From IMG/VR virus record IMGVR_UViG_3300029341_000010: a DNA stretch of 41,441 nt; one strand, 5' to 3'. This document shows positions 1 through 41,441 of the stretch, one piece after another. Origin of the DNA: a virus. How positions within the stretch are numbered: the stretch's first letter is position 1; every line of letters starts with the position of its first letter. Under the pieces are notes generated by a model. That model saw only the letters and a program-made list of their open reading frames with translations. It was not told the origin of the DNA and searched no databases. The position numbers and the translations under genes are program-made.

Positions 1-123
1 CGGCGTTGATGACCCCGGCAAGGTAAAGTCAATCAAAGTGCCGTTTGGTTATATCGGCATCTGCTGGTTTGAAGAACTAGACCAGTTTGACGGTGAAGAG
101 CAAATCCGAAATGTGGAGCAGTC
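1..123. repeat. Terminal direct repeat, copy 1 (identical to 41319-41441); closure overlap of a circular or circularly permuted genome
   Basis: Bases 1-123 match 41319-41441 letter for letter when read directly. The unit length is therefore 41318 bp. Confidence 0.97.
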
Positions 124-943
124 GTGCTTGCGCGGCGGTGACTGGTTCATCACGTTCAAGAGCTTCAACCCGCCCGCAATGGCGCGGAACTGGGCGAACG
201 GCTACGCGCTGAAAGCCCGCGAAGGCAAGCTGGTACATCATTCCACCTACAAAACAACGCCCGCAGAATGGCTCGGAGAGCGGTTCCTGGCCGATGCTGA
301 ATACTTGGAGCGCACAAACGAAACAGCATACCGGCATGAGTATCTTGGCGAGGTTGTCGGCAGTGGCACGGCAGTGTTCGAGAATCTGCGCATTGAGAAA
401 ATAACCGATGAACAGATTGCCAGCTTTGACCGCATCAAGCGCGGCGTGGACTGGGGCTGGTACCCTGACCCTTGGGCATACAATGCTATGCACTATGACG
501 CGGCACGGCGAACACTGTACATCTTTGATGAAATGACACGGCGCAGAACCAGCAACAGGGATACTGCACAGCTGCTTTTGGATAGAGGGCTGACGCGCGA
601 GGACAAAGTCTGCGCGGATAGTGCTGAGCCGAAATCCATTGCGGACTACAACAAGTACGGCGTGAAAACATTCCCTGCCCGTAAAGGGCCGAAATCGGTT
701 CGATACGGCACAAAGTGGCTGCAAATGCTAAAAGCGATTGTCATTGATCCAGAACGATGCCCGGACACAGCAAAGGAATTCAGCGAGTACGAGTACGAGC
801 GAGACAGCAAGACGGGGGAAGTGCTGGAAGGCTACCCGGATTTGAACAACCATCACATTGACGCAGTGCGTTATGGGATGGAAAGCACAGCGAACAAAGC
901 CGGAGACAATACGGCAATGAAGTATCAAAGCATTTACAGATAG
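2..943 (+). CDS. terL: Terminase large subunit, C-terminal part (5' end lies at 41011-41441 across the circular junction)
   Basis: The frame is open from base 2 and is continuous with 41011-41441 once 41318 is subtracted. Walker B-like ICWFEELD and nuclease-type C-terminus HHIDAVRY are present. The gene follows terS and precedes portal. Confidence 0.9.
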   Translation, partial: GVDDPGKVKSIKVPFGYIGICWFEELDQFDGEEQIRNVEQSCLRGGDWFITFKSFNPPAMARNWANGYALKAREGKLVHHSTYKTTPAEWLGERFLADAEYLERTNETAYRHEYLGEVVGSGTAVFENLRIEKITDEQIASFDRIKRGVDWGWYPDPWAYNAMHYDAARRTLYIFDEMTRRRTSNRDTAQLLLDRGLTREDKVCADSAEPKSIADYNKYGVKTFPARKGPKSVRYGTKWLQMLKAIVIDPERCPDTAKEFSEYEYERDSKTGEVLEGYPDLNNHHIDAVRYGMESTANKAGDNTAMKYQSIYR

Positions 944-977
944 GCGGTGAGGGAAAATCAGAACATATCAAGACTTT

Positions 978-2363
978 GTGGCGGTCTGTGAAGATGAACG
1001 TTCCCGCATGGGGTTTGTGTTTGACACCATCAACGATTTTAAAGGCCAGAAAAAGACGCGGGACATGCTGGATGCAAAGCTGTACTATTGGGGCGAAAAT
1101 CCCACAATCAACCGCTACGAAAAAATGGTGTACGACCTTGAGGGGAAAGCGCATCCCGATATGTACACAGCAAACCACAAGATTGCCAGCAAGTTTTTTG
1201 GATTTGTTGTAGATCAGGAAGTTTCTTACCTGCTGGGCAACGGCGTTGCGTTTAACAGTGAGGCCACAAAAAAGGCACTTGGCGCTACGTTTGATGAAAA
1301 TATTATGGATGCTGCCCGCCATGCGTTGATTGGTGGGCAGTCTTTTGTATTCTGGAATCTTGACCATATTCAGGTGTTCGCGCCGGAGCAGTTTGTGCCG
1401 TTATACGATGAAGAAGACGGCGCGCTAAAAGCTGGAATCAGGTTCTGGCAGATTGACCCGGACAAGCCGCTGCGGGCAACTCTGTACGAGATGGACGGTT
1501 ACACTAACTACATCAAGCCGCGCAACGGTGAAGCGCGCAGGTTAAACTTAAACGGAAAACTGCCGTACAAGTTGAAAGTTCGGTACTCGGAGATTGACGG
1601 CACAGAAATATATGACGGCGAGAATTATCCCGGATTTCCCATTATCCCGCTGAAAAACGGTGAACAAGCAAGAAGCGAACTTTGCGGCAGGAAAAACACC
1701 GTTGACGCGCTCGACCTTGCCAGCAGCAACATGGTAAACAATGTGGATGAGGGCAACCTGATCTATTGGGTGCTTACAAACTGCGGCGGTATGGATGAAA
1801 TTGACGATGCAAAGTTTGTGGAGCGACTTAAAACCACCCACGTTGCCCATGCAGATGGCGACGAGGGCGCGAAAGCCACGCCACAGAGCATTGAAGCACC
1901 GTTCCAAGGGACGCAGGCTACCATTGATATGCTTACCAAAAAGCTGTACACGGATTTCCAGGCATTTGACGCATCTGCCGTGAGCGCAGGTAACCAGACG
2001 GCAACGGCTATTAAGGCAAGTTATGCTCCGTTGGATTTGAAAACAGACAAATTTGAGAGCTGGGTCTCGCGCTGCATTAAGGGCATTTTGGCAATTGCTG
2101 GGCTTGATGATGAACCAACTTACACGCGCAACCAGATTATCAATAAACAAGAAGAAGCGCAGACCGTGATGCTGGGTGCGGAATACTACGATGATGAATA
2201 CATCACCAAAAAGCTGCTGACCATCCTCGGCGACGCAGACCAGTTTGAAGACTTGATGCGCCGCAAGGCTGCCGAGGAGCTAGACCGTACAATTACCAAC
2301 CAGCCGCCTAACGAGCCACAAAACCAGCCGGGAGAGGGAATAAACGGCGATGGCGAGACCTGA
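978..2363 (+). CDS. Portal protein (SPP1 gp6-like)
   Basis: A 461-aa ORF directly after terL, with size and sequence character (ANHKIASKFFGFVVDQEVSYLLGNGV) of siphovirus portals. The start is uncertain: GTG 978 or in-frame ATG 1008. Confidence 0.85.
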   Translation: MAVCEDERSRMGFVFDTINDFKGQKKTRDMLDAKLYYWGENPTINRYEKMVYDLEGKAHPDMYTANHKIASKFFGFVVDQEVSYLLGNGVAFNSEATKKALGATFDENIMDAARHALIGGQSFVFWNLDHIQVFAPEQFVPLYDEEDGALKAGIRFWQIDPDKPLRATLYEMDGYTNYIKPRNGEARRLNLNGKLPYKLKVRYSEIDGTEIYDGENYPGFPIIPLKNGEQARSELCGRKNTVDALDLASSNMVNNVDEGNLIYWVLTNCGGMDEIDDAKFVERLKTTHVAHADGDEGAKATPQSIEAPFQGTQATIDMLTKKLYTDFQAFDASAVSAGNQTATAIKASYAPLDLKTDKFESWVSRCIKGILAIAGLDDEPTYTRNQIINKQEEAQTVMLGAEYYDDEYITKKLLTILGDADQFEDLMRRKAAEELDRTITNQPPNEPQNQPGEGINGDGET

Positions 2364-3351
2364 TTACGCCCACAAAATGACAGATGCCGAGCTTGTAAAG
2401 CTGGAACAGCGCATCGCAAAGCTGTACAAAGAAGCTGCTGACGAACTGACCGACACGGTGAAAGCCTATTTTGAGCAGTTCGAGAAGCGTGATGCAGCCA
2501 TGAAAGAAAAGCTCGATGCAGGCAAAATCACAGAGCAGCAGTACAAGCAATGGCGGCTTGCGCAGATAGGGCGAGGCAAGCGTTTTACGGCGCTGCGGGA
2601 CAAGGTGGCAGAAAGATACACCAACGCCAACGAAACGGCTGTAGCCTATGTCAATGACGCCACGCCGGGCATTTACACGCTCAATCGCAACTATGCCGCA
2701 TACAAGATTGAGCAGGTTTCCGACAAAGCAGATTTTACGCTGTGGGATGAGCAGACAGTGAAACGTCTGATTGTGGAACAGCCTGACTTGATGCCGTACT
2801 ACCCGCCAAAGCGGGCATTGCAGCGCGGCATCGATTTGAAGTACGGCAAGCAACAGATTACAGCCAGCGTCACAAGCTCCATCCTGCAAGGCAAAAGCAT
2901 ACCGAAAATCGCCAACGACCTGCAACAGCGTATGCAAGGCATGAGCCGCGCAAGCGCTATCAGAACGGCAAGAACGGCGGTCACGGCAGCGCAAAACGCG
3001 GGACGACTAGATACTTACCGCGCCGCGCAGGACATGGGCATAAAGCTGAAAAAGCAATGGCTGGCAACGCTGGACAACCGCACACGCCATGCCCATGCAA
3101 TGCTTGACGGCCAGACAGTAGACGTTGACAAGCCGTTTAAGACTGACGGGTACGAATTTATGTATCCTGGAGACAGTTCCGCACCGGGTTATCTCGTGTA
3201 TAATTGCCGATGCACTACTATTGCCGTACTGCCTGATGAACCAAAACCGCGTCATGAGCTGAGACGTGCATACGATGAGAAAACCGGGAAAAGCATTTTG
3301 ATTCCTGCAATGACGTATGCGCAATGGATTTCGTGGAAGGAAACGAAATGA
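2350..3351 (+). CDS. Head morphogenesis / minor capsid protein (SPP1 gp7 / Mu F-like)
   Basis: A 333-aa ORF overlapping the portal stop. It has a helical N-terminus and the conserved C-terminal YNCRCT motif typical of the gp7/MuF family. Confidence 0.85.
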   Translation: MARPDYAHKMTDAELVKLEQRIAKLYKEAADELTDTVKAYFEQFEKRDAAMKEKLDAGKITEQQYKQWRLAQIGRGKRFTALRDKVAERYTNANETAVAYVNDATPGIYTLNRNYAAYKIEQVSDKADFTLWDEQTVKRLIVEQPDLMPYYPPKRALQRGIDLKYGKQQITASVTSSILQGKSIPKIANDLQQRMQGMSRASAIRTARTAVTAAQNAGRLDTYRAAQDMGIKLKKQWLATLDNRTRHAHAMLDGQTVDVDKPFKTDGYEFMYPGDSSAPGYLVYNCRCTTIAVLPDEPKPRHELRRAYDEKTGKSILIPAMTYAQWISWKETK

Positions 3352-3398
3352 AATTTCGACTCGAAGACCACAGCGCTGAAGTGAGAATTGAGCGATGA
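3348..3398 (+). pseudogene. Relic 5' end of the HK97-gp10-like gene (16 codons, MKFRLEDHSAEVRIER*)
   Basis: Its ATG overlaps the gp7 stop (ATGA). Bases 3363-3382 are identical to 3654-3673 in the intact gene at 3639, and a second relic start at 3393-3412 is identical to 3637-3656. Confidence 0.7.
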
Positions 3399-3430
3399 AA
3401 ATCACACTTGAAAAGTAGGAGGTAAGAGTC

Positions 3431-3655
3431 ATGAATCCATTAAAAAGATTTTTAGGTGATACATCAAGCGAACATTTTAGAGTTTATGACACTTCCGATG
3501 AAGCCGAAAAGCACGTAAGCATTTTTGGGGTCGAAGATGTAACCATTACAGAAGATGACATTAAAAATCTCCGAGAGGGCAAAACGCTTGTGTGCGAGAT
3601 TATGGATGAATACAGCATTATGATGCGTTTAGAAAACGATGAAAATCACACTTGA
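3431..3655 (+). CDS. Hypothetical small acidic protein (74 aa), inserted gene (moron)
   Basis: It has a strong RBS (GTAGGAGGTAAGAGTC-ATG), is visibly more A+T-rich than its neighbours, and is flanked by duplicated copies of the downstream gene start. Confidence 0.65.
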   Translation: MNPLKRFLGDTSSEHFRVYDTSDEAEKHVSIFGVEDVTITEDDIKNLREGKTLVCEIMDEYSIMMRLENDENHT

Positions 3656-4040
3656 AGACCACAGCGCTGAAGTCTACAAAGAGCTTGAAGCGGCTTGCCA
3701 GCGGGCGCTTGAAAAGTGCGGGCTTGTGGCAGAGGGGCACGCTAAAAAGCTGTGCCCCGTGGACACAGGCAACCTACGCAACAGCATTACTCATACAGTA
3801 GCAGACAACGGCGAACGGGCTGCCTACGTGGGCACAAACAGCGAATACGGCGTGTATGTTGAGTGCGGTACTGGTATTTACTATCCGGGTGGCAGACAAA
3901 CGCCGTGGGTGTACCAAGATGCAAAAGGCGATTGGCATTTGACGCACGGCCAACGCGCACAGCCTTTTATAAAGCCTGCCGTTGCCGAGCATGGCGAACA
4001 ATACAGAAAAATAATCGAAGCAGAGCTGAAAAACGATTAA
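3639..4040 (+). CDS. HK97 gp10-family protein (head-tail joining / tail completion type)
   Basis: A 133-aa ORF with the VDTGNLRNSI motif and the GTNSEYGVYVE region characteristic of the HK97 gp10 family. Confidence 0.8.
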   Translation: MKITLEDHSAEVYKELEAACQRALEKCGLVAEGHAKKLCPVDTGNLRNSITHTVADNGERAAYVGTNSEYGVYVECGTGIYYPGGRQTPWVYQDAKGDWHLTHGQRAQPFIKPAVAEHGEQYRKIIEAELKND

Positions 4041-4059
4041 CGTTTTCCAGCTCTTTTTA

Positions 4060-4094
4060 GTGGTTGTTTCCATTTTGGAAACGGCCACTTTTTT
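4060..4094 (+). terminator. Rho-independent terminator
   Basis: A 12-bp stem GTGGTTGTTTCC / GGAAACGGCCAC (two G-U pairs) is followed by TTTTTT, directly after the stop at 4040. Confidence 0.7.
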
Positions 4095-4231
4095 ATACCC
4101 AAAAATGTTTACTTTCAAATTATCAGAAAGGAAACGTTTTTACAAACTTTTTGCAAAAACAGCAAAGAACCGCTGTTTTTATATAAACGCGAATGTCGAA
4201 GAACTGACACCGAAGAAAAGGAGCGAAAACA

Positions 4232-4855
4232 TTGGCTATTACTCGCAAGCTGCTGAAAGGTATGGGGCTGACCGAAGAGCAGCAGGACACTATCATTGAA
4301 GCCCACACTGACACCGTAAACGGTTTGAAAGCGGACGTTGACCGCTATAAAGCCGATGCGGAAAAACTTCCCGTCGTCCAAAAGGAACTGGACGACCTGA
4401 AAGGAAAGGGCGATGACGGTTACAAGGCAAAGTATGAATCCGAGCACAAGGCTTTCGAGGATTACAAAACCAGCGTGGCCGCTGAAAAGACTACCGCTGC
4501 CAAAGAAAAGGCATTGGAGACCGCCCTGAAAAAAGTCGGCATTGCCGACAAACGCTTGCAGTCTGTTGCCAGACTTTGCAAAGGCGATGGCCTGCTGGAC
4601 AAGCTGGAATTGGACGAAAAAGGCGCTATCAAGGATTCTGACAAGCTGGAAACCAGCCTGAAAGAATCTTACAGCGACTACATCGTTACTACCAGCACTC
4701 ATGGCGCAAACACACCGAACCCGCCTGCCGGAAACGGCGGTAGTGGTTCCATCACGGCAGAAGCCTTTAAAAAGATGGGCTATGCCGAACGACTGAAACT
4801 CTATAAAGAAAGCCCGGAACAGTATGCCGAGCTTGCAAACAACAAAGGAGATTAA
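4232..4855 (+). CDS. Scaffolding protein
   Basis: TTG start 8 nt after AAAAGGAG. The 207-aa product is highly charged and helical (MAITRKLLKGMGLTEEQQDTIIEAH...) and lies immediately upstream of the capsid gene. Confidence 0.8.
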   Translation: MAITRKLLKGMGLTEEQQDTIIEAHTDTVNGLKADVDRYKADAEKLPVVQKELDDLKGKGDDGYKAKYESEHKAFEDYKTSVAAEKTTAAKEKALETALKKVGIADKRLQSVARLCKGDGLLDKLELDEKGAIKDSDKLETSLKESYSDYIVTTSTHGANTPNPPAGNGGSGSITAEAFKKMGYAERLKLYKESPEQYAELANNKGD

Positions 4856-4858
4856 CAC

Positions 4859-5857
4859 ATGGCAGATACTATCCTTACAAAACTGGCAGACCTGATTAAC
4901 CCCGAAGTTATGGCCGATATGATTTCGGCAAAGATTCCTGACAAAATCCGCGTGGCGCCTTTTGCAAAGGTGGATGACACCCTTGCTGGCGTGCCCGGCG
5001 ATACCATTACTGTGCCGTCTTACGGTTACATTGGCGACGCAGAGGACGTTGCAGAAGGCGTCGACGTTGACATCAACAAGATGAGCACCAAGGACAAGAA
5101 GTACAAGATCAAGAAGGCCATGAAGGGCGTTGGCCTGACCGATGAAGCTGTTCTGTCCGGCTACGGCAACCCCGTGGGCGAGGCCAATGCGCAGCTGGCG
5201 CTGTCTATTGCTGCCAAAATCGACAACGACTGCATGGAAGCCTTGCAGGGCGCCACGCTGGTGTATGACGGCACTGCTTCCGCTATCAAGTACAGCGGCG
5301 TTGTGGACGCTATCGACGTGTTCAATGAGGAGATCAACAGCGACAAGGTGATGTTCATCAACCCCAAGCAGATGGCAACCCTGCGCAAGGATGCTGATTT
5401 TATCAGCGCTGACAAGTATCAGGCTGGCGTTGCTGTCACCGGCGAAATCGGCAAGATTGCCAACACCCGCGTTGTAGCATCCCGCAAGGTTCCTTCTATC
5501 GAGTATGAGAAGGACAACAGCACCGGCACCATTGAGATTGTCGCTGATACTACCGCCGAAACCTCCACCAAAAAGCATCTGGCGACCATCCAGCCGCATT
5601 GCGCTGCTGCTTTGATTGTCGGCGATAAGGTCAAGGCTGCTGCTACCGCCTATTACGCTTGCCCCATCGTCAAGCTGAACGAGGACAGCGAGACTGAGGA
5701 CGATGTGCCCGCCCTGACCATCTACCGCAAGCGCAATATCAACGTGGAGACCGAGCGCAAGCCGCGTAACCGCTCCACCGAGATCACCGCTGACGAGTTT
5801 TACGTTGCGGCGCTGACCAATGAAGCCAAAGTCGTGCTGGCAAAGTTCAAAAAGTAA
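4859..5857 (+). CDS. Major capsid protein
   Basis: A 332-aa ORF after the scaffold gene. The N-terminus MADTILTKLADLINPEVMADMI... and the size fit HK97-fold capsid proteins of Firmicutes siphoviruses. Confidence 0.85.
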   Translation: MADTILTKLADLINPEVMADMISAKIPDKIRVAPFAKVDDTLAGVPGDTITVPSYGYIGDAEDVAEGVDVDINKMSTKDKKYKIKKAMKGVGLTDEAVLSGYGNPVGEANAQLALSIAAKIDNDCMEALQGATLVYDGTASAIKYSGVVDAIDVFNEEINSDKVMFINPKQMATLRKDADFISADKYQAGVAVTGEIGKIANTRVVASRKVPSIEYEKDNSTGTIEIVADTTAETSTKKHLATIQPHCAAALIVGDKVKAAATAYYACPIVKLNEDSETEDDVPALTIYRKRNINVETERKPRNRSTEITADEFYVAALTNEAKVVLAKFKK

Positions 5858-5872
5858 TAAGGAGGCAGCGAA

Positions 5873-6298
5873 ATGCTTGAAGAATTGATGCGAGAGTGTA
5901 GAAACTGGTTTGTTGCGCCGAATGGCGTACATCTGGGCACTTTTACCGTCAAGGAAGGCAGCATTGCGCTGCCTTTTCTTGTTTATGGGCAATATTTCCG
6001 CATCGTTGGCAGCGTTTTCAACGACGGCGTTTACGAGTATGGCAACGTTTATCTGCAGGACGAAACATTTGAGGGAGCTATTTGGGCTTTAAGTGTTCCG
6101 CCTGCATTTATAAAGCTTTCCGAAGAAATCAAAAGCTGGCGCGACCAGTACGAGAACGCCGCAAACAGCCCTTTTCAAAGTGAGAGCTTTGCGGGATATA
6201 GTTACACCAAATCGAGCGCGAACGGCAATTCTGGCGGCTCTGTGACGGGCTGGCAGGGCGTGTTTGCGTCCCGTCTAAACAAATGGAGAAAGCTATGA
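5873..6298 (+). CDS. Putative head-tail connector / head completion protein
   Basis: A 141-aa ORF with an AAGGAGG RBS directly after the capsid gene. The call rests on position only; no motif was recognised. Confidence 0.5.
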   Translation: MLEELMRECRNWFVAPNGVHLGTFTVKEGSIALPFLVYGQYFRIVGSVFNDGVYEYGNVYLQDETFEGAIWALSVPPAFIKLSEEIKSWRDQYENAANSPFQSESFAGYSYTKSSANGNSGGSVTGWQGVFASRLNKWRKL

Positions 6299-6660
6299 GC
6301 CTTTTAGATGATTTTTCGCGCAGCTGCATCATTATGGACAAACTGACAAAGCCTGACGGCGAGGGCGGCTATTCTACCGAGTGGCGCGAGGGCGCAGAGT
6401 TTTCAAATTACGTCGCATTTGACAGCAGCCTTGAAGCACGGCAGGCCGAAGCGCAGGGTGTGACCAGCGTGTATACCGGCATTGTGCGGAAAGATGTGCC
6501 CATCGAGTACGGCAGCGTGTACAAGGACGTGACGACCGGGGCATATTTCCGGGTCACGAGCCGCCCGGAAGAAAAGCGAGCCCCGGCAAGCGCTTCCCCG
6601 ATGCTGCAAAACCTAAAAAGTTTTACGGCTGAACGATTACGGGAGGGATTGCCGACATGA
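6295..6660 (+). CDS. Putative head closure / head-tail adaptor protein
   Basis: ATGA overlap with the upstream stop and a GGAGA RBS 5 nt upstream; an alternative ATG lies at 6283. Size and position match head-tail joining proteins. Confidence 0.55.
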   Translation: MSLLDDFSRSCIIMDKLTKPDGEGGYSTEWREGAEFSNYVAFDSSLEARQAEAQGVTSVYTGIVRKDVPIEYGSVYKDVTTGAYFRVTSRPEEKRAPASASPMLQNLKSFTAERLREGLPT

Positions 6661-7025
6661 CAAAGGGCGCTGCATTACAGCAGTTTTTCGGGCAGTTTAT
6701 GACCGCATACGCCAGCAACGCCGTGCCGGATGACGCTGTACTCCCCTACTTGACCTATGATGCCGTGTTTGACGCATGGGGCGGCGGGGCGGTATCGCTG
6801 ACGGTCAACATGTGGTTCCATACCACGAGAGAAGCGGTGCCAAATGCAAAGGCGCTTGAGCTTTCGGACGCACTGGGCATTGGCGGCGTGACGCTGCCGG
6901 TAGATGGCGGCTTGATTTGGTTAAAACGCGGCTCCCCGTTCTGCCAATCGCTGGCAGATGACACAGACAAAAACCTAAAACGGCGGTACATCAACGTTAC
7001 CGCCGAATTTTTATGCCTAAATTGA
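6657..7025 (+). CDS. Putative tail completion / tail terminator protein
   Basis: A 122-aa ORF overlapping the upstream stop, in the last position before the major tail gene. Confidence 0.5.
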   Translation: MTKGAALQQFFGQFMTAYASNAVPDDAVLPYLTYDAVFDAWGGGAVSLTVNMWFHTTREAVPNAKALELSDALGIGGVTLPVDGGLIWLKRGSPFCQSLADDTDKNLKRRYINVTAEFLCLN

Positions 7026-7034
7026 GGTGAAAGC

Positions 7035-7628
7035 ATGAAATTTACTCGTATTCCCGAATCTGCGTTTAAAGAACTGGTCTTGAACGCGGGTTATCTTGCA
7101 ACTACGTTTGACCCGGCTGCCGGTACGGCGCCGGAAGAAAGTGCGCTGCTGGGCGCTACGACCGGCGGCATCAACTTTACGGCTGTGCCGAGCTTTACCG
7201 ACTTCGGCGAGGATATCGACAACTGCCCCAAGAACATGAAAGAGCTGAAGCAGATTGAATCATGGGAAGTCAAGTGCAGCGGCACTTATGTTTCGGCATC
7301 GACAGAGAATGCCAAGAGCATGCTTGGCGCTGCGGATGTTACGACCACTTCCAAGGTTTCCAAAATCACGCCGCGCAACGACCTGAAAGACAGCGACTTT
7401 ACCGATTTGTGGCTGCTGTGCGACTATTCGGACAAGCACGGCACTACGAGTGGCGGTTTCTGTGCCATTCACATGCTGAATACGCTGTCCACCGGCGGTT
7501 TCAGCTTGCAGACCGGCGACAAGAAAAAAGGCCAGATGAGCTTCGAATACACGGCGCACTACTCCATTACCGCGCAGGACACTGTGCCGTGCGAGGTGTA
7601 TATCAAGGCCGGAGAGGATGAAGCCTGA
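7035..7628 (+). CDS. Major tail protein
   Basis: A 197-aa ORF with a GAGGTGA RBS, immediately upstream of the chaperone pair and the tape measure gene. Confidence 0.75.
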   Translation: MKFTRIPESAFKELVLNAGYLATTFDPAAGTAPEESALLGATTGGINFTAVPSFTDFGEDIDNCPKNMKELKQIESWEVKCSGTYVSASTENAKSMLGAADVTTTSKVSKITPRNDLKDSDFTDLWLLCDYSDKHGTTSGGFCAIHMLNTLSTGGFSLQTGDKKKGQMSFEYTAHYSITAQDTVPCEVYIKAGEDEA

Positions 7629-7999
7629 TGCGGATTTTTTCTGAACTTAGCACCGATGAAGCACTGGAAGTTGTATTGCAGATCGCGCAGCCCATCACAA
7701 ACTTGATTGATGATGAAGCGCTTGTGAAAGAGATGCAGAAAGCGATGCCGAAGGGCGAAACGACCCGCATTGCAATGCAGCGTTTCGGCCTTGCGAAAAT
7801 CGTTAAGCTGCTGAACATTGCGTTAAAGCAGCACCGCGAGGATGTATACGCAATTCTTGCACCGTTCAACGGCCTGACGGTAGAAGAAATCGGCGAACAG
7901 AATTTCCTTATCACCTGCAAGCAAGTTTACGTCCTGGTGAACGATAAGGGCTTTGCTGATTTTTTCAAATCGTATCTCGGTGGCGGGCAGAACAAGTAA
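7628..7999 (+). CDS. Tail assembly chaperone (G-type, zero-frame product)
   Basis: A 123-aa acidic ORF between the major tail and tape measure genes, with a slippery heptamer near its 3' end. Confidence 0.8.
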   Translation: MRIFSELSTDEALEVVLQIAQPITNLIDDEALVKEMQKAMPKGETTRIAMQRFGLAKIVKLLNIALKQHREDVYAILAPFNGLTVEEIGEQNFLITCKQVYVLVNDKGFADFFKSYLGGGQNK

Positions 8000-8280
8000 T
8001 CCCTGTACTGCTGAAAATGCCGAAACTGAGCGCAAAGGCGCTTGTGTCGGCGCTGCCTTACGCTTTGAAAGCTGATTTTGAAGAACAGATGTACAAGGTA
8101 TACATGACAGACAGTGCGTGGAGCCTTGTTGTAGCTGTGACAGGCGTAACGGACAGGCCAGCGAGATATATTGACATTATCCACCCGCCCAAAGTGGATA
8201 CGCGGACACCAGAACAGGTGCAGGCGGATTTCAAAGATTTTGCGGCGCGGCATGGATTAAAAACAAAAGAACGGCAGTAG
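7628..8280 (+). CDS. Tail assembly chaperone G-T fusion product (via -1 frameshift at 7960-7966)
   Basis: The downstream ORF (listed as 8017-8280) is in the -1 frame relative to 7628-7999 and is open from the slip site. This is the conserved architecture upstream of tape measure genes. Confidence 0.7.
7960..7966 (+). promoter_or_regulatory. -1 programmed ribosomal frameshift site T_TTT_TTC
   Basis: The heptamer is in the correct X_XXY_YYZ register of the 7628 frame. The -1 frame is closed by TGA at 7957-7959 and opens exactly at 7960, then runs to 8280. Confidence 0.75.
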
Positions 8281-8292
8281 GTGAGCGAGTAA

Positions 8293-10542
8293 GTGGACGT
8301 ATTTGACCTTTTTGCAAAAATCACGCTGGATTCCAGCGAATATGAAAAGGCGCTGAAAAGAACAAAGGCCGAATCGCAAGCGTTTGTCAGCGGGTCTTAT
8401 GCAAAAGGCTTTGAAAAAGTTGCCGGTACAGTTATGAAGATCGGCACAGCGCTGGCGGGCGCCGGTACTGCTGCCGCTGGTTTTGCAATAAAAGTAGGCT
8501 CTGGCTTTGAATCTGCCATGTCGCAAACGCAGGCTATTTTTGGTATTACTGACAAGATGTCAGACGAATACAAGAAGCTGGAAGATACTGCCCGCGAATA
8601 CGGCAAAACCACGCAGTACAGCGCAAGCGAATCTGCTGACGCGCTGAAATATATGGCTTTGGCCGGGTGGGATGTAGAGCAAGCAACCTCTGCGCTGCCC
8701 GGCGTGCTGAACCTTGCGGCTGCGGCCAGCATGGATTTGGCGCAGGCATCTGACATGGTAACGGATTACATGTCGGCGTTTGGCATTGAAGCTGACCAAT
8801 CTGCATATTTTGCAGACGTTCTGGCTTATGCACAGAATAACGCAAACACGACAGTTGACCAATTGGGGCAGGCGTTTCAAAACTGCGCGGCGAACATGAA
8901 TGCGTCCGGGCAGGACTTTGAAACCACCACCGCGCTGCTGGAAGCTATGGCGAACCAGGGCACGAAGGGCAGCCTTGCAGGCACGCAGCTGGCCGCTATG
9001 ATGCGCGACCTGACCGCCAAAATGAAAAACGGCGCAATCACGATTGGCAACACCAGCATTGCGGTGCAGGATTCAAACGGCAATTTCCGCGACATGACGG
9101 ATATTTTGACTGAAGTTGCCACTGCTACAGACGGCATGGGCGATGCACAGCGTGCTACGGCGTTAAGCTCTGTATTTACGGCTGATTCTTTGAAGGGCGT
9201 CAACCTGATTTTGAATGAAGGCGTTGACAAAGTTGCCCAATATGAAGAAGAACTACGCAATGCCAACGGCACGGCAGCGGATGCGGCAAAAATCAATAAC
9301 GACAACCTTGCAGGCGCTTTAAAAGAATTAAGCTCTGCGGCTGAAGAAGTGGGTATTGCGGTATACAAAAAATTCCAGGAACCGCTGACAAAAGCCGTTG
9401 ATAAGGTTACGGAAATTGTACAGAATGTCAACATTGACGACCTTATCGAAAAAGGCAAAAACATGCTTGACACGCTGGCAAAGATTGCCCCCGCTATTGC
9501 TGCCATTGTAAGCGCGGCAACCGGGCTTTATGGCATGATTAAAATTGCCGACAAGTTAAAAGACTTTGGCGAAATGGCTGTGGCAATCAGCAAGGCAGGC
9601 GGGCTTATCGCTTCTATTGGCGGCCCTATTGCTATTGTAGTTGCCGCTATCGCGGCGCTGGTTGCAGGATTTGCTACGCTATACGCTACAAATGAAAATT
9701 TCAGAAACGGCGTTAATGCAGCATTGGATGCGATTTCTGCCAAGATTCAGGAAGTCGTGGCATTTGTACAGCCTTATGTTGAAGCGGCTATGCAGGTTAT
9801 CGGGCAGGTTGTTACGCAGGTCATTACAGATTTGACCCCGGTCATACAGAGCATCGGTGAAGCGTTCAGCGCTGCATGGAGCCTTGTACAGACTGTATGG
9901 GCATGGGCAAGTGCATTCTTTCAGGCTATCTTCCAGGCAATTGTGGTTATCTTTGCGCCGTTTGCACCGATTATCAGCGGATTCTTCCAGGGCGCGTGGA
10001 TCATCATTCAAAGCATCTGGAATGTTGCGGTAAGCTTTTTCCAGACTGTGTTTAATTTGATTACCGGCGTGTTCTCTACGATTGACGCTGTGTTGTCTGG
10101 TGACTTTCAGGGCGCGTGGGAGTCGATTCAGGGCATCTTTGAAGGTGCGTTTGACTTTTTCTCAACGGTCGGTCAAAACGTTGTAGAGGGCATCAAGGGT
10201 GGCATTGCGGCTGTTTGGGGCGGTCTTGTCAGCTTCGTGCAGGGCTTGTGGGATGGCATCAAGAGCATTTTTGTCATCAATGCAAGTGATGTAAAAAACA
10301 ACACGGGCGTTAATGGCAGCCATGCAGGCGGCATGGATTATGTCCCCTATAACAACTACGTTGCAAATCTGCATCGCGGTGAGATGGTGCTGACAGCCGA
10401 TGAAGCGGACAACTACAGACGCGGTAAGGGCAGCAGCAACGGCTTTAACCTGACGCAAAATATTTACGCGGCAAAGCAGACGCCGGTTGAACTGGCAGCA
10501 AGTACAGCAGCGTATTTTCAGCGGGCGAGGTGGGCGATATGA
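8293..10542 (+). CDS. Tail tape measure protein
   Basis: A 749-aa ORF with a GTG start 8 nt after AGGTGA. It contains the TP901-type core (YGKTTQYSASESADALKYMALAGW...LNLAAAASMDLAQASDMVTDYMSAFG) and hydrophobic helical repeats. Confidence 0.92.
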   Translation: MDVFDLFAKITLDSSEYEKALKRTKAESQAFVSGSYAKGFEKVAGTVMKIGTALAGAGTAAAGFAIKVGSGFESAMSQTQAIFGITDKMSDEYKKLEDTAREYGKTTQYSASESADALKYMALAGWDVEQATSALPGVLNLAAAASMDLAQASDMVTDYMSAFGIEADQSAYFADVLAYAQNNANTTVDQLGQAFQNCAANMNASGQDFETTTALLEAMANQGTKGSLAGTQLAAMMRDLTAKMKNGAITIGNTSIAVQDSNGNFRDMTDILTEVATATDGMGDAQRATALSSVFTADSLKGVNLILNEGVDKVAQYEEELRNANGTAADAAKINNDNLAGALKELSSAAEEVGIAVYKKFQEPLTKAVDKVTEIVQNVNIDDLIEKGKNMLDTLAKIAPAIAAIVSAATGLYGMIKIADKLKDFGEMAVAISKAGGLIASIGGPIAIVVAAIAALVAGFATLYATNENFRNGVNAALDAISAKIQEVVAFVQPYVEAAMQVIGQVVTQVITDLTPVIQSIGEAFSAAWSLVQTVWAWASAFFQAIFQAIVVIFAPFAPIISGFFQGAWIIIQSIWNVAVSFFQTVFNLITGVFSTIDAVLSGDFQGAWESIQGIFEGAFDFFSTVGQNVVEGIKGGIAAVWGGLVSFVQGLWDGIKSIFVINASDVKNNTGVNGSHAGGMDYVPYNNYVANLHRGEMVLTADEADNYRRGKGSSNGFNLTQNIYAAKQTPVELAASTAAYFQRARWAI

Positions 10543-11393
10543 GTTTTTTAAGCAAGACTTTTAAATACGTCAACTCGCTGGGGCAGTCTATCGTGTTTGA
10601 CTATGAGCATGGTTATCTTATAAGCAAGCCGGATGGCATTGATACAATTTCGGTCACTGCCAACACGGCGCAGGGCATCGGTCAAGTAGGCGCTACGGTG
10701 CAATCCAAGGCCATTCAGACGCGTCCTATTACCATCAATGGCAGAGTTATAGGCAATGACGCGCAAGCGCTGAAAGACGCGCTTATGACCGTTGTACGGC
10801 CTGACCTGACTGGGGTGTTATATGCCGGAGACTGGCACATAGATGTTATTGTAACGGCATCGCCTACCATTGGCGCATCAAAACACGGTGCACCGTTTCA
10901 GCTTGGTCTACTTGCCCCCTACCCGTATTGGGAAAGCGGCGAACGAAAGGCAATGCAGCTGCGCGGCGTGCAAAAAGGTTTTAAATTCCCATGGAATATC
11001 AGCAAAACGTATTATTTCGGCAAAGTCATTGTGCTGAAATACATTGTTTTGCAGAATTTCGGGCAGTTTGATGTTCCGTTTATTCTGGAAATCAATTGCG
11101 TTGGCGAGACGGCAACAAACGTAGGCATTGAAAACATGCTGACAGGTGAAGTGCTGCGGCTGGAAAAAACGCTTGTGGAAGATGAGCGTGTCGTTATCAA
11201 GACATCGCACGGGAAAACAACGGTCACAAGCTCTAAGGACGGTGACTGCCGGGGTGCACTTACGCTTGAAAGTACACTGTACAGAATTCATACGGGCGAT
11301 AATGCGTGGAAGCCTACTGCGGACAGTGGGCTTGAAAACGTTGAGATGAGTGTTTCGTTTGCGGAAGAAAGTGCGGGTGTAACGGTAATATGA
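10539..11393 (+). CDS. Distal tail protein (Dit)
   Basis: ATGA overlap with the tape measure stop. The N-terminus MSFLSKTFKYVNSLGQSIVFDYEHGYLISKPDGID is typical of siphovirus tail-family proteins. Confidence 0.8.
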   Translation: MSFLSKTFKYVNSLGQSIVFDYEHGYLISKPDGIDTISVTANTAQGIGQVGATVQSKAIQTRPITINGRVIGNDAQALKDALMTVVRPDLTGVLYAGDWHIDVIVTASPTIGASKHGAPFQLGLLAPYPYWESGERKAMQLRGVQKGFKFPWNISKTYYFGKVIVLKYIVLQNFGQFDVPFILEINCVGETATNVGIENMLTGEVLRLEKTLVEDERVVIKTSHGKTTVTSSKDGDCRGALTLESTLYRIHTGDNAWKPTADSGLENVEMSVSFAEESAGVTVI

Positions 11394-12400
11394 GATTAGA
11401 GCTGTTCTCCCCTGACCTTAGTAACCGACACGAAATCACGCACGCGATCAGCAGCGAATTCAGCGACTACTATAACGATGTGGGAAAATTTACGGTAGTT
11501 TTGCCGATGGATGAGTACAACATCGGGATAGTGGAACTGGATGCTGTTTTGTACATTGTAGAGCGAAGACTTGCGTATACGGTGGAAGAAATACAGTTCG
11601 ATTGCGATAACAGCGAAATCACGTTGAACGGTTACAGCCTGAACAACAAACTGAACCGGCGTGTTATTGCGGCAACTGCCAACATTGCCAACGTGGAAAC
11701 AGATGTATACAGCGTTATTACTGCCAACCTGCGCGGGCTGCCTGTACTGCTGGCGAAGAAAAAAGGCTTGACAGAAACCGTGAAAGCAACAGAGGTGTAC
11801 GGGGATGAACTGTTAAACTGCATACAGCCGATTTTGACAGATGCCGAGATTGGGAACCGGATGGTTTTGGACTACAGAGCCAAAACGGAAACGTTTGAAT
11901 TGTATAAGGGCGTTGACCGCACAGAGGGATTAAACGCGGTCCTGTTTGTGCAGGAACGCGGAACTGCGCCCGGGCTAGTAGTTGACAAGGATATTTCTGA
12001 ATACAAAAATGTGTGCTACTGTGAAGCGCAGTACAAAGACGGTACAAAGTTTGTGGTGCAGGCTGGCACGGCCATCGATGCGGAACGGCGCGAACTATGG
12101 GCGAGGTTCAGCGGAGACGCACAGCAAGATGGCGAGACAAACGCTGCGTTTCAGACGCGCGTTAAGCAGTATGCAGCGTTGCAGCTAGGTAGCCATTTGA
12201 ACCGAAACGGATTTGACATTGACGCGGACGGCGATGAACTGGGCACGGCATATAATGTCGGAGATTTGGTTTGGTGCGTTTCTTTGCGGCTGGGTGTAAA
12301 GTACAAGGCAAGAATAACGGCGGCAAAGTATTCACAGGATGCAAACGGGTCGAGCGTCAAGCTGGTTATTGGCGACCCGATTTTAACAGTGTTGAGGTGA
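11390..12400 (+). CDS. Tail hub / Tal-position protein (ReqiPepy6 Gp37-like)
   Basis: A 336-aa ORF overlapping the Dit stop. The N-terminus MRLELFSPDLSNRHEITHAISSEFSDYYNDVGKFTVVLP resembles the Gp37-like minor tail family. Confidence 0.65.
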   Translation: MRLELFSPDLSNRHEITHAISSEFSDYYNDVGKFTVVLPMDEYNIGIVELDAVLYIVERRLAYTVEEIQFDCDNSEITLNGYSLNNKLNRRVIAATANIANVETDVYSVITANLRGLPVLLAKKKGLTETVKATEVYGDELLNCIQPILTDAEIGNRMVLDYRAKTETFELYKGVDRTEGLNAVLFVQERGTAPGLVVDKDISEYKNVCYCEAQYKDGTKFVVQAGTAIDAERRELWARFSGDAQQDGETNAAFQTRVKQYAALQLGSHLNRNGFDIDADGDELGTAYNVGDLVWCVSLRLGVKYKARITAAKYSQDANGSSVKLVIGDPILTVLR

Positions 12401-12404
12401 GACA

Positions 12405-13400
12405 GTGGCAGAAATTAAAAATTTCCCGAATAATGTTGACGAATACATCGGGGCACAAAATGTCATGAAGTGGCTGCACGGGCGTACAAGCGGCGTTTTT
12501 GGCGCGGATGGCAATTTAAGTGTTACTGCAAACGGCAATATGACGGTAAGGGTATCGGATGGTGTTGGTTGGCTTGCGAACGACAAAGCAGACGGTACGG
12601 TTTTTTGGAATGATACCAAAGAACAGACCGGCAGCGAGTTACAGCTGACAATCCCGCTGGCGAATGCTGTATCGCCGCGTATTGACCGTGTTGTTGTGAG
12701 TTGGGACACAGTAGACTATGCAGCAAAACCGCGCATTGAAGTGCTGAAAGGTACGGCGGCTTCTACACCTGTTGCACCGGCACTGACAAACAATAGTCTG
12801 TTGCGGCAGATTTCGCTTGCACAGATTGCAATTCCCGCGGCAGCAAGCAAAATCACGTCGGCCAATATTACCGATGAACGACTTGACAGCACAGTATGCG
12901 GGCTTGTGACTGACTGGGTAAGCGTTGATACCAAGGTAATGCAAGAACAATTTGCTGCTTTTCTTACCCAAATTAAAACCGAGCTGGATCAGCTGTATGC
13001 TGGAACGGCTACGATGATGCGATCGACCTACGACCCGCAGGGGCGGCAGACCGATATTTTCAAGGCAATCGACAAGGTCTCCAACATCTACTACGCCAGG
13101 CTTACGCTGAACGGGTGGACGGCTTGCAGCAGCGCCGACCAGGCCAAAGACCTACTGTACCAGCAGACGGCTACGCTGACCTGCGCGAACAGCCATGCGC
13201 CGGTGGTGACGGCTGCCAGCGAGTTTTTGTCCGGCATCGGCTACGACAAGACCGGGGTGCCCGCTACCGATGATGTGCTGAATGAAGTGCAGGACATTAT
13301 CAACGACGGCGTGACGGTCACGGCGTACAATTCGGTGCTGGTTAAGGTGAAAAAAAAGCCCACTGCCGAAATCCGGGCACGGTGGGTCATTCAAAGCTGA
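12405..13400 (+). CDS. Tail fibre / receptor-binding protein candidate 1
   Basis: GTG start 7 nt after GAGG. The 331-aa product follows the hub gene, and its N-terminal region (SPRIDRVVVSWD...ITDERLDSTVCGLV) resembles Firmicutes phage fibre/baseplate proteins. Confidence 0.6.
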   Translation: MAEIKNFPNNVDEYIGAQNVMKWLHGRTSGVFGADGNLSVTANGNMTVRVSDGVGWLANDKADGTVFWNDTKEQTGSELQLTIPLANAVSPRIDRVVVSWDTVDYAAKPRIEVLKGTAASTPVAPALTNNSLLRQISLAQIAIPAAASKITSANITDERLDSTVCGLVTDWVSVDTKVMQEQFAAFLTQIKTELDQLYAGTATMMRSTYDPQGRQTDIFKAIDKVSNIYYARLTLNGWTACSSADQAKDLLYQQTATLTCANSHAPVVTAASEFLSGIGYDKTGVPATDDVLNEVQDIINDGVTVTAYNSVLVKVKKKPTAEIRARWVIQS

Positions 13401-13438
13401 TGGAGGTTTAGCATGAAACATTGTAATAAATCTGCGGC

Positions 13439-13837
13439 ATGTGCTGCGCGGGGGTACTGCTGATGGGAGTAGCACCGAGGATTCCGGGAGAGAACGCAAA
13501 AGGGAAAATGCTTGCACAAATCTATGAATACGGGATGGGGTCGGCAAGCATTAAGGCACTTTACTGTAACGAGAAATTGGCAAGCGCTTCAGATGGCACT
13601 TTTGAAATCCATATTAAAAAAGCGGGTACATATCGGCTTATTGGCTGGGTGCAGGCACGGGATTCCGCCTATAAGGCTTATTTGAAATGCAATGATGTTA
13701 CAATCTTCGGCCCTTTTATTAACAGCGGTTTTGACCTTGAAAAAAAATTAAGTGCAGGAGATGTCATCAGTATCCCCAGTCAGTACATGGATTATTATTC
13801 TACAGCATCTGCAACATTGATTATACTTACAACTTAA
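13439..13837 (+). CDS. Hypothetical small beta-rich protein (probable true start ATG 13508)
   Basis: An ORF in an A+T-rich gap after fibre 1. The sequence GTFEIHIKKAGTYRLIGWVQA looks like a small beta-sandwich; the start is uncertain. Confidence 0.5.
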   Translation: MCCAGVLLMGVAPRIPGENAKGKMLAQIYEYGMGSASIKALYCNEKLASASDGTFEIHIKKAGTYRLIGWVQARDSAYKAYLKCNDVTIFGPFINSGFDLEKKLSAGDVISIPSQYMDYYSTASATLIILTT

Positions 13838-13939
13838 TGGAAGCGAGTGATTTTATGGGAATGTCGCCGAGAACACCTGGCGGTAAAAAATTGAAGTTGC
13901 TACTGTAGAAATTTACGTCTACAAATAACGAGGTACAAA

Positions 13940-14257
13940 ATGAAAATCTACGATGAAATCACCAACGAGGAGCTGACATCTCCCGACCTGTCAGCCGGTT
14001 ATCTCTACACCGCCCGGCGGGTTTCCGAGCATGTGCCGGAGAGCCGGGAAGTGATGCAGGGCACTGTCACCGAGGACGACCCCAAAGGCCTTGAACACAT
14101 CATCTCCGGCTACGATGTGTACGAGGACTGCCAGTTCTACCACGCTTACACGGCAGAGGAACTGGCCGAGCGGGAAAAACCCACGCTGCAGGAACAGGTG
14201 GACGCCAACGCGGCGGCCATTTTGGAGCTGGCCCAGATGCTGGCCGGAGGTGAATGA
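13940..14257 (+). CDS. Tail-fibre accessory protein (XkdW-position)
   Basis: A 105-aa acidic ORF. Its C-terminal helix LQEQVDANAAAILELAQMLAGGE parallels the C-terminus of 17087-17437, and a very small ORF follows it as in xkdW-xkdX pairs. Confidence 0.6.
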   Translation: MKIYDEITNEELTSPDLSAGYLYTARRVSEHVPESREVMQGTVTEDDPKGLEHIISGYDVYEDCQFYHAYTAEELAEREKPTLQEQVDANAAAILELAQMLAGGE

Positions 14258-14258
14258 T

Positions 14259-14363
14259 ATGGTACAGTTTTATATCTGCTGCATCAAGCGCGGGCTGATT
14301 ACGCTGGACAAAGTGCCGGAGAAATGGCGTGAGGCCGTAAGGGCAGAGATGGAGGGAGCATGA
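14259..14363 (+). CDS. Very small phage protein (34 aa, XkdX/CD1375-like position)
   Basis: ATG 8 nt after GGAGG. The product MVQFYICCIKRGLITLDKVPEKWREAVRAEMEGA overlaps the start of the next gene. Confidence 0.55.
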   Translation: MVQFYICCIKRGLITLDKVPEKWREAVRAEMEGA

Positions 14364-17032
14364 CGCATGAAGTAGTGCTGCAGGGGTACAACGTAAAGCC
14401 TGGCTCCCTGCAGCTTGGAACCTTTGACAGCTATGGCATTGAGAAAATCCACGTGACGGCAGATGACAGTTGGGATGGGCTGGCCATTGTTGTAACTTTT
14501 AATCCACCCGAAGGTGACGCGGTAGAAGTGCGCGTGCCTGCAGATGGTACGGTAGATGTACCGCCTGAAGCGACCACTTACGAAGGCAAGGGCACCATTG
14601 TATTTTGCGGTGTTGACAGCGGTGTACAGCGCATTACAAAAACAATGGGCTATGTGGTAATCACTCATGCAAATGTGGGCACTGACACAGCCTTTACGCC
14701 GAGTGAGGATTTGGCCGCGCAGGTATTGAACGCCGCTTTGAGCGCAGAGCGCAGCAGCACAGAAGCAAACACGGCGGCACAGGGCGCACAGAAGGCAGCA
14801 GAAAATGCAGCAAGCGCGGCACAGGCAAGTGCCGAATCCGCTAACAAGGCAGCGGCGGAAGCGGCAGCGGCCAAACCTTACACCGAAAGTGCAAAAGCAA
14901 GTGCAGAAGCGGCAAGGGATTCGGAAAATCAGGCGCAGCAATCCAGCACGGAAGCAACCGCTGCGAAAAATGCCGCACAAAATGCACAGGCTGGTGCAGA
15001 AAGCTCCGCATCGGCTGCGGCAAAGTCAGCAAAAGAAGCGGCTGCCAGTGCGGTAAATCTGGACAATGCTGTAAACACGGCAACGCAGAAAGCAGCGGCA
15101 GCAAGCGCTTCGGCAGCAGCGGCAAAGGCGAGCGAGAATGCAGCAGCCAACAGTGAGGCAGCGGCGAAAACGTATGCCGAGAGTGCGCGGACGGCCAAAA
15201 ACAGTGCTGCCGCCAGTGCGGAAACCGCGAACGCGGCGAAAGATTCGGCCAGCGCCAGTGCCAGAGATGCAGCCGCAAGTAAAATTGCAGCTGCGGCCAG
15301 TGAGAAAAATGCAGCGAACAGCGCCAGCTCTGCGGCGGGCAGCGCCAGCGCCGCCAAAGAAAGCGAAAAGGCGGCCGCCAAGAGTGCCGAAGAAGCCAAG
15401 GCATCTACCCCGGCGTCTACGCTGGACGGCATGTACACGGCCATGCTGGACGGCACCAACACGCAGAAGATCTTTAAACTGTGGTGGCCGTTTGCCGTAA
15501 CGCAGAGCGAAAACAAGTACAGCTGCCTGGAACGCTTTGCCGCCATGCTGGACACCGCCTGGGGCGATAAGACCTACACGGTGCGGAACATCCACGAGAG
15601 CGTGAGCGGCGATGCCAGCGGCACCCCGCTGGATGATCTGGCAGACGGCCGCAGCGCTGCGCCCCTGGTGACGGATGCCAGCACGGGCGTGGCAGATTGG
15701 GCCGAAAACGACCCCATGACCTGGTATGTGCGTGCCAACGCCAAGAGCCTGGCAGACGGCACCATGGAGGTGCTGGCCGTTGAGACCGAAGCCGCCTTTG
15801 ATGTGGCCGGCGAGACCGCGCCGGTGTACTGCTTTTCCCCTGCCCTGGCCGTGAAGGAATGGGATGACGGCAGCTACCTTTACACTAGCTGGCACATGCG
15901 CGCAGGCGACGGCTATGTGCCGATGGCGGGCGATGTAGCCCCAGACGGCACCCACCGCCTGCTGACCTGGCACCCTGCTTTTTACGGCGGTAAAAACAGC
16001 GCGGGCGGCATGACAAGCGGCGCTGGCCTGCTGCCCATGTCCTGGACCAGCGCCAACGCGGCGCTACCGCTGGCCCGGAAGCTGACCGCCTACGATGGGC
16101 TGTGGTGCGATTGTGACACCCAGTTTGCCCTGATGGCCTGGCGGCTGCGCCACTGGACGTTAAGCAACAGCGGCCAGCTGGAAGGATGCACCAACTACAA
16201 CTACCAGTACACCCTTGCGGCAGCCGAAACCGGCGTGAAGCGTGTGCTGCTGACCAAAGCCCAGGGTACCAACCTGCTGGTGGGCAGCTGCGTGTGCCTG
16301 GGTGAACACGGAAGCAATACGAACAACGACCGAAACCAGGCATACAACCACGATGTGTTCAATGTTGCCAAGATTTTGAGCGTTGAGACCGTAACCGTGA
16401 ACGATACCGAGTATGCGGCCGTAAACCTGGACCTGGCAAGCACCATCGACACCACGACCACGATGCTGGTAAGCACCATGCCGTGGCCGAACGGCACCAC
16501 CGAAGCACTGCCCGGCCATAGTGACGGCTGCATTGGTAACCTGACCAACGGCAAATACCCGTACCGCATTGCCGGTATGGAAATGCAGATCGGCAGCTAT
16601 TGCGAAGAACTTGACCCGCTGTGGAAGGCCAGCCTGGTGGACGATGACCACTGGCACTATGATGTGTACAGTTGCCGGGACAGTGAGAAGCTGGCCGGAA
16701 GCATCACCGCCAACTACCAGAAGGTGGGTGAATTTGACCTGCCGAACGCGAACAAGTGGAGCTGGAACTTTATCCGCGCATTGAACAAAATGGCGGCAGA
16801 AGCACAAATCCCGACGAAGTTCGGCGGTTCCAGCAGCACCTACGTCAAGGCCGCCTTCCTTTCCCCTGGCGGGGCCGGTGTGTGTGCGCCCTGGCGCTTC
16901 GGCTCCCTCAACGATGGGGGCGCCTGTGGTTTGCCCTGCGCGCATGGTGGCTCTGGCACCGGCACCTCCGGCTGGAACGGCGTGCCGCGGCTTGCTGGAT
17001 CTGGCAAAAAGCGGGGTGAATGGCCCGCGTAA
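14360..17032 (+). CDS. Large tail fibre protein 2 with Ala/Ser-rich coiled stalk and distinct C-terminal domain
   Basis: An 890-aa ORF. About 230 aa form an SAxxAxxSA-type repeat stalk (roughly 14690-15420), a feature seen in many phage tail fibres, followed by a C-terminal domain of about 500 aa. Confidence 0.8.
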   Translation: MTHEVVLQGYNVKPGSLQLGTFDSYGIEKIHVTADDSWDGLAIVVTFNPPEGDAVEVRVPADGTVDVPPEATTYEGKGTIVFCGVDSGVQRITKTMGYVVITHANVGTDTAFTPSEDLAAQVLNAALSAERSSTEANTAAQGAQKAAENAASAAQASAESANKAAAEAAAAKPYTESAKASAEAARDSENQAQQSSTEATAAKNAAQNAQAGAESSASAAAKSAKEAAASAVNLDNAVNTATQKAAAASASAAAAKASENAAANSEAAAKTYAESARTAKNSAAASAETANAAKDSASASARDAAASKIAAAASEKNAANSASSAAGSASAAKESEKAAAKSAEEAKASTPASTLDGMYTAMLDGTNTQKIFKLWWPFAVTQSENKYSCLERFAAMLDTAWGDKTYTVRNIHESVSGDASGTPLDDLADGRSAAPLVTDASTGVADWAENDPMTWYVRANAKSLADGTMEVLAVETEAAFDVAGETAPVYCFSPALAVKEWDDGSYLYTSWHMRAGDGYVPMAGDVAPDGTHRLLTWHPAFYGGKNSAGGMTSGAGLLPMSWTSANAALPLARKLTAYDGLWCDCDTQFALMAWRLRHWTLSNSGQLEGCTNYNYQYTLAAAETGVKRVLLTKAQGTNLLVGSCVCLGEHGSNTNNDRNQAYNHDVFNVAKILSVETVTVNDTEYAAVNLDLASTIDTTTTMLVSTMPWPNGTTEALPGHSDGCIGNLTNGKYPYRIAGMEMQIGSYCEELDPLWKASLVDDDHWHYDVYSCRDSEKLAGSITANYQKVGEFDLPNANKWSWNFIRALNKMAAEAQIPTKFGGSSSTYVKAAFLSPGGAGVCAPWRFGSLNDGGACGLPCAHGGSGTGTSGWNGVPRLAGSGKKRGEWPA

Positions 17033-17042
17033 GCAGGGCCAG

Positions 17043-17062
17043 AGGGGCAGCAGGCCCCTTTT
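17043..17062 (+). terminator. Weak hairpin / possible terminator
   Basis: AGGGGC-AGCAG-GCCCCT followed by only TTTT. Confidence 0.3.
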
Positions 17063-17086
17063 GACGATAAGAGAGGTGAAAGCAGG

Positions 17087-17437
17087 ATGAAGTACACGGA
17101 AACACTGGACCACGCCCCCGCTGCTGTGGAGCTGGAACGGCTGCCTGATGGCACCGCCTGGCTGCGGCTGCACAAGGATGTGGTGCAGGGAAAGACCGAA
17201 GCGCCGGAGGGTGAAGAGGGCGGGCCGTGCTGGACGGCCACCACTGCGGTGGCCCAGCTGGGCACCGACCGCGCGGCCGAAACGGTGGAGAGCATCACCG
17301 CCAACCTGGACGACTGGTGGACCTATGCCGAAGCATGGGAAGAACAGCCGCCCATGACGCTGAACCAGCGCATGGATGCGGTGGAAACCGCCCTGGCCGA
17401 CATTGTGGACATTATGACGGGAGGTGCCGAAGCATGA
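17087..17437 (+). CDS. Tail-fibre accessory protein (second XkdW-position gene)
   Basis: A 116-aa acidic ORF with a GAGAGGTGA RBS. Its C-terminus LNQRMDAVETALADIVDIMTGGAEA parallels that of 13940-14257. Confidence 0.6.
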   Translation: MKYTETLDHAPAAVELERLPDGTAWLRLHKDVVQGKTEAPEGEEGGPCWTATTAVAQLGTDRAAETVESITANLDDWWTYAEAWEEQPPMTLNQRMDAVETALADIVDIMTGGAEA

Positions 17438-17556
17438 GCATTTGGCTGCTTTTGTACCGCATGAAAAAGATCACTGCGGCACAGATTTGGGAGCGCGTTG
17501 ACAGCGGCGCAATCAGCGCCGAAGAGGCCGTGAAAATCTGCGGCCCCAGACCGTGA
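17434..17556 (+). CDS. XkdX-family small protein (40 aa)
   Basis: ATGA overlap with the upstream stop. The product MSIWLLLYRMKKITAAQIWERVDSGAISAEEAVKICGPRP fits the XkdX pattern. Confidence 0.7.
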   Translation: MSIWLLLYRMKKITAAQIWERVDSGAISAEEAVKICGPRP

Positions 17557-17682
17557 GCGTAAAGGTCGGCCTGCTGACGCGTGCGATGCTCGTGCTGTGG
17601 GATTATAAAGAGGCCATCCCGGACGCACTGCCCTGCTGAGGGAGTATGAGCGTCTGGTGATGAATAATGATGAGGTGATACC

Positions 17683-18927
17683 TTGACAGGAATTTTTAAA
17701 GGACGATTTCGGGTGCGGTACAACTACGCCCGATTTGGTTACACGCGGGGTGGCGGTAAGACGTGGCACGGCGGCATTGATTTGGAAGCGCTGGACGATG
17801 ATACCATTTACATGCCAACCTACAAGGGCAAGAGCATTTCCGGCACGGTGACCCGGGCGCGGATTGTGACCGACAAAAACAATGCGACGTGGGAGTGGGG
17901 ATATTACGTCTGTGTCCAGCTGGACGCAAACCAGACGCCGGATGCCGTCAACTACCTGTATTTCTGCCACTGCGCCAAGCTGTTGGTCAAGGCTGGGCAG
18001 AAAGTCAAAAGCGGCGATGCACTGGCCGTTATGGGCAACACCGGCAATGCCGCGTTGGCAGACCCGCCGTACAAACACTGTCACTTCGAGGTGCGTGCCA
18101 CTGCCACCGGCAAGGGGCTTGACCCGACGGCGTATGCGGGCTGCCCGAATGAAGTGGGAACCTACGGCGACCAGCCTGCGCAGACAAGCGGTGAGGAAGT
18201 GCTGATTGATGTATCCCACCACCAGGGCACTATCGATTGGGCGAGTGTTCCCTACCGCGCCATTGTTCGCATCGGGTATCGCGGCTACGGCAGCGGAAAG
18301 CTGATGAAGGACGAGCAGTACGATGCCAACCTTGCAGGGACGAAAGCGAACGCAAAGTTGTTCGGCTTTTACTTCTTCTCACAGGCGGTCACGGTGGATG
18401 AAGCCCGGGAGGAGGCAGACTTTTGTGCAAGCCTTGCACCGGCTGGCTACCCGCTGTTTTTTGATAGCGAATGGGGGCATACGACCGATTCCGGCATACA
18501 TGATGGTCGCGCCGACAACCTGACAACAGACCAGCGCACGGCAATCGCAATGGCATTTTGCGAGAAGGCCAAAGCGCACGGATTTACGGCAGGCATTTAC
18601 ACATTCACATCGTTTGCAAGCGGGAACATCGACTACGCTTACCTGTGTGAAGATTACATCGGTTGGCTGGCCGATACCCGCACAAACTACGACAAAACGC
18701 TGCCGCGCTACATCCACCAATACGGGCAGGGCAGCGTCGCAGGCATCACCGGCACGGTCGACCTCAACCATTTTGTTAAGACCCTGCCTGCAGTGAACAA
18801 GCCTGCAAGCAAGCTACAAGTAATTACCATTGGGCCGGTATCGCAGGGAGATGCGGATGCAATCTACTTGCTGTGTAGGGAACGCGGCCTGGCGGATGCC
18901 GGGCTGTATAAGAGTGAGTGGGCATAA
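17683..18927 (+). CDS. Endolysin: M23 peptidase + GH25 muramidase + short C-terminal domain
   Basis: TTG start after GAGGTGA. M23 motifs WHGGIDLEA and HCHFEV are present, as are GH25 motifs IDVSHHQGTIDWASV and FFDSEW, plus about 45 aa of C-terminal tail. Confidence 0.88.
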   Translation: MTGIFKGRFRVRYNYARFGYTRGGGKTWHGGIDLEALDDDTIYMPTYKGKSISGTVTRARIVTDKNNATWEWGYYVCVQLDANQTPDAVNYLYFCHCAKLLVKAGQKVKSGDALAVMGNTGNAALADPPYKHCHFEVRATATGKGLDPTAYAGCPNEVGTYGDQPAQTSGEEVLIDVSHHQGTIDWASVPYRAIVRIGYRGYGSGKLMKDEQYDANLAGTKANAKLFGFYFFSQAVTVDEAREEADFCASLAPAGYPLFFDSEWGHTTDSGIHDGRADNLTTDQRTAIAMAFCEKAKAHGFTAGIYTFTSFASGNIDYAYLCEDYIGWLADTRTNYDKTLPRYIHQYGQGSVAGITGTVDLNHFVKTLPAVNKPASKLQVITIGPVSQGDADAIYLLCRERGLADAGLYKSEWA

Positions 18928-18946
18928 AGCCTGGAAAGACGTAAAA

Positions 18947-19198
18947 ATGACGGATTGGGATATCGTAAAAGACATCGTTGTCCTTTTGGGGATCATCGTC
19001 ACCGTGACGGGGCCACTGCTTAAGCTTAACACAAGCATTGTGGAGTTAAAAACGCTGTTGGATAACGTCATCAAGCAGGTGGCGGACAACGATAAGGGCA
19101 ACACAGAAAGTCATCGCCGCTTGTGGGCGCACAACACCGAGCAAGACAAAATTTTGACAGACCACGAGCAGCGTTTACACGACCTTGAGGATAAGTGA
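18947..19198 (+). CDS. XhlA-like membrane protein (lysis-associated)
   Basis: An 83-aa product with one N-terminal TM helix (IVVLLGIIVTVTGPLL) and a coiled C-terminus ending HEQRLHDLEDK. It lies between the endolysin and holin genes. Confidence 0.5.
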   Translation: MTDWDIVKDIVVLLGIIVTVTGPLLKLNTSIVELKTLLDNVIKQVADNDKGNTESHRRLWAHNTEQDKILTDHEQRLHDLEDK

Positions 19199-19208
19199 GG
19201 TAAAATCC

Positions 19209-19403
19209 ATGAACGATTTTTTAAAAAATTTTGCGGCGCTGATTAAGGTGAAAACCATTGTGACGCTTGTGGTGGTTGCGGTTTTTGCGGTGCTGGCATT
19301 GCAGAGCAAATTACAGCCTGACACGGTCATGACCATTGTGACAATGGTCGTGGCTTTTTATTTTGGTACACAGACCGAAAGCAAGAACAAGAAGGATGAG
19401 TAA
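19209..19403 (+). CDS. Holin (two TM helices)
   Basis: A 64-aa product with ATG after GAGGT, TM segments IVTLVVVAVFAVLAL and VMTIVTMVVAFYFG, and a charged C-terminus ESKNKKDE. Confidence 0.75.
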   Translation: MNDFLKNFAALIKVKTIVTLVVVAVFAVLALQSKLQPDTVMTIVTMVVAFYFGTQTESKNKKDE

Positions 19404-19405
19404 TC

Positions 19406-19570
19406 ATGCCAAAGTTTGATTTTGTCGGCGGTTTGCTGACCGATGAAGAAACGGACGTTTTGCAGCTTCGGCGGCGCGGCTGGCGCAATGCTGATATTGC
19501 GGCAGAACTGAATTGCAGCGAGCGCACGGTAAAACGGCGCGTACACAGCATCAAAAACAAAATAGGCTGA
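19406..19570 (+). CDS. Small HTH protein (LuxR / sigma-70 region-4 type, 54 aa)
   Basis: Not in the ORF track because it is under 60 aa. The product MPKFDFVGGLLTDEETDVLQLRRRGWRNADIAAELNCSERTVKRRVHSIKNKIG shows the classic region-4 HTH pattern. Confidence 0.6.
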   Translation: MPKFDFVGGLLTDEETDVLQLRRRGWRNADIAAELNCSERTVKRRVHSIKNKIG

Positions 19571-19576
19571 TTTAAA

Positions 19577-19615
19577 GGGCACGGCTGCTTTTGCGGCCGC
19601 GCCCTTTTTTCTTTT
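19577..19615 (+). terminator. Rho-independent terminator
   Basis: GGGCACGGCTGC-TTTT-GCGGCCGCGCCC (one mismatch, one G-U pair) followed by TTTTTTCTTTT. Confidence 0.7.
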
Positions 19616-19625
19616 GTCCCAAAGA

Positions 19626-19673
19626 CGGCACAATGTTGGCACTTTACTGGCCTACGTTGTGCCGTTTTTTTTT
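19626..19673 (+). terminator. Second terminator-like hairpin with a 9-T run
   Basis: CGGCACAA / TTGTGCCG form an 8-bp stem around a long loop, followed by TTTTTTTTT. Confidence 0.5.
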
Positions 19674-19702
19674 GTACAATTAAGGAAAAAGGAGCGGTGC
19701 AG

Positions 19703-20080
19703 ATGGCATATAGGCAAATCAACCTAAACCCAGAGCAAAAGCGCGTTGGCGATTGCACCGTCAGAGCCATTGCGGCCGCCACGCATCAAGAGTGGGCGGC
19801 TGTATATGCGGCGCTTGTGTTGGCAGGATTTGAACTACATGATATGCCGTCTGCAAACTATGTTTGGGGCAGCTATCTGCGCCGATGCGGGTGGAAGCGC
19901 TACACGTTGCCAAACAGCTGCCCGGATTGTTACACAGTGGCGCAGTTTGCAAAAGACCACCCGGACGGAACATACATTTTGGCAATGGCTACGCATGTTG
20001 TGTGCGTGCAGAATGGGGATTGGCTAGATACATGGGACAGCGGAGATGAAGTGCCGCTGTACTACTGGCAGAAAGGATGA
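19703..20080 (+). CDS. Hypothetical protein with possible Cys/His (papain-like) active-site pattern
   Basis: ATG 8 nt after AAAAAGGAG. The product contains VGDCTVRAIA early and ATHVVCV...DTWDSG late. It is the first gene after the late-operon terminators. Confidence 0.6.
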   Translation: MAYRQINLNPEQKRVGDCTVRAIAAATHQEWAAVYAALVLAGFELHDMPSANYVWGSYLRRCGWKRYTLPNSCPDCYTVAQFAKDHPDGTYILAMATHVVCVQNGDWLDTWDSGDEVPLYYWQKG

Positions 20081-20086
20081 TTGACA

Positions 20087-20551
20087 ATGGCGTTTGGCGT
20101 ACCGTATCAGCCCGGATTTGCGCCGGGATATTACCCGATGGGGCAGCCGTCCGCAATGCCAGACCAGCTTGCACAGCTTCGACAAGCGGCATATCCGCAG
20201 CAGCAACAGACTGCACAGCAGACTGCTCCCATTATTTGGGTGCAGGGAGAAGAAGCGGCAAAGTCGTATCTTTGTGCGCCGGGAAACAGCGTGCTTTTGA
20301 TGGACAGCGAGAAAAGCTCGTTCTATATCAAAACAGTGGATGCCAGCGGTATGCCGCAGCCGTTGCGCATCTTCGATTATTCGGAACGCACAGCGGCACA
20401 GAAACAGCCTACACAGGCCGCGCAAGCGCAAGCCGGAGAGTTTGTCACCCGTGCAGAGTTTGACGCGCTGGCAGCCCGTTTTGACGCGCTGACGGCAGAC
20501 AAACCACTGACAAAGAAAAAGGAGAGCGAAAATGCCAAATCCTCTGTTTAA
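20087..20551 (+). CDS. Hypothetical Pro/Gln-rich protein with a compact central domain
   Basis: The N-terminus is PYQPGFAPGYYPMGQP...QQQQTAQQ. The central segment is IIWVQGEEAAKSYLCAPGNSVLLMDSEKSSFYIKTVDASGMPQPLRIFDY, and the C-terminus is a helical tail. Confidence 0.65.
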   Translation: MAFGVPYQPGFAPGYYPMGQPSAMPDQLAQLRQAAYPQQQQTAQQTAPIIWVQGEEAAKSYLCAPGNSVLLMDSEKSSFYIKTVDASGMPQPLRIFDYSERTAAQKQPTQAAQAQAGEFVTRAEFDALAARFDALTADKPLTKKKESENAKSSV

Positions 20552-20750
20552 CGTTTTAGGTGGCGGCAAAATGCCGGGCGCGATGGGACAATTTCAGCAG
20601 ATGATGCAGCAGTTTCAACAGTTCCGACAGAATTTCCAAGGCGACCCGAAGCAAGAAGTTCAAAAGCTGCTGCAATCTGGGAAAATGAGCCAGCAGCAGC
20701 TAAACCAGCTGCAAGCGATGGCGCAGCAATTTCAGAGCTTTTTAAAATAG
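20532..20750 (+). CDS. Hypothetical Gln-rich small protein (72 aa)
   Basis: ATG after AAAAGGAG. The product contains FQQMMQQFQQFRQNFQG...QQQLNQLQAMAQQFQSFLK and overlaps the upstream gene by 20 nt. Confidence 0.6.
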   Translation: MPNPLFNVLGGGKMPGAMGQFQQMMQQFQQFRQNFQGDPKQEVQKLLQSGKMSQQQLNQLQAMAQQFQSFLK

Positions 20751-20804
20751 GTTCAACCCGTGCGCACGGTGAACAATACATTCAACTTTTGAAAGGAGTT
20801 AAAC

Positions 20805-21584
20805 ATGAGTCTTTCTTCGGACGGCACTGTTATGACAATGCCTGTTCAGCCCGCGAATACGGGCAATGGCAACGGCTGGGGCTTTGGCGGCGATGGTTTG
20901 TTGTATATTATTATTCTCTTCCTCTTTGTTTTCTGCGGCTGGGGCGGCAACTGGGGTGGCAATAGTGGCTTTGGTGCTGGCAACGGCGCTGGGGTGGTTG
21001 ACGGTTACGTTCTTACGTCAGATTTTGCCAACATTGAGCGCAAAATTGACAACGTGAACAATGGCTTGTGCGACGGCTTTTATCAGCAGGCGCAGCTTAT
21101 CAACGGCGTACAGCAGGGCATGAGCAACGGCTTTATGTCGGCTGAAATCAGCCGCGCAAACCAGCAGGCCGCATTTATGCAGCAGCTCTTTGCCATGCAG
21201 ATGCAGCAGGCCAACTGCTGCTGCGAGACCCGCGAGGCGATTCAGGGCGTGAATTACAATTCGGCAACGCAGGCTTGTGAGACACGCCAGACGATCAGCA
21301 ACGGCACGCGCGACATCATCGACAACCAGAACGCCAATGCGAGAGCGATTTTGGACGCTATGACCGCCCAGCGCATTGAGGCCAAAGACGCCAAGATTGC
21401 CGAGCAGAACCAGCAGCTTTTCGCCGCTCAGCTTGCCGCAAGTCAGGCTGCGCAGAATGAAACGCTGAAAGCCTATATGAGTGGGCAGCTCGCCTATTAC
21501 AACCCCCGCCCTGTTCCGGCTTTCCAGGTTCCGGCGCCGTATCAGTACGGGAATTGCGGCGGCTGCAACGGCTGCGGCTGCTAA
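20805..21584 (+). CDS. Hypothetical Gly-rich membrane protein with a Gln/Asn-rich coil and a Cys-rich C-terminus
   Basis: GAAAGGAG RBS. Segments are GNGNGWGFGGDG, the TM helix LLYIIILFLFVFCGW and GGNWGGNSGFGAGNGAG, then a Q/N-rich region with NCCCETREAI and ACETRQTI. The protein ends YQYGNCGGCNGCGC. Confidence 0.7.
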   Translation: MSLSSDGTVMTMPVQPANTGNGNGWGFGGDGLLYIIILFLFVFCGWGGNWGGNSGFGAGNGAGVVDGYVLTSDFANIERKIDNVNNGLCDGFYQQAQLINGVQQGMSNGFMSAEISRANQQAAFMQQLFAMQMQQANCCCETREAIQGVNYNSATQACETRQTISNGTRDIIDNQNANARAILDAMTAQRIEAKDAKIAEQNQQLFAAQLAASQAAQNETLKAYMSGQLAYYNPRPVPAFQVPAPYQYGNCGGCNGCGC

Positions 21585-21647
21585 AACCGAATACGGCAAC
21601 TTGTCGGGACATCCGACATGTTCGGCCCCGTGCCGATGATGCAAAAT

Positions 21648-21680
21648 GTGGCGGGGCAATCGTCCCGCCACTATTTTTTT
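21648..21680 (+). terminator. Rho-independent terminator inside the accessory block
   Basis: A perfect 8-bp stem GTGGCGGG / CCCGCCAC with an 8-nt loop, followed by TATTTTTTT. It abuts the RBS of the next gene. Confidence 0.8.
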
Positions 21681-21695
21681 GAAAGGAATGATTTT

Positions 21696-22118
21696 ATGGC
21701 TGAATTTACAAACGCCAATACCGTGAGCGTGGCAGCAGGCCAGAATGTGCCACTGACGGAAACGGCAGTAGCGGGTAAGGGCTGTGTCGTACACAGAGAG
21801 GGCGCCGGTATTGTTACGCTGCGCGGCATTACAAACCAGTGCAAAGCCCGTTTCAAAGTAGGATTTGGTGCAAACATTGCTATCCCTACCGGCGGCACAG
21901 TTGGAGCTATTACTGCGGCGCTTGCCATCAACGGTGAACCGCTGAGCAGTGCGAGTGCAACCGTGACACCGGCAGCAGTAGAAAACTATTTTAATATTTA
22001 CGTCACGGCTTTTGTTGAAGTTCCGCGCGGTTGCTGCCTTACAGTTGCCGCCGAAAACACAAGCACACAAACCGTTTTGTTTGCGAACGCAAACTTTATG
22101 GTTGAGAGAGTGAGCTGA
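21696..22118 (+). CDS. Hypothetical all-beta protein, possibly TNF/C1q-like (BclA C-terminal-domain-like)
   Basis: A 140-aa product with ATG after GAAAGGA. The alternating beta-strand pattern (GIVTLRG...ARFKVGFGANIAI...ALAINGEPL...NIYVTAFVEV...LTVAAEN...ANANFMVERV) resembles that fold. The fold assignment is by eye only. Confidence 0.55.
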   Translation: MAEFTNANTVSVAAGQNVPLTETAVAGKGCVVHREGAGIVTLRGITNQCKARFKVGFGANIAIPTGGTVGAITAALAINGEPLSSASATVTPAAVENYFNIYVTAFVEVPRGCCLTVAAENTSTQTVLFANANFMVERVS

Positions 22119-22131
22119 AAGGAGCGCTATT

Positions 22132-22527
22132 ATGAGTATGAAAGTTATGTACGATTTAAAGGACATGCTGTGCGCAGAGCTTGACGAAATCGGCAAAAAA
22201 GGCGAAATGTCTGCTGGCGACTTGGAAACTGTTCACAAGCTGACTGACACCATCAAAAACATCGACAAAATTGTCATGCTGGAAGATGACGGCTACAGCC
22301 GAGATGAAGATTACAGCCGGGATGGTGATTGGGGCACCAATATGCGCGGCAATTATGGACGCGGAAGCAGCTATGCGCGGCGCGGTTCGCATTATGTGCG
22401 CGGCCATTACAGCCGAGACGATGCGCGAGACAGCATGATGCGAAAGCTGGAAGACATGTTACGAAACGTTGATGGATACGACCGCGAGACTATCCAGCAT
22501 TGCATCGACGAGCTTAAAAACACTTGA
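22132..22527 (+). CDS. Hypothetical protein with a helical N-terminus and an Arg/Tyr/Asp/Gly-rich middle
   Basis: AAAGGAG RBS. The product contains MSAGDLETVHKLTDTIKNIDKIVMLEDDGYSRDEDYSRDGDW...RRGSHYVRGHYSRDD...MMRKLEDMLRNV. Confidence 0.65.
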   Translation: MSMKVMYDLKDMLCAELDEIGKKGEMSAGDLETVHKLTDTIKNIDKIVMLEDDGYSRDEDYSRDGDWGTNMRGNYGRGSSYARRGSHYVRGHYSRDDARDSMMRKLEDMLRNVDGYDRETIQHCIDELKNT

Positions 22528-22541
22528 CGGAGGTGGCGGCT

Positions 22542-22895
22542 ATGGTGGACGTGCGAGAGATTGACGGCGCTATAGCCGAAATCGAAAACAGCGAACTTAC
22601 CATGACCAGAGTTAAAAATTTGGCGGCGCTGTATGTTGTGAAAAATCAGCAACTTGCAGATGTATCCCCTGCCCCACAAAAAGCAGAATGGCAAGAGCCT
22701 GCGCGTTACTACGAAGCAGCAGATCCGCCTACAAGGGCTGCTGTTGGCGGCAGTGACTTTTTGCAGGCTGTGTCAAACGTAGACACCACAGCAGCGCTGA
22801 AAGTGCTGGATGAGCTTATGTCGGCCTTGTACGTAACAAACCCTAAAGTTTATAATAACGTAATGCGGAAATTGGAGCGTTTACAGGATGAGTGA
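22542..22895 (+). CDS. Hypothetical protein (C-terminal motif shared with the next small ORF)
   Basis: ATG 8 nt after GGAGG; the track start TTG 22524 is less likely. The C-terminus is ALKVLDELMSALYVTNPKVYNNVMRKLERLQ. Confidence 0.6.
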   Translation: MVDVREIDGAIAEIENSELTMTRVKNLAALYVVKNQQLADVSPAPQKAEWQEPARYYEAADPPTRAAVGGSDFLQAVSNVDTTAALKVLDELMSALYVTNPKVYNNVMRKLERLQDE

Positions 22896-23025
22896 ATTTT
22901 TGGAGATTGTAAGCAAGGCTGATGACGGGCGAGTGTGGCGTGTGCTGGATGAGTTTATGGATGCGCTGAAAGAAGCACGGCCGGAAGTGTATAACGATTT
23001 GGTACACAGCTTGCAGAGAAAATAG
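22888..23025 (+). CDS. Small protein (45 aa) paralogous to the C-terminus of 22542-22895
   Basis: Not in the track. The product MSEFLEIVSKADDGRVWRVLDEFMDALKEARPEVYNDLVHSLQRK aligns with VLDELMSALYVTNPKVYNNVMRKL in the upstream gene. Confidence 0.5.
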   Translation: MSEFLEIVSKADDGRVWRVLDEFMDALKEARPEVYNDLVHSLQRK

Positions 23026-23028
23026 GCG

Positions 23029-23050
23029 AGTGTGTACTAAAGTGTGTACT
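23029..23050 (+). repeat. Two direct copies of AGTGTGTACT (candidate integrase arm-type sites, left of core)
   Basis: Copies lie at 23029-23038 and 23041-23050. The same 10-mer recurs twice at 23225-23247. Confidence 0.6.
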
Positions 23051-23060
23051 TGAAAAAGTA

Positions 23061-23096
23061 AACACCGTAGATTTCGACGAATCTACGGTGTTTTTT
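23061..23096 (+). terminator. Rho-independent terminator closing the + strand late/accessory transcription
   Basis: A 13-bp perfect stem AACACCGTAGATT / AATCTACGGTGTT with a 6-nt loop, followed by a T-run. Confidence 0.85.
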
Positions 23097-23100
23097 AAAA

Positions 23101-23125
23101 AGCGGCTGATGGGAGTCGAACCCAC
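23101..23125 (-). other. 3' fragment of a tRNA gene (T-arm + 3' acceptor strand); candidate attP core
   Basis: The minus strand reads GTGGG-TTCGACT-CCCAT-CAGCCGC-T, which is a T-stem/T-loop with canonical TTCGA plus a 7-nt acceptor strand. No matching 5' half of a tRNA is nearby. It lies next to int. Confidence 0.65.
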
Positions 23126-23224
23126 GGAGATACAGAATCATATCGATTCAACAAGCAAAAAATGGCGATGATACGGAACGCTATTGTTCTGCATTTTTGC
23201 GGCAAACCATATATTTTCCAAAAA

Positions 23225-23247
23225 AGTGTGTACTTTTAGTGTGTACT
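23225..23247 (+). repeat. Two direct copies of AGTGTGTACT (candidate arm-type sites, right of core; overlap the int stop)
   Basis: Copies lie at 23225-23234 and 23238-23247, in the same orientation as the left pair. Confidence 0.6.
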
Positions 23248-24312
23248 TTTTAGCACATCCTTAAATGTTTCGTCAATCGCAGAGGCTATTTTTTCGGCCT
23301 GGCCGTTGACTGCGTGGCCGTACACGCCAAATGTATCCATATTTTTGCTGTGCCCAACAATCTGTTTGAGCTGCCCTTCCGGGAGTGCGCTTGCAATCGA
23401 TACAAACGTGTGTCGAAGCTCGTAAAGAGAAACATAATTTATTCCGTTGTAATCGCAATACTTTCTCCACCATTTATAGAGCAAGTGCTCATCTGAGATG
23501 CCAAAAACACTTTTACCATTTTTTGTAAGTTCGCGTTGCGCATCTATTACGCTTTTAGCCATGTCGGACAATTCAATTGCTCTAACCGCATTGTCATTTT
23601 TACCTGTTGTTTTTTCTCCATAAATGTTGATCGCACGCCGCAGAAAAATTCTGTTTTCTTTCACATCTTCCCACTGCATGCCAATCAACTCACCCGGTCG
23701 AATCCCGGTCAGAACAGCAAGGCGGTATGCGTTGATATAAGGGTCTTTGGCTTCCTTGCCCATGTACTTGGTTTTGTCGCTTGACAATAAAATTGCTAAA
23801 TCGTCTGGCTGCAATATTTTCTTTTGCGGCTTTGGAGTTCCAGCGGGAATGTTCAAGTTATCTGGTACAAACGTTGTATAGCCTGAATTGCGTGCAAACC
23901 GAAAAAACGATGTGATGTCTCCATAGATATTTTGAAGCGTTTTACGGCTTTTTCCAGCGGCTTTGGCGTTGTCTAAAACTGTTTGCACTTGCTGCTGCGT
24001 CAACGATTCCAACCGCCGGTGCCCAATTTCCGGCTGAATCCATATGCGCCAGCGGCTTTCCTTTGGTCTAAAATTGCTTATGCCTGATATTTTTGATTCT
24101 CTCGCAAGGTATTCTTTATATGCGCTCTCGACCGTTTTTCCGCGCGTTTGCAAGCCGTTTTCTAGCCAGTCATCTGCTTTTTTGTTGGCTTCCCGCTGGC
24201 CTGTGCGCCCCGGCTTGGCGCTGGTAAAGGTTTTGCGCACGCCGTCTTTCTGCACGTTTATCTGCCAGCGCTGGGCAGATTCAATCCATTTTGCGGTATT
24301 TGTTCTTTTCAT
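23236..24312 (-). CDS. int: Tyrosine integrase
   Basis: A 358-aa product with an N-terminal SAM-like domain. Catalytic-domain motifs are LTGIRPGEL (Arg), ELRHTFVS (H-x-x-R) and GHS...VYGH (Tyr). Confidence 0.92.
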   Translation of the reverse strand: MKRTNTAKWIESAQRWQINVQKDGVRKTFTSAKPGRTGQREANKKADDWLENGLQTRGKTVESAYKEYLARESKISGISNFRPKESRWRIWIQPEIGHRRLESLTQQQVQTVLDNAKAAGKSRKTLQNIYGDITSFFRFARNSGYTTFVPDNLNIPAGTPKPQKKILQPDDLAILLSSDKTKYMGKEAKDPYINAYRLAVLTGIRPGELIGMQWEDVKENRIFLRRAINIYGEKTTGKNDNAVRAIELSDMAKSVIDAQRELTKNGKSVFGISDEHLLYKWWRKYCDYNGINYVSLYELRHTFVSIASALPEGQLKQIVGHSKNMDTFGVYGHAVNGQAEKIASAIDETFKDVLKSTH

Positions 24313-24712
24313 ATTGCGGCTCCTTTTTGTGTGTGTTATAATAATGCCGTCAACTTTTTATGTTGACGGCTCTTTGCCCTTGTCGGTGGTACGAACACCG
24401 GCAGGGGCTTTTTTGTTTAGTAGCGGATAAAACCAACAGACCCAATGCAAATATCAATAAGTTGTCGATATTGGTCATTTACAGCCTTTGACAAAAAGCA
24501 TATTGTGGGTGCAGTACAATTTTGGTCAAAGGGGGCAGACAAATGGAAAGGCTGGTAAACAAGCCGCCGTCCCATCATGGGCGAAAGCGACAAAAAAAGT
24601 TGTTGTCAAGTGCTGAAAATCCGATATATAGGACAGCAAAGACTTGACAAATGAGTATTTTTGTGAAAGTGTTGAAATACAACTGTGAGTTGTGTAAAAT
24701 ACAATCAACGGT

Positions 24713-25618
24713 TTATTTGGAAAACAATCTATTGCAATCTATTTTGTAAGATTTTAGAACCCTCTGCGCAATCCCATCTTTTCCAAAAATGTAGGATGTT
24801 ACAATACCTGCGGCATCTATCGCAGTAACAGTTGGGGTTTCAACAAGCATCCTACCGTATCTTTCTTTTGCCATATCAAAAATTTGTTCTTCAGTAAAGC
24901 CAGCGTTTTTTTGGGCTTTCTTTAGTTCATGCATAATTCCAGGAGCTATAAAAGGATATTGGCAATTCATATCATAAAAAGGTATTTCAAGTAGCATAGA
25001 AAAAGCCGTTTCAAACTTTTTTTCGTCTACCAAAAACTCATACATAATGTATCGTAACTCGCGGCATTTTTTGGGGGATGTAAAAGATGCCAAGTTAATT
25101 CTGTTGAGCTGCTCCCAAATTAAATCTCGATAATGTATATCGCGCCTTTCATTCACGGCACGGCAAAATTCAGGAAGTGAAAAAGCATATTTTGCAAAAG
25201 ATTTTCTGTTCCAAAAGTAAACGTACTCATTGTCTTTAATTTCTGCTTTTCCCTTTTCGGTCAATTTTCCGTTTTCGGCAAATCCCATTGATTCCAGCTT
25301 TTTAATAATCGGCCAAACGTCATCAACGCCATAATCATAATGCCAAAATTTTGCAACAGGCTTTCCGCTGGAATATTTTTCTAAATAAGAAAGCATTAAA
25401 ATTTCTGTTGGCTTCAGGCCATTTTTGTCTGCAAGGTCATCAGAGGAAAGCTCTAAGAAATACTCATTTGCACGCTCTTCCTGTTCTACGTGCCGCTTTT
25501 CTGCTTGTGCTTTGCAGTAACCAGCATACTGCTTTGCAATTTCATCTTTAGTCGGCTCATGTGTAGTTATGGAAACATTTACTTTTTGTTTCTGTTTCAA
25601 AAAGTCAAAAAAGCCCAC
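24713..25618 (-). CDS. Hypothetical 301-aa protein, A+T-rich orphan between repressor and integrase
   Basis: A long, clean ORF on the lysogeny strand that is markedly more A+T-rich by eye than the rest of the genome. No family was recognised. Confidence 0.7.
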   Translation of the reverse strand: MGFFDFLKQKQKVNVSITTHEPTKDEIAKQYAGYCKAQAEKRHVEQEERANEYFLELSSDDLADKNGLKPTEILMLSYLEKYSSGKPVAKFWHYDYGVDDVWPIIKKLESMGFAENGKLTEKGKAEIKDNEYVYFWNRKSFAKYAFSLPEFCRAVNERRDIHYRDLIWEQLNRINLASFTSPKKCRELRYIMYEFLVDEKKFETAFSMLLEIPFYDMNCQYPFIAPGIMHELKKAQKNAGFTEEQIFDMAKERYGRMLVETPTVTAIDAAGIVTSYIFGKDGIAQRVLKSYKIDCNRLFSK

Positions 25619-25696
25619 GATATCACAACCTTATTTAATTTTTGGAGGAATCAGCAATGACGGACACAGAAAAACTTATTGAAATTGTTTCAACAT

Positions 25697-26062
25697 TTAC
25701 GCCTGACCAGATGACCGATTTTGTAACTGCTGCGCAAGATTTAATAAAGCGCTTGCAAGCTGAGGGCTCTCTTGGCAAAGAAAAATGAGCTTTTGTACAT
25801 CTTGCGGCAAATCAGATATTAGCCCATCGCCTTGTGCGGTGGGCTTTTTTCCTTCTTCGGTATCCCCGCGCAAGTCGTCAACGGTGACTCCTAGCAAACT
25901 GGCAACATCGGCTAGCATATGCTCTGGCAAATCGCGCCCGTTTGCTAGCATTTCAGACAAATATCCACGACTTTTCCCAAGCTCTGTACTAATATGCGTG
26001 AAGGCAATTCCTTTTTTCTTTGCTATTTTCTTGGCTTTTTCAACGTATCGCACACAAATCAC
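25697..26062 (-). CDS. CI-like repressor (XRE-family HTH)
   Basis: The HTH reads FTHISTELGKSRGYLSEMLANGRDLPEHMLADVASLLGVTVDDL. The gene is divergent from a cro-like gene. It has a GTG start with a poor RBS, so the start is uncertain. Confidence 0.8.
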   Translation of the reverse strand: MICVRYVEKAKKIAKKKGIAFTHISTELGKSRGYLSEMLANGRDLPEHMLADVASLLGVTVDDLRGDTEEGKKPTAQGDGLISDLPQDVQKLIFLCQESPQLASALLNLAQQLQNRSSGQA

Positions 26063-26090
26063 ACCGTTTCTTTGTGCATATTGCCAATTC

Positions 26091-26109
26091 GCTAGAAAAT
26101 GCTAGAAAA
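26091..26109. promoter_or_regulatory. Operator-like tandem repeat GCTAGAAAA-T-GCTAGAAAA
   Basis: Two 9-mers with a 10-bp period. The element contains the half-site ATGCTAG (26099-26105), which is shared with the palindrome at 26120-26135. Confidence 0.55.
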
Positions 26110-26112
26110 CTA

Positions 26113-26141
26113 TTTACATCTAGCATAAATGCTAGTATAAT
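26113..26141 (+). promoter_or_regulatory. Early rightward promoter (TTTACA - 17 nt - TATAAT)
   Basis: The -35 element is at 26113-26118 and a perfect -10 at 26136-26141, with an exact 17-nt spacer. The promoter points at the cro-like gene. Confidence 0.75.
26120..26135. promoter_or_regulatory. Palindromic operator CTAGCAT-AA-ATGCTAG inside the promoter spacer
   Basis: Perfect 7-nt inverted arms that fill the spacer between the -35 and -10 elements. Confidence 0.7.
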
Positions 26142-26206
26142 AGATAGCACAGAGGGCAACAAAGAACCAAGCCCCCTAAAATTCAGCGGACTAGCTAAAA
26201 ATATGC

Positions 26207-26215
26207 TGTTATAAA
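26207..26215 (+). promoter_or_regulatory. Possible second promoter (extended -10, TGTTATAAA)
   Basis: TGn followed by TATAAA. No good -35 element was found. Confidence 0.3.
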
Positions 26216-26231
26216 TCTCGCAAGTTCATAG

Positions 26232-26248
26232 TAGCATATTTTCTAGCA
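26232..26248. promoter_or_regulatory. Third operator-like site TAGCATATTTTCTAGCA
   Basis: It nearly matches the reverse complement of 26091-26109 (CTAGCATTTTCTAGC) and lies in the leader of the cro-like gene. Confidence 0.5.
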
Positions 26249-26277
26249 ATAGTCAACTAGAAAGGAGCTTTTGCTAG

Positions 26278-26472
26278 GTGAATATTTCGAAAATTGATGC
26301 TCTGTGCCGAAAAAACAATATTTCCCGCACAATCCTTGAAGAACGCGCCGGAATCTCAAACGGCGCACTTGGCAAGTGGGAGAAATCGCCTTACGGCCCC
26401 AGCATCACGACGCTAAAGAAAGTGGCTGATTATTTCGGCGTGCCGGTTGATTATTTGCTAACCGATAACTAG
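26278..26472 (+). CDS. Cro-like XRE-family HTH protein
   Basis: A 64-aa product with a GTG start after AAAGGAG. The HTH reads ISRTILEERAGISNGALGKWEK...TTLKKVADYFGVPVDYLL. Confidence 0.8.
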   Translation: MNISKIDALCRKNNISRTILEERAGISNGALGKWEKSPYGPSITTLKKVADYFGVPVDYLLTDN

Positions 26473-26525
26473 AAAGATGGAAGCGGCTGTAAGTGAACTG
26501 ATTGCGGAAAGAAAGGAGTGAGCGA

Positions 26526-27263
26526 ATGAACAACATTCAGATTTTTAAGTACGAAAACAACGATGTACGCACGGTTGAGTTGAACGGCGAACCGTGGTTC
26601 GCCCTCAAAGACGTGTGCGCGGTGCTGGGGATCTCCAACCACAAAATGACGGCGCAGCGGCTTGATGCGGATGAGGTAATCCTGACTGACCTCACCGACA
26701 GCATGGGCCGCCAGCAGGAGACTACCGTTATCAACGAATCCGGCCTGTACAACGTCATCCTGCGTAGTGACAAGCCAGAGGCAAAGCCTTTCCGCAAATG
26801 GGTCACCAGTGAAGTCTTGCCCAGTATCCGCAAAAACGGTGGTTACATCGCCGGGCAGGAACAGCTTACGCCATCTGAGCTTATGGCTAAAGCACTGCTT
26901 GTTGCCAACAAAACGCTTGCAGAACGGGATGCTCGGATTTCGGAACTTACAGTTCAGAATGCTATTATGCAGCCTAAAGCTGAATATTTTGACGAACTTG
27001 TAGACCGTAATTTGCTGACCAGCTTTCGGGAGACGGCAAAACAACTTGGAGTTGAAGAGAAAAAGTTTATCTCTTTTTTGATGGAAAAGAAATACATCTA
27101 CAGAGATAAAAAAGCAAAGCTGATGCCATACGCCGATAAAAACAACGGATTGTTTGAGGTTAAAGAGTGCTTTAACGAGAAAACCAAGTGGAGCGGCACA
27201 CAGACACTTATCACGCCTAAAGGCCGTGAGACGTTCCGACTGCTGTGCTTGAATGCTTTATAA
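26526..27263 (+). CDS. Antirepressor (Bro-N domain + KilA-C type C-terminal domain)
   Basis: ATG after GAAAGGAG. The N-terminus IQIFKYENNDVRTVELNGEPWFALKDVCAVLGI...RKWVTSEVLPSIRKNGGY is a classic Bro-N sequence. The C-terminus has the LLTSFRETAKQLGV motif. Confidence 0.88.
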   Translation: MNNIQIFKYENNDVRTVELNGEPWFALKDVCAVLGISNHKMTAQRLDADEVILTDLTDSMGRQQETTVINESGLYNVILRSDKPEAKPFRKWVTSEVLPSIRKNGGYIAGQEQLTPSELMAKALLVANKTLAERDARISELTVQNAIMQPKAEYFDELVDRNLLTSFRETAKQLGVEEKKFISFLMEKKYIYRDKKAKLMPYADKNNGLFEVKECFNEKTKWSGTQTLITPKGRETFRLLCLNAL

Positions 27264-27373
27264 AAAGGAGCAACCCAATGACACCTAAACTGTTTGTCAC
27301 AATTGCTATCAAGGGCGCTGTGCTGGGCGGTGCGATATGCAATCTGGTTTTTACGCTCTACTTTGAACACTGG

Positions 27374-27640
27374 TTAAAAAGAGAGCGGGAAAAGGCCGAG
27401 CGCTTCGCCGAAAAGAGAAATTGCAGCGATTATTACCGATACAATGGCAATAGCGTTTGCACGCTTTGCACTGGCATCGGCATCCTTTGCATCCTGCTCA
27501 GCTTTTTGAGCACGGCGCTCCGCTAACTCTGCAAGGCGTTTGGCTTGTACGGCAGTTTCCGTTGATGCTTTTTCAATATTTTTCAGCGGAGTGCTTTCAA
27601 AGTCAATGTCTTTTGTAAAATCTGGAATTTTTAAATCCAT
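27374..27640 (-). CDS. Tail-anchored membrane protein (88 aa) on the opposite strand within the early region
   Basis: ATG 8 nt after AGGGGG. The product has a coiled Ala/Lys/Glu-rich middle and a C-terminal TM helix AIAIVSVIIAAISLFGEALGLF. The strand choice is not certain (see findings). Confidence 0.5.
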   Translation of the reverse strand: MDLKIPDFTKDIDFESTPLKNIEKASTETAVQAKRLAELAERRAQKAEQDAKDADASAKRANAIAIVSVIIAAISLFGEALGLFPLSF

Positions 27641-27703
27641 ACTATTTTCCCCCTTTCGCACAGTATATAACTTCTTGATATGTGTTACAAGGAGATGATG
27701 AAC

Positions 27704-28000
27704 ATGACAAACCTTGCTTTTAAAGCGCTTCTCAAAAGTAAAGGTTACAACCGGGAAAAACTGGCAGAAGAACTGAAATTGAGTGGAAATTCTGTTGGGA
27801 GAAAATACACAGGTAAAATTCCATGGACGTGGCCGGAGGTTTGCAAAGTATGTGCCGCGCTAGGCATCACGCTTGACGAATTTGCCGCCTACTTCCCCGC
27901 CGCCGCAGTCCGCCGGTCAACCACCGTCAAGCCCAAATCCGACCGCGAACAGCTGGCCGACGCGCTGCAGCTTGCCGCTGACATCCTCAAAAAAGCGTAG
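27704..28000 (+). CDS. Small HTH regulatory protein
   Basis: The third ATG after AAGGAG. The product contains FKALLKSKGYNREKLAEELKLSGNSVGRKYTGKIPWTWPEVCKVCAALGITLDEF. Confidence 0.65.
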   Translation: MTNLAFKALLKSKGYNREKLAEELKLSGNSVGRKYTGKIPWTWPEVCKVCAALGITLDEFAAYFPAAAVRRSTTVKPKSDREQLADALQLAADILKKA

Positions 28001-28290
28001 GAATTGCGCGGAGCGGAAATGCCGAGCAAAGGAAAAGCCATGCTTGCCCATGCAATGGCAAGGCTATGAACGGCAATGGCGATGCGCAGCTTGGAAAGGA
28101 AAGGAATTGATTTGCATTGGAAAAGCACCGTTTAGCATTGTTTTGCAATGGCAAAGAGATGTATGGAGCCGCAAAGGCATAGCTACGCTGAGAAAAGCCA
28201 CGGTGAAGCTTAGCTGAGCTTGGCAAAGCGACGGAAAAGCAAAGACTTGAAGAGCAACCGTAATTTATCAATTAGAAAGGACTACCACAA
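28001..28290. repeat. Non-coding tract with reiterated short motifs (GAAAAGC x4, GCAATGGC x3, GCAAAG x5)
   Basis: GAAAAGC occurs at 28032, 28120, 28192 and 28234. GCAATGGC occurs at 28052, 28073 and 28145. The tract has no protein-like ORF. Confidence 0.6.
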
Positions 28291-28896
28291 ATGAAAATCC
28301 GTATCACTTTAACCGAAGAGGTTTTAGGTTCCAGCCCCAGCAATGAGGAGCTGTTGGCCGCTTACATCGCCAGCAAGGCCCCTACCGATGACCTGACCGC
28401 GCAGGAAGTCAACAACATCAAAGCGCAGGCGGCAGAGGAAAGAACGACCGTCTTTCCCAAAACTGCCGACGGAACGCCGTTCATCTACGATTATCAGATC
28501 AAGGGCATGTTTAAGGACAGCTGCAAGGTTCTTGCCACTGCCGGTAAGGCAGGCTATCCGGGCGGCAAGCACTGTGCCGCGTTGAAAGCTTACAAGAAAG
28601 CCATTGACGGCCTGATTTTCGTTTCCCCGCGTGAGATTCCATACAACCTTCACGGCCTAAAGATGGGCTTCTGTGAGCGCCCCCTGCGCGCACAGACCCC
28701 GATGGGTGAGCGCGTCAGCATCGCCAAGAGCGAGAGCGTGCCCGCCGGAGCAACCGCAGAATTTGAAATCGAATGCCTGGATGAAAAGCTGGAAGATATG
28801 GTACGCGAATGTTTGGACTACGGCGCAAAGCGCGGCTTGGGCCAGTGGCGCAACTCCGGCAAGGGCCGCTTTGAATGGGAGGAAGTAAAAGAATGA
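28291..28896 (+). CDS. Hypothetical 201-aa protein with RAMP-like sequence features (speculative)
   Basis: GAAAGGA RBS. The N-terminus is MKIRITLTEEVLGSSP, with YQIKGMFKDSCK, PLRAQTPMGERV and a C-terminal Gly-rich loop GLGQWRNSGKGRFEWEE. Confidence 0.65.
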   Translation: MKIRITLTEEVLGSSPSNEELLAAYIASKAPTDDLTAQEVNNIKAQAAEERTTVFPKTADGTPFIYDYQIKGMFKDSCKVLATAGKAGYPGGKHCAALKAYKKAIDGLIFVSPREIPYNLHGLKMGFCERPLRAQTPMGERVSIAKSESVPAGATAEFEIECLDEKLEDMVRECLDYGAKRGLGQWRNSGKGRFEWEEVKE

Positions 28897-29153
28897 TGGC
28901 GACAGCAACAAAAAAACACCGCCCCTGTGCTGGCACACAGAAACGGCAGAACGAACAGAGCATCGCAAAAAGCTCTAACTATATTCTATCACTTACCAGT
29001 GCTGCCGTCAAGCTGGCAATCACCGCAGATTTGGTGCTGCTTCTGGCCGCGCTCGGCAGCCTGAACATTCCAGTAACCATCCTCGCACTGCTGGCCCTGA
29101 ATCCGCTGTGCGGACTGTATTTTAAGGAGGAATCCCGCCGTGAAGAAATTTGA
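28893..29153 (+). CDS. Small membrane protein (86 aa)
   Basis: ATGA overlap with the upstream stop. Hydrophobic segments are LAITADLVLLLAALG and IPVTILALLALNPLCGLYF. Confidence 0.55.
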   Translation: MMATATKKHRPCAGTQKRQNEQSIAKSSNYILSLTSAAVKLAITADLVLLLAALGSLNIPVTILALLALNPLCGLYFKEESRREEI

Positions 29154-30126
29154 ACTCACCGATGAATTTATAACAAACGCTTTCGGTAATAAGCTGTTCC
29201 GCATCAAGGCTATTGTCGATTTCGGTACCATAAGAGCTGGCGAACTTGGGGGCTTTGTGGAAAAGGAAGAAAACCTCTCCAACGATGACAATGCGTGGGT
29301 CTCCGGCAATGCGCGGGTCTCCGACGATGCGCGAATCTCCGACGATGCGCGAATCTCCGGCAATGCGCAGGTCTCCGGCAATGCGTCGGTCTTCGGCAAT
29401 GCGTCGGTCTCCGACGATGCGCGAATCTCCGGCAATGCGCAGGTCTCCGGCAATGCGTCGGTCTTCGGCAATGCGTTGGTCTACGACAATGCGCAGGTCT
29501 ACGGCAATGCGTCGGTCTACGGCAATGCGTGGGTCTACGACGATGCGCGAATCTCCGGCAATGCGCAGGTCTACGGCAATGCGTCGGTCTACGGCAATGC
29601 GTGGGTCTACGACGATGCGCAGGTCTCCGGCAATGAGTCGGTCTACGGCAATGCGTGGGTCTACGGCAATGCGCAGGTCTACGGCAATGCGTTGGTCTCC
29701 GGCAATGCGCAGGTCTCCGGCAATGCGTCGGTCTACGGCAATGCGTGGGTCTACGACGATGCGCGAATCTCCGGCAATGCGCAGGTCTCCGGCAATGCGC
29801 GGGTCTCCGACGATGCGCGAATCTCCGACGATGCGCGAATCTCCGGCAATGCGCAGGTCTCCGGCAATGCGTCGGTCTTCGGCAATGCGGACTACGCCGT
29901 CGTTGAAGGCTTTGGCCGATATTTTCGCGCGACCACATTTTTTCGCTGCAAGGATAAAATTCTCCGCGTGCAGTGCGGTTGCTTTTATGGCGATTTAGCG
30001 GAGTTCCGCGAGATTGTCAAGAAAACCCACGGAGACAGCAAATACGCCAAAGAGTACCTTGCGATTGCTGACTTGATGGAGCTGCATTTTTCTGATGATG
30101 AAGGAAGACAGGAGGCCGCAGAATGA
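29140..30126 (+). CDS. Hexapeptide-repeat (left-handed beta-helix type) protein with distinct N- and C-terminal domains
   Basis: GTG start 9 nt after GGAGG. I count 32 consecutive 6-residue units of the form [SYF][GD][ND]Ax[VI], plus degenerate flanking units, encoded by 18-nt DNA repeats from about 29283 to 29890. Confidence 0.85.
   Translation: MKKFELTDEFITNAFGNKLFRIKAIVDFGTIRAGELGGFVEKEENLSNDDNAWVSGNARVSDDARISDDARISGNAQVSGNASVFGNASVSDDARISGNAQVSGNASVFGNALVYDNAQVYGNASVYGNAWVYDDARISGNAQVYGNASVYGNAWVYDDAQVSGNESVYGNAWVYGNAQVYGNALVSGNAQVSGNASVYGNAWVYDDARISGNAQVSGNARVSDDARISDDARISGNAQVSGNASVFGNADYAVVEGFGRYFRATTFFRCKDKILRVQCGCFYGDLAEFREIVKKTHGDSKYAKEYLAIADLMELHFSDDEGRQEAAE
29298..29403 (+). repeat. 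106-bp perfect direct repeat, copy 1 (inside the hexapeptide array)
   Basis: Identical to 29784-29889 when read directly. The offset is 486 nt, which is exactly 27 hexapeptide units. Confidence 0.9.
29784..29889 (+). repeat. 106-bp perfect direct repeat, copy 2
   Basis: Identical to 29298-29403. Confidence 0.9.
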
Positions 30127-30320
30127 CCAGCTTTTATGGCCATCAAGATAACCCATTTCCACCATCTGATGATAACTGCCCCATCTGCCCAATCTGCGGC
30201 GATGAATGTGAAACCCTGTACCGTCAGGGCAATGAGATTATCGGCTGCGAGAACTGCATTATAGAAGTCAATGCCTGGGAATGGCAGAACGAACAGGAGG
30301 AACCCAATGAATTTATTTGA
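30123..30320 (+). CDS. Small Zn-ribbon protein (65 aa)
   Basis: ATGA overlap with the upstream stop. The Cys pairs are CPICPICGDEC...CENC. Confidence 0.6.
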   Translation: MTSFYGHQDNPFPPSDDNCPICPICGDECETLYRQGNEIIGCENCIIEVNAWEWQNEQEEPNEFI

Positions 30321-30624
30321 ACAACTTTCCGCTGCTGCGGCAGCCGCAAAGGCACTTAAACAGCCCGAAGCGCGGTTTTTTGCATGCAACAACAACGGCA
30401 TCGTTTCCGCTTACTACCCCAACGACCTGTACGCCATCGCATCATTTACCGGCAGCCGCGTTTATGGCACGTCGAAGAAGCGTTACGTATCCCTTAATAC
30501 CCCTTACACAGGGCTGAAAATCGAGGTTCCCATCGTCCGCCCTGTACCGTTGGAGCACACCTGCCCGCCGGAGTGCTACCGCATCCACTTGACAACCCCC
30601 GACCCGAAAGGAGAAGCTATCTGA
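30307..30624 (+). CDS. Hypothetical protein (105 aa)
   Basis: ATG after AGGAGGA, tightly packed between its neighbours. Confidence 0.55.
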   Translation: MNLFEQLSAAAAAAKALKQPEARFFACNNNGIVSAYYPNDLYAIASFTGSRVYGTSKKRYVSLNTPYTGLKIEVPIVRPVPLEHTCPPECYRIHLTTPDPKGEAI

Positions 30625-31331
30625 TGTTCGGCGAAAAGCAGAAAGAACTTTCGTTTAAATCTCGACAAGAAATTCCAGTGACTCAGAGCGCCAAATATAT
30701 TGCCAGCCGAGACAAAGCATTAAAGGCTCTCGAAGAACGAAAATATCTCAAGGAATCCGATTTTTGGATTCTTAAGAACGAAACCAACTACGGAAAGATG
30801 ATGTACGCGGGCTTGATAATAAGCCACAATGCTTGTCTGAAAATCAATGATAATCTTCCCGAAAAAGACAAGTTTAATCCGGATTGCGTTTCCGTTGACA
30901 AAACCGGATACAGAAACTCTCTTGTCTTTACTTATGTCAACAGGGAACAAGGCTTATACGAGGTCGGCGAGGCATCTGCACAAAATTGCAAGAATGCGTA
31001 CCCTTATGCAATGGCATACAAACGTTTGTTTGACCGTGTTGTTTTAAAAATCTGCAAACTTGCGTTTGACGGAATCTATTCCGACAGTGAAGCGGATGAA
31101 TTTAAAGAGCGCTATGAAGAAGAACCCCAGCCGGTCACAGCATCGCCAGAAGTTACCACACAGGTCGTAAAGGACATGGCAACAACTGCGCTGGCAGGAT
31201 ATGCACAGCGAACTGGTAAGGACAAAAAGACAGTCCAAACAGAAGCAAAGACCTTTATTGGCAAGTTGTTTAAGGACTTCACCGATGATGATTGGAGAAG
31301 CGTTGCAAAGGAGTTTGAACACAGAAAATGA
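30624..31331 (+). CDS. Single-strand annealing protein, Rad52/Sak-like
   Basis: ATG after AAAGGAG. The segment YEVGEASAQNCKNAYPYAMAYKRLFDRVVLKICKL...YSDSEADEF resembles Rad52-family phage recombinases, and the gene sits in a recombination/SSB cluster. Confidence 0.6.
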   Translation: MFGEKQKELSFKSRQEIPVTQSAKYIASRDKALKALEERKYLKESDFWILKNETNYGKMMYAGLIISHNACLKINDNLPEKDKFNPDCVSVDKTGYRNSLVFTYVNREQGLYEVGEASAQNCKNAYPYAMAYKRLFDRVVLKICKLAFDGIYSDSEADEFKERYEEEPQPVTASPEVTTQVVKDMATTALAGYAQRTGKDKKTVQTEAKTFIGKLFKDFTDDDWRSVAKEFEHRK

Positions 31332-31879
31332 AGCAACAAATCTACATCAAGCAGGCCGTTGTTATCGGCAACACAATCACGCTGGAATGTTCCCCGGCTG
31401 ATTGCGATAAAGTCCGCGCTGTCATCGACGAAAACAAGCCCCTTGCCGCCGTCATCGGCACGGCCACGCAAAAGCGCAGCCTGTCTGCCAACGCTTATGC
31501 TTGGACGCTCATGAATCATCTTGCCGCCAAAATCAACCGCCCTGTACTGGACATATACCGCGATTTGATACGCGACATCGGCGGCAGCTCTGCTATTATC
31601 ACCATTTTAGCCACCGCCGCTAAGGCGTTTAAGGTAGGCTGGGAAGCAAAAGGCGATGGCTGGCAGGTGCATAAGTTGGACGAAATGGCAACCCCGCAGG
31701 GCGCGTTCTACACCCTGCAATGCTGGTACGGTTCCAGCGTGTTTGATACATCCCAGATGCACCGCCTGATTGAGCTGATCGTGCAGGAATGCCAGCAGCA
31801 AGGCATCCCCACCATGACCCCGGAAGAAATCGCAAAACTGAAAGGACTGACAGACGATGCGCCGACCGACACGCAATGA
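31328..31879 (+). CDS. NinB/Orf-like recombination mediator
   Basis: The motifs KRSLSANAYAWTLMNHLA and GSSVFDTSQMHRLIELIVQECQQQGIP parallel the RSLxQN...STSxMxxxEFxxLIE pattern of lambda NinB. Confidence 0.55.
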   Translation: MKQQIYIKQAVVIGNTITLECSPADCDKVRAVIDENKPLAAVIGTATQKRSLSANAYAWTLMNHLAAKINRPVLDIYRDLIRDIGGSSAIITILATAAKAFKVGWEAKGDGWQVHKLDEMATPQGAFYTLQCWYGSSVFDTSQMHRLIELIVQECQQQGIPTMTPEEIAKLKGLTDDAPTDTQ

Positions 31880-32198
31880 ATACGGTATAAAGCTGGACAA
31901 GAACGGCTATGCGCCAACGCTTTTCCCTTGCGAGGATGACATCTGTTACCGCTGTCGCAGTACGGGTCTGACAGTCCGGCACGAGATTTACGGCGGGGCT
32001 TTGCGCAGCAAGTCCAAACAATTCGGTCTTTGGATCAACGTCTGCCCGCAATGCCACGCCGCTATTCACAAAAGCGGCGAAAAACAAGATTACTATCACA
32101 GATTGGGGCAGTATCGGGCAATGGCCTACTACCACTGGACGGTGTCTGACTTTCGCCGCCGCTTTTATAAAAACTATCTCGATATTACGGAGGACTAA
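31857..32198 (+). CDS. HNH-like Zn-binding protein (putative nuclease)
   Basis: CYRC...RHEIYGGALRSKSKQFGLWINVCPQCHAAIH gives a CxxC...H...CxxCH arrangement. The product is 113 aa. Confidence 0.5.
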   Translation: MRRPTRNEYGIKLDKNGYAPTLFPCEDDICYRCRSTGLTVRHEIYGGALRSKSKQFGLWINVCPQCHAAIHKSGEKQDYYHRLGQYRAMAYYHWTVSDFRRRFYKNYLDITED

Positions 32199-32201
32199 TC
32201 T

Positions 32202-32852
32202 ATGAAAGACCCATCTTGGGAAGAGGCTGAGCTTACAAACCTAAAGAAGTATTATAGCTCGTACACAAATGAAGAACTTGTCAAGATGTTCCCGAACCGC
32301 ACTCTCCTTGGCATTTGCAAAAAAGCCAGAAAAATAGGTTTAAAACGTTCTGCACATTCCATTAGCGCCAATCGTTCTGCTGGTCAACGTAAAAGGAATT
32401 TTAACCACGCCCCGAGATATACAGCAAAAGGCTACAAGATTATTTATGCCCCGGATTTTCACCGCGCTGACAAAAATGGGATGGTACTCGAACACATTTA
32501 TATCTTTGAAAAGGAAACCGGGGTTGAAATTCCAAAAGGCTATTGCATCCATCACATTAATGGCAAAAAGGACGATAACCGAATCGAGAATTTGTGTATG
32601 CTGTCTACGTCTGCGCACACAATTCTTCACAACTCCGGTAAAAAATTCTCTGACGAAAGAAAAAGTAAGATTTCAAAGGCTGCTAAAGAGCGTTTGAAAA
32701 CAAGGTTAAATCACCCGCGTTACAAAAGCGTTGATTTATCAGAGATTGACAATCTTATAAAATATGGAGTTACCGTAACTGAGGCCTGCAAAATGGCCGG
32801 CATCGATAAAACCACATATTATCACAAAAAGAAGGTAGAAAGTTATGCTTAA
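32202..32852 (+). CDS. Free-standing HNH homing-type endonuclease
   Basis: The HNH core is CIHHINGKKDDNRIENLCMLSTSAHTILH, with a C-terminal HTH-like tail. The gene is visibly A+T-rich and sits between the recombination genes and ssb. Confidence 0.85.
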   Translation: MKDPSWEEAELTNLKKYYSSYTNEELVKMFPNRTLLGICKKARKIGLKRSAHSISANRSAGQRKRNFNHAPRYTAKGYKIIYAPDFHRADKNGMVLEHIYIFEKETGVEIPKGYCIHHINGKKDDNRIENLCMLSTSAHTILHNSGKKFSDERKSKISKAAKERLKTRLNHPRYKSVDLSEIDNLIKYGVTVTEACKMAGIDKTTYYHKKKVESYA

Positions 32853-33288
32853 TGTTGTTGCTATTATCGGAAGACTCGCTGCATCGCCGGAACTCAAAAC
32901 CACGAACAGCGGTAAATCCGTCTGCTCTTTCCGCATCGCCAACGATTCCGGCTATAAGGATGCCAGCGGCCAGAGCCAGACAAACTGGCTGGACGTTACT
33001 GCCTGGGGCAAAACCGCAGAGTTTGTCTGCAAATACTTCCCCAAAGGTGCGCTGATCGCCATTGATGGCCGCTTGCAGACCCGCCAGTATCAGGACAAGA
33101 ACGGCCAGAACCGCACAGCGACCGAAATCGTGGCCCAGAACGTGAATTTCTGTGGAAGTAAGGAAAGTACCAGCCCCGCCCCGCAGAACGCCGCACAGCG
33201 CCCCGCAGCCCCCTCACAGCGCACGCAGGGCGAACCAGATGCAGACTACGCCCCGATTGACGATGACGAGGGCGACCTTCCCTTTTAA
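32845..33288 (+). CDS. ssb: Single-stranded DNA-binding protein
   Basis: OB-fold N-terminus MLNVVAIIGRLAASPELKTT...WLDVTAWGKTAE, a Gly/Pro/Gln-rich linker, and the acidic tip DDDEGDLPF. Confidence 0.95.
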   Translation: MLNVVAIIGRLAASPELKTTNSGKSVCSFRIANDSGYKDASGQSQTNWLDVTAWGKTAEFVCKYFPKGALIAIDGRLQTRQYQDKNGQNRTATEIVAQNVNFCGSKESTSPAPQNAAQRPAAPSQRTQGEPDADYAPIDDDEGDLPF

Positions 33289-33316
33289 TTTTTGAAAGAA
33301 AGACAGGTGATGCACC

Positions 33317-33526
33317 GTGACACAATGTGATAGAATCCTTCGCCACTTAGAGAGCGGCGGCAGCTTGACCGCTGCACAGGCCATGCAGGAGTACGGCATC
33401 TACCGCCTTGCTTCCCGCATCAATGATCTGAAAAAGCGCGGCGTACCCATCCAAAAGCGAACGGTAAGAAGCAAGAACCGCTACGGCGAAAAAGTCAGCT
33501 ATGCCGAGTATTACATGGAGTGTTGA
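33317..33526 (+). CDS. Small winged-helix / HTH protein
   Basis: GTG start after AGGTGA. The product contains ILRHLESGGSLTAAQAMQEYGIYRLASRINDLKKRGVPI. Confidence 0.6.
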   Translation: MTQCDRILRHLESGGSLTAAQAMQEYGIYRLASRINDLKKRGVPIQKRTVRSKNRYGEKVSYAEYYMEC

Positions 33527-33529
33527 AAA

Positions 33530-34315
33530 ATGGCAAACGAGGGTTACATAAAGCTGTACCGCCGCATGATGAAGTGGGGCTGGTATACCGATACCCCCAC
33601 AAAATGCGTGTTTCTGCACCTTCTGTTTCTGGCTTGCTATGAGCCGTGCTATTTCAAAGGCGTTCACCTGGAACCCGGTCAAGCCGTTTCCTCTATCCGC
33701 CAAATTGCCACCGACACCGGATTAACAGTCAAACAAGTTCGGACTGCAATAAACCACCTAAAAGAGACACAGGAAGTGGCACAGTCACCGTGTGGAAAAT
33801 TTAGCGTATTCACGGTAAATAACTACAACGACTATCAATGCACGGGCACAGACGAGGGCAAACAGATGGCACAGAGAGGGCACAGTGAGGGCACAGACCC
33901 TAATATAAAGAAGAATAAAGAAGTTAAGAATACCCCCTATACCCCCCAAGGGGATGACGCGGATTCCCCTGCTTTCACCAAGTTCTGGGCAGCTTACCCA
34001 AAGAAGGTCGGCAAGGCAGATGCCCGTAAAAAATTTGAAAAGCTTGTGCCGGATGAATCAACCCTGTCCGCCATCCTGTCCAGCCTTGAGTACCTCAAGA
34101 CCACTGACCAGTGGCAGCGTGAGAATGGCAAGTACATTCCATACCCGTCTACATGGTTGAATCAAAAGCGCTGGCAGGATGAAGCATCCAAGCCGCCTAC
34201 TACTGTCCGCTCTACTGATAACCTGCGGCCTGTGTTTGACCGTGAGTACACGTTTGAAGAACGGATGAATGGAGTTGTCCCGAAAATCGTGGGATGGGAG
34301 GAGGCGAAAGCATGA
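33530..34315 (+). CDS. Replication initiator / replisome organizer
   Basis: The N-terminal winged-helix region is GYIKLYRRMMKWGWY...GQAVSSIRQIATDTGLTVKQVRTAINHLKE. The C-terminus carries the FWAAYPKKVGKADARKKFEKL motif. The gene lies directly upstream of the helicase. Confidence 0.7.
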   Translation: MANEGYIKLYRRMMKWGWYTDTPTKCVFLHLLFLACYEPCYFKGVHLEPGQAVSSIRQIATDTGLTVKQVRTAINHLKETQEVAQSPCGKFSVFTVNNYNDYQCTGTDEGKQMAQRGHSEGTDPNIKKNKEVKNTPYTPQGDDADSPAFTKFWAAYPKKVGKADARKKFEKLVPDESTLSAILSSLEYLKTTDQWQRENGKYIPYPSTWLNQKRWQDEASKPPTTVRSTDNLRPVFDREYTFEERMNGVVPKIVGWEEAKA

Positions 34316-35568
34316 ATACCATCGTAGCGGAAAAAGCTGTTATCGGCATTATGCTTATGAAACCGGAATTGCAGGACGATGCTTTTTCTTCCCTGACCTA
34401 CAAAATGTTTGAGCTGAAAGCGCTCGGGAATATCTTTCTGCTTTGCAAGGATATGGCCGATAAAGGCCAGAGGGCTGATACGGTATCGGTTATTTCCAAA
34501 TGCGATGACGACACAAAAGTGCTCGCCATGCAGTGCTTTGAAACGGTTCCATCCATATCCGGCTACAACACCTATATCAACTGCGTTATGGACGGATGGA
34601 GAAAGCGTGAGTTGACAGCGGCATTAACAAAGCTGCTGACCGATGATGGTGATGCCGATGAAATGAGCGCTGCGCTGTTCCACATTGCGGAGCGCCAGCA
34701 GTACATCATGGCCCACCAGAAGGAGCGCAGCGCAAAAGATTTTGCCGATGGCATTGATGCGTTCCTCTCCTGGATGAAAAAACCAAGCGACAGTATCCAG
34801 ACCGGGTTTGGCAGCCTGGACACCATGACTGGCGGGCTTGCCCGCAATGGCGTTACCGTAATTGCTGCCCGCCCTGGCAAGGGCAAATCTACGCTGGCTT
34901 TGCAGATGGCCTGCCAGATCTCCCAAAACGCGCTGACGCTGTATCAATCCATGGAGATGAGCCGCGAACAGCTTTATACCGCCATCTTCTCACGCTGGGC
35001 ACAGATAGACAGCACCCGCATCACAAACCATCGCCTGACGCCGGAGGAAGAATCCGCCATCCGGGAGGCAGCAGATCACCTGAAAAGCAAGTACCGCCTG
35101 ATTCTTGATGATTCCAGCCTGACAAGCCTTGCCGATGTAGAAACCACGATCAAAGAGCGCAAGCCGGAAGTAGTCGTTATTGACCATCTGGGCCTTGTTG
35201 CACCGCCAAACGCTAAAGAAAAGCGTAACGACGAGCTGGCAGCCCTCACACGTGGTTTAAAGCAGCTTGCCATGAAATATCATATCTGCATTATCGAGCT
35301 CGTACAGGCCGCGAGAGCCGCCGATACGGGCATGATTAAAATGTCGGACATGTTCGGCTCCGCGACTATCGAGCATGATGCAGATATGATAATCGCTATC
35401 AACCCCGGCATGTACACTAAAGACCGGGAAACGCAAGAAATCAACCCGCCCACCGATGGGGACACCGTGATAGAGGTAGTAAAAAACCGGCACGGTGCCT
35501 GCGGCCAACTGGATTTTGTGTGGGTAAAACCATTTCATCTATTTTGTGAGGTATCAAAACATGAGTGA
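34312..35568 (+). CDS. DnaB-type replicative helicase
   Basis: ATGA overlap after GGAGGAGG. The N-terminus is AEKAVIGIML, the Walker A motif is AARPGKGKSTLAL, and the Walker B-type segment is VVVIDHLGL. Confidence 0.9.
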   Translation: MNTIVAEKAVIGIMLMKPELQDDAFSSLTYKMFELKALGNIFLLCKDMADKGQRADTVSVISKCDDDTKVLAMQCFETVPSISGYNTYINCVMDGWRKRELTAALTKLLTDDGDADEMSAALFHIAERQQYIMAHQKERSAKDFADGIDAFLSWMKKPSDSIQTGFGSLDTMTGGLARNGVTVIAARPGKGKSTLALQMACQISQNALTLYQSMEMSREQLYTAIFSRWAQIDSTRITNHRLTPEEESAIREAADHLKSKYRLILDDSSLTSLADVETTIKERKPEVVVIDHLGLVAPPNAKEKRNDELAALTRGLKQLAMKYHICIIELVQAARAADTGMIKMSDMFGSATIEHDADMIIAINPGMYTKDRETQEINPPTDGDTVIEVVKNRHGACGQLDFVWVKPFHLFCEVSKHE

Positions 35569-35746
35569 TAAAGAATTTAAGCAGAAAATGGCAGCAATCG
35601 GCCTTTCCAACGCGGAAAACCTTATGAATAAGGCTGATGAAATCGGAGAGAACATTAAACCGCAAATCAAAAAAATGCAAGAATATTACACCTTGGCGAT
35701 GCAACTGATTAAAGCTGCGGGGAGCCTGCTGGATGAAACGCATTGA
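35561..35746 (+). CDS. Hypothetical small helical protein
   Basis: The in-frame ATG MSDKEFKQKM... was chosen as the start; the call rests on tight packing with neighbours. Confidence 0.45.
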   Translation: MSDKEFKQKMAAIGLSNAENLMNKADEIGENIKPQIKKMQEYYTLAMQLIKAAGSLLDETH

Positions 35747-35921
35747 AATCATCACATACTCTCGCTCTACCGGTGACATCCGCCACTCTCACCAGACCTA
35801 CACCACCACCGGCGCTGCCGAAAAGGAACTGAAAAAGGCGGGCTTTACCCAAAATCCCCGCCTGCCGGACATCTGGTACAGCGAGAAGTACTATGCGAAA
35901 GTAAAGGAGATTGTACCGTGA
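35733..35921 (+). CDS. Hypothetical small protein (62 aa)
   Basis: An ORF that overlaps both neighbouring genes in operon-like fashion. Confidence 0.5.
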   Translation: MKRIEIITYSRSTGDIRHSHQTYTTTGAAEKELKKAGFTQNPRLPDIWYSEKYYAKVKEIVP

Positions 35922-36316
35922 TACAAAAATACATAATCTCCCTGCCCCCTATTACCAAGAAGAACTCCCAGCAGATACTTACCAACCACCGCACCGGCAA
36001 GCCGTTCATCGCCCCCAGCAGGCAGTACAAGAAGTACGAACAGGCCGCTATGTGGTATCTCACACCAAAGCCGAAGGCCCCGCTGGCAGGCCGATATCGC
36101 GTCGCCACAGTATTCTATATGCCGACCCGCCGCAAAGTAGATCTCACGAACTTAATGGAAGCTGCCCATGACACCATTGTCGCCGCCAAAATTCTTGCAG
36201 ACGATAACAACACCATTATCGCCAGCGTGGACGGCTCCCGCGTACTGTACGACAAAGCCAATCCCCGCACAGAAATTTTTATCGAGGAGATGCCGGACGA
36301 TGAACAGCCCCTGTAA
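35918..36316 (+). CDS. rusA: RusA-type Holliday junction resolvase
   Basis: PPITKKNSQQI...FYMPTRRKVDLTNLMEAAHDTIVAAKILADDN fits the RusA pattern. The start is GTG in a GTGA overlap. Confidence 0.8.
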   Translation: MIQKYIISLPPITKKNSQQILTNHRTGKPFIAPSRQYKKYEQAAMWYLTPKPKAPLAGRYRVATVFYMPTRRKVDLTNLMEAAHDTIVAAKILADDNNTIIASVDGSRVLYDKANPRTEIFIEEMPDDEQPL

Positions 36317-36506
36317 AGACTGCCCAGACCGCCATGCGCACTGCCACAGCGCTTGCAATCGCTACGGCGAGTATGCGGCCATGTTTGAAAAAATCCGCGC
36401 ACAGCGGCTTGCAGATGCCGCAGCAGACGCAGCAGATGCAGAGCGCGGAATTAAGATCCGCCGCGATGTCAGAAAATATGGATTATACAAAACAGGAAAG
36501 AGTTGA
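36300..36506 (+). CDS. Small Cys/His-rich protein (68 aa)
   Basis: The internal ATG of track ORF 36168-36506. The product begins MNSPCKDCPDRHAHCHSACNRYGEY. Confidence 0.55.
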   Translation: MNSPCKDCPDRHAHCHSACNRYGEYAAMFEKIRAQRLADAAADAADAERGIKIRRDVRKYGLYKTGKS

Positions 36507-36841
36507 AAGACGTGAAAGCCAGACTACACCCTACCCCGGCATTGCAGAAAGCCGTTGACGAATATGCCGAAGAAAAAATCAAGGACATTCAATCCCGCGC
36601 CCATGAAGCGGTAATGAAAGAGCGCAACGACATTGCCACGCGGGCGACATATCTATGCCTGCTGGCCTGCTATCAGGCCGGCCTGTCGCCCAGGACCTTA
36701 GTCAGAATCCAGAATTACATGACCGGCCCGGTGGCCGACAAATACAATGAGTACCGCAACGACCAGCTTGCAGACCTCTGGGCACAGGTAACACTACAGG
36801 GCATCGGCATTGATGCCAAAAAGACGGAGGAGCCGTTATGA
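36503..36841 (+). CDS. Hypothetical protein (112 aa)
   Basis: TTG start after AGGAAAG, overlapping the upstream stop. Confidence 0.5.
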   Translation: MKDVKARLHPTPALQKAVDEYAEEKIKDIQSRAHEAVMKERNDIATRATYLCLLACYQAGLSPRTLVRIQNYMTGPVADKYNEYRNDQLADLWAQVTLQGIGIDAKKTEEPL

Positions 36842-37185
36842 AACGATTTCAGATTATTTATACGATAGACGATGACCAAATGAAAATTGAAACATACGTT
36901 GATGGATTTTCTACCCTTGAAATGCTCGCCGCATTGGACATTAAGCGCGAGGACATTATGAATCAGTGCATTCATTTTGCGGAGTTTAAACGCACGCGGA
37001 AATTTCCAGACGGGACAGAAATGGAAGTCACAAAAAAGAAAAAGCAAGGCAAAAGGCAAAGCAGAACTACGAGAAAAAGAAAGCGCAGCCTGGGCGTATC
37101 TGCTGGCCGCGAAGCAACGCAACAGCGAGAAGAAGATATCAACATGGAGCATACACACGGAGGTGAAGATAATGCGACTGATTGA
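36838..37185 (+). CDS. Hypothetical protein with a Lys/Arg-rich tail (C-terminal frame uncertain)
   Basis: ATGA overlap with the upstream stop. An A-rich tract from about 37030 leaves all three forward frames open. Confidence 0.5.
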   Translation: MKRFQIIYTIDDDQMKIETYVDGFSTLEMLAALDIKREDIMNQCIHFAEFKRTRKFPDGTEMEVTKKKKQGKRQSRTTRKRKRSLGVSAGREATQQREEDINMEHTHGGEDNATD

Positions 37186-37486
37186 TGCTGAAAAATTTGA
37201 AGTATTCGATGCAACGTGCCAAATCACCAAAGGGATTCGATCAGGCAAAACAGCTGCTTATTTCTACGGCGAGGGTTGTAGAAAAGTGCTTGAAGCTATT
37301 GACGCCGCGCCAACCATCGACCCAGAATCCCTGCGGCCTACGGCGCATTGGATAAAACGAGGATATGTTTGCGGAGAAAACGAGTACGAATGTTCCGCCT
37401 GCCATGAGACAGAATGGCGCACTAGCGAAAAGAGAATGAAGTATTGTATGTTTTGCGGTGCAAGGATGGTGAACGAAAATGACTAA
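37172..37486 (+). CDS. Hypothetical protein with a C-terminal Zn ribbon
   Basis: ATG after GGAGGTGA. The product begins MRLIDAEKF and contains CSACHETEW...CMFCG. Confidence 0.6.
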   Translation: MRLIDAEKFEVFDATCQITKGIRSGKTAAYFYGEGCRKVLEAIDAAPTIDPESLRPTAHWIKRGYVCGENEYECSACHETEWRTSEKRMKYCMFCGARMVNEND

Positions 37487-37880
37487 CAAAGCATACGAAC
37501 GAGCCTTTAACATCGCCATAAAATACGGATTTTGCAGTGATTGCGTGCAGGATCTCGACAAGGGTCACTGCCACGAATACGATTGCTACCAGAACGCCGT
37601 AAAAGTGATCCGCGATGCGTTAGAAAAACTGGACGCTATCGAGGATTCTAAAGCGATCGTTTGGCACGATGCACAGAATGACCCGCCCAAAGAAAACGGA
37701 GAATACCTGTGTTACTACGAATACTTCCGTTATGGCAACTACTACTGCATGTACCGTACAATTGATCGTGGACATTTTTTCAATGGTCAATGGGGCGGTG
37801 AGCCTACGCGTGGAACTAGCACAAAAGTCCTCAAATGGACAGAACTGCCGCTCCCCGAATCCCCGGAGGTGACCCCATGA
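37479..37880 (+). CDS. Hypothetical protein (DUF551-like C-terminal region)
   Basis: WHDAQNDPPKENGEYLCYY...KVLKWTELP resembles the W...PP...G motif of small phage proteins of that type. Confidence 0.5.
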   Translation: MTNKAYERAFNIAIKYGFCSDCVQDLDKGHCHEYDCYQNAVKVIRDALEKLDAIEDSKAIVWHDAQNDPPKENGEYLCYYEYFRYGNYYCMYRTIDRGHFFNGQWGGEPTRGTSTKVLKWTELPLPESPEVTP

Positions 37881-38065
37881 CAAAACAGCAACTAGTTGAT
37901 GAATACGCCCGCGAGCATCTTTGCGCGACATGCGAGTGGAAGAATGGCAATATTTGCACGTTGCCGCGCTGCATGAAAGTGGAAGAAAGGAGATACAATG
38001 ACCCGAGAAGAATTCAACCAAAAGAAAACGTGGCTATGGAGATACCAACGCAGCAGGAATTATGA
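37877..38065 (+). CDS. Small Cys-containing protein (62 aa)
   Basis: ATGA overlap after GGAGGTG. It overlaps the next gene by 68 nt, so its 3' end is questionable. Confidence 0.4.
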   Translation: MTKQQLVDEYAREHLCATCEWKNGNICTLPRCMKVEERRYNDPRRIQPKENVAMEIPTQQEL

Positions 38066-38429
38066 ACGGCAGCTGCGCCAGCAGATACAGAGCGAACGTG
38101 AACGGGCAACAGCGACCACGAAAGCATTGTCCCCCGTTGTGGTATCTGCTGGCGGTAAAAATAAAATCGAGGATGCTGTTTGCAGAATCATGGAGCGTCA
38201 AGAAGCTCTATACAAGCAGATTATTGACACTGAGATGCAAAGGGAAGAAATCGAAACAGCAATAAACTCTGTTCAAGACCAAATGCAGCGGGACGTTCTG
38301 CGGGAGCGGTATATTGTCGGAACCCCGTATTGGTGGAAAATTGCGATAAATCTAAATATTTCCGAGCGATGGGCAAAGAAATTACACCGCGCTGCAATTG
38401 AAAATCTGTGCACTCCAGTTCACTTTTAA
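37998..38429 (+). CDS. Sigma-70 region-4-like late transcription activator (ArpU/RinA-position)
   Basis: ATG after GAAAGGAG. The C-terminus is RDVLRERYIVGTPYWWKIAINLNISERWAKKLHRAAIENL. It is the last early gene before the packaging module. Confidence 0.7.
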   Translation: MTREEFNQKKTWLWRYQRSRNYERQLRQQIQSERERATATTKALSPVVVSAGGKNKIEDAVCRIMERQEALYKQIIDTEMQREEIETAINSVQDQMQRDVLRERYIVGTPYWWKIAINLNISERWAKKLHRAAIENLCTPVHF

Positions 38430-38780
38430 CCTGCTATTATAGATATGCTGGATGATGTAGGAACGGGACAGCCTACTGCATTGCTAAAACCTCTTTTCTT
38501 TATTGTTCCAATTCTCCTATTCTCATAGCTGGCAGCCGGGAAAGACCGGCATTTTATATGCTACATAGCCGATTCTATTTGTAAAGAATAAGGGCACCGC
38601 GTTCCGAAGCAACGGCGCGGCAAAGGTGCAAGACCTGTGTGTAGTACCAACGCCGATGACTCTGGCTATATACCCGGCAGGTACGCTTGACCGGGGTTAC
38701 CCGTCAGGTACGCTTGCCGGGGTAGCCAGATAGGCAACCCCCGCAAGCCTACTGACAGTGCGTAACATGCGGGGCCTTGT

Positions 38781-38854
38781 GCGGGCGTAGTTCAATGCAG
38801 AACGGCGGTCTCCAAAACCGCAAGATGAGGGGTCAAGACCTTCCACCCGTGCCA
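38781..38854 (+). tRNA. tRNA-Trp (anticodon CCA), CCA end encoded
   Basis: A manual cloverleaf fold. The acceptor stem is GCGGGCG/CACCCGT (1 mismatch, 1 G-U pair) and the D-stem is GTTC/GAAC. The anticodon stem GCGGT/ACCGC carries the loop CTCCAAA, and the T-arm is GAGGG-GTCAAGA-CCTTC. The total is 74 nt. The D-loop and T54 are atypical. Confidence 0.6.
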
Positions 38855-38942
38855 GACGGCAGGGTCGCAACCTGTCTGTGTGAGAGTGTGCGGTATACCT
38901 CACAAATGATGACAATGGTCGTGCAAACGGCAAGCCGCACAT

Positions 38943-39000
38943 GCCCTTGTAGCTCAATGGCAAGAGCCTTGGTGTGCCGGTTCAAGTCCGGCTGAGGGCA
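38943..39000 (+). ncRNA. tRNA-like element lacking the anticodon arm (58 nt)
   Basis: The acceptor stem is GCCCTTG/TGAGGGC, the D-arm is GCTC-AATGGCAA-GAGC, and the T-arm GCCGG-TTCAAGT-CCGGC is canonical. Only 8 nt (CTTGGTGT) sit where the anticodon stem-loop plus variable loop should be. Confidence 0.5.
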
Positions 39001-39360
39001 CGTGCTGGGTCGCTCCCACCGGTGAAAGCCCGGCGCAGGCAAAACGCGATAGATAACCTGAACGCTGTAAGCAAAGCGGCAAGCCGATCAGGAGCGCGGC
39101 GCGATGGCAGGTCGCAACGGGACTTCGAGAGCCTGAAAAAATCTGCCCCACATCTGCTTGCGCGGACGCTGTTACTGACACCGTTGCGCGTTGTGGCCCT
39201 CCTTTTAATCAAAGCAGAAACCGCGACCAGCGGACGGGATATAAATAACGCTGGATTACGTTGCAGGTGTGCAGCTGCAACGGGCGAGACCGGCATAGCA
39301 GAGACCGGTAGGGCGGGAACGCGCTTTTCCTCCGGCGCAAAGGGGTTTTGGGGGATATAA

Positions 39361-39392
39361 GCCTACACAAATTGTGTTGGCTTTTTGTTTTG
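39361..39392 (+). terminator. Rho-independent terminator at the end of the non-coding tract
   Basis: GCCTACACA-AAT-TGTGTTGGC (9 bp, one mismatch) followed by TTTTTGTTTTG. Confidence 0.65.
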
Positions 39393-39408
39393 CATAAAGG
39401 AGGATATT

Positions 39409-40569
39409 ATGCAAATTGTGATGAAATCGCTGGGAGAAATTCACCCATACGAAAACAACGCAAAAAAGCACGATGCAAGGCAAATCAAAAATGTTGCCGA
39501 AAGCATCAAGCAATATGGGTTTGTGCAGCCGGTTGTTGTGGACAAAAACAACATTATTGTGATTGGGCATTGCCGCGCATTGGCTGCAAAAAAGCTGGGA
39601 ATCAAAGAAGTACCGTGCGTCTGTGTGGACGATTTGACACCAGAGCAGGTGAATGCCCTCCGGCTTGTGGATAACAAAAGCAATGAGAGTGACTGGGACT
39701 TCGACCTGCTGAAAGATGAACTGCCGGAGCTGGATTTGTCGGCGTTTGATTTTGATTGGGGACTCCCAGAAGAAGCGACAGAAGAAGTTGTAGAAGACGA
39801 TGCGCCGGAGGTGGATGAGGAATCCGAGCCAATAACAAAAAAAGGTGACATTTGGCAGCTTGGCAGACACAGGCTTATGTGCGGCGACAGCACAAAAAGC
39901 GATGATGTAAGCGCTCTTATGGGGGGGCGTCTTGCAGACATGTTGCTCACAGACCCGCCTTACGGGGTTGACTATACTGGGAAAACCAAGGACGCGCTTA
40001 AAATCGAAAACGATGCAAAAAGCGACGATGAGTTTATTGCGTTTTTGCAATCTGCGTTTTCGTCTGCTGATTCTGTGATGAAGCCGGGGGCTGTATTCTA
40101 CATCTGGCACGCCATTCTAAAGACATACGCCTTTGAATCGGCGTGCCAGATGGCGGGATGGGAAGTCCGGCAGGTTCTTATTTGGGTAAAAAATGCAATG
40201 GTAATGGGCAGGCAGGACTACCAATGGAAGCATGAGCCGTGCCTTTACGGATGGAAGTCTGGTGCTGGTCATTTGTGGGCGTCAGACCGAAAGCAAACAA
40301 CCGTGCTGGAATTTGACCGTCCAACAAAAAATAAAGAGCATCCAACAATGAAACCTGTGGCGCTTTTCGATTATCAAATCAAAAACAACACTAAAGGCGG
40401 TGACGCCGTGCTTGATTTGTTTGCTGGCAGCGGGACGACGGTTATTGCGTGTGAGCAAAACGGTCGGGATGCGTATGCAATGGAGTTCGACCCAAGATAC
40501 TGTGATGTGATTGTAAAGCGATGGGAAACCCTGACGGGGAATAGGGCGGTGCTGTTAAATGACAATTAA
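39409..40569 (+). CDS. ParB-like nuclease domain fused to a DNA methyltransferase (N6-A/N4-C, beta class)
   Basis: ATG after AAGGAGG. The ParB-type N-terminus is IHPYENNAKKH...VIGHCRALAAKKLG. Motif IV is LLTDPPYGVDY and the AdoMet motif is DLFAGSGTTVIACEQ. Confidence 0.9.
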   Translation: MQIVMKSLGEIHPYENNAKKHDARQIKNVAESIKQYGFVQPVVVDKNNIIVIGHCRALAAKKLGIKEVPCVCVDDLTPEQVNALRLVDNKSNESDWDFDLLKDELPELDLSAFDFDWGLPEEATEEVVEDDAPEVDEESEPITKKGDIWQLGRHRLMCGDSTKSDDVSALMGGRLADMLLTDPPYGVDYTGKTKDALKIENDAKSDDEFIAFLQSAFSSADSVMKPGAVFYIWHAILKTYAFESACQMAGWEVRQVLIWVKNAMVMGRQDYQWKHEPCLYGWKSGAGHLWASDRKQTTVLEFDRPTKNKEHPTMKPVALFDYQIKNNTKGGDAVLDLFAGSGTTVIACEQNGRDAYAMEFDPRYCDVIVKRWETLTGNRAVLLNDN

Positions 40570-40664
40570 AGAAGCGCGAAAAATAATCGCAAAGACAGAC
40601 AGCCCGTACTTAAAAAGGGATATGCAGAAATTCATTCAACGCCAAAAGAAAAAGGAGGGCGTTT

Positions 40665-40997
40665 ATGGCAAAAACAGGACGCCCGAGAAAAGAGATCGAT
40701 CAAAACCACTTTGAAAACCTATGCGGGTTACAGTGTACAAAAGAAGATATATGCGATTTCTTTGGCGTAACAGACAAAACGATTGATGCGTGGTGCAAAA
40801 GGACATACAAGGATAGTTTTTCCGTAGTTTTTAAGCAAAAGCGAGGAAAGGGAAAATGCTCTCTGCGTCGGTATCAATTTGCACTCGCCCAAAAAAACGC
40901 AAATATGGCAATTTGGCTCGGCAAACAGTATTTGGGGCAGAAAGACGAGCCTGAACAACAGACAGACAGCGGGGTGCAAATCATAGATGACCTGTAA
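40665..40997 (+). CDS. terS: Terminase small subunit
   Basis: A 110-aa product after AAAAGGAGG. The N-terminal HTH is GRPRKEIDQNHFENLCGLQCTKEDICDFFGVTDKTIDAW, and MAIWLGKQYLGQKD is also present. The gene lies immediately upstream of terL. Confidence 0.85.
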   Translation: MAKTGRPRKEIDQNHFENLCGLQCTKEDICDFFGVTDKTIDAWCKRTYKDSFSVVFKQKRGKGKCSLRRYQFALAQKNANMAIWLGKQYLGQKDEPEQQTDSGVQIIDDL

Positions 40998-41010
40998 CAG
41001 ATTATCGGCT

Positions 41011-41441
41011 ATGGTCTCCCCATGCTTTGCTGAAGCGCACCGGCAAATCAAGGCAGGCAACGTGAAAGAACTGCTTGCGAAAGGTGGGCGCGGCTCTACC
41101 AAATCCAGCTATATCAGCATAGAGCTGATTTTACAACTGCTAAAGCATCCGCAATGCCACGCGGCGGTTTTCCGCAAGGTCGGAAACACACTGCGCACAA
41201 GCGTGTATGCGCAAATCGTTTGGGCTATCAATGAGCTTGGATTGCACGACCATTTTCGCTGCACGGTTTCCCCTATGGAATGCACCTATTTGCCTACTGG
41301 GCAAAAGGTGCTTTTTTTCGGCGTTGATGACCCCGGCAAGGTAAAGTCAATCAAAGTGCCGTTTGGTTATATCGGCATCTGCTGGTTTGAAGAACTAGAC
41401 CAGTTTGACGGTGAAGAGCAAATCCGAAATGTGGAGCAGTC
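41011..41441 (+). CDS. terL: Terminase large subunit, N-terminal part (3' end continues at base 2 after the circular junction)
   Basis: This is the first ATG after the in-frame TAA at 40996. The Walker A-like motif is KGGRGSTKSS. The last 123 nt duplicate the start of the window. Confidence 0.9.
   Translation, partial: MVSPCFAEAHRQIKAGNVKELLAKGGRGSTKSSYISIELILQLLKHPQCHAAVFRKVGNTLRTSVYAQIVWAINELGLHDHFRCTVSPMECTYLPTGQKVLFFGVDDPGKVKSIKVPFGYIGICWFEELDQFDGEEQIRNVEQ
41319..41441. repeat. Terminal direct repeat, copy 2 (identical to 1-123)
   Basis: Direct reading of both ends of the window. Confidence 0.97.

Follow-up and report, generated by a model that had tools for sequence, protein, structure and literature searches.

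The eight genes that lie between the lysis genes and the attachment site of a Gemmiger-type siphovirus raise the question of what they build, and at which stage of infection or lysogeny the product would be used. The window (the whole stretch of DNA analysed, 41,441 nt) carries them as a cassette, g1 to g8, on the plus strand at 19703-23025, and all eight are genuine genes, each under purifying selection. The best reading, which is offered tentatively, is that they encode a separately regulated, protease-matured and membrane-anchored assembly that would be made late in infection.

Position and boundaries of the cassette

A lysin with M23 and GH25 domains and two small membrane proteins are encoded upstream of the cassette, and a tyrosine integrase recognised by Pfam lies downstream on the opposite strand (23236-24312, minus strand), so that the placement between lysis genes and attP given in the initial annotation holds. 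The boundary with the late operon (19582-19680, plus strand), drawn from a terminator scan and the sequence, includes a hairpin followed by a T run (19582-19599, plus strand) and a second hairpin with a T9 run (19627-19663, plus strand), in keeping with the late-operon terminators already proposed there. At the other end the scan found a hairpin resembling a bidirectional terminator (23060-23093), 3' of which lies an attP core that resembles a tRNA 3' end (23102-23129, minus sense). Homology to the integrated prophage L083 stops at 23095, just before this core, and L083 runs on into a tRNA-like 3' end; the cassette is thus indeed placed next to attP, and in prophages it adjoins host genes.

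Conservation and mobility

The ORF listing returned eight plus-strand frames at the positions first annotated, each preceded by a Shine-Dalgarno-like site on inspection of the sequence. Between 150 and 1000 public contigs encode an identical protein for each of g1 to g8 (310 for g8), and dN/dS against relatives is mostly 0.03-0.25, with single comparisons reaching 0.41 for g7 and 0.63 for g8. The order g1 to g6 is collinear in all 47 IMG/VR loci and in 39 of 52 species genomes, searches with g2, g4, g5 and g6 all match the same records, and the families co-occur far more often than expected by chance. Their widespread co-occurrence outside the window genome was the outcome on which the original proposal had been staked in advance, and the proposal survives it. 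DNA homology to other prophages spans 19709-23095 exactly, whereas lysin and integrase are different, which identifies the cassette as a unit of exchange. Collinearity and co-occurrence, together with the fact that no cassette protein matched a structural or a lysis PHROG, bear out the earlier view of a single functional unit distinct from standard virion and lysis machinery. We read the cassette as one phage system, complete in itself and transferred horizontally as a whole, and neither as an assortment of unrelated morons nor as a spore module. As before, when no described system could be named, searches of Pfam, NCBIfam, PADLOC (0 of 8 proteins matched), PHROG functions, PDB sequences and Rfam supplied no name for it.

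The cassette is conserved and recurs in many related gut-phage genomes. It is present whole and collinear in Butyrivibrio phage Ceridwen, a cultured phage that has no integrase and for which only lytic growth has been seen, and Dulem virus 33 has g1 to g6 in the same order. In Dulem virus 35 it lies inside the head module, between a gp7-like minor capsid gene and the scaffold and major capsid genes, with two holin-like membrane proteins embedded in it and the lysin 15 kb away beside a non-membrane ORF. In Dulem virus 39 it adjoins the integrase, and no holin-like ORF was found among those translated; this locus is the exception to the rule, among loci whose flanks were read, that the cassette is co-oriented with the late operon and lies at its end. 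The cassette occurs in 47 of the 51 phages that share a tail gene, where it is nearly invariant while lysins and integrases vary.

Three separate intergenic sites across the cassette loci carry inserted HNH homing endonuclease genes, which fits a sequence common to co-infecting phages.

Peptidase, membrane protein and jelly roll

The first gene (19703-20080, plus strand; 125 aa from the ATG) is predicted to encode a minimal papain-like cysteine peptidase, which sharpens an initial suggestion of a Cys/His hydrolase. Cys20, His100 and Asp111 are invariant in an alignment of 62 homologues, and the AF2 model (pLDDT 94) places the Cys at a helix N-terminus and the His and Asp on adjacent strands; no significant structural neighbour was found in the PDB (top match Josephin-2, E 0.27). 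The protein matches phrog_3754, and its family falls into 2594 clusters at 50% identity, almost all of stand-alone proteins. A variant cassette has, where g1 would be, a small HExxH protein resembling Peptidase_M78, and the two never co-occur (90 loci with g1, 10 with the HExxH protein); some genomes encode g1-g2 fusions (P0336, P0378). This mutual exclusion and these fusions indicate that a peptidase is integral to the cassette.

The product of g2 (20087-20551, plus strand; phrog_21718) has a low-complexity, Pro/Gln/Tyr-rich N-terminus, a conserved beta-rich core of about 55 aa (WVQGEE...FYIK..D.SGMP; alignment A6), and a C-terminal amphipathic helix with a Lys-rich tail; Pfam and PDB searches gave no match. 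That of g3 (20532-20750, plus strand; phrog_22984) is a helical protein of 72 aa with an N-terminal NPLFN.LGGG motif, and with g4 it is the best conserved of the set (g3 dN/dS 0.03-0.11). These are the two proteins first described as Gln-rich, at 12% Gln for g2 and 28% for g3. The protein noted for its HYVRGHYSRDD middle is g6 (22132-22527, plus strand; phrog_28802, 2e-8), in which a disordered, YSRD-rich middle of Tyr, Ser, Arg, Asp and Gly lies between helical N- and C-terminal parts; it is present in 47 of 47 IMG/VR and 44 of 52 species loci. The variable member is g7 (22542-22895, plus strand), identified as an ORF and by sequence comparison, a helical protein whose C-terminal 45 aa or so carry the motif SDFL...VLDELM.AL....P.VY and which in some lineages is replaced by a DUF7841 protein or the HExxH peptidase. 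The 45-aa g8 (22888-23025, plus strand) is a paralogue of this C-terminal part (BLASTP, 44% identity over 43 aa, E 8e-12), and so the motif said to be common to two proteins is real.

By hydropathy g4 (20805-21584, plus strand; 259 aa, phrog_16490) is the only cassette protein with a membrane segment, and signal peptides and lipoprotein boxes are absent from all eight. An MPV.P motif and a Gly/Asn/Trp-rich flank accompany one TM helix at about aa 27-46, whose few flanking charges leave the topology ambiguous; next come a long helical stretch, rich in Gln/Asn and bearing the invariant CCC, the Pro-rich segment PVPAF.VPAPY and a Cys-rich tail, with C138-C140, P236 and P238 invariant in alignment A7. 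The Gly-rich membrane protein described at the outset is thus recovered (12% Gly, one TM, the CCC motif and a GNCGGCNGCGC tail). At least 594 relatives are found in IMG/VR, and searches of Pfam, NCBIfam, PADLOC and the PDB gave no match.

A predicted peptidase and a membrane protein next to lysis genes might suggest that the cassette assists the holin at the final step, by disrupting the envelope or S-layer, by timing lysis, or through holin-dependent release of g5 and the low-complexity proteins. Holin-like genes immediately precede it in the window, in Ceridwen and in variant-B loci, a small TM protein is encoded within 1.3 kb upstream in 35 of 51 species-level loci (a raw count, given without a background rate), and the embedded holin-like proteins of Dulem virus 35 lie far from its lysin. 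This reading is nevertheless improbable: the Dulem virus 39 cassette adjoins an integrase instead, g1 has no cell-wall-binding domain and its similarity to CHAP or NlpC/P60 lysins does not rise above noise, no lysis PHROG was matched, and we know of no lysis system that requires so many parts.

The all-beta g5 (21696-22118, plus strand; 140 aa, its start taken as M27 of the long ORF from a PHROG alignment) adopts in its AF2 model (pLDDT 78, pTM 0.74, ten strands) a jelly roll of the TNF/C1q/BclA-CTD type. The best Foldseek match in the PDB is the F-BclA CTD (9h38, E 6e-7, TM 0.7), followed by BclA 1wck, BxpB 8d02, ExsF 9h3d, EDA-A1 and 4-1BBL; in BFVD, stand-alone gut-phage proteins of 130-145 aa, two of them named 'BclA protein', rank before collagen/C1q proteins. 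The resemblance to BclA C-terminal domains first seen by eye therefore stands at the level of the fold but not of the sequence, since neither Pfam nor a profile search of the PDB matched g5 to BclA. Cys30, Cys49 and the C113-C114 pair are conserved, and the protein stands alone, without a collagen or fibre shaft. Together g4 and g5 are the invariant core common to both cassette variants.

In phages, TNF/C1q-like domains usually form the knobs of fibres or spikes (phi812 spike, A-1(L) fibre, 'fibritin neck whiskers'), and the cassette might accordingly supply late structural extras that g1 matures in or on the particle: decoration of head or tail, a fibre tipped by a TNF-like knob, or internal or ejected proteins, among them g4 as one that inserts into the membrane. 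Proteolysis is a typical route of virion protein maturation, homing endonucleases prefer conserved late genes, and the genes are retained by virulent Ceridwen; their conservation, their near-universal presence among relatives and their place behind the other late genes would suit a virion-associated role equally well. The head-module position in Dulem virus 35 also speaks for it but is weak evidence, because SPP1-like phages are known to vary in the interval between gp7 and the scaffold gene. However, the window phage already possesses a complete SPP1-like structural set, and its cassette lies 3' of the lysis genes and two terminator hairpins, with -10-like boxes and an internal terminator of its own. 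The cassette also moves among unrelated genome positions, and the only approach to a structural PHROG is g2 against a head-fibre family at E 0.25. A virion role is therefore considered possible but somewhat unlikely.

Regulation and the proposed assembly

Just upstream of the cassette, and outside it, lies a gene for a stand-alone LuxR/GerE or sigma-70 region-4 HTH protein of 54 aa (19406-19570, plus strand; Pfam GerE 4e-10, Sigma70_r4_2 7e-7, with PHROG matches to sigma-factor/HTH families). Analogous small HTH ORFs precede the cassette in Ceridwen, L013 and L083, and in Dulem virus 35 one lies between g1 and g2; by HMM about half of the loci have it (28 of 47 and 23 of 52).

About 22 nt 5' of the g1 start, and overlapping the end of the T9 run, is a TG-extended -10-like box (TGTACAAT, 19673-19680, plus strand), and the layout of hairpin, T run and (TG)TATAAT-like box recurs 5' of g1 in many loci. 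A dyad-symmetric element (GTTCAACCCGTGCGCACGGTGAAC, 20751-20774, core 20758-20769) lies 30-45 nt 5' of g4, often with a TG-extended -10-like box 3' of it. Of 77 non-redundant loci, more than 40 have at the equivalent site a zero-loop palindrome centred on GCGC or GGCC, with arms that differ yet stay symmetric (CGTGGCCACG, ATGCGGCCGCAT, TCTGCGCAGA, GTCTGGCCAGAC); arms of at least 6 occur in 39 of 77 loci, against 12% of shuffles. The palindrome is a candidate operator or processing site. The locus L010 shares its HTH with the window but has a different palindrome, so that the HTH sequence does not track palindrome type.

Between g4 and g5 lies an element (21594-21679, plus strand) for which alignments A4 and A5 support a conserved structure of three RNA hairpins: P1 (21602-21618, plus strand), P2 (21622-21636, plus strand; UCGGC-CCCGU-GCCGA) and P3 (21648-21671, plus strand). 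The last, found by the terminator scan, is a predicted intrinsic terminator followed by a U run and the g5 ribosome-binding site, and corresponds to the internal terminator noted at first, which does divide the island. In the alignments pairing holds in 93% of cells, against 81% for shuffled and 34-61% for slid controls, and 14 of 19 pairs show compensatory changes, a result that 0 of 500 shuffles equal. By covariance model (E <1e-4), 48 of 87 sources have a single plus-strand copy in each locus, always directly 3' of g4 and nowhere else in 1.06 Mb; the P2 core motif matches IMG/VR 120 times, and of the 116 matches that leave room for g4, 115 have it just upstream. No Rfam family matched, and an antiterminator alternative found no support in the covariation.

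In the favoured reading, the cassette would be transcribed as the last part of the late region and possibly also from its own putative promoters, where consensus look-alike -10 boxes with TG extensions are combined with dyad or repeat sites instead of -35 boxes; the small HTH protein is a candidate regulator, and the RNA element with its terminator would set the output of g5-g8 relative to g1-g4. The products are envisaged as an assembly matured by proteolysis and tethered to the infected cell's cytoplasmic membrane; that it would be a cross-linkable surface assembly, as first proposed, is a weaker suggestion, only g4 having a membrane segment and none of the proteins a signal peptide. In the envisaged assembly g4 would be the anchor, with its TM helix, long helical stalk, CCC and Pro- and Cys-rich C-terminus. 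The globular unit would be g5, presumably a trimer like BxpB/ExsF, docking peptide segments of its partners; g2, g3, g6, g7 and g8 would be low-complexity or helical adaptor or matrix subunits, and g1 a maturation peptidase acting on g2 and perhaps on further subunits. We infer that the assembly acts late in infection at the host envelope, in release or exclusion, rather than in spores.

A membrane protein with a regulator nearby, terminators on either side and promoter-like boxes also amount to a moron-like layout, and beside attP, at a prophage end adjoining host genes, this might point to genes expressed from the prophage that act at the host membrane, through g4 and its partners, altering the surface or blocking incoming phages. 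Most carriers are temperate. However, the cassette is not lysogeny-specific, as Ceridwen and Dulem virus 35 indicate; its presence in a lytic phage weakens pure lysogenic conversion, and the 'conversion slot' invoked initially loses force further from the contrast between an invariant cassette and variable lysins and integrases. Exclusion and conversion genes are usually variable, PADLOC and the searches for export signals were negative, and known Sie systems are far simpler than a set of seven to eight genes that includes its own protease and RNA element. Such a role is thus held to be unlikely.

The initial annotation envisaged a phage-borne spore or exosporium assembly, with a BclA/BxpB-like nap unit, Cys/Gln/Tyr-rich coat-like proteins and a GerE-like regulator. 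The fold of g5 and the Pfam name of the adjacent HTH would suit it, some carriers belong to orders that contain sporeformers, and the Cys-rich g4, Gln-rich g2 and g3 and Tyr/Ser/Arg-rich g6 have a composition that may be reminiscent of spore-coat proteins. However, the identified hosts, Gemmiger formicilis and Butyrivibrio fibrisolvens, are described as non-sporeformers, which leaves a spore association unsupported; no sporulation or exosporium family was matched, including Pfam BclA_C, the exosporium-leader model TIGR03720 (searched against g4), and coat or YjcZ families. Pfam GerE is a generic LuxR-type HTH, collagen repeats are absent, and a lytic phage keeps the cassette. For these hosts the spore reading is already largely refuted, and it is regarded as highly improbable.

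In ExsF a Pro-rich leader is bound in the trimer clefts, and in BclA N-terminal cleavage precedes attachment (PMC12357932); docking of the Pro-rich exosporium leader on ExsF serves, purely by analogy, as the model for docking by g5, including that between g4 and g5. Unlike typical morons, the cassette is nearly invariant among relatives, and BclA-CTD and BxpB/ExsF are the closest structures to g5 by fold.

Genes and genomic surroundings of the cassette

The eight + strand open reading frames between 19703 and 23025, designated g1 to g8, are all genuine genes. A ribosome-binding site precedes each of them, each exact protein is present on 150-1000 public contigs, and pairwise dN/dS values against relatives lie mostly between 0.03 and 0.25, with single comparisons reaching 0.41 (g7) and 0.63 (g8); the long antisense ORF at 21018-22196 is without support of this kind (ribosome-binding site, recurrence, dN/dS). 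In public records the eight products are named 'hypothetical protein' throughout.

The window is the complete genome of a temperate siphovirus with an SPP1-like gene layout, comprising a structural set (terminase, portal, gp7-like minor head protein, scaffold, major head protein and connectors) and a tail set (major tail protein, tape measure, Dit and minor tail proteins). Downstream of the structural genes lie the endolysin gene (M23+GH25, 17683-18927), genes for two small membrane proteins and one for a 54-aa HTH protein of LuxR/sigma-region-4 type (19406-19570; PF00196, 39.5 bits, cut-off 23.5, E 4e-10), followed by g1 to g8, a tRNA-end-like attP and, on the opposite strand, a tyrosine integrase. 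The attP core (23102-23129) resembles the 3' end of a tRNA gene, T arm and acceptor, in minus orientation, and the integration site of L083, a related prophage, is a tRNA-like 3' end adjoining host flavodiiron/Rnf genes. The host is Gemmiger formicilis or a close relative. Elsewhere in the genome there is a phage tRNA-Trp (CCA) gene at 38781-38854, and the ORF in the tail-fibre position (14360-17032) encodes 890 aa, has 60% G+C and a composition unlike that of the remaining genome, and has a PHROG match (to a family of unknown function) limited to its C-terminal 590 aa.

A search of IMG/VR with g4 as the query returned at least 594 relatives, and collinearity was scored in the 47 loci with enough flanking DNA; g1 to g6 are present and collinear in all 47. 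A g5 profile was also run over GTDB, with each species represented by a single genome; most of the 80 loci obtained are from gut and rumen Oscillospiraceae, Lachnospiraceae and Acutalibacteraceae, and g1 to g6 are collinear in 39 of the 52 that have room for the cassette. The initial annotation had grouped the eight genes as one island, and in both collections its families do co-occur outside the window genome. Nucleotide homology between the window and other prophages spans exactly 19709-23095, from g1 through the hairpin after g8, whereas the flanking lysins and integrases are unrelated or far more divergent than the cassette, so the cassette is exchanged as a block. It is also present in 47 of the 51 phages that share the window's tail gene at 12405-13400 and have enough downstream DNA; two of the four exceptions were examined, and in one of these extra genes push the cassette off the locus, the other being a prophage remnant. 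Loci matched through the integrase had been considered as close relatives lacking the cassette, and proved either to be other elements or to have flanks that are too short. In one phage sharing the tail gene, L318, three extra ORFs (367, 211 and 452 aa; 16511-17869) separate the fibre gene from the lysin.

The position of the cassette varies among more distant phages. In Dulem virus 33 it is the same as in the window, and in Ceridwen, a cultured Butyrivibrio phage that has no integrase and for which growth has been observed to be lytic only, the cassette follows a lysin, a holin and a small HTH gene, an arrangement to which a reading of these genes as a lysis accessory could appeal. Dulem virus 35 has it flanked by the minor capsid gene on one side and the scaffold and major capsid genes on the other, with lysin and integrase 15 kb away, and in Dulem virus 39 it comes directly after the integrase. 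The position in Dulem virus 35 might be taken to favour another contender, a virion-associated accessory set; as proof of a structural role it was discounted, since the interval concerned is a variable spot in SPP1-like genomes. In the record of this virus (PP511522, locus L088) the g1 homologue at 6409-6777 is unannotated, two short, overlapping ORFs at 6506-6607 and 6641-7090 being given instead; two holin-like membrane proteins and a small HTH stand between g1 and g2, and the ORF adjoining the lysin is without a membrane segment.

The initial annotation had assigned the island to the classic slot for lysogenic conversion. It does adjoin attP at the prophage end, and to this extent an exclusion or conversion system remains among the contenders; a role purely in lysogenic conversion is weakened by three observations: Ceridwen carries the cassette, Dulem viruses 35 and 39 have it at other positions, and it is invariant among relatives. 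A search of PADLOC-DB 2.0 gave no defence-system match to g1 to g8 at E up to 1, and the flanking HTH matched generic CARF-HTH models.

HNH homing-endonuclease genes are inserted at three intergenic sites of the cassette, g3|g4 (NUMOD4+HNH_3), g4|g5 and g5|g6 (phrog_374, E ~1e-65). Such inserts are found in L001 (6864-7415, minus strand), L037 (7133-7798) and L086 (8436-9230), with further ones between g3 and g4 in L010, L032, L038, L040 and L061. Their presence at three sites suggests that the cassette is often targeted where phages co-infect.

Cassette proteins and their structural relatives

Three residues of g1 (19703-20080), Cys20, His100 and Asp111, are invariant in 62 sequences. In the AF2 model (pLDDT 94) these residues take up the classical papain-like arrangement, in which helix 20-29 begins with the Cys, His100 immediately precedes strand 101-105 and strand 108-111 ends in Asp111; the Cys-His(-Asp/Asn) triad on a helix-plus-sheet scaffold that characterises Clan CA is found in both the alignment and the model. 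As in the minimal cysteine peptidases of that clan (Josephin, C39-type leader peptidases), the Cys occupies a helix N-terminus and the His and Asp lie on the following strands. Unlike characterised Clan CA families, g1 is only 125 aa long and without a significant sequence or structure match: no family was found in Pfam and nothing among PDB sequences, and the best PDB structural neighbour, Josephin-2, has a non-significant E of 0.27 and a TM of 0.45.

The g1 family comprises 2594 clusters at 50% identity, almost always stand-alone, and one source labels a homologue 'putative papain-like endopeptidase'. It also occurs by itself in Bacillus Tsamsa-like phages, Geobacillus GBK2 and Lak megaphages. 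Among 150 diverse representatives the sole fusions are of g1 with g2 and of g1 in tandem, and none involves a known domain; in-frame g1-g2 fusions are seen in the homologues P0336 and P0378 (and P0361), and two tandem g1 domains in P0342 and P0353. In a variant cassette, made up of g2', g3', g4, g5 and g6', g1 is absent and a protein of about 105 aa with an HExxH motif follows g6 (L089 9977-10294, L143 7307-7621, L150 8988-9377 and 10 more loci), matching Peptidase_M78/DUF6782/SprT-like profiles (Pfam 9e-6) and PHROG metallo-protease families. Where there is room to judge, 90 loci have g1 only, 10 the HExxH protein only, none both and three neither. The g1-g2 fusions and the HExxH replacement tie g1 functionally to the cassette, and the replacement of a peptidase of one catalytic class by one of another speaks for proteolysis as integral to what the system does. 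That g1 might be a transglutaminase, with the Gln-rich proteins as its substrates, was also considered; this is disfavoured because a metallopeptidase replaces g1 in the variant cassettes.

For g5 (21696-22118) the AF2 model is a ten-stranded jelly roll of TNF/C1q type (pLDDT 78, pTM 0.74). The top PDB matches in Foldseek are 9h38, 2z5w, 1wck, 8d02 and 9h3d (E 6e-7 to 6e-5, TM 0.66-0.74); F-BclA and BclA C-terminal domains, BxpB and ExsF are the best of the PDB matches, followed by the TNF ligands EDA-A1 and 4-1BBL. Among viral models (BFVD) the best are stand-alone proteins of 130-145 aa from uncultivated gut phages, two of them bearing the automatic name 'BclA protein', then collagen/C1q proteins. 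At the sequence level g5 had no Pfam match at E up to 1, BclA_C (PF18573) included, and a profile of 11 diverse g5 sequences run against all PDB sequences recovered no BclA, BxpB or ExsF at E up to 10. The resemblance to the BclA C-terminal domain first proposed by eye thus holds for the fold, and membership of the BclA family by sequence does not. From its fold class g5 is probably trimeric.

The only membrane protein of the cassette is g4 (20805-21584), which conserves across lineages an MPV.P motif, a juxtamembrane region rich in Gly and Trp, the CCC (invariant), a PxPxF/Y segment rich in Pro and a Cys-rich tail. The products of g2 (20087-20551), g3 (20532-20750) and g6 (22132-22527) combine helical or small beta cores with low-complexity stretches that are Pro/Gln/Tyr-, Gln- or Tyr/Ser/Arg/Asp-rich. 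The motif noticed at the outset in both g7 (22542-22895) and g8 (22888-23025) reflects common descent, g8 being a paralogue of the g7 C-terminus; in some lineages (L037 8567-9031 and the related loci L043-L052) g7 is replaced by a 154-aa DUF7841 protein (Pfam 4e-23).

Comparison of g1 to g8 with Pfam and NCBIfam gave sub-threshold noise only, and with PHROGs only families of unknown function; profiles of g2 and g4 found nothing among PDB sequences. With divergent members from Ceridwen and the Dulem viruses, Pfam returned only DUF7841, for the g7 substitute, and the scaffold protein adjoining the Dulem virus 35 cassette. None of the eight proteins has collagen GXY repeats, and the exosporium leader TIGR03720 matched neither g4 nor any other cassette protein in the NCBIfam scan.

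The g4-g5 RNA element and other candidate control features

The strong internal terminator reported in the initial annotation is real, and constitutes the third hairpin of an element of about 86 nt at 21594-21679 (+), whose hairpins are P1 (21602-21618), P2 (21622-21636) and P3 (21648-21671). When the three-hairpin structure was tested on 28 sequences less than 80% alike, 93% of cells were paired against 81% in column shuffles, slid controls giving 34-61%, and compensatory changes were seen in 14 of 19 pairs; none of 500 shuffles reached the observed values. Searched with a covariance model, 48 of 87 sources yield a single + strand copy per locus, always immediately after g4 (the window, L001 8348-8437, L128 1434-1521 and 45 other loci), with no other copy in 1.06 Mb, the rest of the window included. 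The P2 core has at least 120 matches in IMG/VR, and among the matches listed the end of g4 lies just upstream in 115 of the 116 with room. In Rfam the sole match, to rpsL_pseudo (22 bits, E 0.21), falls short of that family's gathering score of 70.

No sigma-70-type promoter is evident in the stretch from the terminator to the ribosome-binding site of g5, so that expression of g5 to g8 would depend on read-through, and the element therefore probably sets or regulates the ratio of g1-g4 to g5-g8. Like attenuator leaders (riboswitch, RAT, T-box; HK022 put-type), it places covarying hairpins directly before a terminator, with the next ribosome-binding site following; unlike them, it is without an Rfam family, and a search for a covarying antiterminator alternative found none. 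An antiterminator helix between the P2 loop and the 5' arm of P3 was tried, and paired no better than shuffles, with no covariation. The element could equally be a 3' stabiliser or a partial terminator that sets operon polarity. It is proposed, from conservation and covariation, as a candidate for a new family of cis-regulatory or attenuator RNAs. An extra small ORF of about 76 aa lies between g4 and g5 in L100, L095, L107, L109, L113, L121 and L124, and in L089 (8430-8660); in the listed GTDB loci it sits 3' of the RNA element, and in L089, which is Dulem virus 39, the ORF is present and the element undetected.

A second feature is a perfect zero-loop palindrome at 20751-20774, centred on GCGC or GGCC and lying 30-45 nt upstream of g4. 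It occupies the same position in more than 40 other loci, the arms varying by lineage and the symmetry being kept, and a TG-extended -10-like box often lies 3' of it; the palindrome may act as an operator or mark a processing site. A tie between the type of palindrome and the variant of the upstream HTH was rejected, as the HTH of L010 is identical to that of the window and the palindrome is different. Upstream of g1 there is a conserved layout of a hairpin, a T run and a TG-extended -10-like box. Together the palindrome and this layout, both seen at the level of consensus, suggest units with their own control.

Interpretation and comparison with known systems

The association with spores proposed in the initial annotation is unsupported: the named hosts, Gemmiger formicilis and Butyrivibrio fibrisolvens DSM 3071, belong to species that are non-sporeformers by published descriptions, no sporulation family was matched, and the Pfam name 'GerE' denotes the generic LuxR HTH family. 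By its sequence the HTH ORF at 19406-19570 is a member of this generic LuxR/GerE family and not an orthologue of the sporulation regulator GerE. The initial annotation could name no described system with this composition, and none was found in Pfam, NCBIfam, PADLOC, PHROG or the literature, where searches on Gemmiger prophages and on BclA/TNF-like proteins of phages and the gut virome gave no account of the cassette. Since no such system was found, and since beyond individual folds no membership in known families was found, the cassette appears new in kind, although its function could prove to be a variant of a familiar phage task.

Lysis accessory, virion-associated set and exclusion or conversion system having been set out with their evidence, the reading preferred, if tentatively, is that the island is a coherent, mobile phage system for a late envelope-associated, protease-matured assembly. 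The assembly would be built around g4, as membrane anchor, and the TNF/C1q-like, probably trimeric g5, with g2, g3 and g6 to g8 as partners and with g1, or the HExxH peptidase in variant cassettes, as the putative maturase. A bolder and rather improbable version would make it a new multi-protein machine of gut and rumen Clostridia phages, in which a cysteine or zinc peptidase, controlled by a new RNA attenuator, matures Gln/Tyr/Gly/Cys-rich low-complexity proteins, and these assemble themselves late in infection, together with a membrane-anchored g4 stalk and a BxpB/C1q-like g5 trimer, into a nap- or matrix-like layer. Coating vegetative cells or virions, such a layer would be the phage-borne counterpart of the exosporium nap or of viral occlusion bodies, and would influence how particles persist, adhere or are released in the gut.

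Whatever its task, the retention of six to eight genes in order across host families, the RNA element, the two interchangeable peptidases, the fusions and the TNF/C1q-like protein mark the cassette as a real machine with a function that current phage biology lacks. Its families, with thousands of clusters, occur in phages of Clostridia that abound in the human gut and the rumen (Gemmiger and other Oscillospiraceae, Lachnospiraceae, Acutalibacteraceae), every member is annotated 'hypothetical' and the system is named in no library. Tight conservation, abundance in phages of dominant gut commensals and the candidate RNA family make it worth following experimentally, and it is tractable because the cultured Ceridwen carries the whole cassette. 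Should the module act on the release of phage, on exclusion or on the stability of particles, it would matter for the phage-host dynamics of major butyrate-producing gut commensals.

Among known arrangements, morons at the lysis-attP junction resemble the cassette in their place at the prophage end, their flanking terminators and their own promoter-like boxes, and terminators and such boxes are indeed seen here. Unlike morons, the cassette has eight genes, a probable internal RNA regulator and a dedicated, predicted protease, is nearly invariant while the flanking genes of relatives vary, and is found also in a virulent phage, in a head module and adjoining an integrase on the other side. The C1q/TNF knobs of phage fibres and spikes, and the collagen-like C1q proteins of phages and giant viruses, offer a second comparison, as the structural neighbours of g5 (BFVD/PDB) include the phi812 central spike knob and the A-1(L) short-fibre CBD, together with proteins named 'C1q domain containing protein' and 'fibritin neck whiskers'; unlike fibres, g5 lacks a shaft and any N-terminal collagen or coiled-coil part, and its gene is not in the tail module.

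The third comparison is with the exosporium nap of Bacillus. The cassette differs from it in having no detectable sequence homology, collagen repeats or leader match, in being phage-encoded, in its non-sporeforming hosts and in its retention by a lytic phage, and, where the nap has a para-crystalline basal layer of Cys-rich ExsY/CotY, the partner of g5 would be a membrane protein with a coiled-coil-like stalk. The likenesses are that g5 shares the TNF/C1q jelly roll of the nap proteins (BclA-CTD 1wck, BxpB/ExsF 8d02 and 9h3d, F-BclA 9h38) at a TM of ~0.7, that like BxpB/ExsF it is stand-alone and of ~140 aa, and that its neighbours are Cys-rich or Pro-rich, with a protease in the set. In the exosporium BclA is cleaved N-terminally before it attaches to ExsF, and ExsF/BxpB trimers dock the Pro-rich leader peptides of BclA-type proteins after this cleavage (PMC12357932). 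By analogy, this docking of Pro-rich leaders on ExsF/BxpB trimers would be the closest mechanistic model for the cassette.

What the first reader, a model, noticed from the sequence alone, without database searches (positions are those of the whole stretch)
38430..39395. 965-nt ORF-free, helix-rich tract with embedded tRNA elements: candidate large ornate ncRNA (GOLLD/ROOL-like?)
Elsewhere in this genome most gaps between adjacent genes are under 100 nt. Here, 965 nt separate the late-activator stop (38429) from the methyltransferase RBS. The only ORFs are overlapping Arg/Ala/Gly/Cys-rich strings on both strands.

Several structures can be read directly from the sequence:
- Nested helices GCAC-CGCG...CGCGG-CAAAG-GTGC at about 38594-38629.
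- Two tandem hairpins 27 nt apart with identical 12-nt loops CAGGTACGCTTG (38678-38689 and 38705-38716).
- A CCCCGC/GCGGGG pairing (38739-38744 with 38769-38774).
- A repeated GGCAGGGTCGCAAC / GGCAGGTCGCAAC (38858-38871 and 39106-39118).
- A perfect 8-bp hairpin CGTTGCAG/CTGCAACG (39259-39282).
- A duplicated GAGACCGG (39286 and 39301).
- A terminal intrinsic terminator (39361-39392).

A tRNA-Trp and an anticodon-less tRNA-like element sit inside the tract. Very large structured RNAs of unknown function (GOLLD, ROOL) have been reported in prophages of Firmicutes, typically next to tRNA genes. This locus fits that context, but I cannot verify membership by eye. If it matches neither class, it would be a new large phage RNA.
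Basis: partly seen in the sequence, partly recalled or inferred. Interest (0 to 1): 0.85.

Follow-up and report, generated by a model that had tools for sequence, protein, structure and literature searches.

The report
Phage cassette of tRNA-like RNAs
The 965-base gene-free stretch is not one giant ornate RNA but a portable string of small RNA genes in a gut phage: one real tRNA, two tRNA look-alikes that cannot decode, several conserved hairpins, the already catalogued D12-methyl RNA motif and a terminator.

Summary
The tract is non-coding and GC-rich (about 0.60, against 0.45-0.50 in the flanks).

The interpretation as a GOLLD/ROOL-like large RNA is not supported.
- Rfam finds no GOLLD or ROOL match, even at E<=10.
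- Rfam does find the known D12-methyl motif (39259-39321, 73 bits), tRNA-Trp (38781-38854) and a tRNA-like element without an anticodon arm (38943-39000).
- In about 200 related gut viral contigs the tract is a modular cassette of 125 to about 1375 nt. Its parts are inserted, lost or swapped independently.
- The roughly 200 nt that carry the tandem hairpins and tRNA-Trp are absent from most relatives.
- Compensatory changes support only local hairpins, plus one 76-121-nt closing helix.

That closing helix defines a previously unnoticed tRNA-like RNA, TL-A (38559-38648). It has a 7-bp acceptor stem, a T-like arm and an ACCA end.

The cassette sits in at least three genomic contexts. D12-methyl precedes ParB-methylase, D12 methylase, small terminase or portal genes, so here it is not specific to methylase genes.

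Most likely the tract is a polycistronic small-RNA unit punctuated by tRNA-type processing sites. I rate it a new variant of a known kind, of moderate interest.

The parts
38535..38558 (+). Terminator-like hairpin GCCGGGAAAGACCGGC followed by the leader ATTTTATAT. It ends the DUF1492 gene region and forms the AU-rich 5' leader of TL-A.
   Evidence: Terminator scan. The arrangement 'hairpin + TTTTATAT|G' is conserved upstream of TL-A in all contexts, although the hairpin itself differs. The same leader precedes other tRNA-like elements in relatives.
38559..38648 (+). TL-A, a newly recognised tRNA-like RNA of 90 nt. Acceptor 5' strand GCUACAU is at 38559-38565 and acceptor 3' strand GUGUAGU at 38638-38644. 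The discriminator A is at 38645 and CCA at 38646-38648. The T-like arm is AAAGG-UGCAAGA-CCUGU (38621-38637). There is no canonical anticodon loop.
   Evidence: Acceptor-stem haplotypes covary across 76-121 nt: GCTGCAT/GTGCAGT, ACCGTAT/ATACGGA, GCCGCAT/GTGCGGC, ACCGTAT/GTGCGGT and GCTACAT/GTGTAGT (the window). The central hairpin keeps pairing through G-C to G-U and A-U changes. Neither ARAGORN nor the Rfam tRNA model calls it.
38649..38780 (+). Leader of the optional cargo module. It contains the two tandem hairpins with identical CAGGTACGCTTG loops (38670-38726) and the CCCCGC...GCGGGG hairpin (38739-38774).
   Evidence: Present in only about 12% of 57 relatives. Most join 38648 directly to 38848 with GTNCCA microhomology. 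A related leader precedes the tRNA-like element in other relatives.
38781..38854 (+). tRNA-Trp (anticodon CCA) with an encoded CCA end. It is variable cargo.
   Evidence: ARAGORN and Rfam tRNA at 50 bits. Relatives carry Trp, Thr(TGT/CGT), Gly, an odd 85-nt 'His-ATG' tRNA or no tRNA at this place.
38855..38942 (+). Segment B, a spacer with three hairpins that includes GGCAGGGTCGCAAC. An unrelated leader replaces it in some relatives.
   Evidence: Compensatory pairs occur in the hairpin at 38922-38932.
38943..39000 (+). TL-C, a 58-nt tRNA-like RNA. It has a 7-bp acceptor stem, a D arm, a T arm and discriminator A, with 4 nt in place of the anticodon arm and no encoded CCA. It is a derivative of a tRNA-Thr(UGU) gene.
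   Evidence: Rfam tRNA model 40.9 bits, with the anticodon arm missing. It shares its upstream flank and position with intact tRNA-Thr genes of relatives. A 44-mer is identical in 66 viral contigs. The few changes keep the fold: D stem CG to AU in 2 sequences, and wobble changes in the T and acceptor stems.
39001..39062 (+). D1, a nearly invariant element: GGG-UCGCU-CCC, the T-loop-like hairpin CCGG-UGAAAGC-CCGG, and CAGG...CCUG. It always follows a tRNA or tRNA-like 3' end directly.
   Evidence: 98% identity while its neighbours vary. A 22-mer is exact in 113 viral contigs, always in the order A..D..E..F. It is preceded by a real tRNA or by independent tRNA-like elements in different relatives. 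There is a weak Rfam hit to group-II-D1D4-4, 25.7 bits against a gathering score of 49.
39063..39151 (+). D2, a hairpin module that includes GGCAGGTCGCAAC. It exists in two alternative versions and is absent in some relatives.
   Evidence: Compensatory pairs GC to AU (9 sequences) and CG to GC (9 sequences).
39152..39258 (+). E, containing the covarying hairpin 39165-39185 and ending in the box GGGATATAAATA (39236-39247).
   Evidence: Four base pairs have both sides changed in 5-11 of 47 sequences. The box is duplicated, together with a 47-nt hairpin insert, in many relatives. GGGATATAA occurs only twice in the 41-kb window, both times here, against 0.1 expected.
39259..39321 (+). D12-methyl RNA motif (Rfam RF02950): P1 CGUUGCAG/CUGCAACG, P2 ACCGG/CCGGU, and the tail AGGGCGGGAACG.
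   Evidence: 73.2 bits against a gathering score of 57, E = 1.6e-11, with the alignment. Eleven relatives score 83-95 bits. P1 changes GC to AU, and P2 changes ACCGG/CCGGT to GTCGG/CCGAC to CCCGG/CCGGG.
39322..39395 (+). G. It holds the small hairpin GCGC-loop-GCGC, G-tracts, the second GGGATATAA box (39352-39360) and an intrinsic terminator (stem 39359-39382, then a T-run to 39392). It ends 5 nt before the ribosome-binding site GGAGG (39398-39402) of the methylase, whose ATG is at 39409.
   Evidence: The terminator stem covaries (ACAC/GUGU to CAUG/CAUG) while the rest of G is invariant. G is absent where the cassette lies between terL and portal.

Best explanation
The tract is a self-contained, horizontally portable cassette of small RNA genes on the + strand of a temperate gut siphovirus. 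It is not one large RNA.

Its order in the window is:
1. An AU-rich leader.
2. TL-A, a 90-nt tRNA mimic with an acceptor stem, a T-like arm and an ACCA end.
3. An optional cargo module that carries tRNA-Trp.
4. The hairpin spacer B.
5. TL-C, a tRNA-Thr derivative that has lost its anticodon arm but keeps the acceptor, D and T arms.
6. The conserved elements D1, D2 and E.
7. The D12-methyl motif.
8. An intrinsic terminator, directly before the ribosome-binding site of the ParB-methylase gene.

Inferred mechanism. The cassette is transcribed as one precursor, or a few. The tRNA and the two tRNA mimics act as punctuation for the host tRNA-processing enzymes. RNase P would cut at the 5' side of the 7-bp acceptor stems. 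RNase Z, or 3' trimming, would cut after the discriminator. This would release stable small RNAs. In particular, D1's 5' end would always be made by tRNA-type 3' processing.

Inferred roles. The real tRNA supplies decoding capacity or replaces host tRNAs. The mimics cannot decode. They serve as processing signals and possibly as tRNA decoys. The D12-methyl element plus the terminator closes the unit and insulates or gates the packaging genes downstream.

What is shown: the composition, the modularity, the portability and the local or tRNA-like folds. What is inferred: the transcription unit, the processing and the biological roles.
For: Known parts are found by covariance models and ARAGORN.

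Modularity:
- The distance from A to D12-methyl ranges from 125 to 1255 nt.
- The tRNA content between them varies: Thr 39+2, Trp 13, odd 'His' 10, Gly 1.
- About 140 distinct cassettes span roughly 250 to 1375 nt.
- The tRNA-Trp module is an indel.
- D2 and B exist in alternative versions.

Portability. The same ordered cassette lies in three places:
- After a DUF1492 regulator.
- After an unrelated 129-aa protein.
- Between terL and portal.

Genes downstream of D12-methyl:
- ParB-N6_N4 methylase.
- ParB_N-only proteins.
- D12 methylase.
- GP3_package small terminase.
- A PLD-like protein.
- An SPP1-type portal.

tRNA-like folds:
- The TL-A acceptor stem has five covarying haplotypes, a T-like arm and an NCCA end.
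- TL-C is positionally homologous to tRNA-Thr and keeps its pairing.
- D1 is always directly 3' of a tRNA or of one of several independently derived tRNA-like elements.

Strand. G-U and U-G pairs are common in the supported helices, for example 40/47 and 45/47 sequences and pairs 1-72 and 7-66 of TL-A. These would be A-C mismatches on the other strand.

Terminator. The terminator stem covaries, and it is missing exactly where the cassette sits inside the terL-portal operon.
Against: - There are no expression data. No sigma-70-like promoter was found on the + strand, so the transcription start or starts are unknown.
- A terminator-like hairpin lies just upstream of TL-A. The terminator at the 3' end leaves no room for a separate promoter for the methylase gene, so read-through or an internal start must be assumed.
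- All relatives are fairly close (mostly 70-98% identity), so covariation rests on few independent events. D1 is invariant, so its structure is untested.
- TL-C could still be a recent pseudogene carried along in a conserved block.
- One relative (L203) has only a degraded remnant before D1.
Confidence: 0.7

Rival explanations
1. The whole tract folds into a single large ornate non-coding RNA, either a GOLLD/ROOL relative or a new class, with the tRNA elements embedded in it.
For: The tract is about 800 nt, GC-rich, hairpin-rich and non-coding, and lies next to tRNAs in a prophage, which matches the usual GOLLD/ROOL context (PMC5737381). The order A..D..E..F is conserved in about 200 contigs and moves as a unit. 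RNAalifold proposes a 13-bp helix between D1 (39004-39017) and 39283-39299.
Against: - No GOLLD or ROOL hit, even at E<=10.
- Modules are lost, swapped or inserted among close relatives, and some cassettes are only A plus D12-methyl.
- The proposed long-range helices have zero compensatory changes. The D1:F helix clashes with P2 of D12-methyl, which does covary.
- The MFE z-score is only about -2 on both strands.
Confidence: 0.05
2. The tract is mainly a cis-acting 5' leader of the late (packaging) operon. D12-methyl and the terminator would form an attenuator, or a processive-antitermination or late-promoter element controlled by the upstream DUF1492 activator. The tRNAs would be passengers.
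For: - It lies between the late-activator-type gene (phrog_36/248) and the first packaging genes.
- The terminator ends 5 nt before the ribosome-binding site.
- D12-methyl precedes whichever gene opens the packaging module.
- Two identical GGGATATAA boxes flank D12-methyl. The second sits at the foot of the terminator.
Against: - The same cassette also sits between terL and portal and after an unrelated gene.
- No antiterminator partner is evident. The terminator stem covaries while the rest of G is invariant.
- Methylase relatives without the cassette lack the box.
- This reading does not explain the selection that keeps the TL-A, TL-C and D1 folds.
Confidence: 0.2
3. The tract is a decaying tRNA gene cluster. 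Only tRNA-Trp would be functional. TL-A, TL-C and the hairpin segments would be pseudogenes and spacers kept by recent common ancestry.
For: TL-C is clearly a deletion derivative of tRNA-Thr. One relative shows a degraded remnant at the same place. The relatives are closely related, and the modules turn over quickly.
Against: - TL-C and D1 are far more conserved (98-99%) than the adjacent segments (45-85%) in the same genomes.
- Substitutions in TL-A, TL-C, E and D2 are compensatory or wobble-preserving.
- Anticodon-defective tRNA-like elements of independent origin occupy the same position before D1.
Confidence: 0.1
4. The conserved elements act at the DNA level, as a pac/cos site, a recombination hotspot or an attachment site next to the packaging genes.
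For: The cassette is always in or next to the packaging module. Module junctions show microhomology. The fold z-score is similar on both strands.
Against: The many G-U wobble pairs in the supported helices would be A-C mismatches on the opposite strand or in DNA cruciforms. The parts are recognised by RNA covariance models on the + strand only. The integrase and its site lie elsewhere in the window, with the integrase gene at 23236-24312.
Confidence: 0.04
5. The tract hides a protein-coding gene, for example the 128-aa Arg-rich ORF at 38974-39360.
For: Stop-free stretches of 84-187 codons exist in all relatives.
Against: - The homologous DNA is split over 2-3 frames in 43 of 63 relatives, and the strand of the longest ORF is inconsistent.
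- Indels are not multiples of three.
- Gene callers call nothing there in 7 of 8 public contigs.
- The ORF overlaps tRNA-model and D12-methyl hits.
Confidence: 0.01

Closest known systems
D12-methyl RNA motif (Rfam RF02950; Weinberg et al. 2017, PMC5737381)
   Same: Positions 39259-39321 match the full 64-position model above the gathering score, with both hairpins and the AGGGCGGGAACG tail. A DNA methylase gene follows.
   Different: Here, and in about 200 relatives, the motif is the 3' end of a longer cassette of tRNA and tRNA-like RNAs. An intrinsic terminator usually follows it. The next gene is often not a D12-class methylase: it can be an N6_N4 methylase, a ParB_N-only protein, small terminase or portal. 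The published name and the cis-regulatory idea (the latter recalled from memory) therefore cover only part of the picture.
Phage tRNA gene clusters with co-processed stable RNAs of unknown function (for example the phage T4 tRNA region with species I/II RNAs, rnaC/rnaD; recalled from memory, not checked here)
   Same: This is a head-to-tail array of tRNAs together with small stable-looking RNAs that have acceptor-like stems and CCA-type ends. It lies in a phage, is presumably cut from a common precursor, and its tRNA cargo varies.
   Different: There is no sequence relationship. The host group and the phage type (a temperate siphovirus of gut Clostridia) are different. The mimics here lack decoding arms, and the array ends in D12-methyl.
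tRNA-like modules used as RNase P / CCA-enzyme substrates (bacterial Y RNAs such as YrlA, PMC4201824; MALAT1 mascRNA, from memory)
   Same: Acceptor stem plus T arm, with or without a D arm, and without a working anticodon arm. A 7-bp acceptor stem is the feature reported to allow RNase P cleavage.
   Different: No Rfam Y-RNA hit. No Ro60/Rsr gene was seen near the tract, although this was not searched exhaustively. In TL-A and TL-C the RNA's own 5' and 3' ends form the acceptor stem, as in a tRNA.
GOLLD and ROOL large ornate RNAs
   Same: Prophage context, neighbouring tRNAs, several hundred non-coding nucleotides (PMC5737381).
   Different: No covariance-model match, no conserved global architecture and freely exchangeable modules.
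Group II intron domain 1-4 fragments (Rfam group-II-D1D4-4)
   Same: A weak full-length alignment to D1+D2 at 39016-39122, E = 0.0018 in a 1.2-kb search, sharing GGUGAAAG.CC and GCAGGYCGYAACG.
   Different: The score of 25.7 is far below the gathering score of 49. No domain V/VI (Intron_gpII) hit, no intron boundaries and no reverse transcriptase. D2 is replaceable.

Membership tests
D12-methyl RNA (RF02950) | Score at or above the Rfam gathering threshold over the full model | tested here: met
   73.2 bits against 57, model positions 1-64 of 64. Relatives score 83-95 bits.
D12-methyl RNA (RF02950) | Two hairpins (P1, P2) supported by covariation, plus the conserved 3' tail AGGGCGGGAACG | tested here: met
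   P1 changes GC to AU. P2 changes ACCGG/CCGGT to GTCGG/CCGAC to CCCGG/CCGGG. The tail is invariant.
D12-methyl RNA (RF02950) | Located upstream of a D12-class N6-adenine DNA methyltransferase gene | tested here: inconclusive
   The window's gene is ParB_N + N6_N4_Mtase (PF01555), not PF02086. Some relatives have PF02086, while others have small terminase, ParB_N-only, PLD-like or portal genes.
GOLLD / ROOL | Match to the family covariance model | tested here: not met
   Neither family appears among the hits at E<=10 with permissive filters on 38300-39500, nor at gathering score on the whole window.
GOLLD / ROOL | A conserved multi-domain architecture shared by all members | tested here: not met
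   Cassette length ranges from 125 to about 1375 nt with module presence or absence and swaps. There is no covariation in long-range helices other than the TL-A acceptor stem.
GOLLD / ROOL | Prophage and tRNA-adjacent context | tested here: met
   Temperate siphovirus with an integrase, and tRNA-Trp inside the tract. This feature is not specific to the family.
tRNA (canonical) | Cloverleaf with a 7-nt anticodon loop, for 38781-38854 | tested here: met
   ARAGORN calls tRNA-Trp with anticodon CCA. Rfam scores 50 bits.
tRNA (canonical) | Anticodon stem-loop present, for TL-C 38943-39000 | tested here: not met
   The Rfam alignment shows 4 nt where 18 model positions are expected. ARAGORN does not call it. 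I therefore file it as tRNA-like, not as a tRNA.
tRNA (canonical) | Detected by tRNA models and carrying an anticodon loop, for TL-A 38559-38648 | tested here: not met
   No ARAGORN or Rfam tRNA hit. The central hairpin has a loop of 6-11 nt without U33. The acceptor stem, the T-like arm and the NCCA end are present.
tmRNA | tRNA-like ends enclosing a tag reading frame | tested here: not met
   ARAGORN finds no tmRNA. TL-A is only 68-121 nt.
Bacterial Y RNA (YrlA-like) | Model match, and a neighbouring Ro60/Rsr gene | tested here: not met
   No Rfam hit at E<=10. The annotated neighbours are a regulator, a methylase and terminase. The whole window's proteins were not screened for Ro60.
Group II intron | Domain V/VI catalytic core and intron boundaries | tested here: not met
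   Only a sub-threshold D1-D4 fragment hit. No Intron_gpII hit.

The most novel reading that the evidence does not exclude
The cassette encodes a family of phage tRNA mimics: acceptor/T-arm RNAs with CCA-type ends that cannot decode. They are co-expressed with the invariant D1 RNA and with D12-methyl.

The phage would use them actively rather than as mere punctuation. They could act as decoys or inhibitors for host tRNA-targeting immunity or toxins that recognise the acceptor/T region. Alternatively they could capture tRNA-processing, CCA-adding or aminoacylation enzymes.

D12-methyl would then be the 3' member of this small-RNA operon rather than a methylase riboswitch.
Probability: 0.2. Interest if true: 0.7.

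Novelty: new variant of a known kind. Interest (0 to 1): 0.45.

Why it matters
The finding corrects an attractive but wrong reading as a new giant RNA. It also adds context to an orphan Rfam motif. In this very common group of human-gut phages, the upstream regulator protein occurs as exact copies in 1045 sample blocks. Here D12-methyl is the last element of a portable cassette of tRNAs and non-decoding tRNA mimics, and it precedes packaging genes of several kinds, not only methylases.

The recurrent, independently derived tRNA look-alikes without a working anticodon are kept under structural selection and are always placed just before the invariant D1 element. They give a concrete and testable handle on two questions: how phages use tRNA shape for RNA processing, and possibly how they use it against tRNA-directed host defences.

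Tried and rejected
- INPHARED phage genomes, blastn with the tract: no match. The nearest isolate, Flavonifractor phage Chenonceau, lacks the cassette.
- Genome-contig scan with the 18-mer ACCGGNAGGGCGGGAACG: 120 hits. I inspected five of them, including the three from Clostridia-type MAGs. They are chance matches in GC-rich DNA with no P1/P2 upstream, and none of the genome loci matched the D12-methyl segment model. No host was obtained this way.
- Idea that the A hairpin and the F-tail/G hairpin are diverged copies, like terminal repeats: the local alignment is not significant, p = 0.07 against shuffles. I dropped it.
- Idea that A (CGCGUUCC) pairs with the F tail (GGAACGCG): both sides are invariant, no covariation is possible, and the distance is variable and interrupted by tRNAs. 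I did not pursue it.
- D1:F 13-bp helix from RNAalifold: no compensatory change, and it conflicts with P2. Rejected.
- GCAACGG recurrence: 3 copies in the tract against 12 in the whole window. This is only a mild enrichment in a GC-rich tract.
- Sigma-70 promoter scan: nothing on the + strand.
- Supplement of Weinberg 2017, for the original D12-methyl description: not held.
- More distant methylase relatives (60-80% aa identity): no D12-methyl, though often a tRNA upstream.
- I did not use the metagenome scan, protein structure prediction or custom covariance models, judging that they would not change the verdict.
Full report
**1. The observation**

The tract 38430-39395 lies between a DUF1492-family regulator gene (37998-38429; PHROG 'transcriptional regulator/activator') and a ParB_N + N6_N4 DNA methylase gene (ATG at 39409). 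GC content is about 0.60, against 0.45-0.50 in the flanks.

The window is a complete temperate siphovirus genome, circularly permuted:
- terL is split over the two ends of the window.
- Portal is at 978-2363.
- The major head protein is at 4859-5857.
- The tape measure protein is at 8293-10542.
- The integrase is at 23236-24312, on the - strand.
- A DnaB-type helicase is at 34294-35568.
- terS is at 40665-40997.

Its portal is 68% identical to that of Flavonifractor phage Chenonceau. The regulator protein occurs as exact copies in 1045 sample blocks of public assemblies, so this is a very common gut phage group.

**2. What models of known RNAs find**

Rfam at gathering thresholds reports three things in the tract:
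- The D12-methyl RNA motif at 39259-39321 (73.2 bits against a gathering score of 57).
- A tRNA at 38781-38851.
- A second tRNA-model hit at 38943-39000, in which 4 nt replace the anticodon arm.

ARAGORN calls only tRNA-Trp(CCA), at 38781-38854, and finds no tmRNA.

With E<=10 and permissive filters on 38300-39500, neither GOLLD, ROOL nor any other large-RNA family appears. The only other notable hit is a sub-threshold match of 39016-39122 to group-II-D1D4-4 (25.7 bits against 49), with no domain V/VI hit.

**3. Relatives show a modular cassette, not one RNA**

INPHARED has no match. IMG/VR does:
- 66 contigs hold an exact 44-mer of the tRNA-like element.
- 101 stretches hold an 18-mer of D12-methyl.
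- 113 hold a 22-mer of segment D1.

I divided the tract into segments:

| Segment | Window coordinates | Content |
|---|---|---|
| A | 38589-38648 | Central hairpin, T-like arm and 3' end of TL-A |
| insert | 38649-38847 | Cargo leader and tRNA-Trp |
| B | 38848-38942 | Hairpin spacer |
| C | 38943-39000 | TL-C |
| D | 39001-39151 | D1 and D2 |
| E | 39152-39258 | Covarying hairpin and GGGATATAA box |
| F | 39259-39321 | D12-methyl |
| G | 39322-39395 | Second box and terminator |

I then searched with profile HMMs of these segments.

- Most relatives join 38648 directly to 38848. The roughly 200 nt with the tandem hairpins and tRNA-Trp are therefore an optional module, present in about 12% of 57 relatives.
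- The distance from A to F ranges from 125 nt (A followed almost directly by F in L187, L196 and L210) to 1255 nt.
- About 140 distinct cassettes span roughly 250 to 1375 nt.
- Between A and F, relatives carry different real tRNAs or none: Thr-TGT 39, Thr-CGT 2, Trp 13, an odd 85-nt 'His-ATG' 10, Gly 1.
- D splits into a nearly invariant D1 (39001-39062) and a D2 that exists in two alternative versions or is absent. B is likewise replaceable.
- Indels are 10, 13, 14, 17, 24, 30 and 47 nt.
- The longest window ORF in the tract stays in one frame in only 25 of 63 relatives.

**4. Portability**

The order A..D..E..F is always kept, but the cassette sits in at least three places:
- After the DUF1492 gene.
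- After an unrelated 129-aa protein (phrog_11237, unknown function).
- Between terL (phrog_38, E = 2.9e-56) and an SPP1-type portal gene, in 31 loci. There a tRNA-Met lies further upstream and segment G is absent.

The gene after D12-methyl also varies. It can be ParB-N6_N4 methylase, ParB_N only, a D12-class methylase, GP3_package small terminase, a PLD-like protein or portal.

More distant methylase relatives (60-80% aa identity) have no D12-methyl, but often have a tRNA at the same site.

So in this phage group D12-methyl is tied to the cassette, not to methylase genes.

**5. Structure tests**

RNAalifold on 63 and on 47 cassette sequences (alignment A1) gives compensatory, both-sides changes only in local helices:
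- The A hairpin.
- A B hairpin.
- The D, T and acceptor stems of the tRNA-like element.
- Two D2 hairpins (9 sequences each).
- The E hairpin at 39165-39185 (four pairs, 5-11 sequences each).
- P1 of D12-methyl.
- The terminator stem.

P2 of D12-methyl shows ACCGG/CCGGT, GTCGG/CCGAC and CCCGG/CCGGG.

The predicted long-range helices have no compensatory change. These are D1 39004-39017 with 39283-39299, and the 5' end of A with G. The first of them clashes with P2.

The MFE z-score of the 807-nt core is about -2 on both strands.

This rules out a conserved global fold as far as the present data can tell.

**6.

Upstream of A, all contexts share the box TTTTATAT|GCTGCATAGCC behind a context-specific hairpin. 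The seven bases after the bar pair with the seven bases before the terminal NCCA of A. The haplotypes are:

| 5' strand / 3' strand | Loci |
|---|---|
| GCTGCAT / GTGCAGT | about 90 |
| ACCGTAT / ATACGGA | 39 |
| GCCGCAT / GTGCGGC | 9 |
| ACCGTAT / GTGCGGT | 5 |
| GCTACAT / GTGTAGT | the window and L180 |

These are compensatory changes at pairs 1-72, 3-70, 4-69 and 5-68, across 76-121 nt.

Just before the 3' strand lies a T-like arm, AAAGG-UGCAAGA-CCUGU (CCUAU in most relatives). The centre is the covarying A hairpin. Longer versions carry an extra arm at the D-arm position.

In the window TL-A spans 38559-38648 and ends in ACCA. It has no canonical anticodon loop, and tRNA finders do not call it.

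**7. The element without an anticodon arm (TL-C)**

TL-C shares its position and its upstream flank (ccgcacatgc) with intact tRNA-Thr(UGU) genes of relatives. It differs by about 14 nt missing from the anticodon stem-loop and by having no encoded CCA.

It is 99% conserved while the neighbouring segments are 45-85% conserved. Its rare substitutions keep the pairing: D stem CG to AU, and wobble changes in the T and acceptor stems.

**8. D1 always follows a tRNA-shaped element**

Depending on the relative, D1 is directly preceded by one of the following:
- TL-C.
- A real tRNA-Thr or tRNA-Trp ending in CCA.
- The 85-nt odd tRNA.
- A different tRNA-like element that also lacks an anticodon arm (L174, L197).
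- A tRNA-like element whose anticodon arm ends in a tetraloop (L172).

One relative (L203) has only a degraded remnant.

Each tRNA-shaped element is itself preceded by a hairpin followed by a (T)TTTATAT-type leader (TTTTATAT in several relatives).

The recurrence of independently derived, non-decoding tRNA shapes at this one position argues that the shape is what is selected. The most economical reason is recognition by RNase P and RNase Z. [quoted passage not shown]

**9. The 3' end**

After D12-methyl comes an invariant stretch and then an intrinsic terminator. The terminator stem covaries. I see no alternative pairing partner that covaries with it, so a classical terminator/antiterminator riboswitch is unlikely. 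The terminator ends 5 nt before the methylase ribosome-binding site.

GGGATATAA occurs exactly twice in the 41-kb window, against 0.1 expected. One copy is 15 nt before P1 (39236-39244). The other is at the foot of the terminator (39352-39360). Relatives carry further copies upstream of F.

These boxes may be promoter -10-like elements. In that case the second would start transcription inside the terminator's 5' arm and so escape it. They may instead be AU-rich RNase sites. I could not test either idea.

**10. Verdict**

The reading as one large ornate RNA, GOLLD/ROOL-like, is not supported.

What is there is a portable cassette of small RNA genes:
- A tRNA mimic (TL-A).
- Optional tRNA cargo.
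- A tRNA-Thr derivative without an anticodon arm (TL-C).
- Conserved hairpin elements of unknown function (D1, D2, E).
- The known D12-methyl motif.
- A terminator.

It most likely works as a polycistronic precursor punctuated by tRNA-type processing. That step is an inference.

The closest known things are three:
- The Rfam D12-methyl family. The 63-nt part is a member, although the gene-context criterion is only partly met.
- Phage tRNA clusters that include extra stable RNAs, such as T4 species I/II. This is recalled from memory.
- tRNA-like processing modules, such as Y RNAs.

I rate it a new variant of a known kind, with moderate interest (0.45).

Noticed in passing
window 39236-39244 and 39352-39360: GGGATATAA occurs only twice in the 41-kb window, against 0.1 expected. 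Both copies are on the + strand and flank the D12-methyl motif, and the second lies at the 5' foot of the terminator. It may be a promoter-like or RNase-site box.
   Followed up: partly
window 39310-39353: There are four G-tracts, GGG-C-GGG ... GGGG-UUUU-GGGGG. A small GCGC/GCGC hairpin sits in the long middle loop, and the tracts are highly conserved in relatives that have segment G. They could form an RNA G-quadruplex. The tracts are incomplete in cassettes without G.
   Followed up: no
L222 2926-3008: A twister-sister ribozyme (Rfam RF02681, 84.9 bits against a gathering score of 34) lies elsewhere in a related viral contig that carries the cassette between terL and portal.
   Followed up: no
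L201 3170-3253 (- strand); also L178, L147, L154, L182: An 85-nt tRNA with a long extra arm lies directly before D1 in ten relatives. ARAGORN reads it as 'tRNA-His, anticodon ATG', and Rfam scores it at only 39-43 bits. It is an unusual, possibly non-canonical tRNA.
   Followed up: no
window 1-943 and about 41000-41441: The large terminase gene is split across the two ends of the window. The window is therefore a circularly permuted, essentially complete phage genome of about 41.4 kb.
   Followed up: partly
window 39016-39122: There is a sub-threshold but full-length Rfam alignment to group-II-D1D4-4 (25.7 bits, E = 0.0018 in a 1.2-kb search). It shares GGUGAAAG.CC and GCAGGYCGYAACG. No other intron features are present.
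   Followed up: partly
L135 (D12 methylase downstream of the motif): The D12-class methylase in this relative contains a run of SLESLERLQ-type peptide repeats in its middle.
   Followed up: no
window 38585-38558 (- strand): The only sigma-70-like promoter match in 37900-39600 is on the - strand, pointing away from the cassette. It lies inside what is now assigned to TL-A and is probably a chance match.
   Followed up: no
L152 (about 360 nt between the DUF1492 gene and D12-methyl): At least one relative has D12-methyl plus the terminator with no detectable A, B, C, D or E segments. The motif can therefore exist without the rest of the cassette.
   Followed up: partly

Follow-up and report, generated by a model that had tools for sequence, protein, structure and literature searches.

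A conserved tRNA-like element without an anticodon arm upstream of a D12-methyl RNA in human-gut phages: a candidate mark for transcript processing

Architecture of the element

The window, that is, the whole 41,441-nt stretch of viral DNA analysed (IMG/VR record IMGVR_UViG_3300029341_000010), contains at 38943..39000 on the plus strand a 58-nt tRNA-like element, hereafter type A, in which the anticodon arm and the 3' CCA are absent. It keeps the upper half and the core of a tRNA, with the acceptor stem, both the D and the T arm and the elbow, and its decoding ability is gone. From comparative sequence data, and with about even confidence, we propose that type A may serve as a punctuation mark for tRNA-processing enzymes in a long non-coding late-leader transcript, freeing the RNAs that flank it. 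The evidence in hand comprises its architecture, its conservation, a position fixed by a conserved RNA, the interchangeability of the elements found there and the loss of CCA.

The acceptor stem (GCCCTTG/TGAGGGC, 38943-38949 and 38993-38999) has seven pairs, two of them G-U, and is followed by U8 and A9 (38950-38951), a D arm with GG in its loop (GCTC-AATGGCAA-GAGC, 38952-38967), an 8-nt linker between the D and T stems (CTTGGTGT, 38968-38975) and a canonical T arm (GCCGG-TTCAAGT-CCGGC, 38976-38992), all on the plus strand. The discriminator A (39000) is followed by CGT, and CCA is therefore not encoded. Every structural detail given in the initial annotation, made from this sequence alone, is present. 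The elbow nucleotides U8, A14, G18, G19, U54, U55, C56 and A58 are legible, the G53-C61 pair can be read from the sequence, and the T-arm stretch GGTTCAAGTCC at 38979-38989 fits the t-element motif GGTTCRANYCC.

The Rfam tRNA model RF00005 matched exactly 38943-39000 on the plus strand with 40.9 bits, against a gathering score of 29 (E = 2e-5, whole window searched). In this alignment, 18 model positions corresponding to the anticodon arm were replaced by four inserted bases, and the rest was aligned. Our own model R1 scored the element at 69.9 bits. Thermodynamic folding of the 58-mer alone recovered the acceptor and T arms and mispaired the D region (z = -1.85); the D arm is supported by the tRNA model and by covariation, not by the minimum-free-energy fold. 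Type A is thus like a canonical tRNA in its three arms, its tertiary elbow nucleotides and its score above the gathering threshold, and unlike one in having the 8-nt linker for an anticodon stem-loop, no encoded CCA and no ARAGORN call at 38943-39000, and in being unable to decode.

Conservation of type A

The truncated architecture, which the initial annotation had proposed to look for in related phages, recurs about 120 times, almost invariant, in related uncultured human-gut phage contigs. Nucleotide diversity, compared over loci that were not chosen by the presence of type A itself, was 0.012 within the element versus 0.16 in the next 7 nt and 0.26 upstream, the upstream value being a mean over an 88-nt spacer that is inflated by non-homologous alignments. 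This low diversity relative to the flanks points to purifying selection on type A. The linker, too, has a diversity of just 0.02, and the element is nearly invariant even in loci in which the RNA downstream has strongly diverged (L182 and L193). The few changes include compensatory ones in the D stem (GCTA/TAGC in L078) and T stem (GCTGG/CCAGT in L008), and the variant CAAGGGC of the acceptor 3' strand was also counted as such. The leader ACAT precedes 98 of 123 copies, and U occupies position -1 (ACAT or ATAT directly before the first G) in nearly all of them. In a search with the type A pattern, all 74 viral contigs matched carried the conserved RNA block described below downstream of the element.

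Flanking RNA elements

Upstream, the tract begins with a GC-rich hairpin (GCCGG-GAAAGA-CCGGC followed by ATTTTATAT, 38535..38559, plus strand) that was called as terminator-like and also forms the AU-rich leader immediately before the first tRNA-like module; the same hairpin with the motif TTTTATAT precedes most tRNA-like elements in relatives. The module that follows, termed X, is a 90-nt cloverleaf-shaped RNA (38560..38649, plus strand). Its acceptor-like stem is accompanied by three hairpins, one variable, one conserved (GUUCCGAAGCAACGG) and one short and T-like, and it encodes an ACCA end. Its closing stem covaries in relatives (GCTACAT/GTGTAGT, GCTGCAT/ATGTGCAGT and CCGTAT/ATACGG) and its ACCA is conserved. 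Neither ARAGORN nor Rfam gave a call for X, which by its predicted fold is a second, more aberrant tRNA look-alike. The commonest chain of elements is X, then type A, then the conserved block (49 loci).

Between X and type A lie a structured spacer module ending in the hairpin CCCCGCA...TGCGGGG (38650..38780, plus strand), a full-length phage tRNA-Trp with anticodon CCA and an encoded 3' CCA (38781..38854, plus strand; called by ARAGORN and, with 50 bits, by the Rfam tRNA model), and an 88-nt structured spacer (38855..38942, plus strand) that ends in ...GCACAT and so places U at -1. The first spacer module, 76% identical to the nearest record (G001), is missing from many relatives, and in some, such as L010, its terminal hairpin with TTTTATAT directly abuts the tRNA-like element. 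The 88-nt spacer is variable and is present 5' of type A in most type A loci.

Downstream of the discriminator, a variable 6-nt junction (CGTGCT, 39001..39006, plus strand) leads to a conserved structured RNA block that starts with GGGTCGCTCCCACCGGTGAAAGCCCGGCGCAGG and has a variable middle (39007..39258, plus strand; 84% identity to G001). The block appears from its sequence to be the body of an RNA that ends in the D12-methyl motif RF02950 (39259..39321, plus strand; 73.2 bits against a gathering score of 57). The second hairpin of this motif covaries in relatives (ACCGG/CCGGT, GTCTG/CAGAC, GTCGG/CCGAC and CCCGG/CCGGG). An intrinsic-terminator-like hairpin read from the sequence, AGCCTACACA-AAT-TGTGTTGGCT with a T run (39360..39391, plus strand), is 95% conserved in G001 and stands directly before the genes for a ParB-methyltransferase, terS and terL.

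The D12-methyl motif (Weinberg et al. 2017, PMC5737381) thus lies 258 nt downstream of type A on the same strand and, as in the family description, is followed by a terminator and, further downstream, by a DNA methyltransferase. RF02950 is a 64-nt two-hairpin model that covers 39259-39321 and not type A, which is a neighbour of the motif rather than a member; here, the motif forms the 3' part of a unit of about 390 nt with a tRNA-like head.

The block was also considered as a group II intron. Its score, 25.7 bits here and 17.5 in G001, fell short of the gathering score of 49, and a domain V match, a reverse transcriptase and a conserved GUGYG at the junction were all absent, so this candidate was rejected. 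Rfam gave no match in the window to GOLLD, ROOL, T-box, RNase P RNA or Y RNA, and a DNA search with the 971-nt tract matched neither the GenBank phage collection nor E. coli genomes.

Interchangeable elements at the junction

The block was located by exact words in 77 contigs of IMG/VR and 107 gut contigs of ENA, and its copies in relatives were aligned and folded with RNAalifold. A tRNA or tRNA-like element stood at the junction in 114 of 121 IMG/VR block loci, ending 5-9 nt (in a few loci 21-26 nt) before GGGTCGC. In the independent ENA gut set, known types were found there in 90 of 102 usable contigs, and several of the others had other full tRNAs. Thus, in two independently collected contig sets, more than 90% of block-bearing contigs have a tRNA or a look-alike at the junction. 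In the window, type A ends 6 nt before the block; in relatives, this spacing reaches 26 nt, inserts of 24 nt are tolerated and the junction bases vary (ACATGCT, AAAGGCT, GAAAGCT and TATTGTT).

At least five unrelated anticodon-defective types occupy the junction, always with the acceptor and T arms, in most cases with the D arm and never with an encoded CCA. In place of the anticodon arm, type A has its 8-nt linker, type B a 29-nt aberrant middle, type C a 4-bp stem with C33, type D a stem with a tetraloop, and types E and F a mini-hairpin. In a minority of loci, the junction holds a full tRNA-Trp, tRNA-Thr or tRNA-Ser, an X-like cloverleaf or a plain hairpin; in L026, L062 and L081, the tRNA-Trp of the window itself sits directly there. 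The initial annotation had held that a full-length tRNA at this position in relatives would indicate a recent deletion. Such tRNAs do occur in this minority of relatives, but they are of unrelated isotypes and do not represent an undeleted form of type A. The idea that degenerate tRNA-like elements occur at the junction alone was dropped as not strictly true, types C and D being also found one position upstream of it (L008 and L073).

Across the different tRNA-like types at the junction, 97.3% of the stem cells of the acceptor, D and T stems are paired, versus 75.5% in shuffles, and both sides change in 12 of 16 stem pairs, while degeneration is confined to the anticodon region. These figures, together with the roughly 120 recurrences, bear out the earlier remark that the element is too well formed to be random. 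The 3' ends also differ between classes: CCA is encoded in 81 of 91 distinct canonical tRNAs of these loci, among them the full tRNAs (Trp, Thr and Ser) at the junction, but is absent from all 181 copies of types A, B, D, E and F.

A possible role in transcript processing

Under the processing reading, the tract of about 830 nt from 38560 to 39391 would be transcribed as a single RNA from the same strand as the late genes. Host RNase P would cut 5' of G38943, freeing the upstream RNA, and host RNase Z would cut just after A39000, because the discriminator is not followed by CCA. The second cut would give an RNA of about 390 nt (about 39001-39391) with a defined 5' end, comprising the block, the D12-methyl motif and the terminator, and the CCA-adding enzyme may add CCA to the freed 58-nt piece.

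The features recognised by tRNA-processing enzymes are intact in type A. In Bacillus subtilis, precursors that lack CCA are cleaved by RNase Z immediately 3' of the discriminator, and CCA inhibits the enzyme. RNase P prefers U at -1, and the U found at this position in type A copies agrees with that preference. The suggestion of a processing signal, one of four roles raised in the initial annotation, is thus favoured by the comparative data (fixed position, interchangeability and CCA loss), whereas the deletion pseudogene, the anticodon-nuclease decoy and the Y-RNA mimic, discussed below, fared worse.

Several observations do not sit well with a processing mark. The conservation of type A, which extends to the linker and D loop, is stricter than a generic cutting signal requires; the spacing to the block is loose, up to 26 nt; and the full tRNAs at the junction, which bear CCA, would not serve as RNase Z substrates. 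Moreover, types C and D are not confined to the junction, and there are type A homologues away from the block. Together with a wider class of anticodon-less elements, these homologues hint at a function of the small RNA itself.

Alternative functions

It is possible, though unlikely in our estimate, that the functional product is the released 58-nt RNA, a mimic of the top half of a tRNA that binds or titrates a reader of the acceptor end or elbow. Candidate targets would be a defence toxin directed at tRNA acceptors, the CCA-adding enzyme and T-loop modification enzymes. The mimic would form after processing and CCA addition, and the adjacency of the D12-methyl RNA would reflect co-transcription alone. 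This reading would account for the near-invariance of the linker and D loop in loci where the block has diverged. It also gains from homologues away from the block, some of them with encoded ACCA: close homologues without the block lie upstream of an HNH gene (L204, L224 and L231), and others, with ACCA, lie upstream of scaffold and capsid genes (L226, L228 and L230). Comparable anticodon-less elements occur in unrelated high-GC and other phages; they are 57-60 nt long and have a similar linker with a central GG that agrees with G45 and G46 in a tRNA core, and many of them encode the CCA as ACCA. Since such elements, in part with CCA, are found in further phage groups, type A could conceivably have its own function. 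However, unrelated tRNA-like types and ordinary tRNAs freely replace the element at the junction, which argues against a specific trans-acting RNA, since such an RNA should not be replaceable. In addition, CCA is never encoded in the junction family and no partner protein was found within the window. The version in which the mimic is a decoy for anticodon nucleases, also raised at first, is implausible because the anticodon loop is absent.

Somewhat less probable is that type A stays uncut on its 3' side as the 5' domain of the D12-methyl RNA, where it could be a structured cap against 5'-to-3' exonucleases such as RNase J or a docking module, either inside the folded RNA or for a protein. The tight adjacency to the block in more than 90% of loci would fit, as would the pairing by RNAalifold of the first block bases with the D12 region. 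There is also a precedent in the phage and prophage RNAs GOLLD and ROOL, which neighbour or lie inside tRNA arrays and sometimes contain a tRNA (PMC5737381, PMC12990946), although the RNA found here has no sequence or structure match to them, is much smaller and modular, and has a tRNA partner that typically lacks the anticodon arm. Against a 5' domain, a tRNA-shaped 3' end without CCA is a standard RNase Z substrate, a spacing of 6 to 26 nt with 24-nt inserts is tolerated, and the exchange of unrelated element types is hard to square with a specific tertiary contact. The pseudoknot that RNAalifold suggested between UGCUG, in the first bases of the RNA, and CAGCA, in the loop of D12 hairpin 2, was rejected as unsupported: the core of the loop does not vary, the changes in the junction are uncompensated and show no covariation with this loop, and hairpin 2 covaries locally.

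Broader, and more doubtful again, is the idea that top-half tRNAs without an anticodon arm form a widespread, undescribed class of phage small RNAs that would be cut by RNase P and RNase Z, receive or encode CCA and act in trans as acceptor or elbow mimics, with the punctuation of D12-methyl RNAs as a secondary use. Members of such a class might sequester host defence toxins or enzymes working on the 3' ends of tRNAs.

We consider it improbable that type A is a non-functional remnant, that is, a tRNA pseudogene or recombination scar in an insertion hot spot for tRNAs, carried along by linkage. The region is indeed such a hot spot, with arrays of up to 12 tRNAs in relatives (L035), and in some loci 5' pieces of tRNAs separate type A from the block. 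Type A probably descends from a phage tRNA; the nearest full tRNAs among relatives, tRNA-Thr(UGU), are identical to it at 38 of 50 compared positions, a weak resemblance that is compatible with an origin by deletion. Decay is difficult to reconcile with a diversity of 0.012 between flanks at 0.16-0.26, with compensatory substitutions in all three of its stems (D, T and acceptor), or with at least five independent lineages that have lost the anticodon region and nothing else. Nor was a full-length version found: a search for homologues with the same D and T arms separated by 16-30 nt gave no match in 2.9 million IMG/VR viral contigs. Type A is also kept by many phages in which ARAGORN called no canonical tRNA over the upstream stretch covered (up to 2.5 kb). 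The deletion pseudogene entertained in the initial annotation is accordingly disfavoured.

Finally, a tRNA-like domain of a bacterial Y-RNA-like RNA of the YrlA type, which would tether the Ro60 protein, is hardly credible, as the window has no match to a Y RNA family even at E values up to 5 and no TROVE/Ro60 domain was found among the window ORFs scanned. In YrlA, the two ends of the RNA pair into the Ro-binding helix and a loop closes the acceptor-like stem, whereas in type A the acceptor stem is formed by the free 5' and 3' ends. The one point in favour is a general resemblance to the tRNA-mimicking module of YrlA RNAs (PMC4201824).

Comparison with known systems

Several eukaryotic systems offer parallels for the processing mark. 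In mascRNA/MALAT1, MEN-beta and the tRNA-like-pre-miRNA units of murine gammaherpesvirus 68, non-decoding tRNA-shaped modules within long non-coding transcripts recruit RNase P and/or RNase Z, which defines the end of the neighbouring RNA. The herpesvirus tRNA-like element lies 5' of its product, as type A does. In contrast to type A, which has no anticodon arm, these eukaryotic modules keep a reduced anticodon stem, and the herpesvirus elements double as RNA polymerase III promoters, a role with no bacterial counterpart.

The t-elements of plant mitochondria (Hanic-Joyce 1990; Forner et al. 2007, PMC1920247) are likewise non-canonical, non-decoding tRNA-like structures that adjoin other RNAs and have a conserved GGTTCRANYCC arm. 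RNase P and RNase Z cut at t-elements and thereby generate mRNA ends; the excised pieces bear C or CCA that is not encoded (PMC1920247). These elements are organellar and flank mRNAs, and their cleavage was shown experimentally; type A is a non-homologous phage element with presumed cleavage, stands before a structured non-coding RNA and still has its whole D arm and elbow.

In the collection of papers searched, none described such phage elements or had 'D12-methyl' in its text. If the cutting mark is real, tRNA punctuation as in mitochondria, plant t-elements and MALAT1/mascRNA would extend to the non-coding transcripts of bacteriophages, and phages would keep degraded tRNAs for their shape alone. 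The orphan D12-methyl motif would be redefined as the 3' end of an RNA of about 390 nt with a predictable 5' end, which would make synthesis and testing much easier. Given that the family was found in well over 200 human-gut phage contigs, with similar elements in other phage groups, any function it has would be common in the gut virome. A reduced tRNA-like element with TCCA is also present in a cultured phage, Flavonifractor phage Chenonceau of F. plautii, at about 18329-18378 of ON453904.1. For annotation, such elements are missed or miscalled by tRNA finders (ARAGORN calls type B 'tRNA-His(atg)'), and gene callers overlay spurious small ORFs on them.

Pedobacter was considered and rejected as a host. 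Its one 20-mer match was about what chance predicts in the 596 Gb of species-representative genomes searched, and was treated as such; model R1 detected no tRNA-like element at the locus. The only lead to the host is the portal protein, which is 68% identical to that of Flavonifractor phage Chenonceau.

An anticodon-less tRNA mimic

The 58-nt element at 38943–39000 (+), termed type A here, is a real, selected and non-decoding tRNA mimic, and all the features that the initial annotation had ascribed to it are present. The Rfam tRNA model matches exactly these positions with 40.9 bits, against a gathering score of 29, and leaves only the anticodon arm unaligned, 4 inserted bases standing for 18 model positions. 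ARAGORN did not call the element, the sole tRNA that it reported here being the neighbouring tRNA-Trp (38781–38854). The canonical elbow and core nucleotides are in place (U8, A14, G18, G19, U54, U55, C56, A58 and the G53–C61 pair), a GG in the linker CTTGGTGT would be the counterpart of G45 and G46, and the discriminator A39000 is not followed by CCA. RNase P, RNase Z and the CCA-adding enzyme recognize the acceptor-T helix and the elbow; the element retains what these enzymes recognize and has lost the parts needed for decoding.

Across 41 type A loci, none chosen by the element itself, nucleotide diversity was 0.012 in the element and 0.02 in its linker, compared with 0.16 in the 7-nt junction 3' of it and 0.26 in the upstream spacer, the last value being inflated by non-homologous alignments. 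Compensatory changes were found in the D stem of one locus (L078, GCTC/GAGC to GCTA/TAGC) and in the T stem of another (L008, GCCGG/CCGGC to GCTGG/CCAGT), where the acceptor 3' strand has become CAAGGGC. A pattern search of 2.9 million viral contigs for the same D and T arms with a 16–30-nt middle gave no matches, and type A is present in many phages with no ARAGORN-called tRNA in the upstream sequence examined (up to 2.5 kb).

Genomic context and layout of the tract

The window represents a temperate siphovirus genome that is close to complete, with the large terminase gene divided between its two ends and genes for portal, capsid, tail, endolysin, integrase, DnaB and RusA. By portal protein, the closest cultured relative is Flavonifractor phage Chenonceau (68% identity), which makes a gut clostridial bacterium the probable host. 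No credible ORF was found in the ~950 nt that separate a transcriptional regulator gene (DUF1492; PHROG 'transcriptional regulator/activator'), ending at 38429, from a ParB-domain DNA methyltransferase gene that begins at about 39385 and is followed by terS and terL.

Since a second tRNA look-alike (X), tRNA-Trp, the element, a conserved structured RNA (the block) and a D12-methyl motif were found in series, this tract is a chain of a hairpin/U-tract, X, a spacer module, tRNA-Trp, an 88-nt spacer, the element, and the block with its D12-methyl motif and terminator. The more aberrant X, a 90-nt cloverleaf-shaped RNA at 38560–38649 (+), was missed by tRNA finders and by Rfam. It is preceded by a hairpin and ATTTTATAT and encodes ACCA. 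Its acceptor-like stem shows covariation across relatives, and it also has a conserved GUUCCGAAGCAACGG hairpin and a short T-like hairpin. X, spacer, type A and block form the commonest chain among relatives (49 loci); tRNA-Trp and the module 5' of it are present as insertions in some lineages only. In two loci (L063 and L076), the block is directly adjoined by an X-like variant that lacks CCA.

At 38535–38559, immediately 5' of the tRNA-like X, lies a GC-rich hairpin with TTTTATAT after it; this arrangement, with TTTTATAT or a close variant, also directly precedes tRNA-like elements in seven other loci. This hairpin resembles an intrinsic terminator and also supplies an AU-rich leader with U at −1, the base preferred there by RNase P. 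The tract has two or three terminator-like hairpins 5' of the late genes, which, speculatively, would be compatible with an antitermination-dependent late leader.

The block, delimited by comparison with the nearest related record (G001) and with contigs retrieved by exact words, is strongly conserved. It starts with GGGTCGCTCCCACCGG at 39007, 6 nt past the element, and extends to the D12-methyl motif (RF02950, 39259–39321, 73.2 bits with Rfam), 3' of which a terminator-like hairpin and T run occupy 39360–39391. RNAalifold paired the first bases of the block with the D12 region; this pairing was not adopted, given that hairpin 2 of the motif covaries locally and the junction (the few nucleotides between element and block) lacks compensating changes. 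The 9-mer GCAACGGGN occurs twice, at 39113–39121 within the block (GTCGCAACGGGAC) and at 39278–39286 within the D12-methyl motif (CTGCAACGGGCG), and again 3' of the type A homologue of L226 (CGCAACGGGGAG). Two IMG/VR contigs (L023 and L035) carry up to 11 canonical tRNAs in an array 5' of the block. Both have a tRNA-Lys ~210 nt inside or after it and lack the D12-methyl motif, so that the 3' half of the block appears replaceable.

Occupants of the junction in relatives

A tRNA or tRNA-like element occupies the junction in 114 of the 121 block-bearing IMG/VR loci, ending 5–9 nt (in a few, 21–26 nt) 5' of GGGTCGC. Human-gut assemblies from ENA, scanned independently, yielded 102 usable contigs, with type A at the junction in 39 and five other anticodon-defective types, B to F, in 9, 9, 11, 5 and 8, respectively. 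The junction held tRNA-Trp in six contigs, tRNA-Thr in three and other occupants in 12, among them a complete tRNA-Ser, a further element of tRNA length, tRNA-Trp or tRNA-Gly with an additional ~50 nt, and a simple hairpin. All 74 viral contigs matching the type A pattern have the block downstream.

Types A to F are unrelated in sequence. Type A (58 nt) has an 8-nt linker, type B (84 nt) an aberrant 29-nt middle, type C (69 nt) a 4-bp stem and C33, type D (74 nt) a tetraloop-closed stem, and types E and F (65 nt) a mini-hairpin of 3–5 bp. In a comparison of 24 distinct sequences drawn from these types, pairing in the acceptor, D and T stems reached 97.3%, versus 75.5% in shuffles, and 12 of 16 stem pairs show both-sided change. 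Degeneration is confined to the anticodon region and is repeated across types. In seven loci, ARAGORN called type B 'tRNA-His(atg)', yet its middle forms no anticodon arm, an example of how such elements reach annotations as odd tRNAs. Eight loci carry a 19–24-nt insert between type A and the block that resembles the 5' part of another tRNA (e.g. the D-arm-like AGCATTGCTCATCTGGTAGAAAT), which suggests recombination between tRNA-like modules at the junction.

Possible functions

Of the roles proposed initially, a processing signal for the surrounding RNA is favoured by the retained arms, the loss of CCA and the exchange of elements. The most likely reading, to which we give an even chance, is a t-element-like processing mark for the ~390-nt D12-methyl RNA. 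Unrelated tRNA-shaped elements replace one another at a fixed site beside a near-invariant RNA, as a generic, shape-based signal would predict. CCA is encoded in 81 of the 91 distinct canonical tRNAs of these loci. Types A, B, D, E and F never encode it (181 copies), and ACCA has been retained in type C, which is near-complete. Nearly all copies have U at position −1. In Bacillus subtilis, a precursor without CCA is cut by RNase Z directly 3' of its discriminator, and CCA inhibits the enzyme. Through CCA loss, the elements would become clean endonucleolytic cut sites, RNase Z being expected to cut after the discriminator, a few bases 5' of the block. mascRNA/MALAT1 and the tRNA-like–pre-miRNA units of murine gammaherpesvirus 68 share the mode of action of t-elements. 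Plant-mitochondrial t-elements offer the closest precedent, the likeness being that of tRNA-shaped processing marks (PMC1920247); for the phage element, we infer cleavage and all other enzymatic steps.

Confidence in a processing mark is held at this level by the excess conservation of type A, its block-free homologues, a wider class of similar elements and the occurrence of types C and D also one position off the junction. The conservation of type A exceeds what a generic signal would require, and the element is unchanged in two loci with a strongly diverged block (L182 and L193). A generic pattern scan for anticodon-less tRNA-like elements found close homologues without the block 5' of an HNH endonuclease gene (L204, L224 and L231) and, with ACCA encoded, 5' of scaffold and capsid genes (L226, L228 and L230). 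Comparable 57–60-nt elements were found in unrelated phages, including high-GC ones, and those of nine loci from other phage groups score 43–48 bits with the Rfam tRNA model. They sit between protein genes, 8–60 nt 5' of the next start codon, many with ACCA encoded just 5' of the ribosome-binding site; in the high-GC group, a long hairpin ending in CACCA lies on the 5' side. These elements could be the same punctuation inside mRNA operons, but they equally allow a function of the small RNA itself, which is a live alternative for type A.

A decaying deletion pseudogene, also among the initial proposals, is made unlikely by the low diversity relative to the flanks, the compensatory stem changes and the lack of a full-length form with the same arms in the contigs searched. 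Full tRNAs do occupy the slot in ~10% of relatives; being of other isotypes and not the undeleted element, they speak only weakly for the recent deletion that such occupants had been expected to indicate.

Related elements in the literature and in a cultured phage

In the literature searched, anticodon-arm-less tRNA look-alikes were not described for phages, and D12-methyl was not mentioned in any text; a catalogue of structured RNAs in viruses published in 2023 refers to 'tRNA or tRNA-like' candidates in general terms only (PMC10690425). Three segments of locus L162 (4003–4052, 4100–4145 and 4316–4385) correspond to Flavonifractor phage Chenonceau (ON453904.1, about 18329–18711). This phage carries a tRNA-like element reduced to 47 nt, with an acceptor stem, the 5' half of a D arm and a T arm; TCCA follows, and further 3' lie an ACCA-terminated minihelix and an int-alpA RNA (RF02996, 49.6 bits). 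Annotation here is limited to tiny hypothetical ORFs, and Chenonceau, being cultured, offers a possible experimental system.
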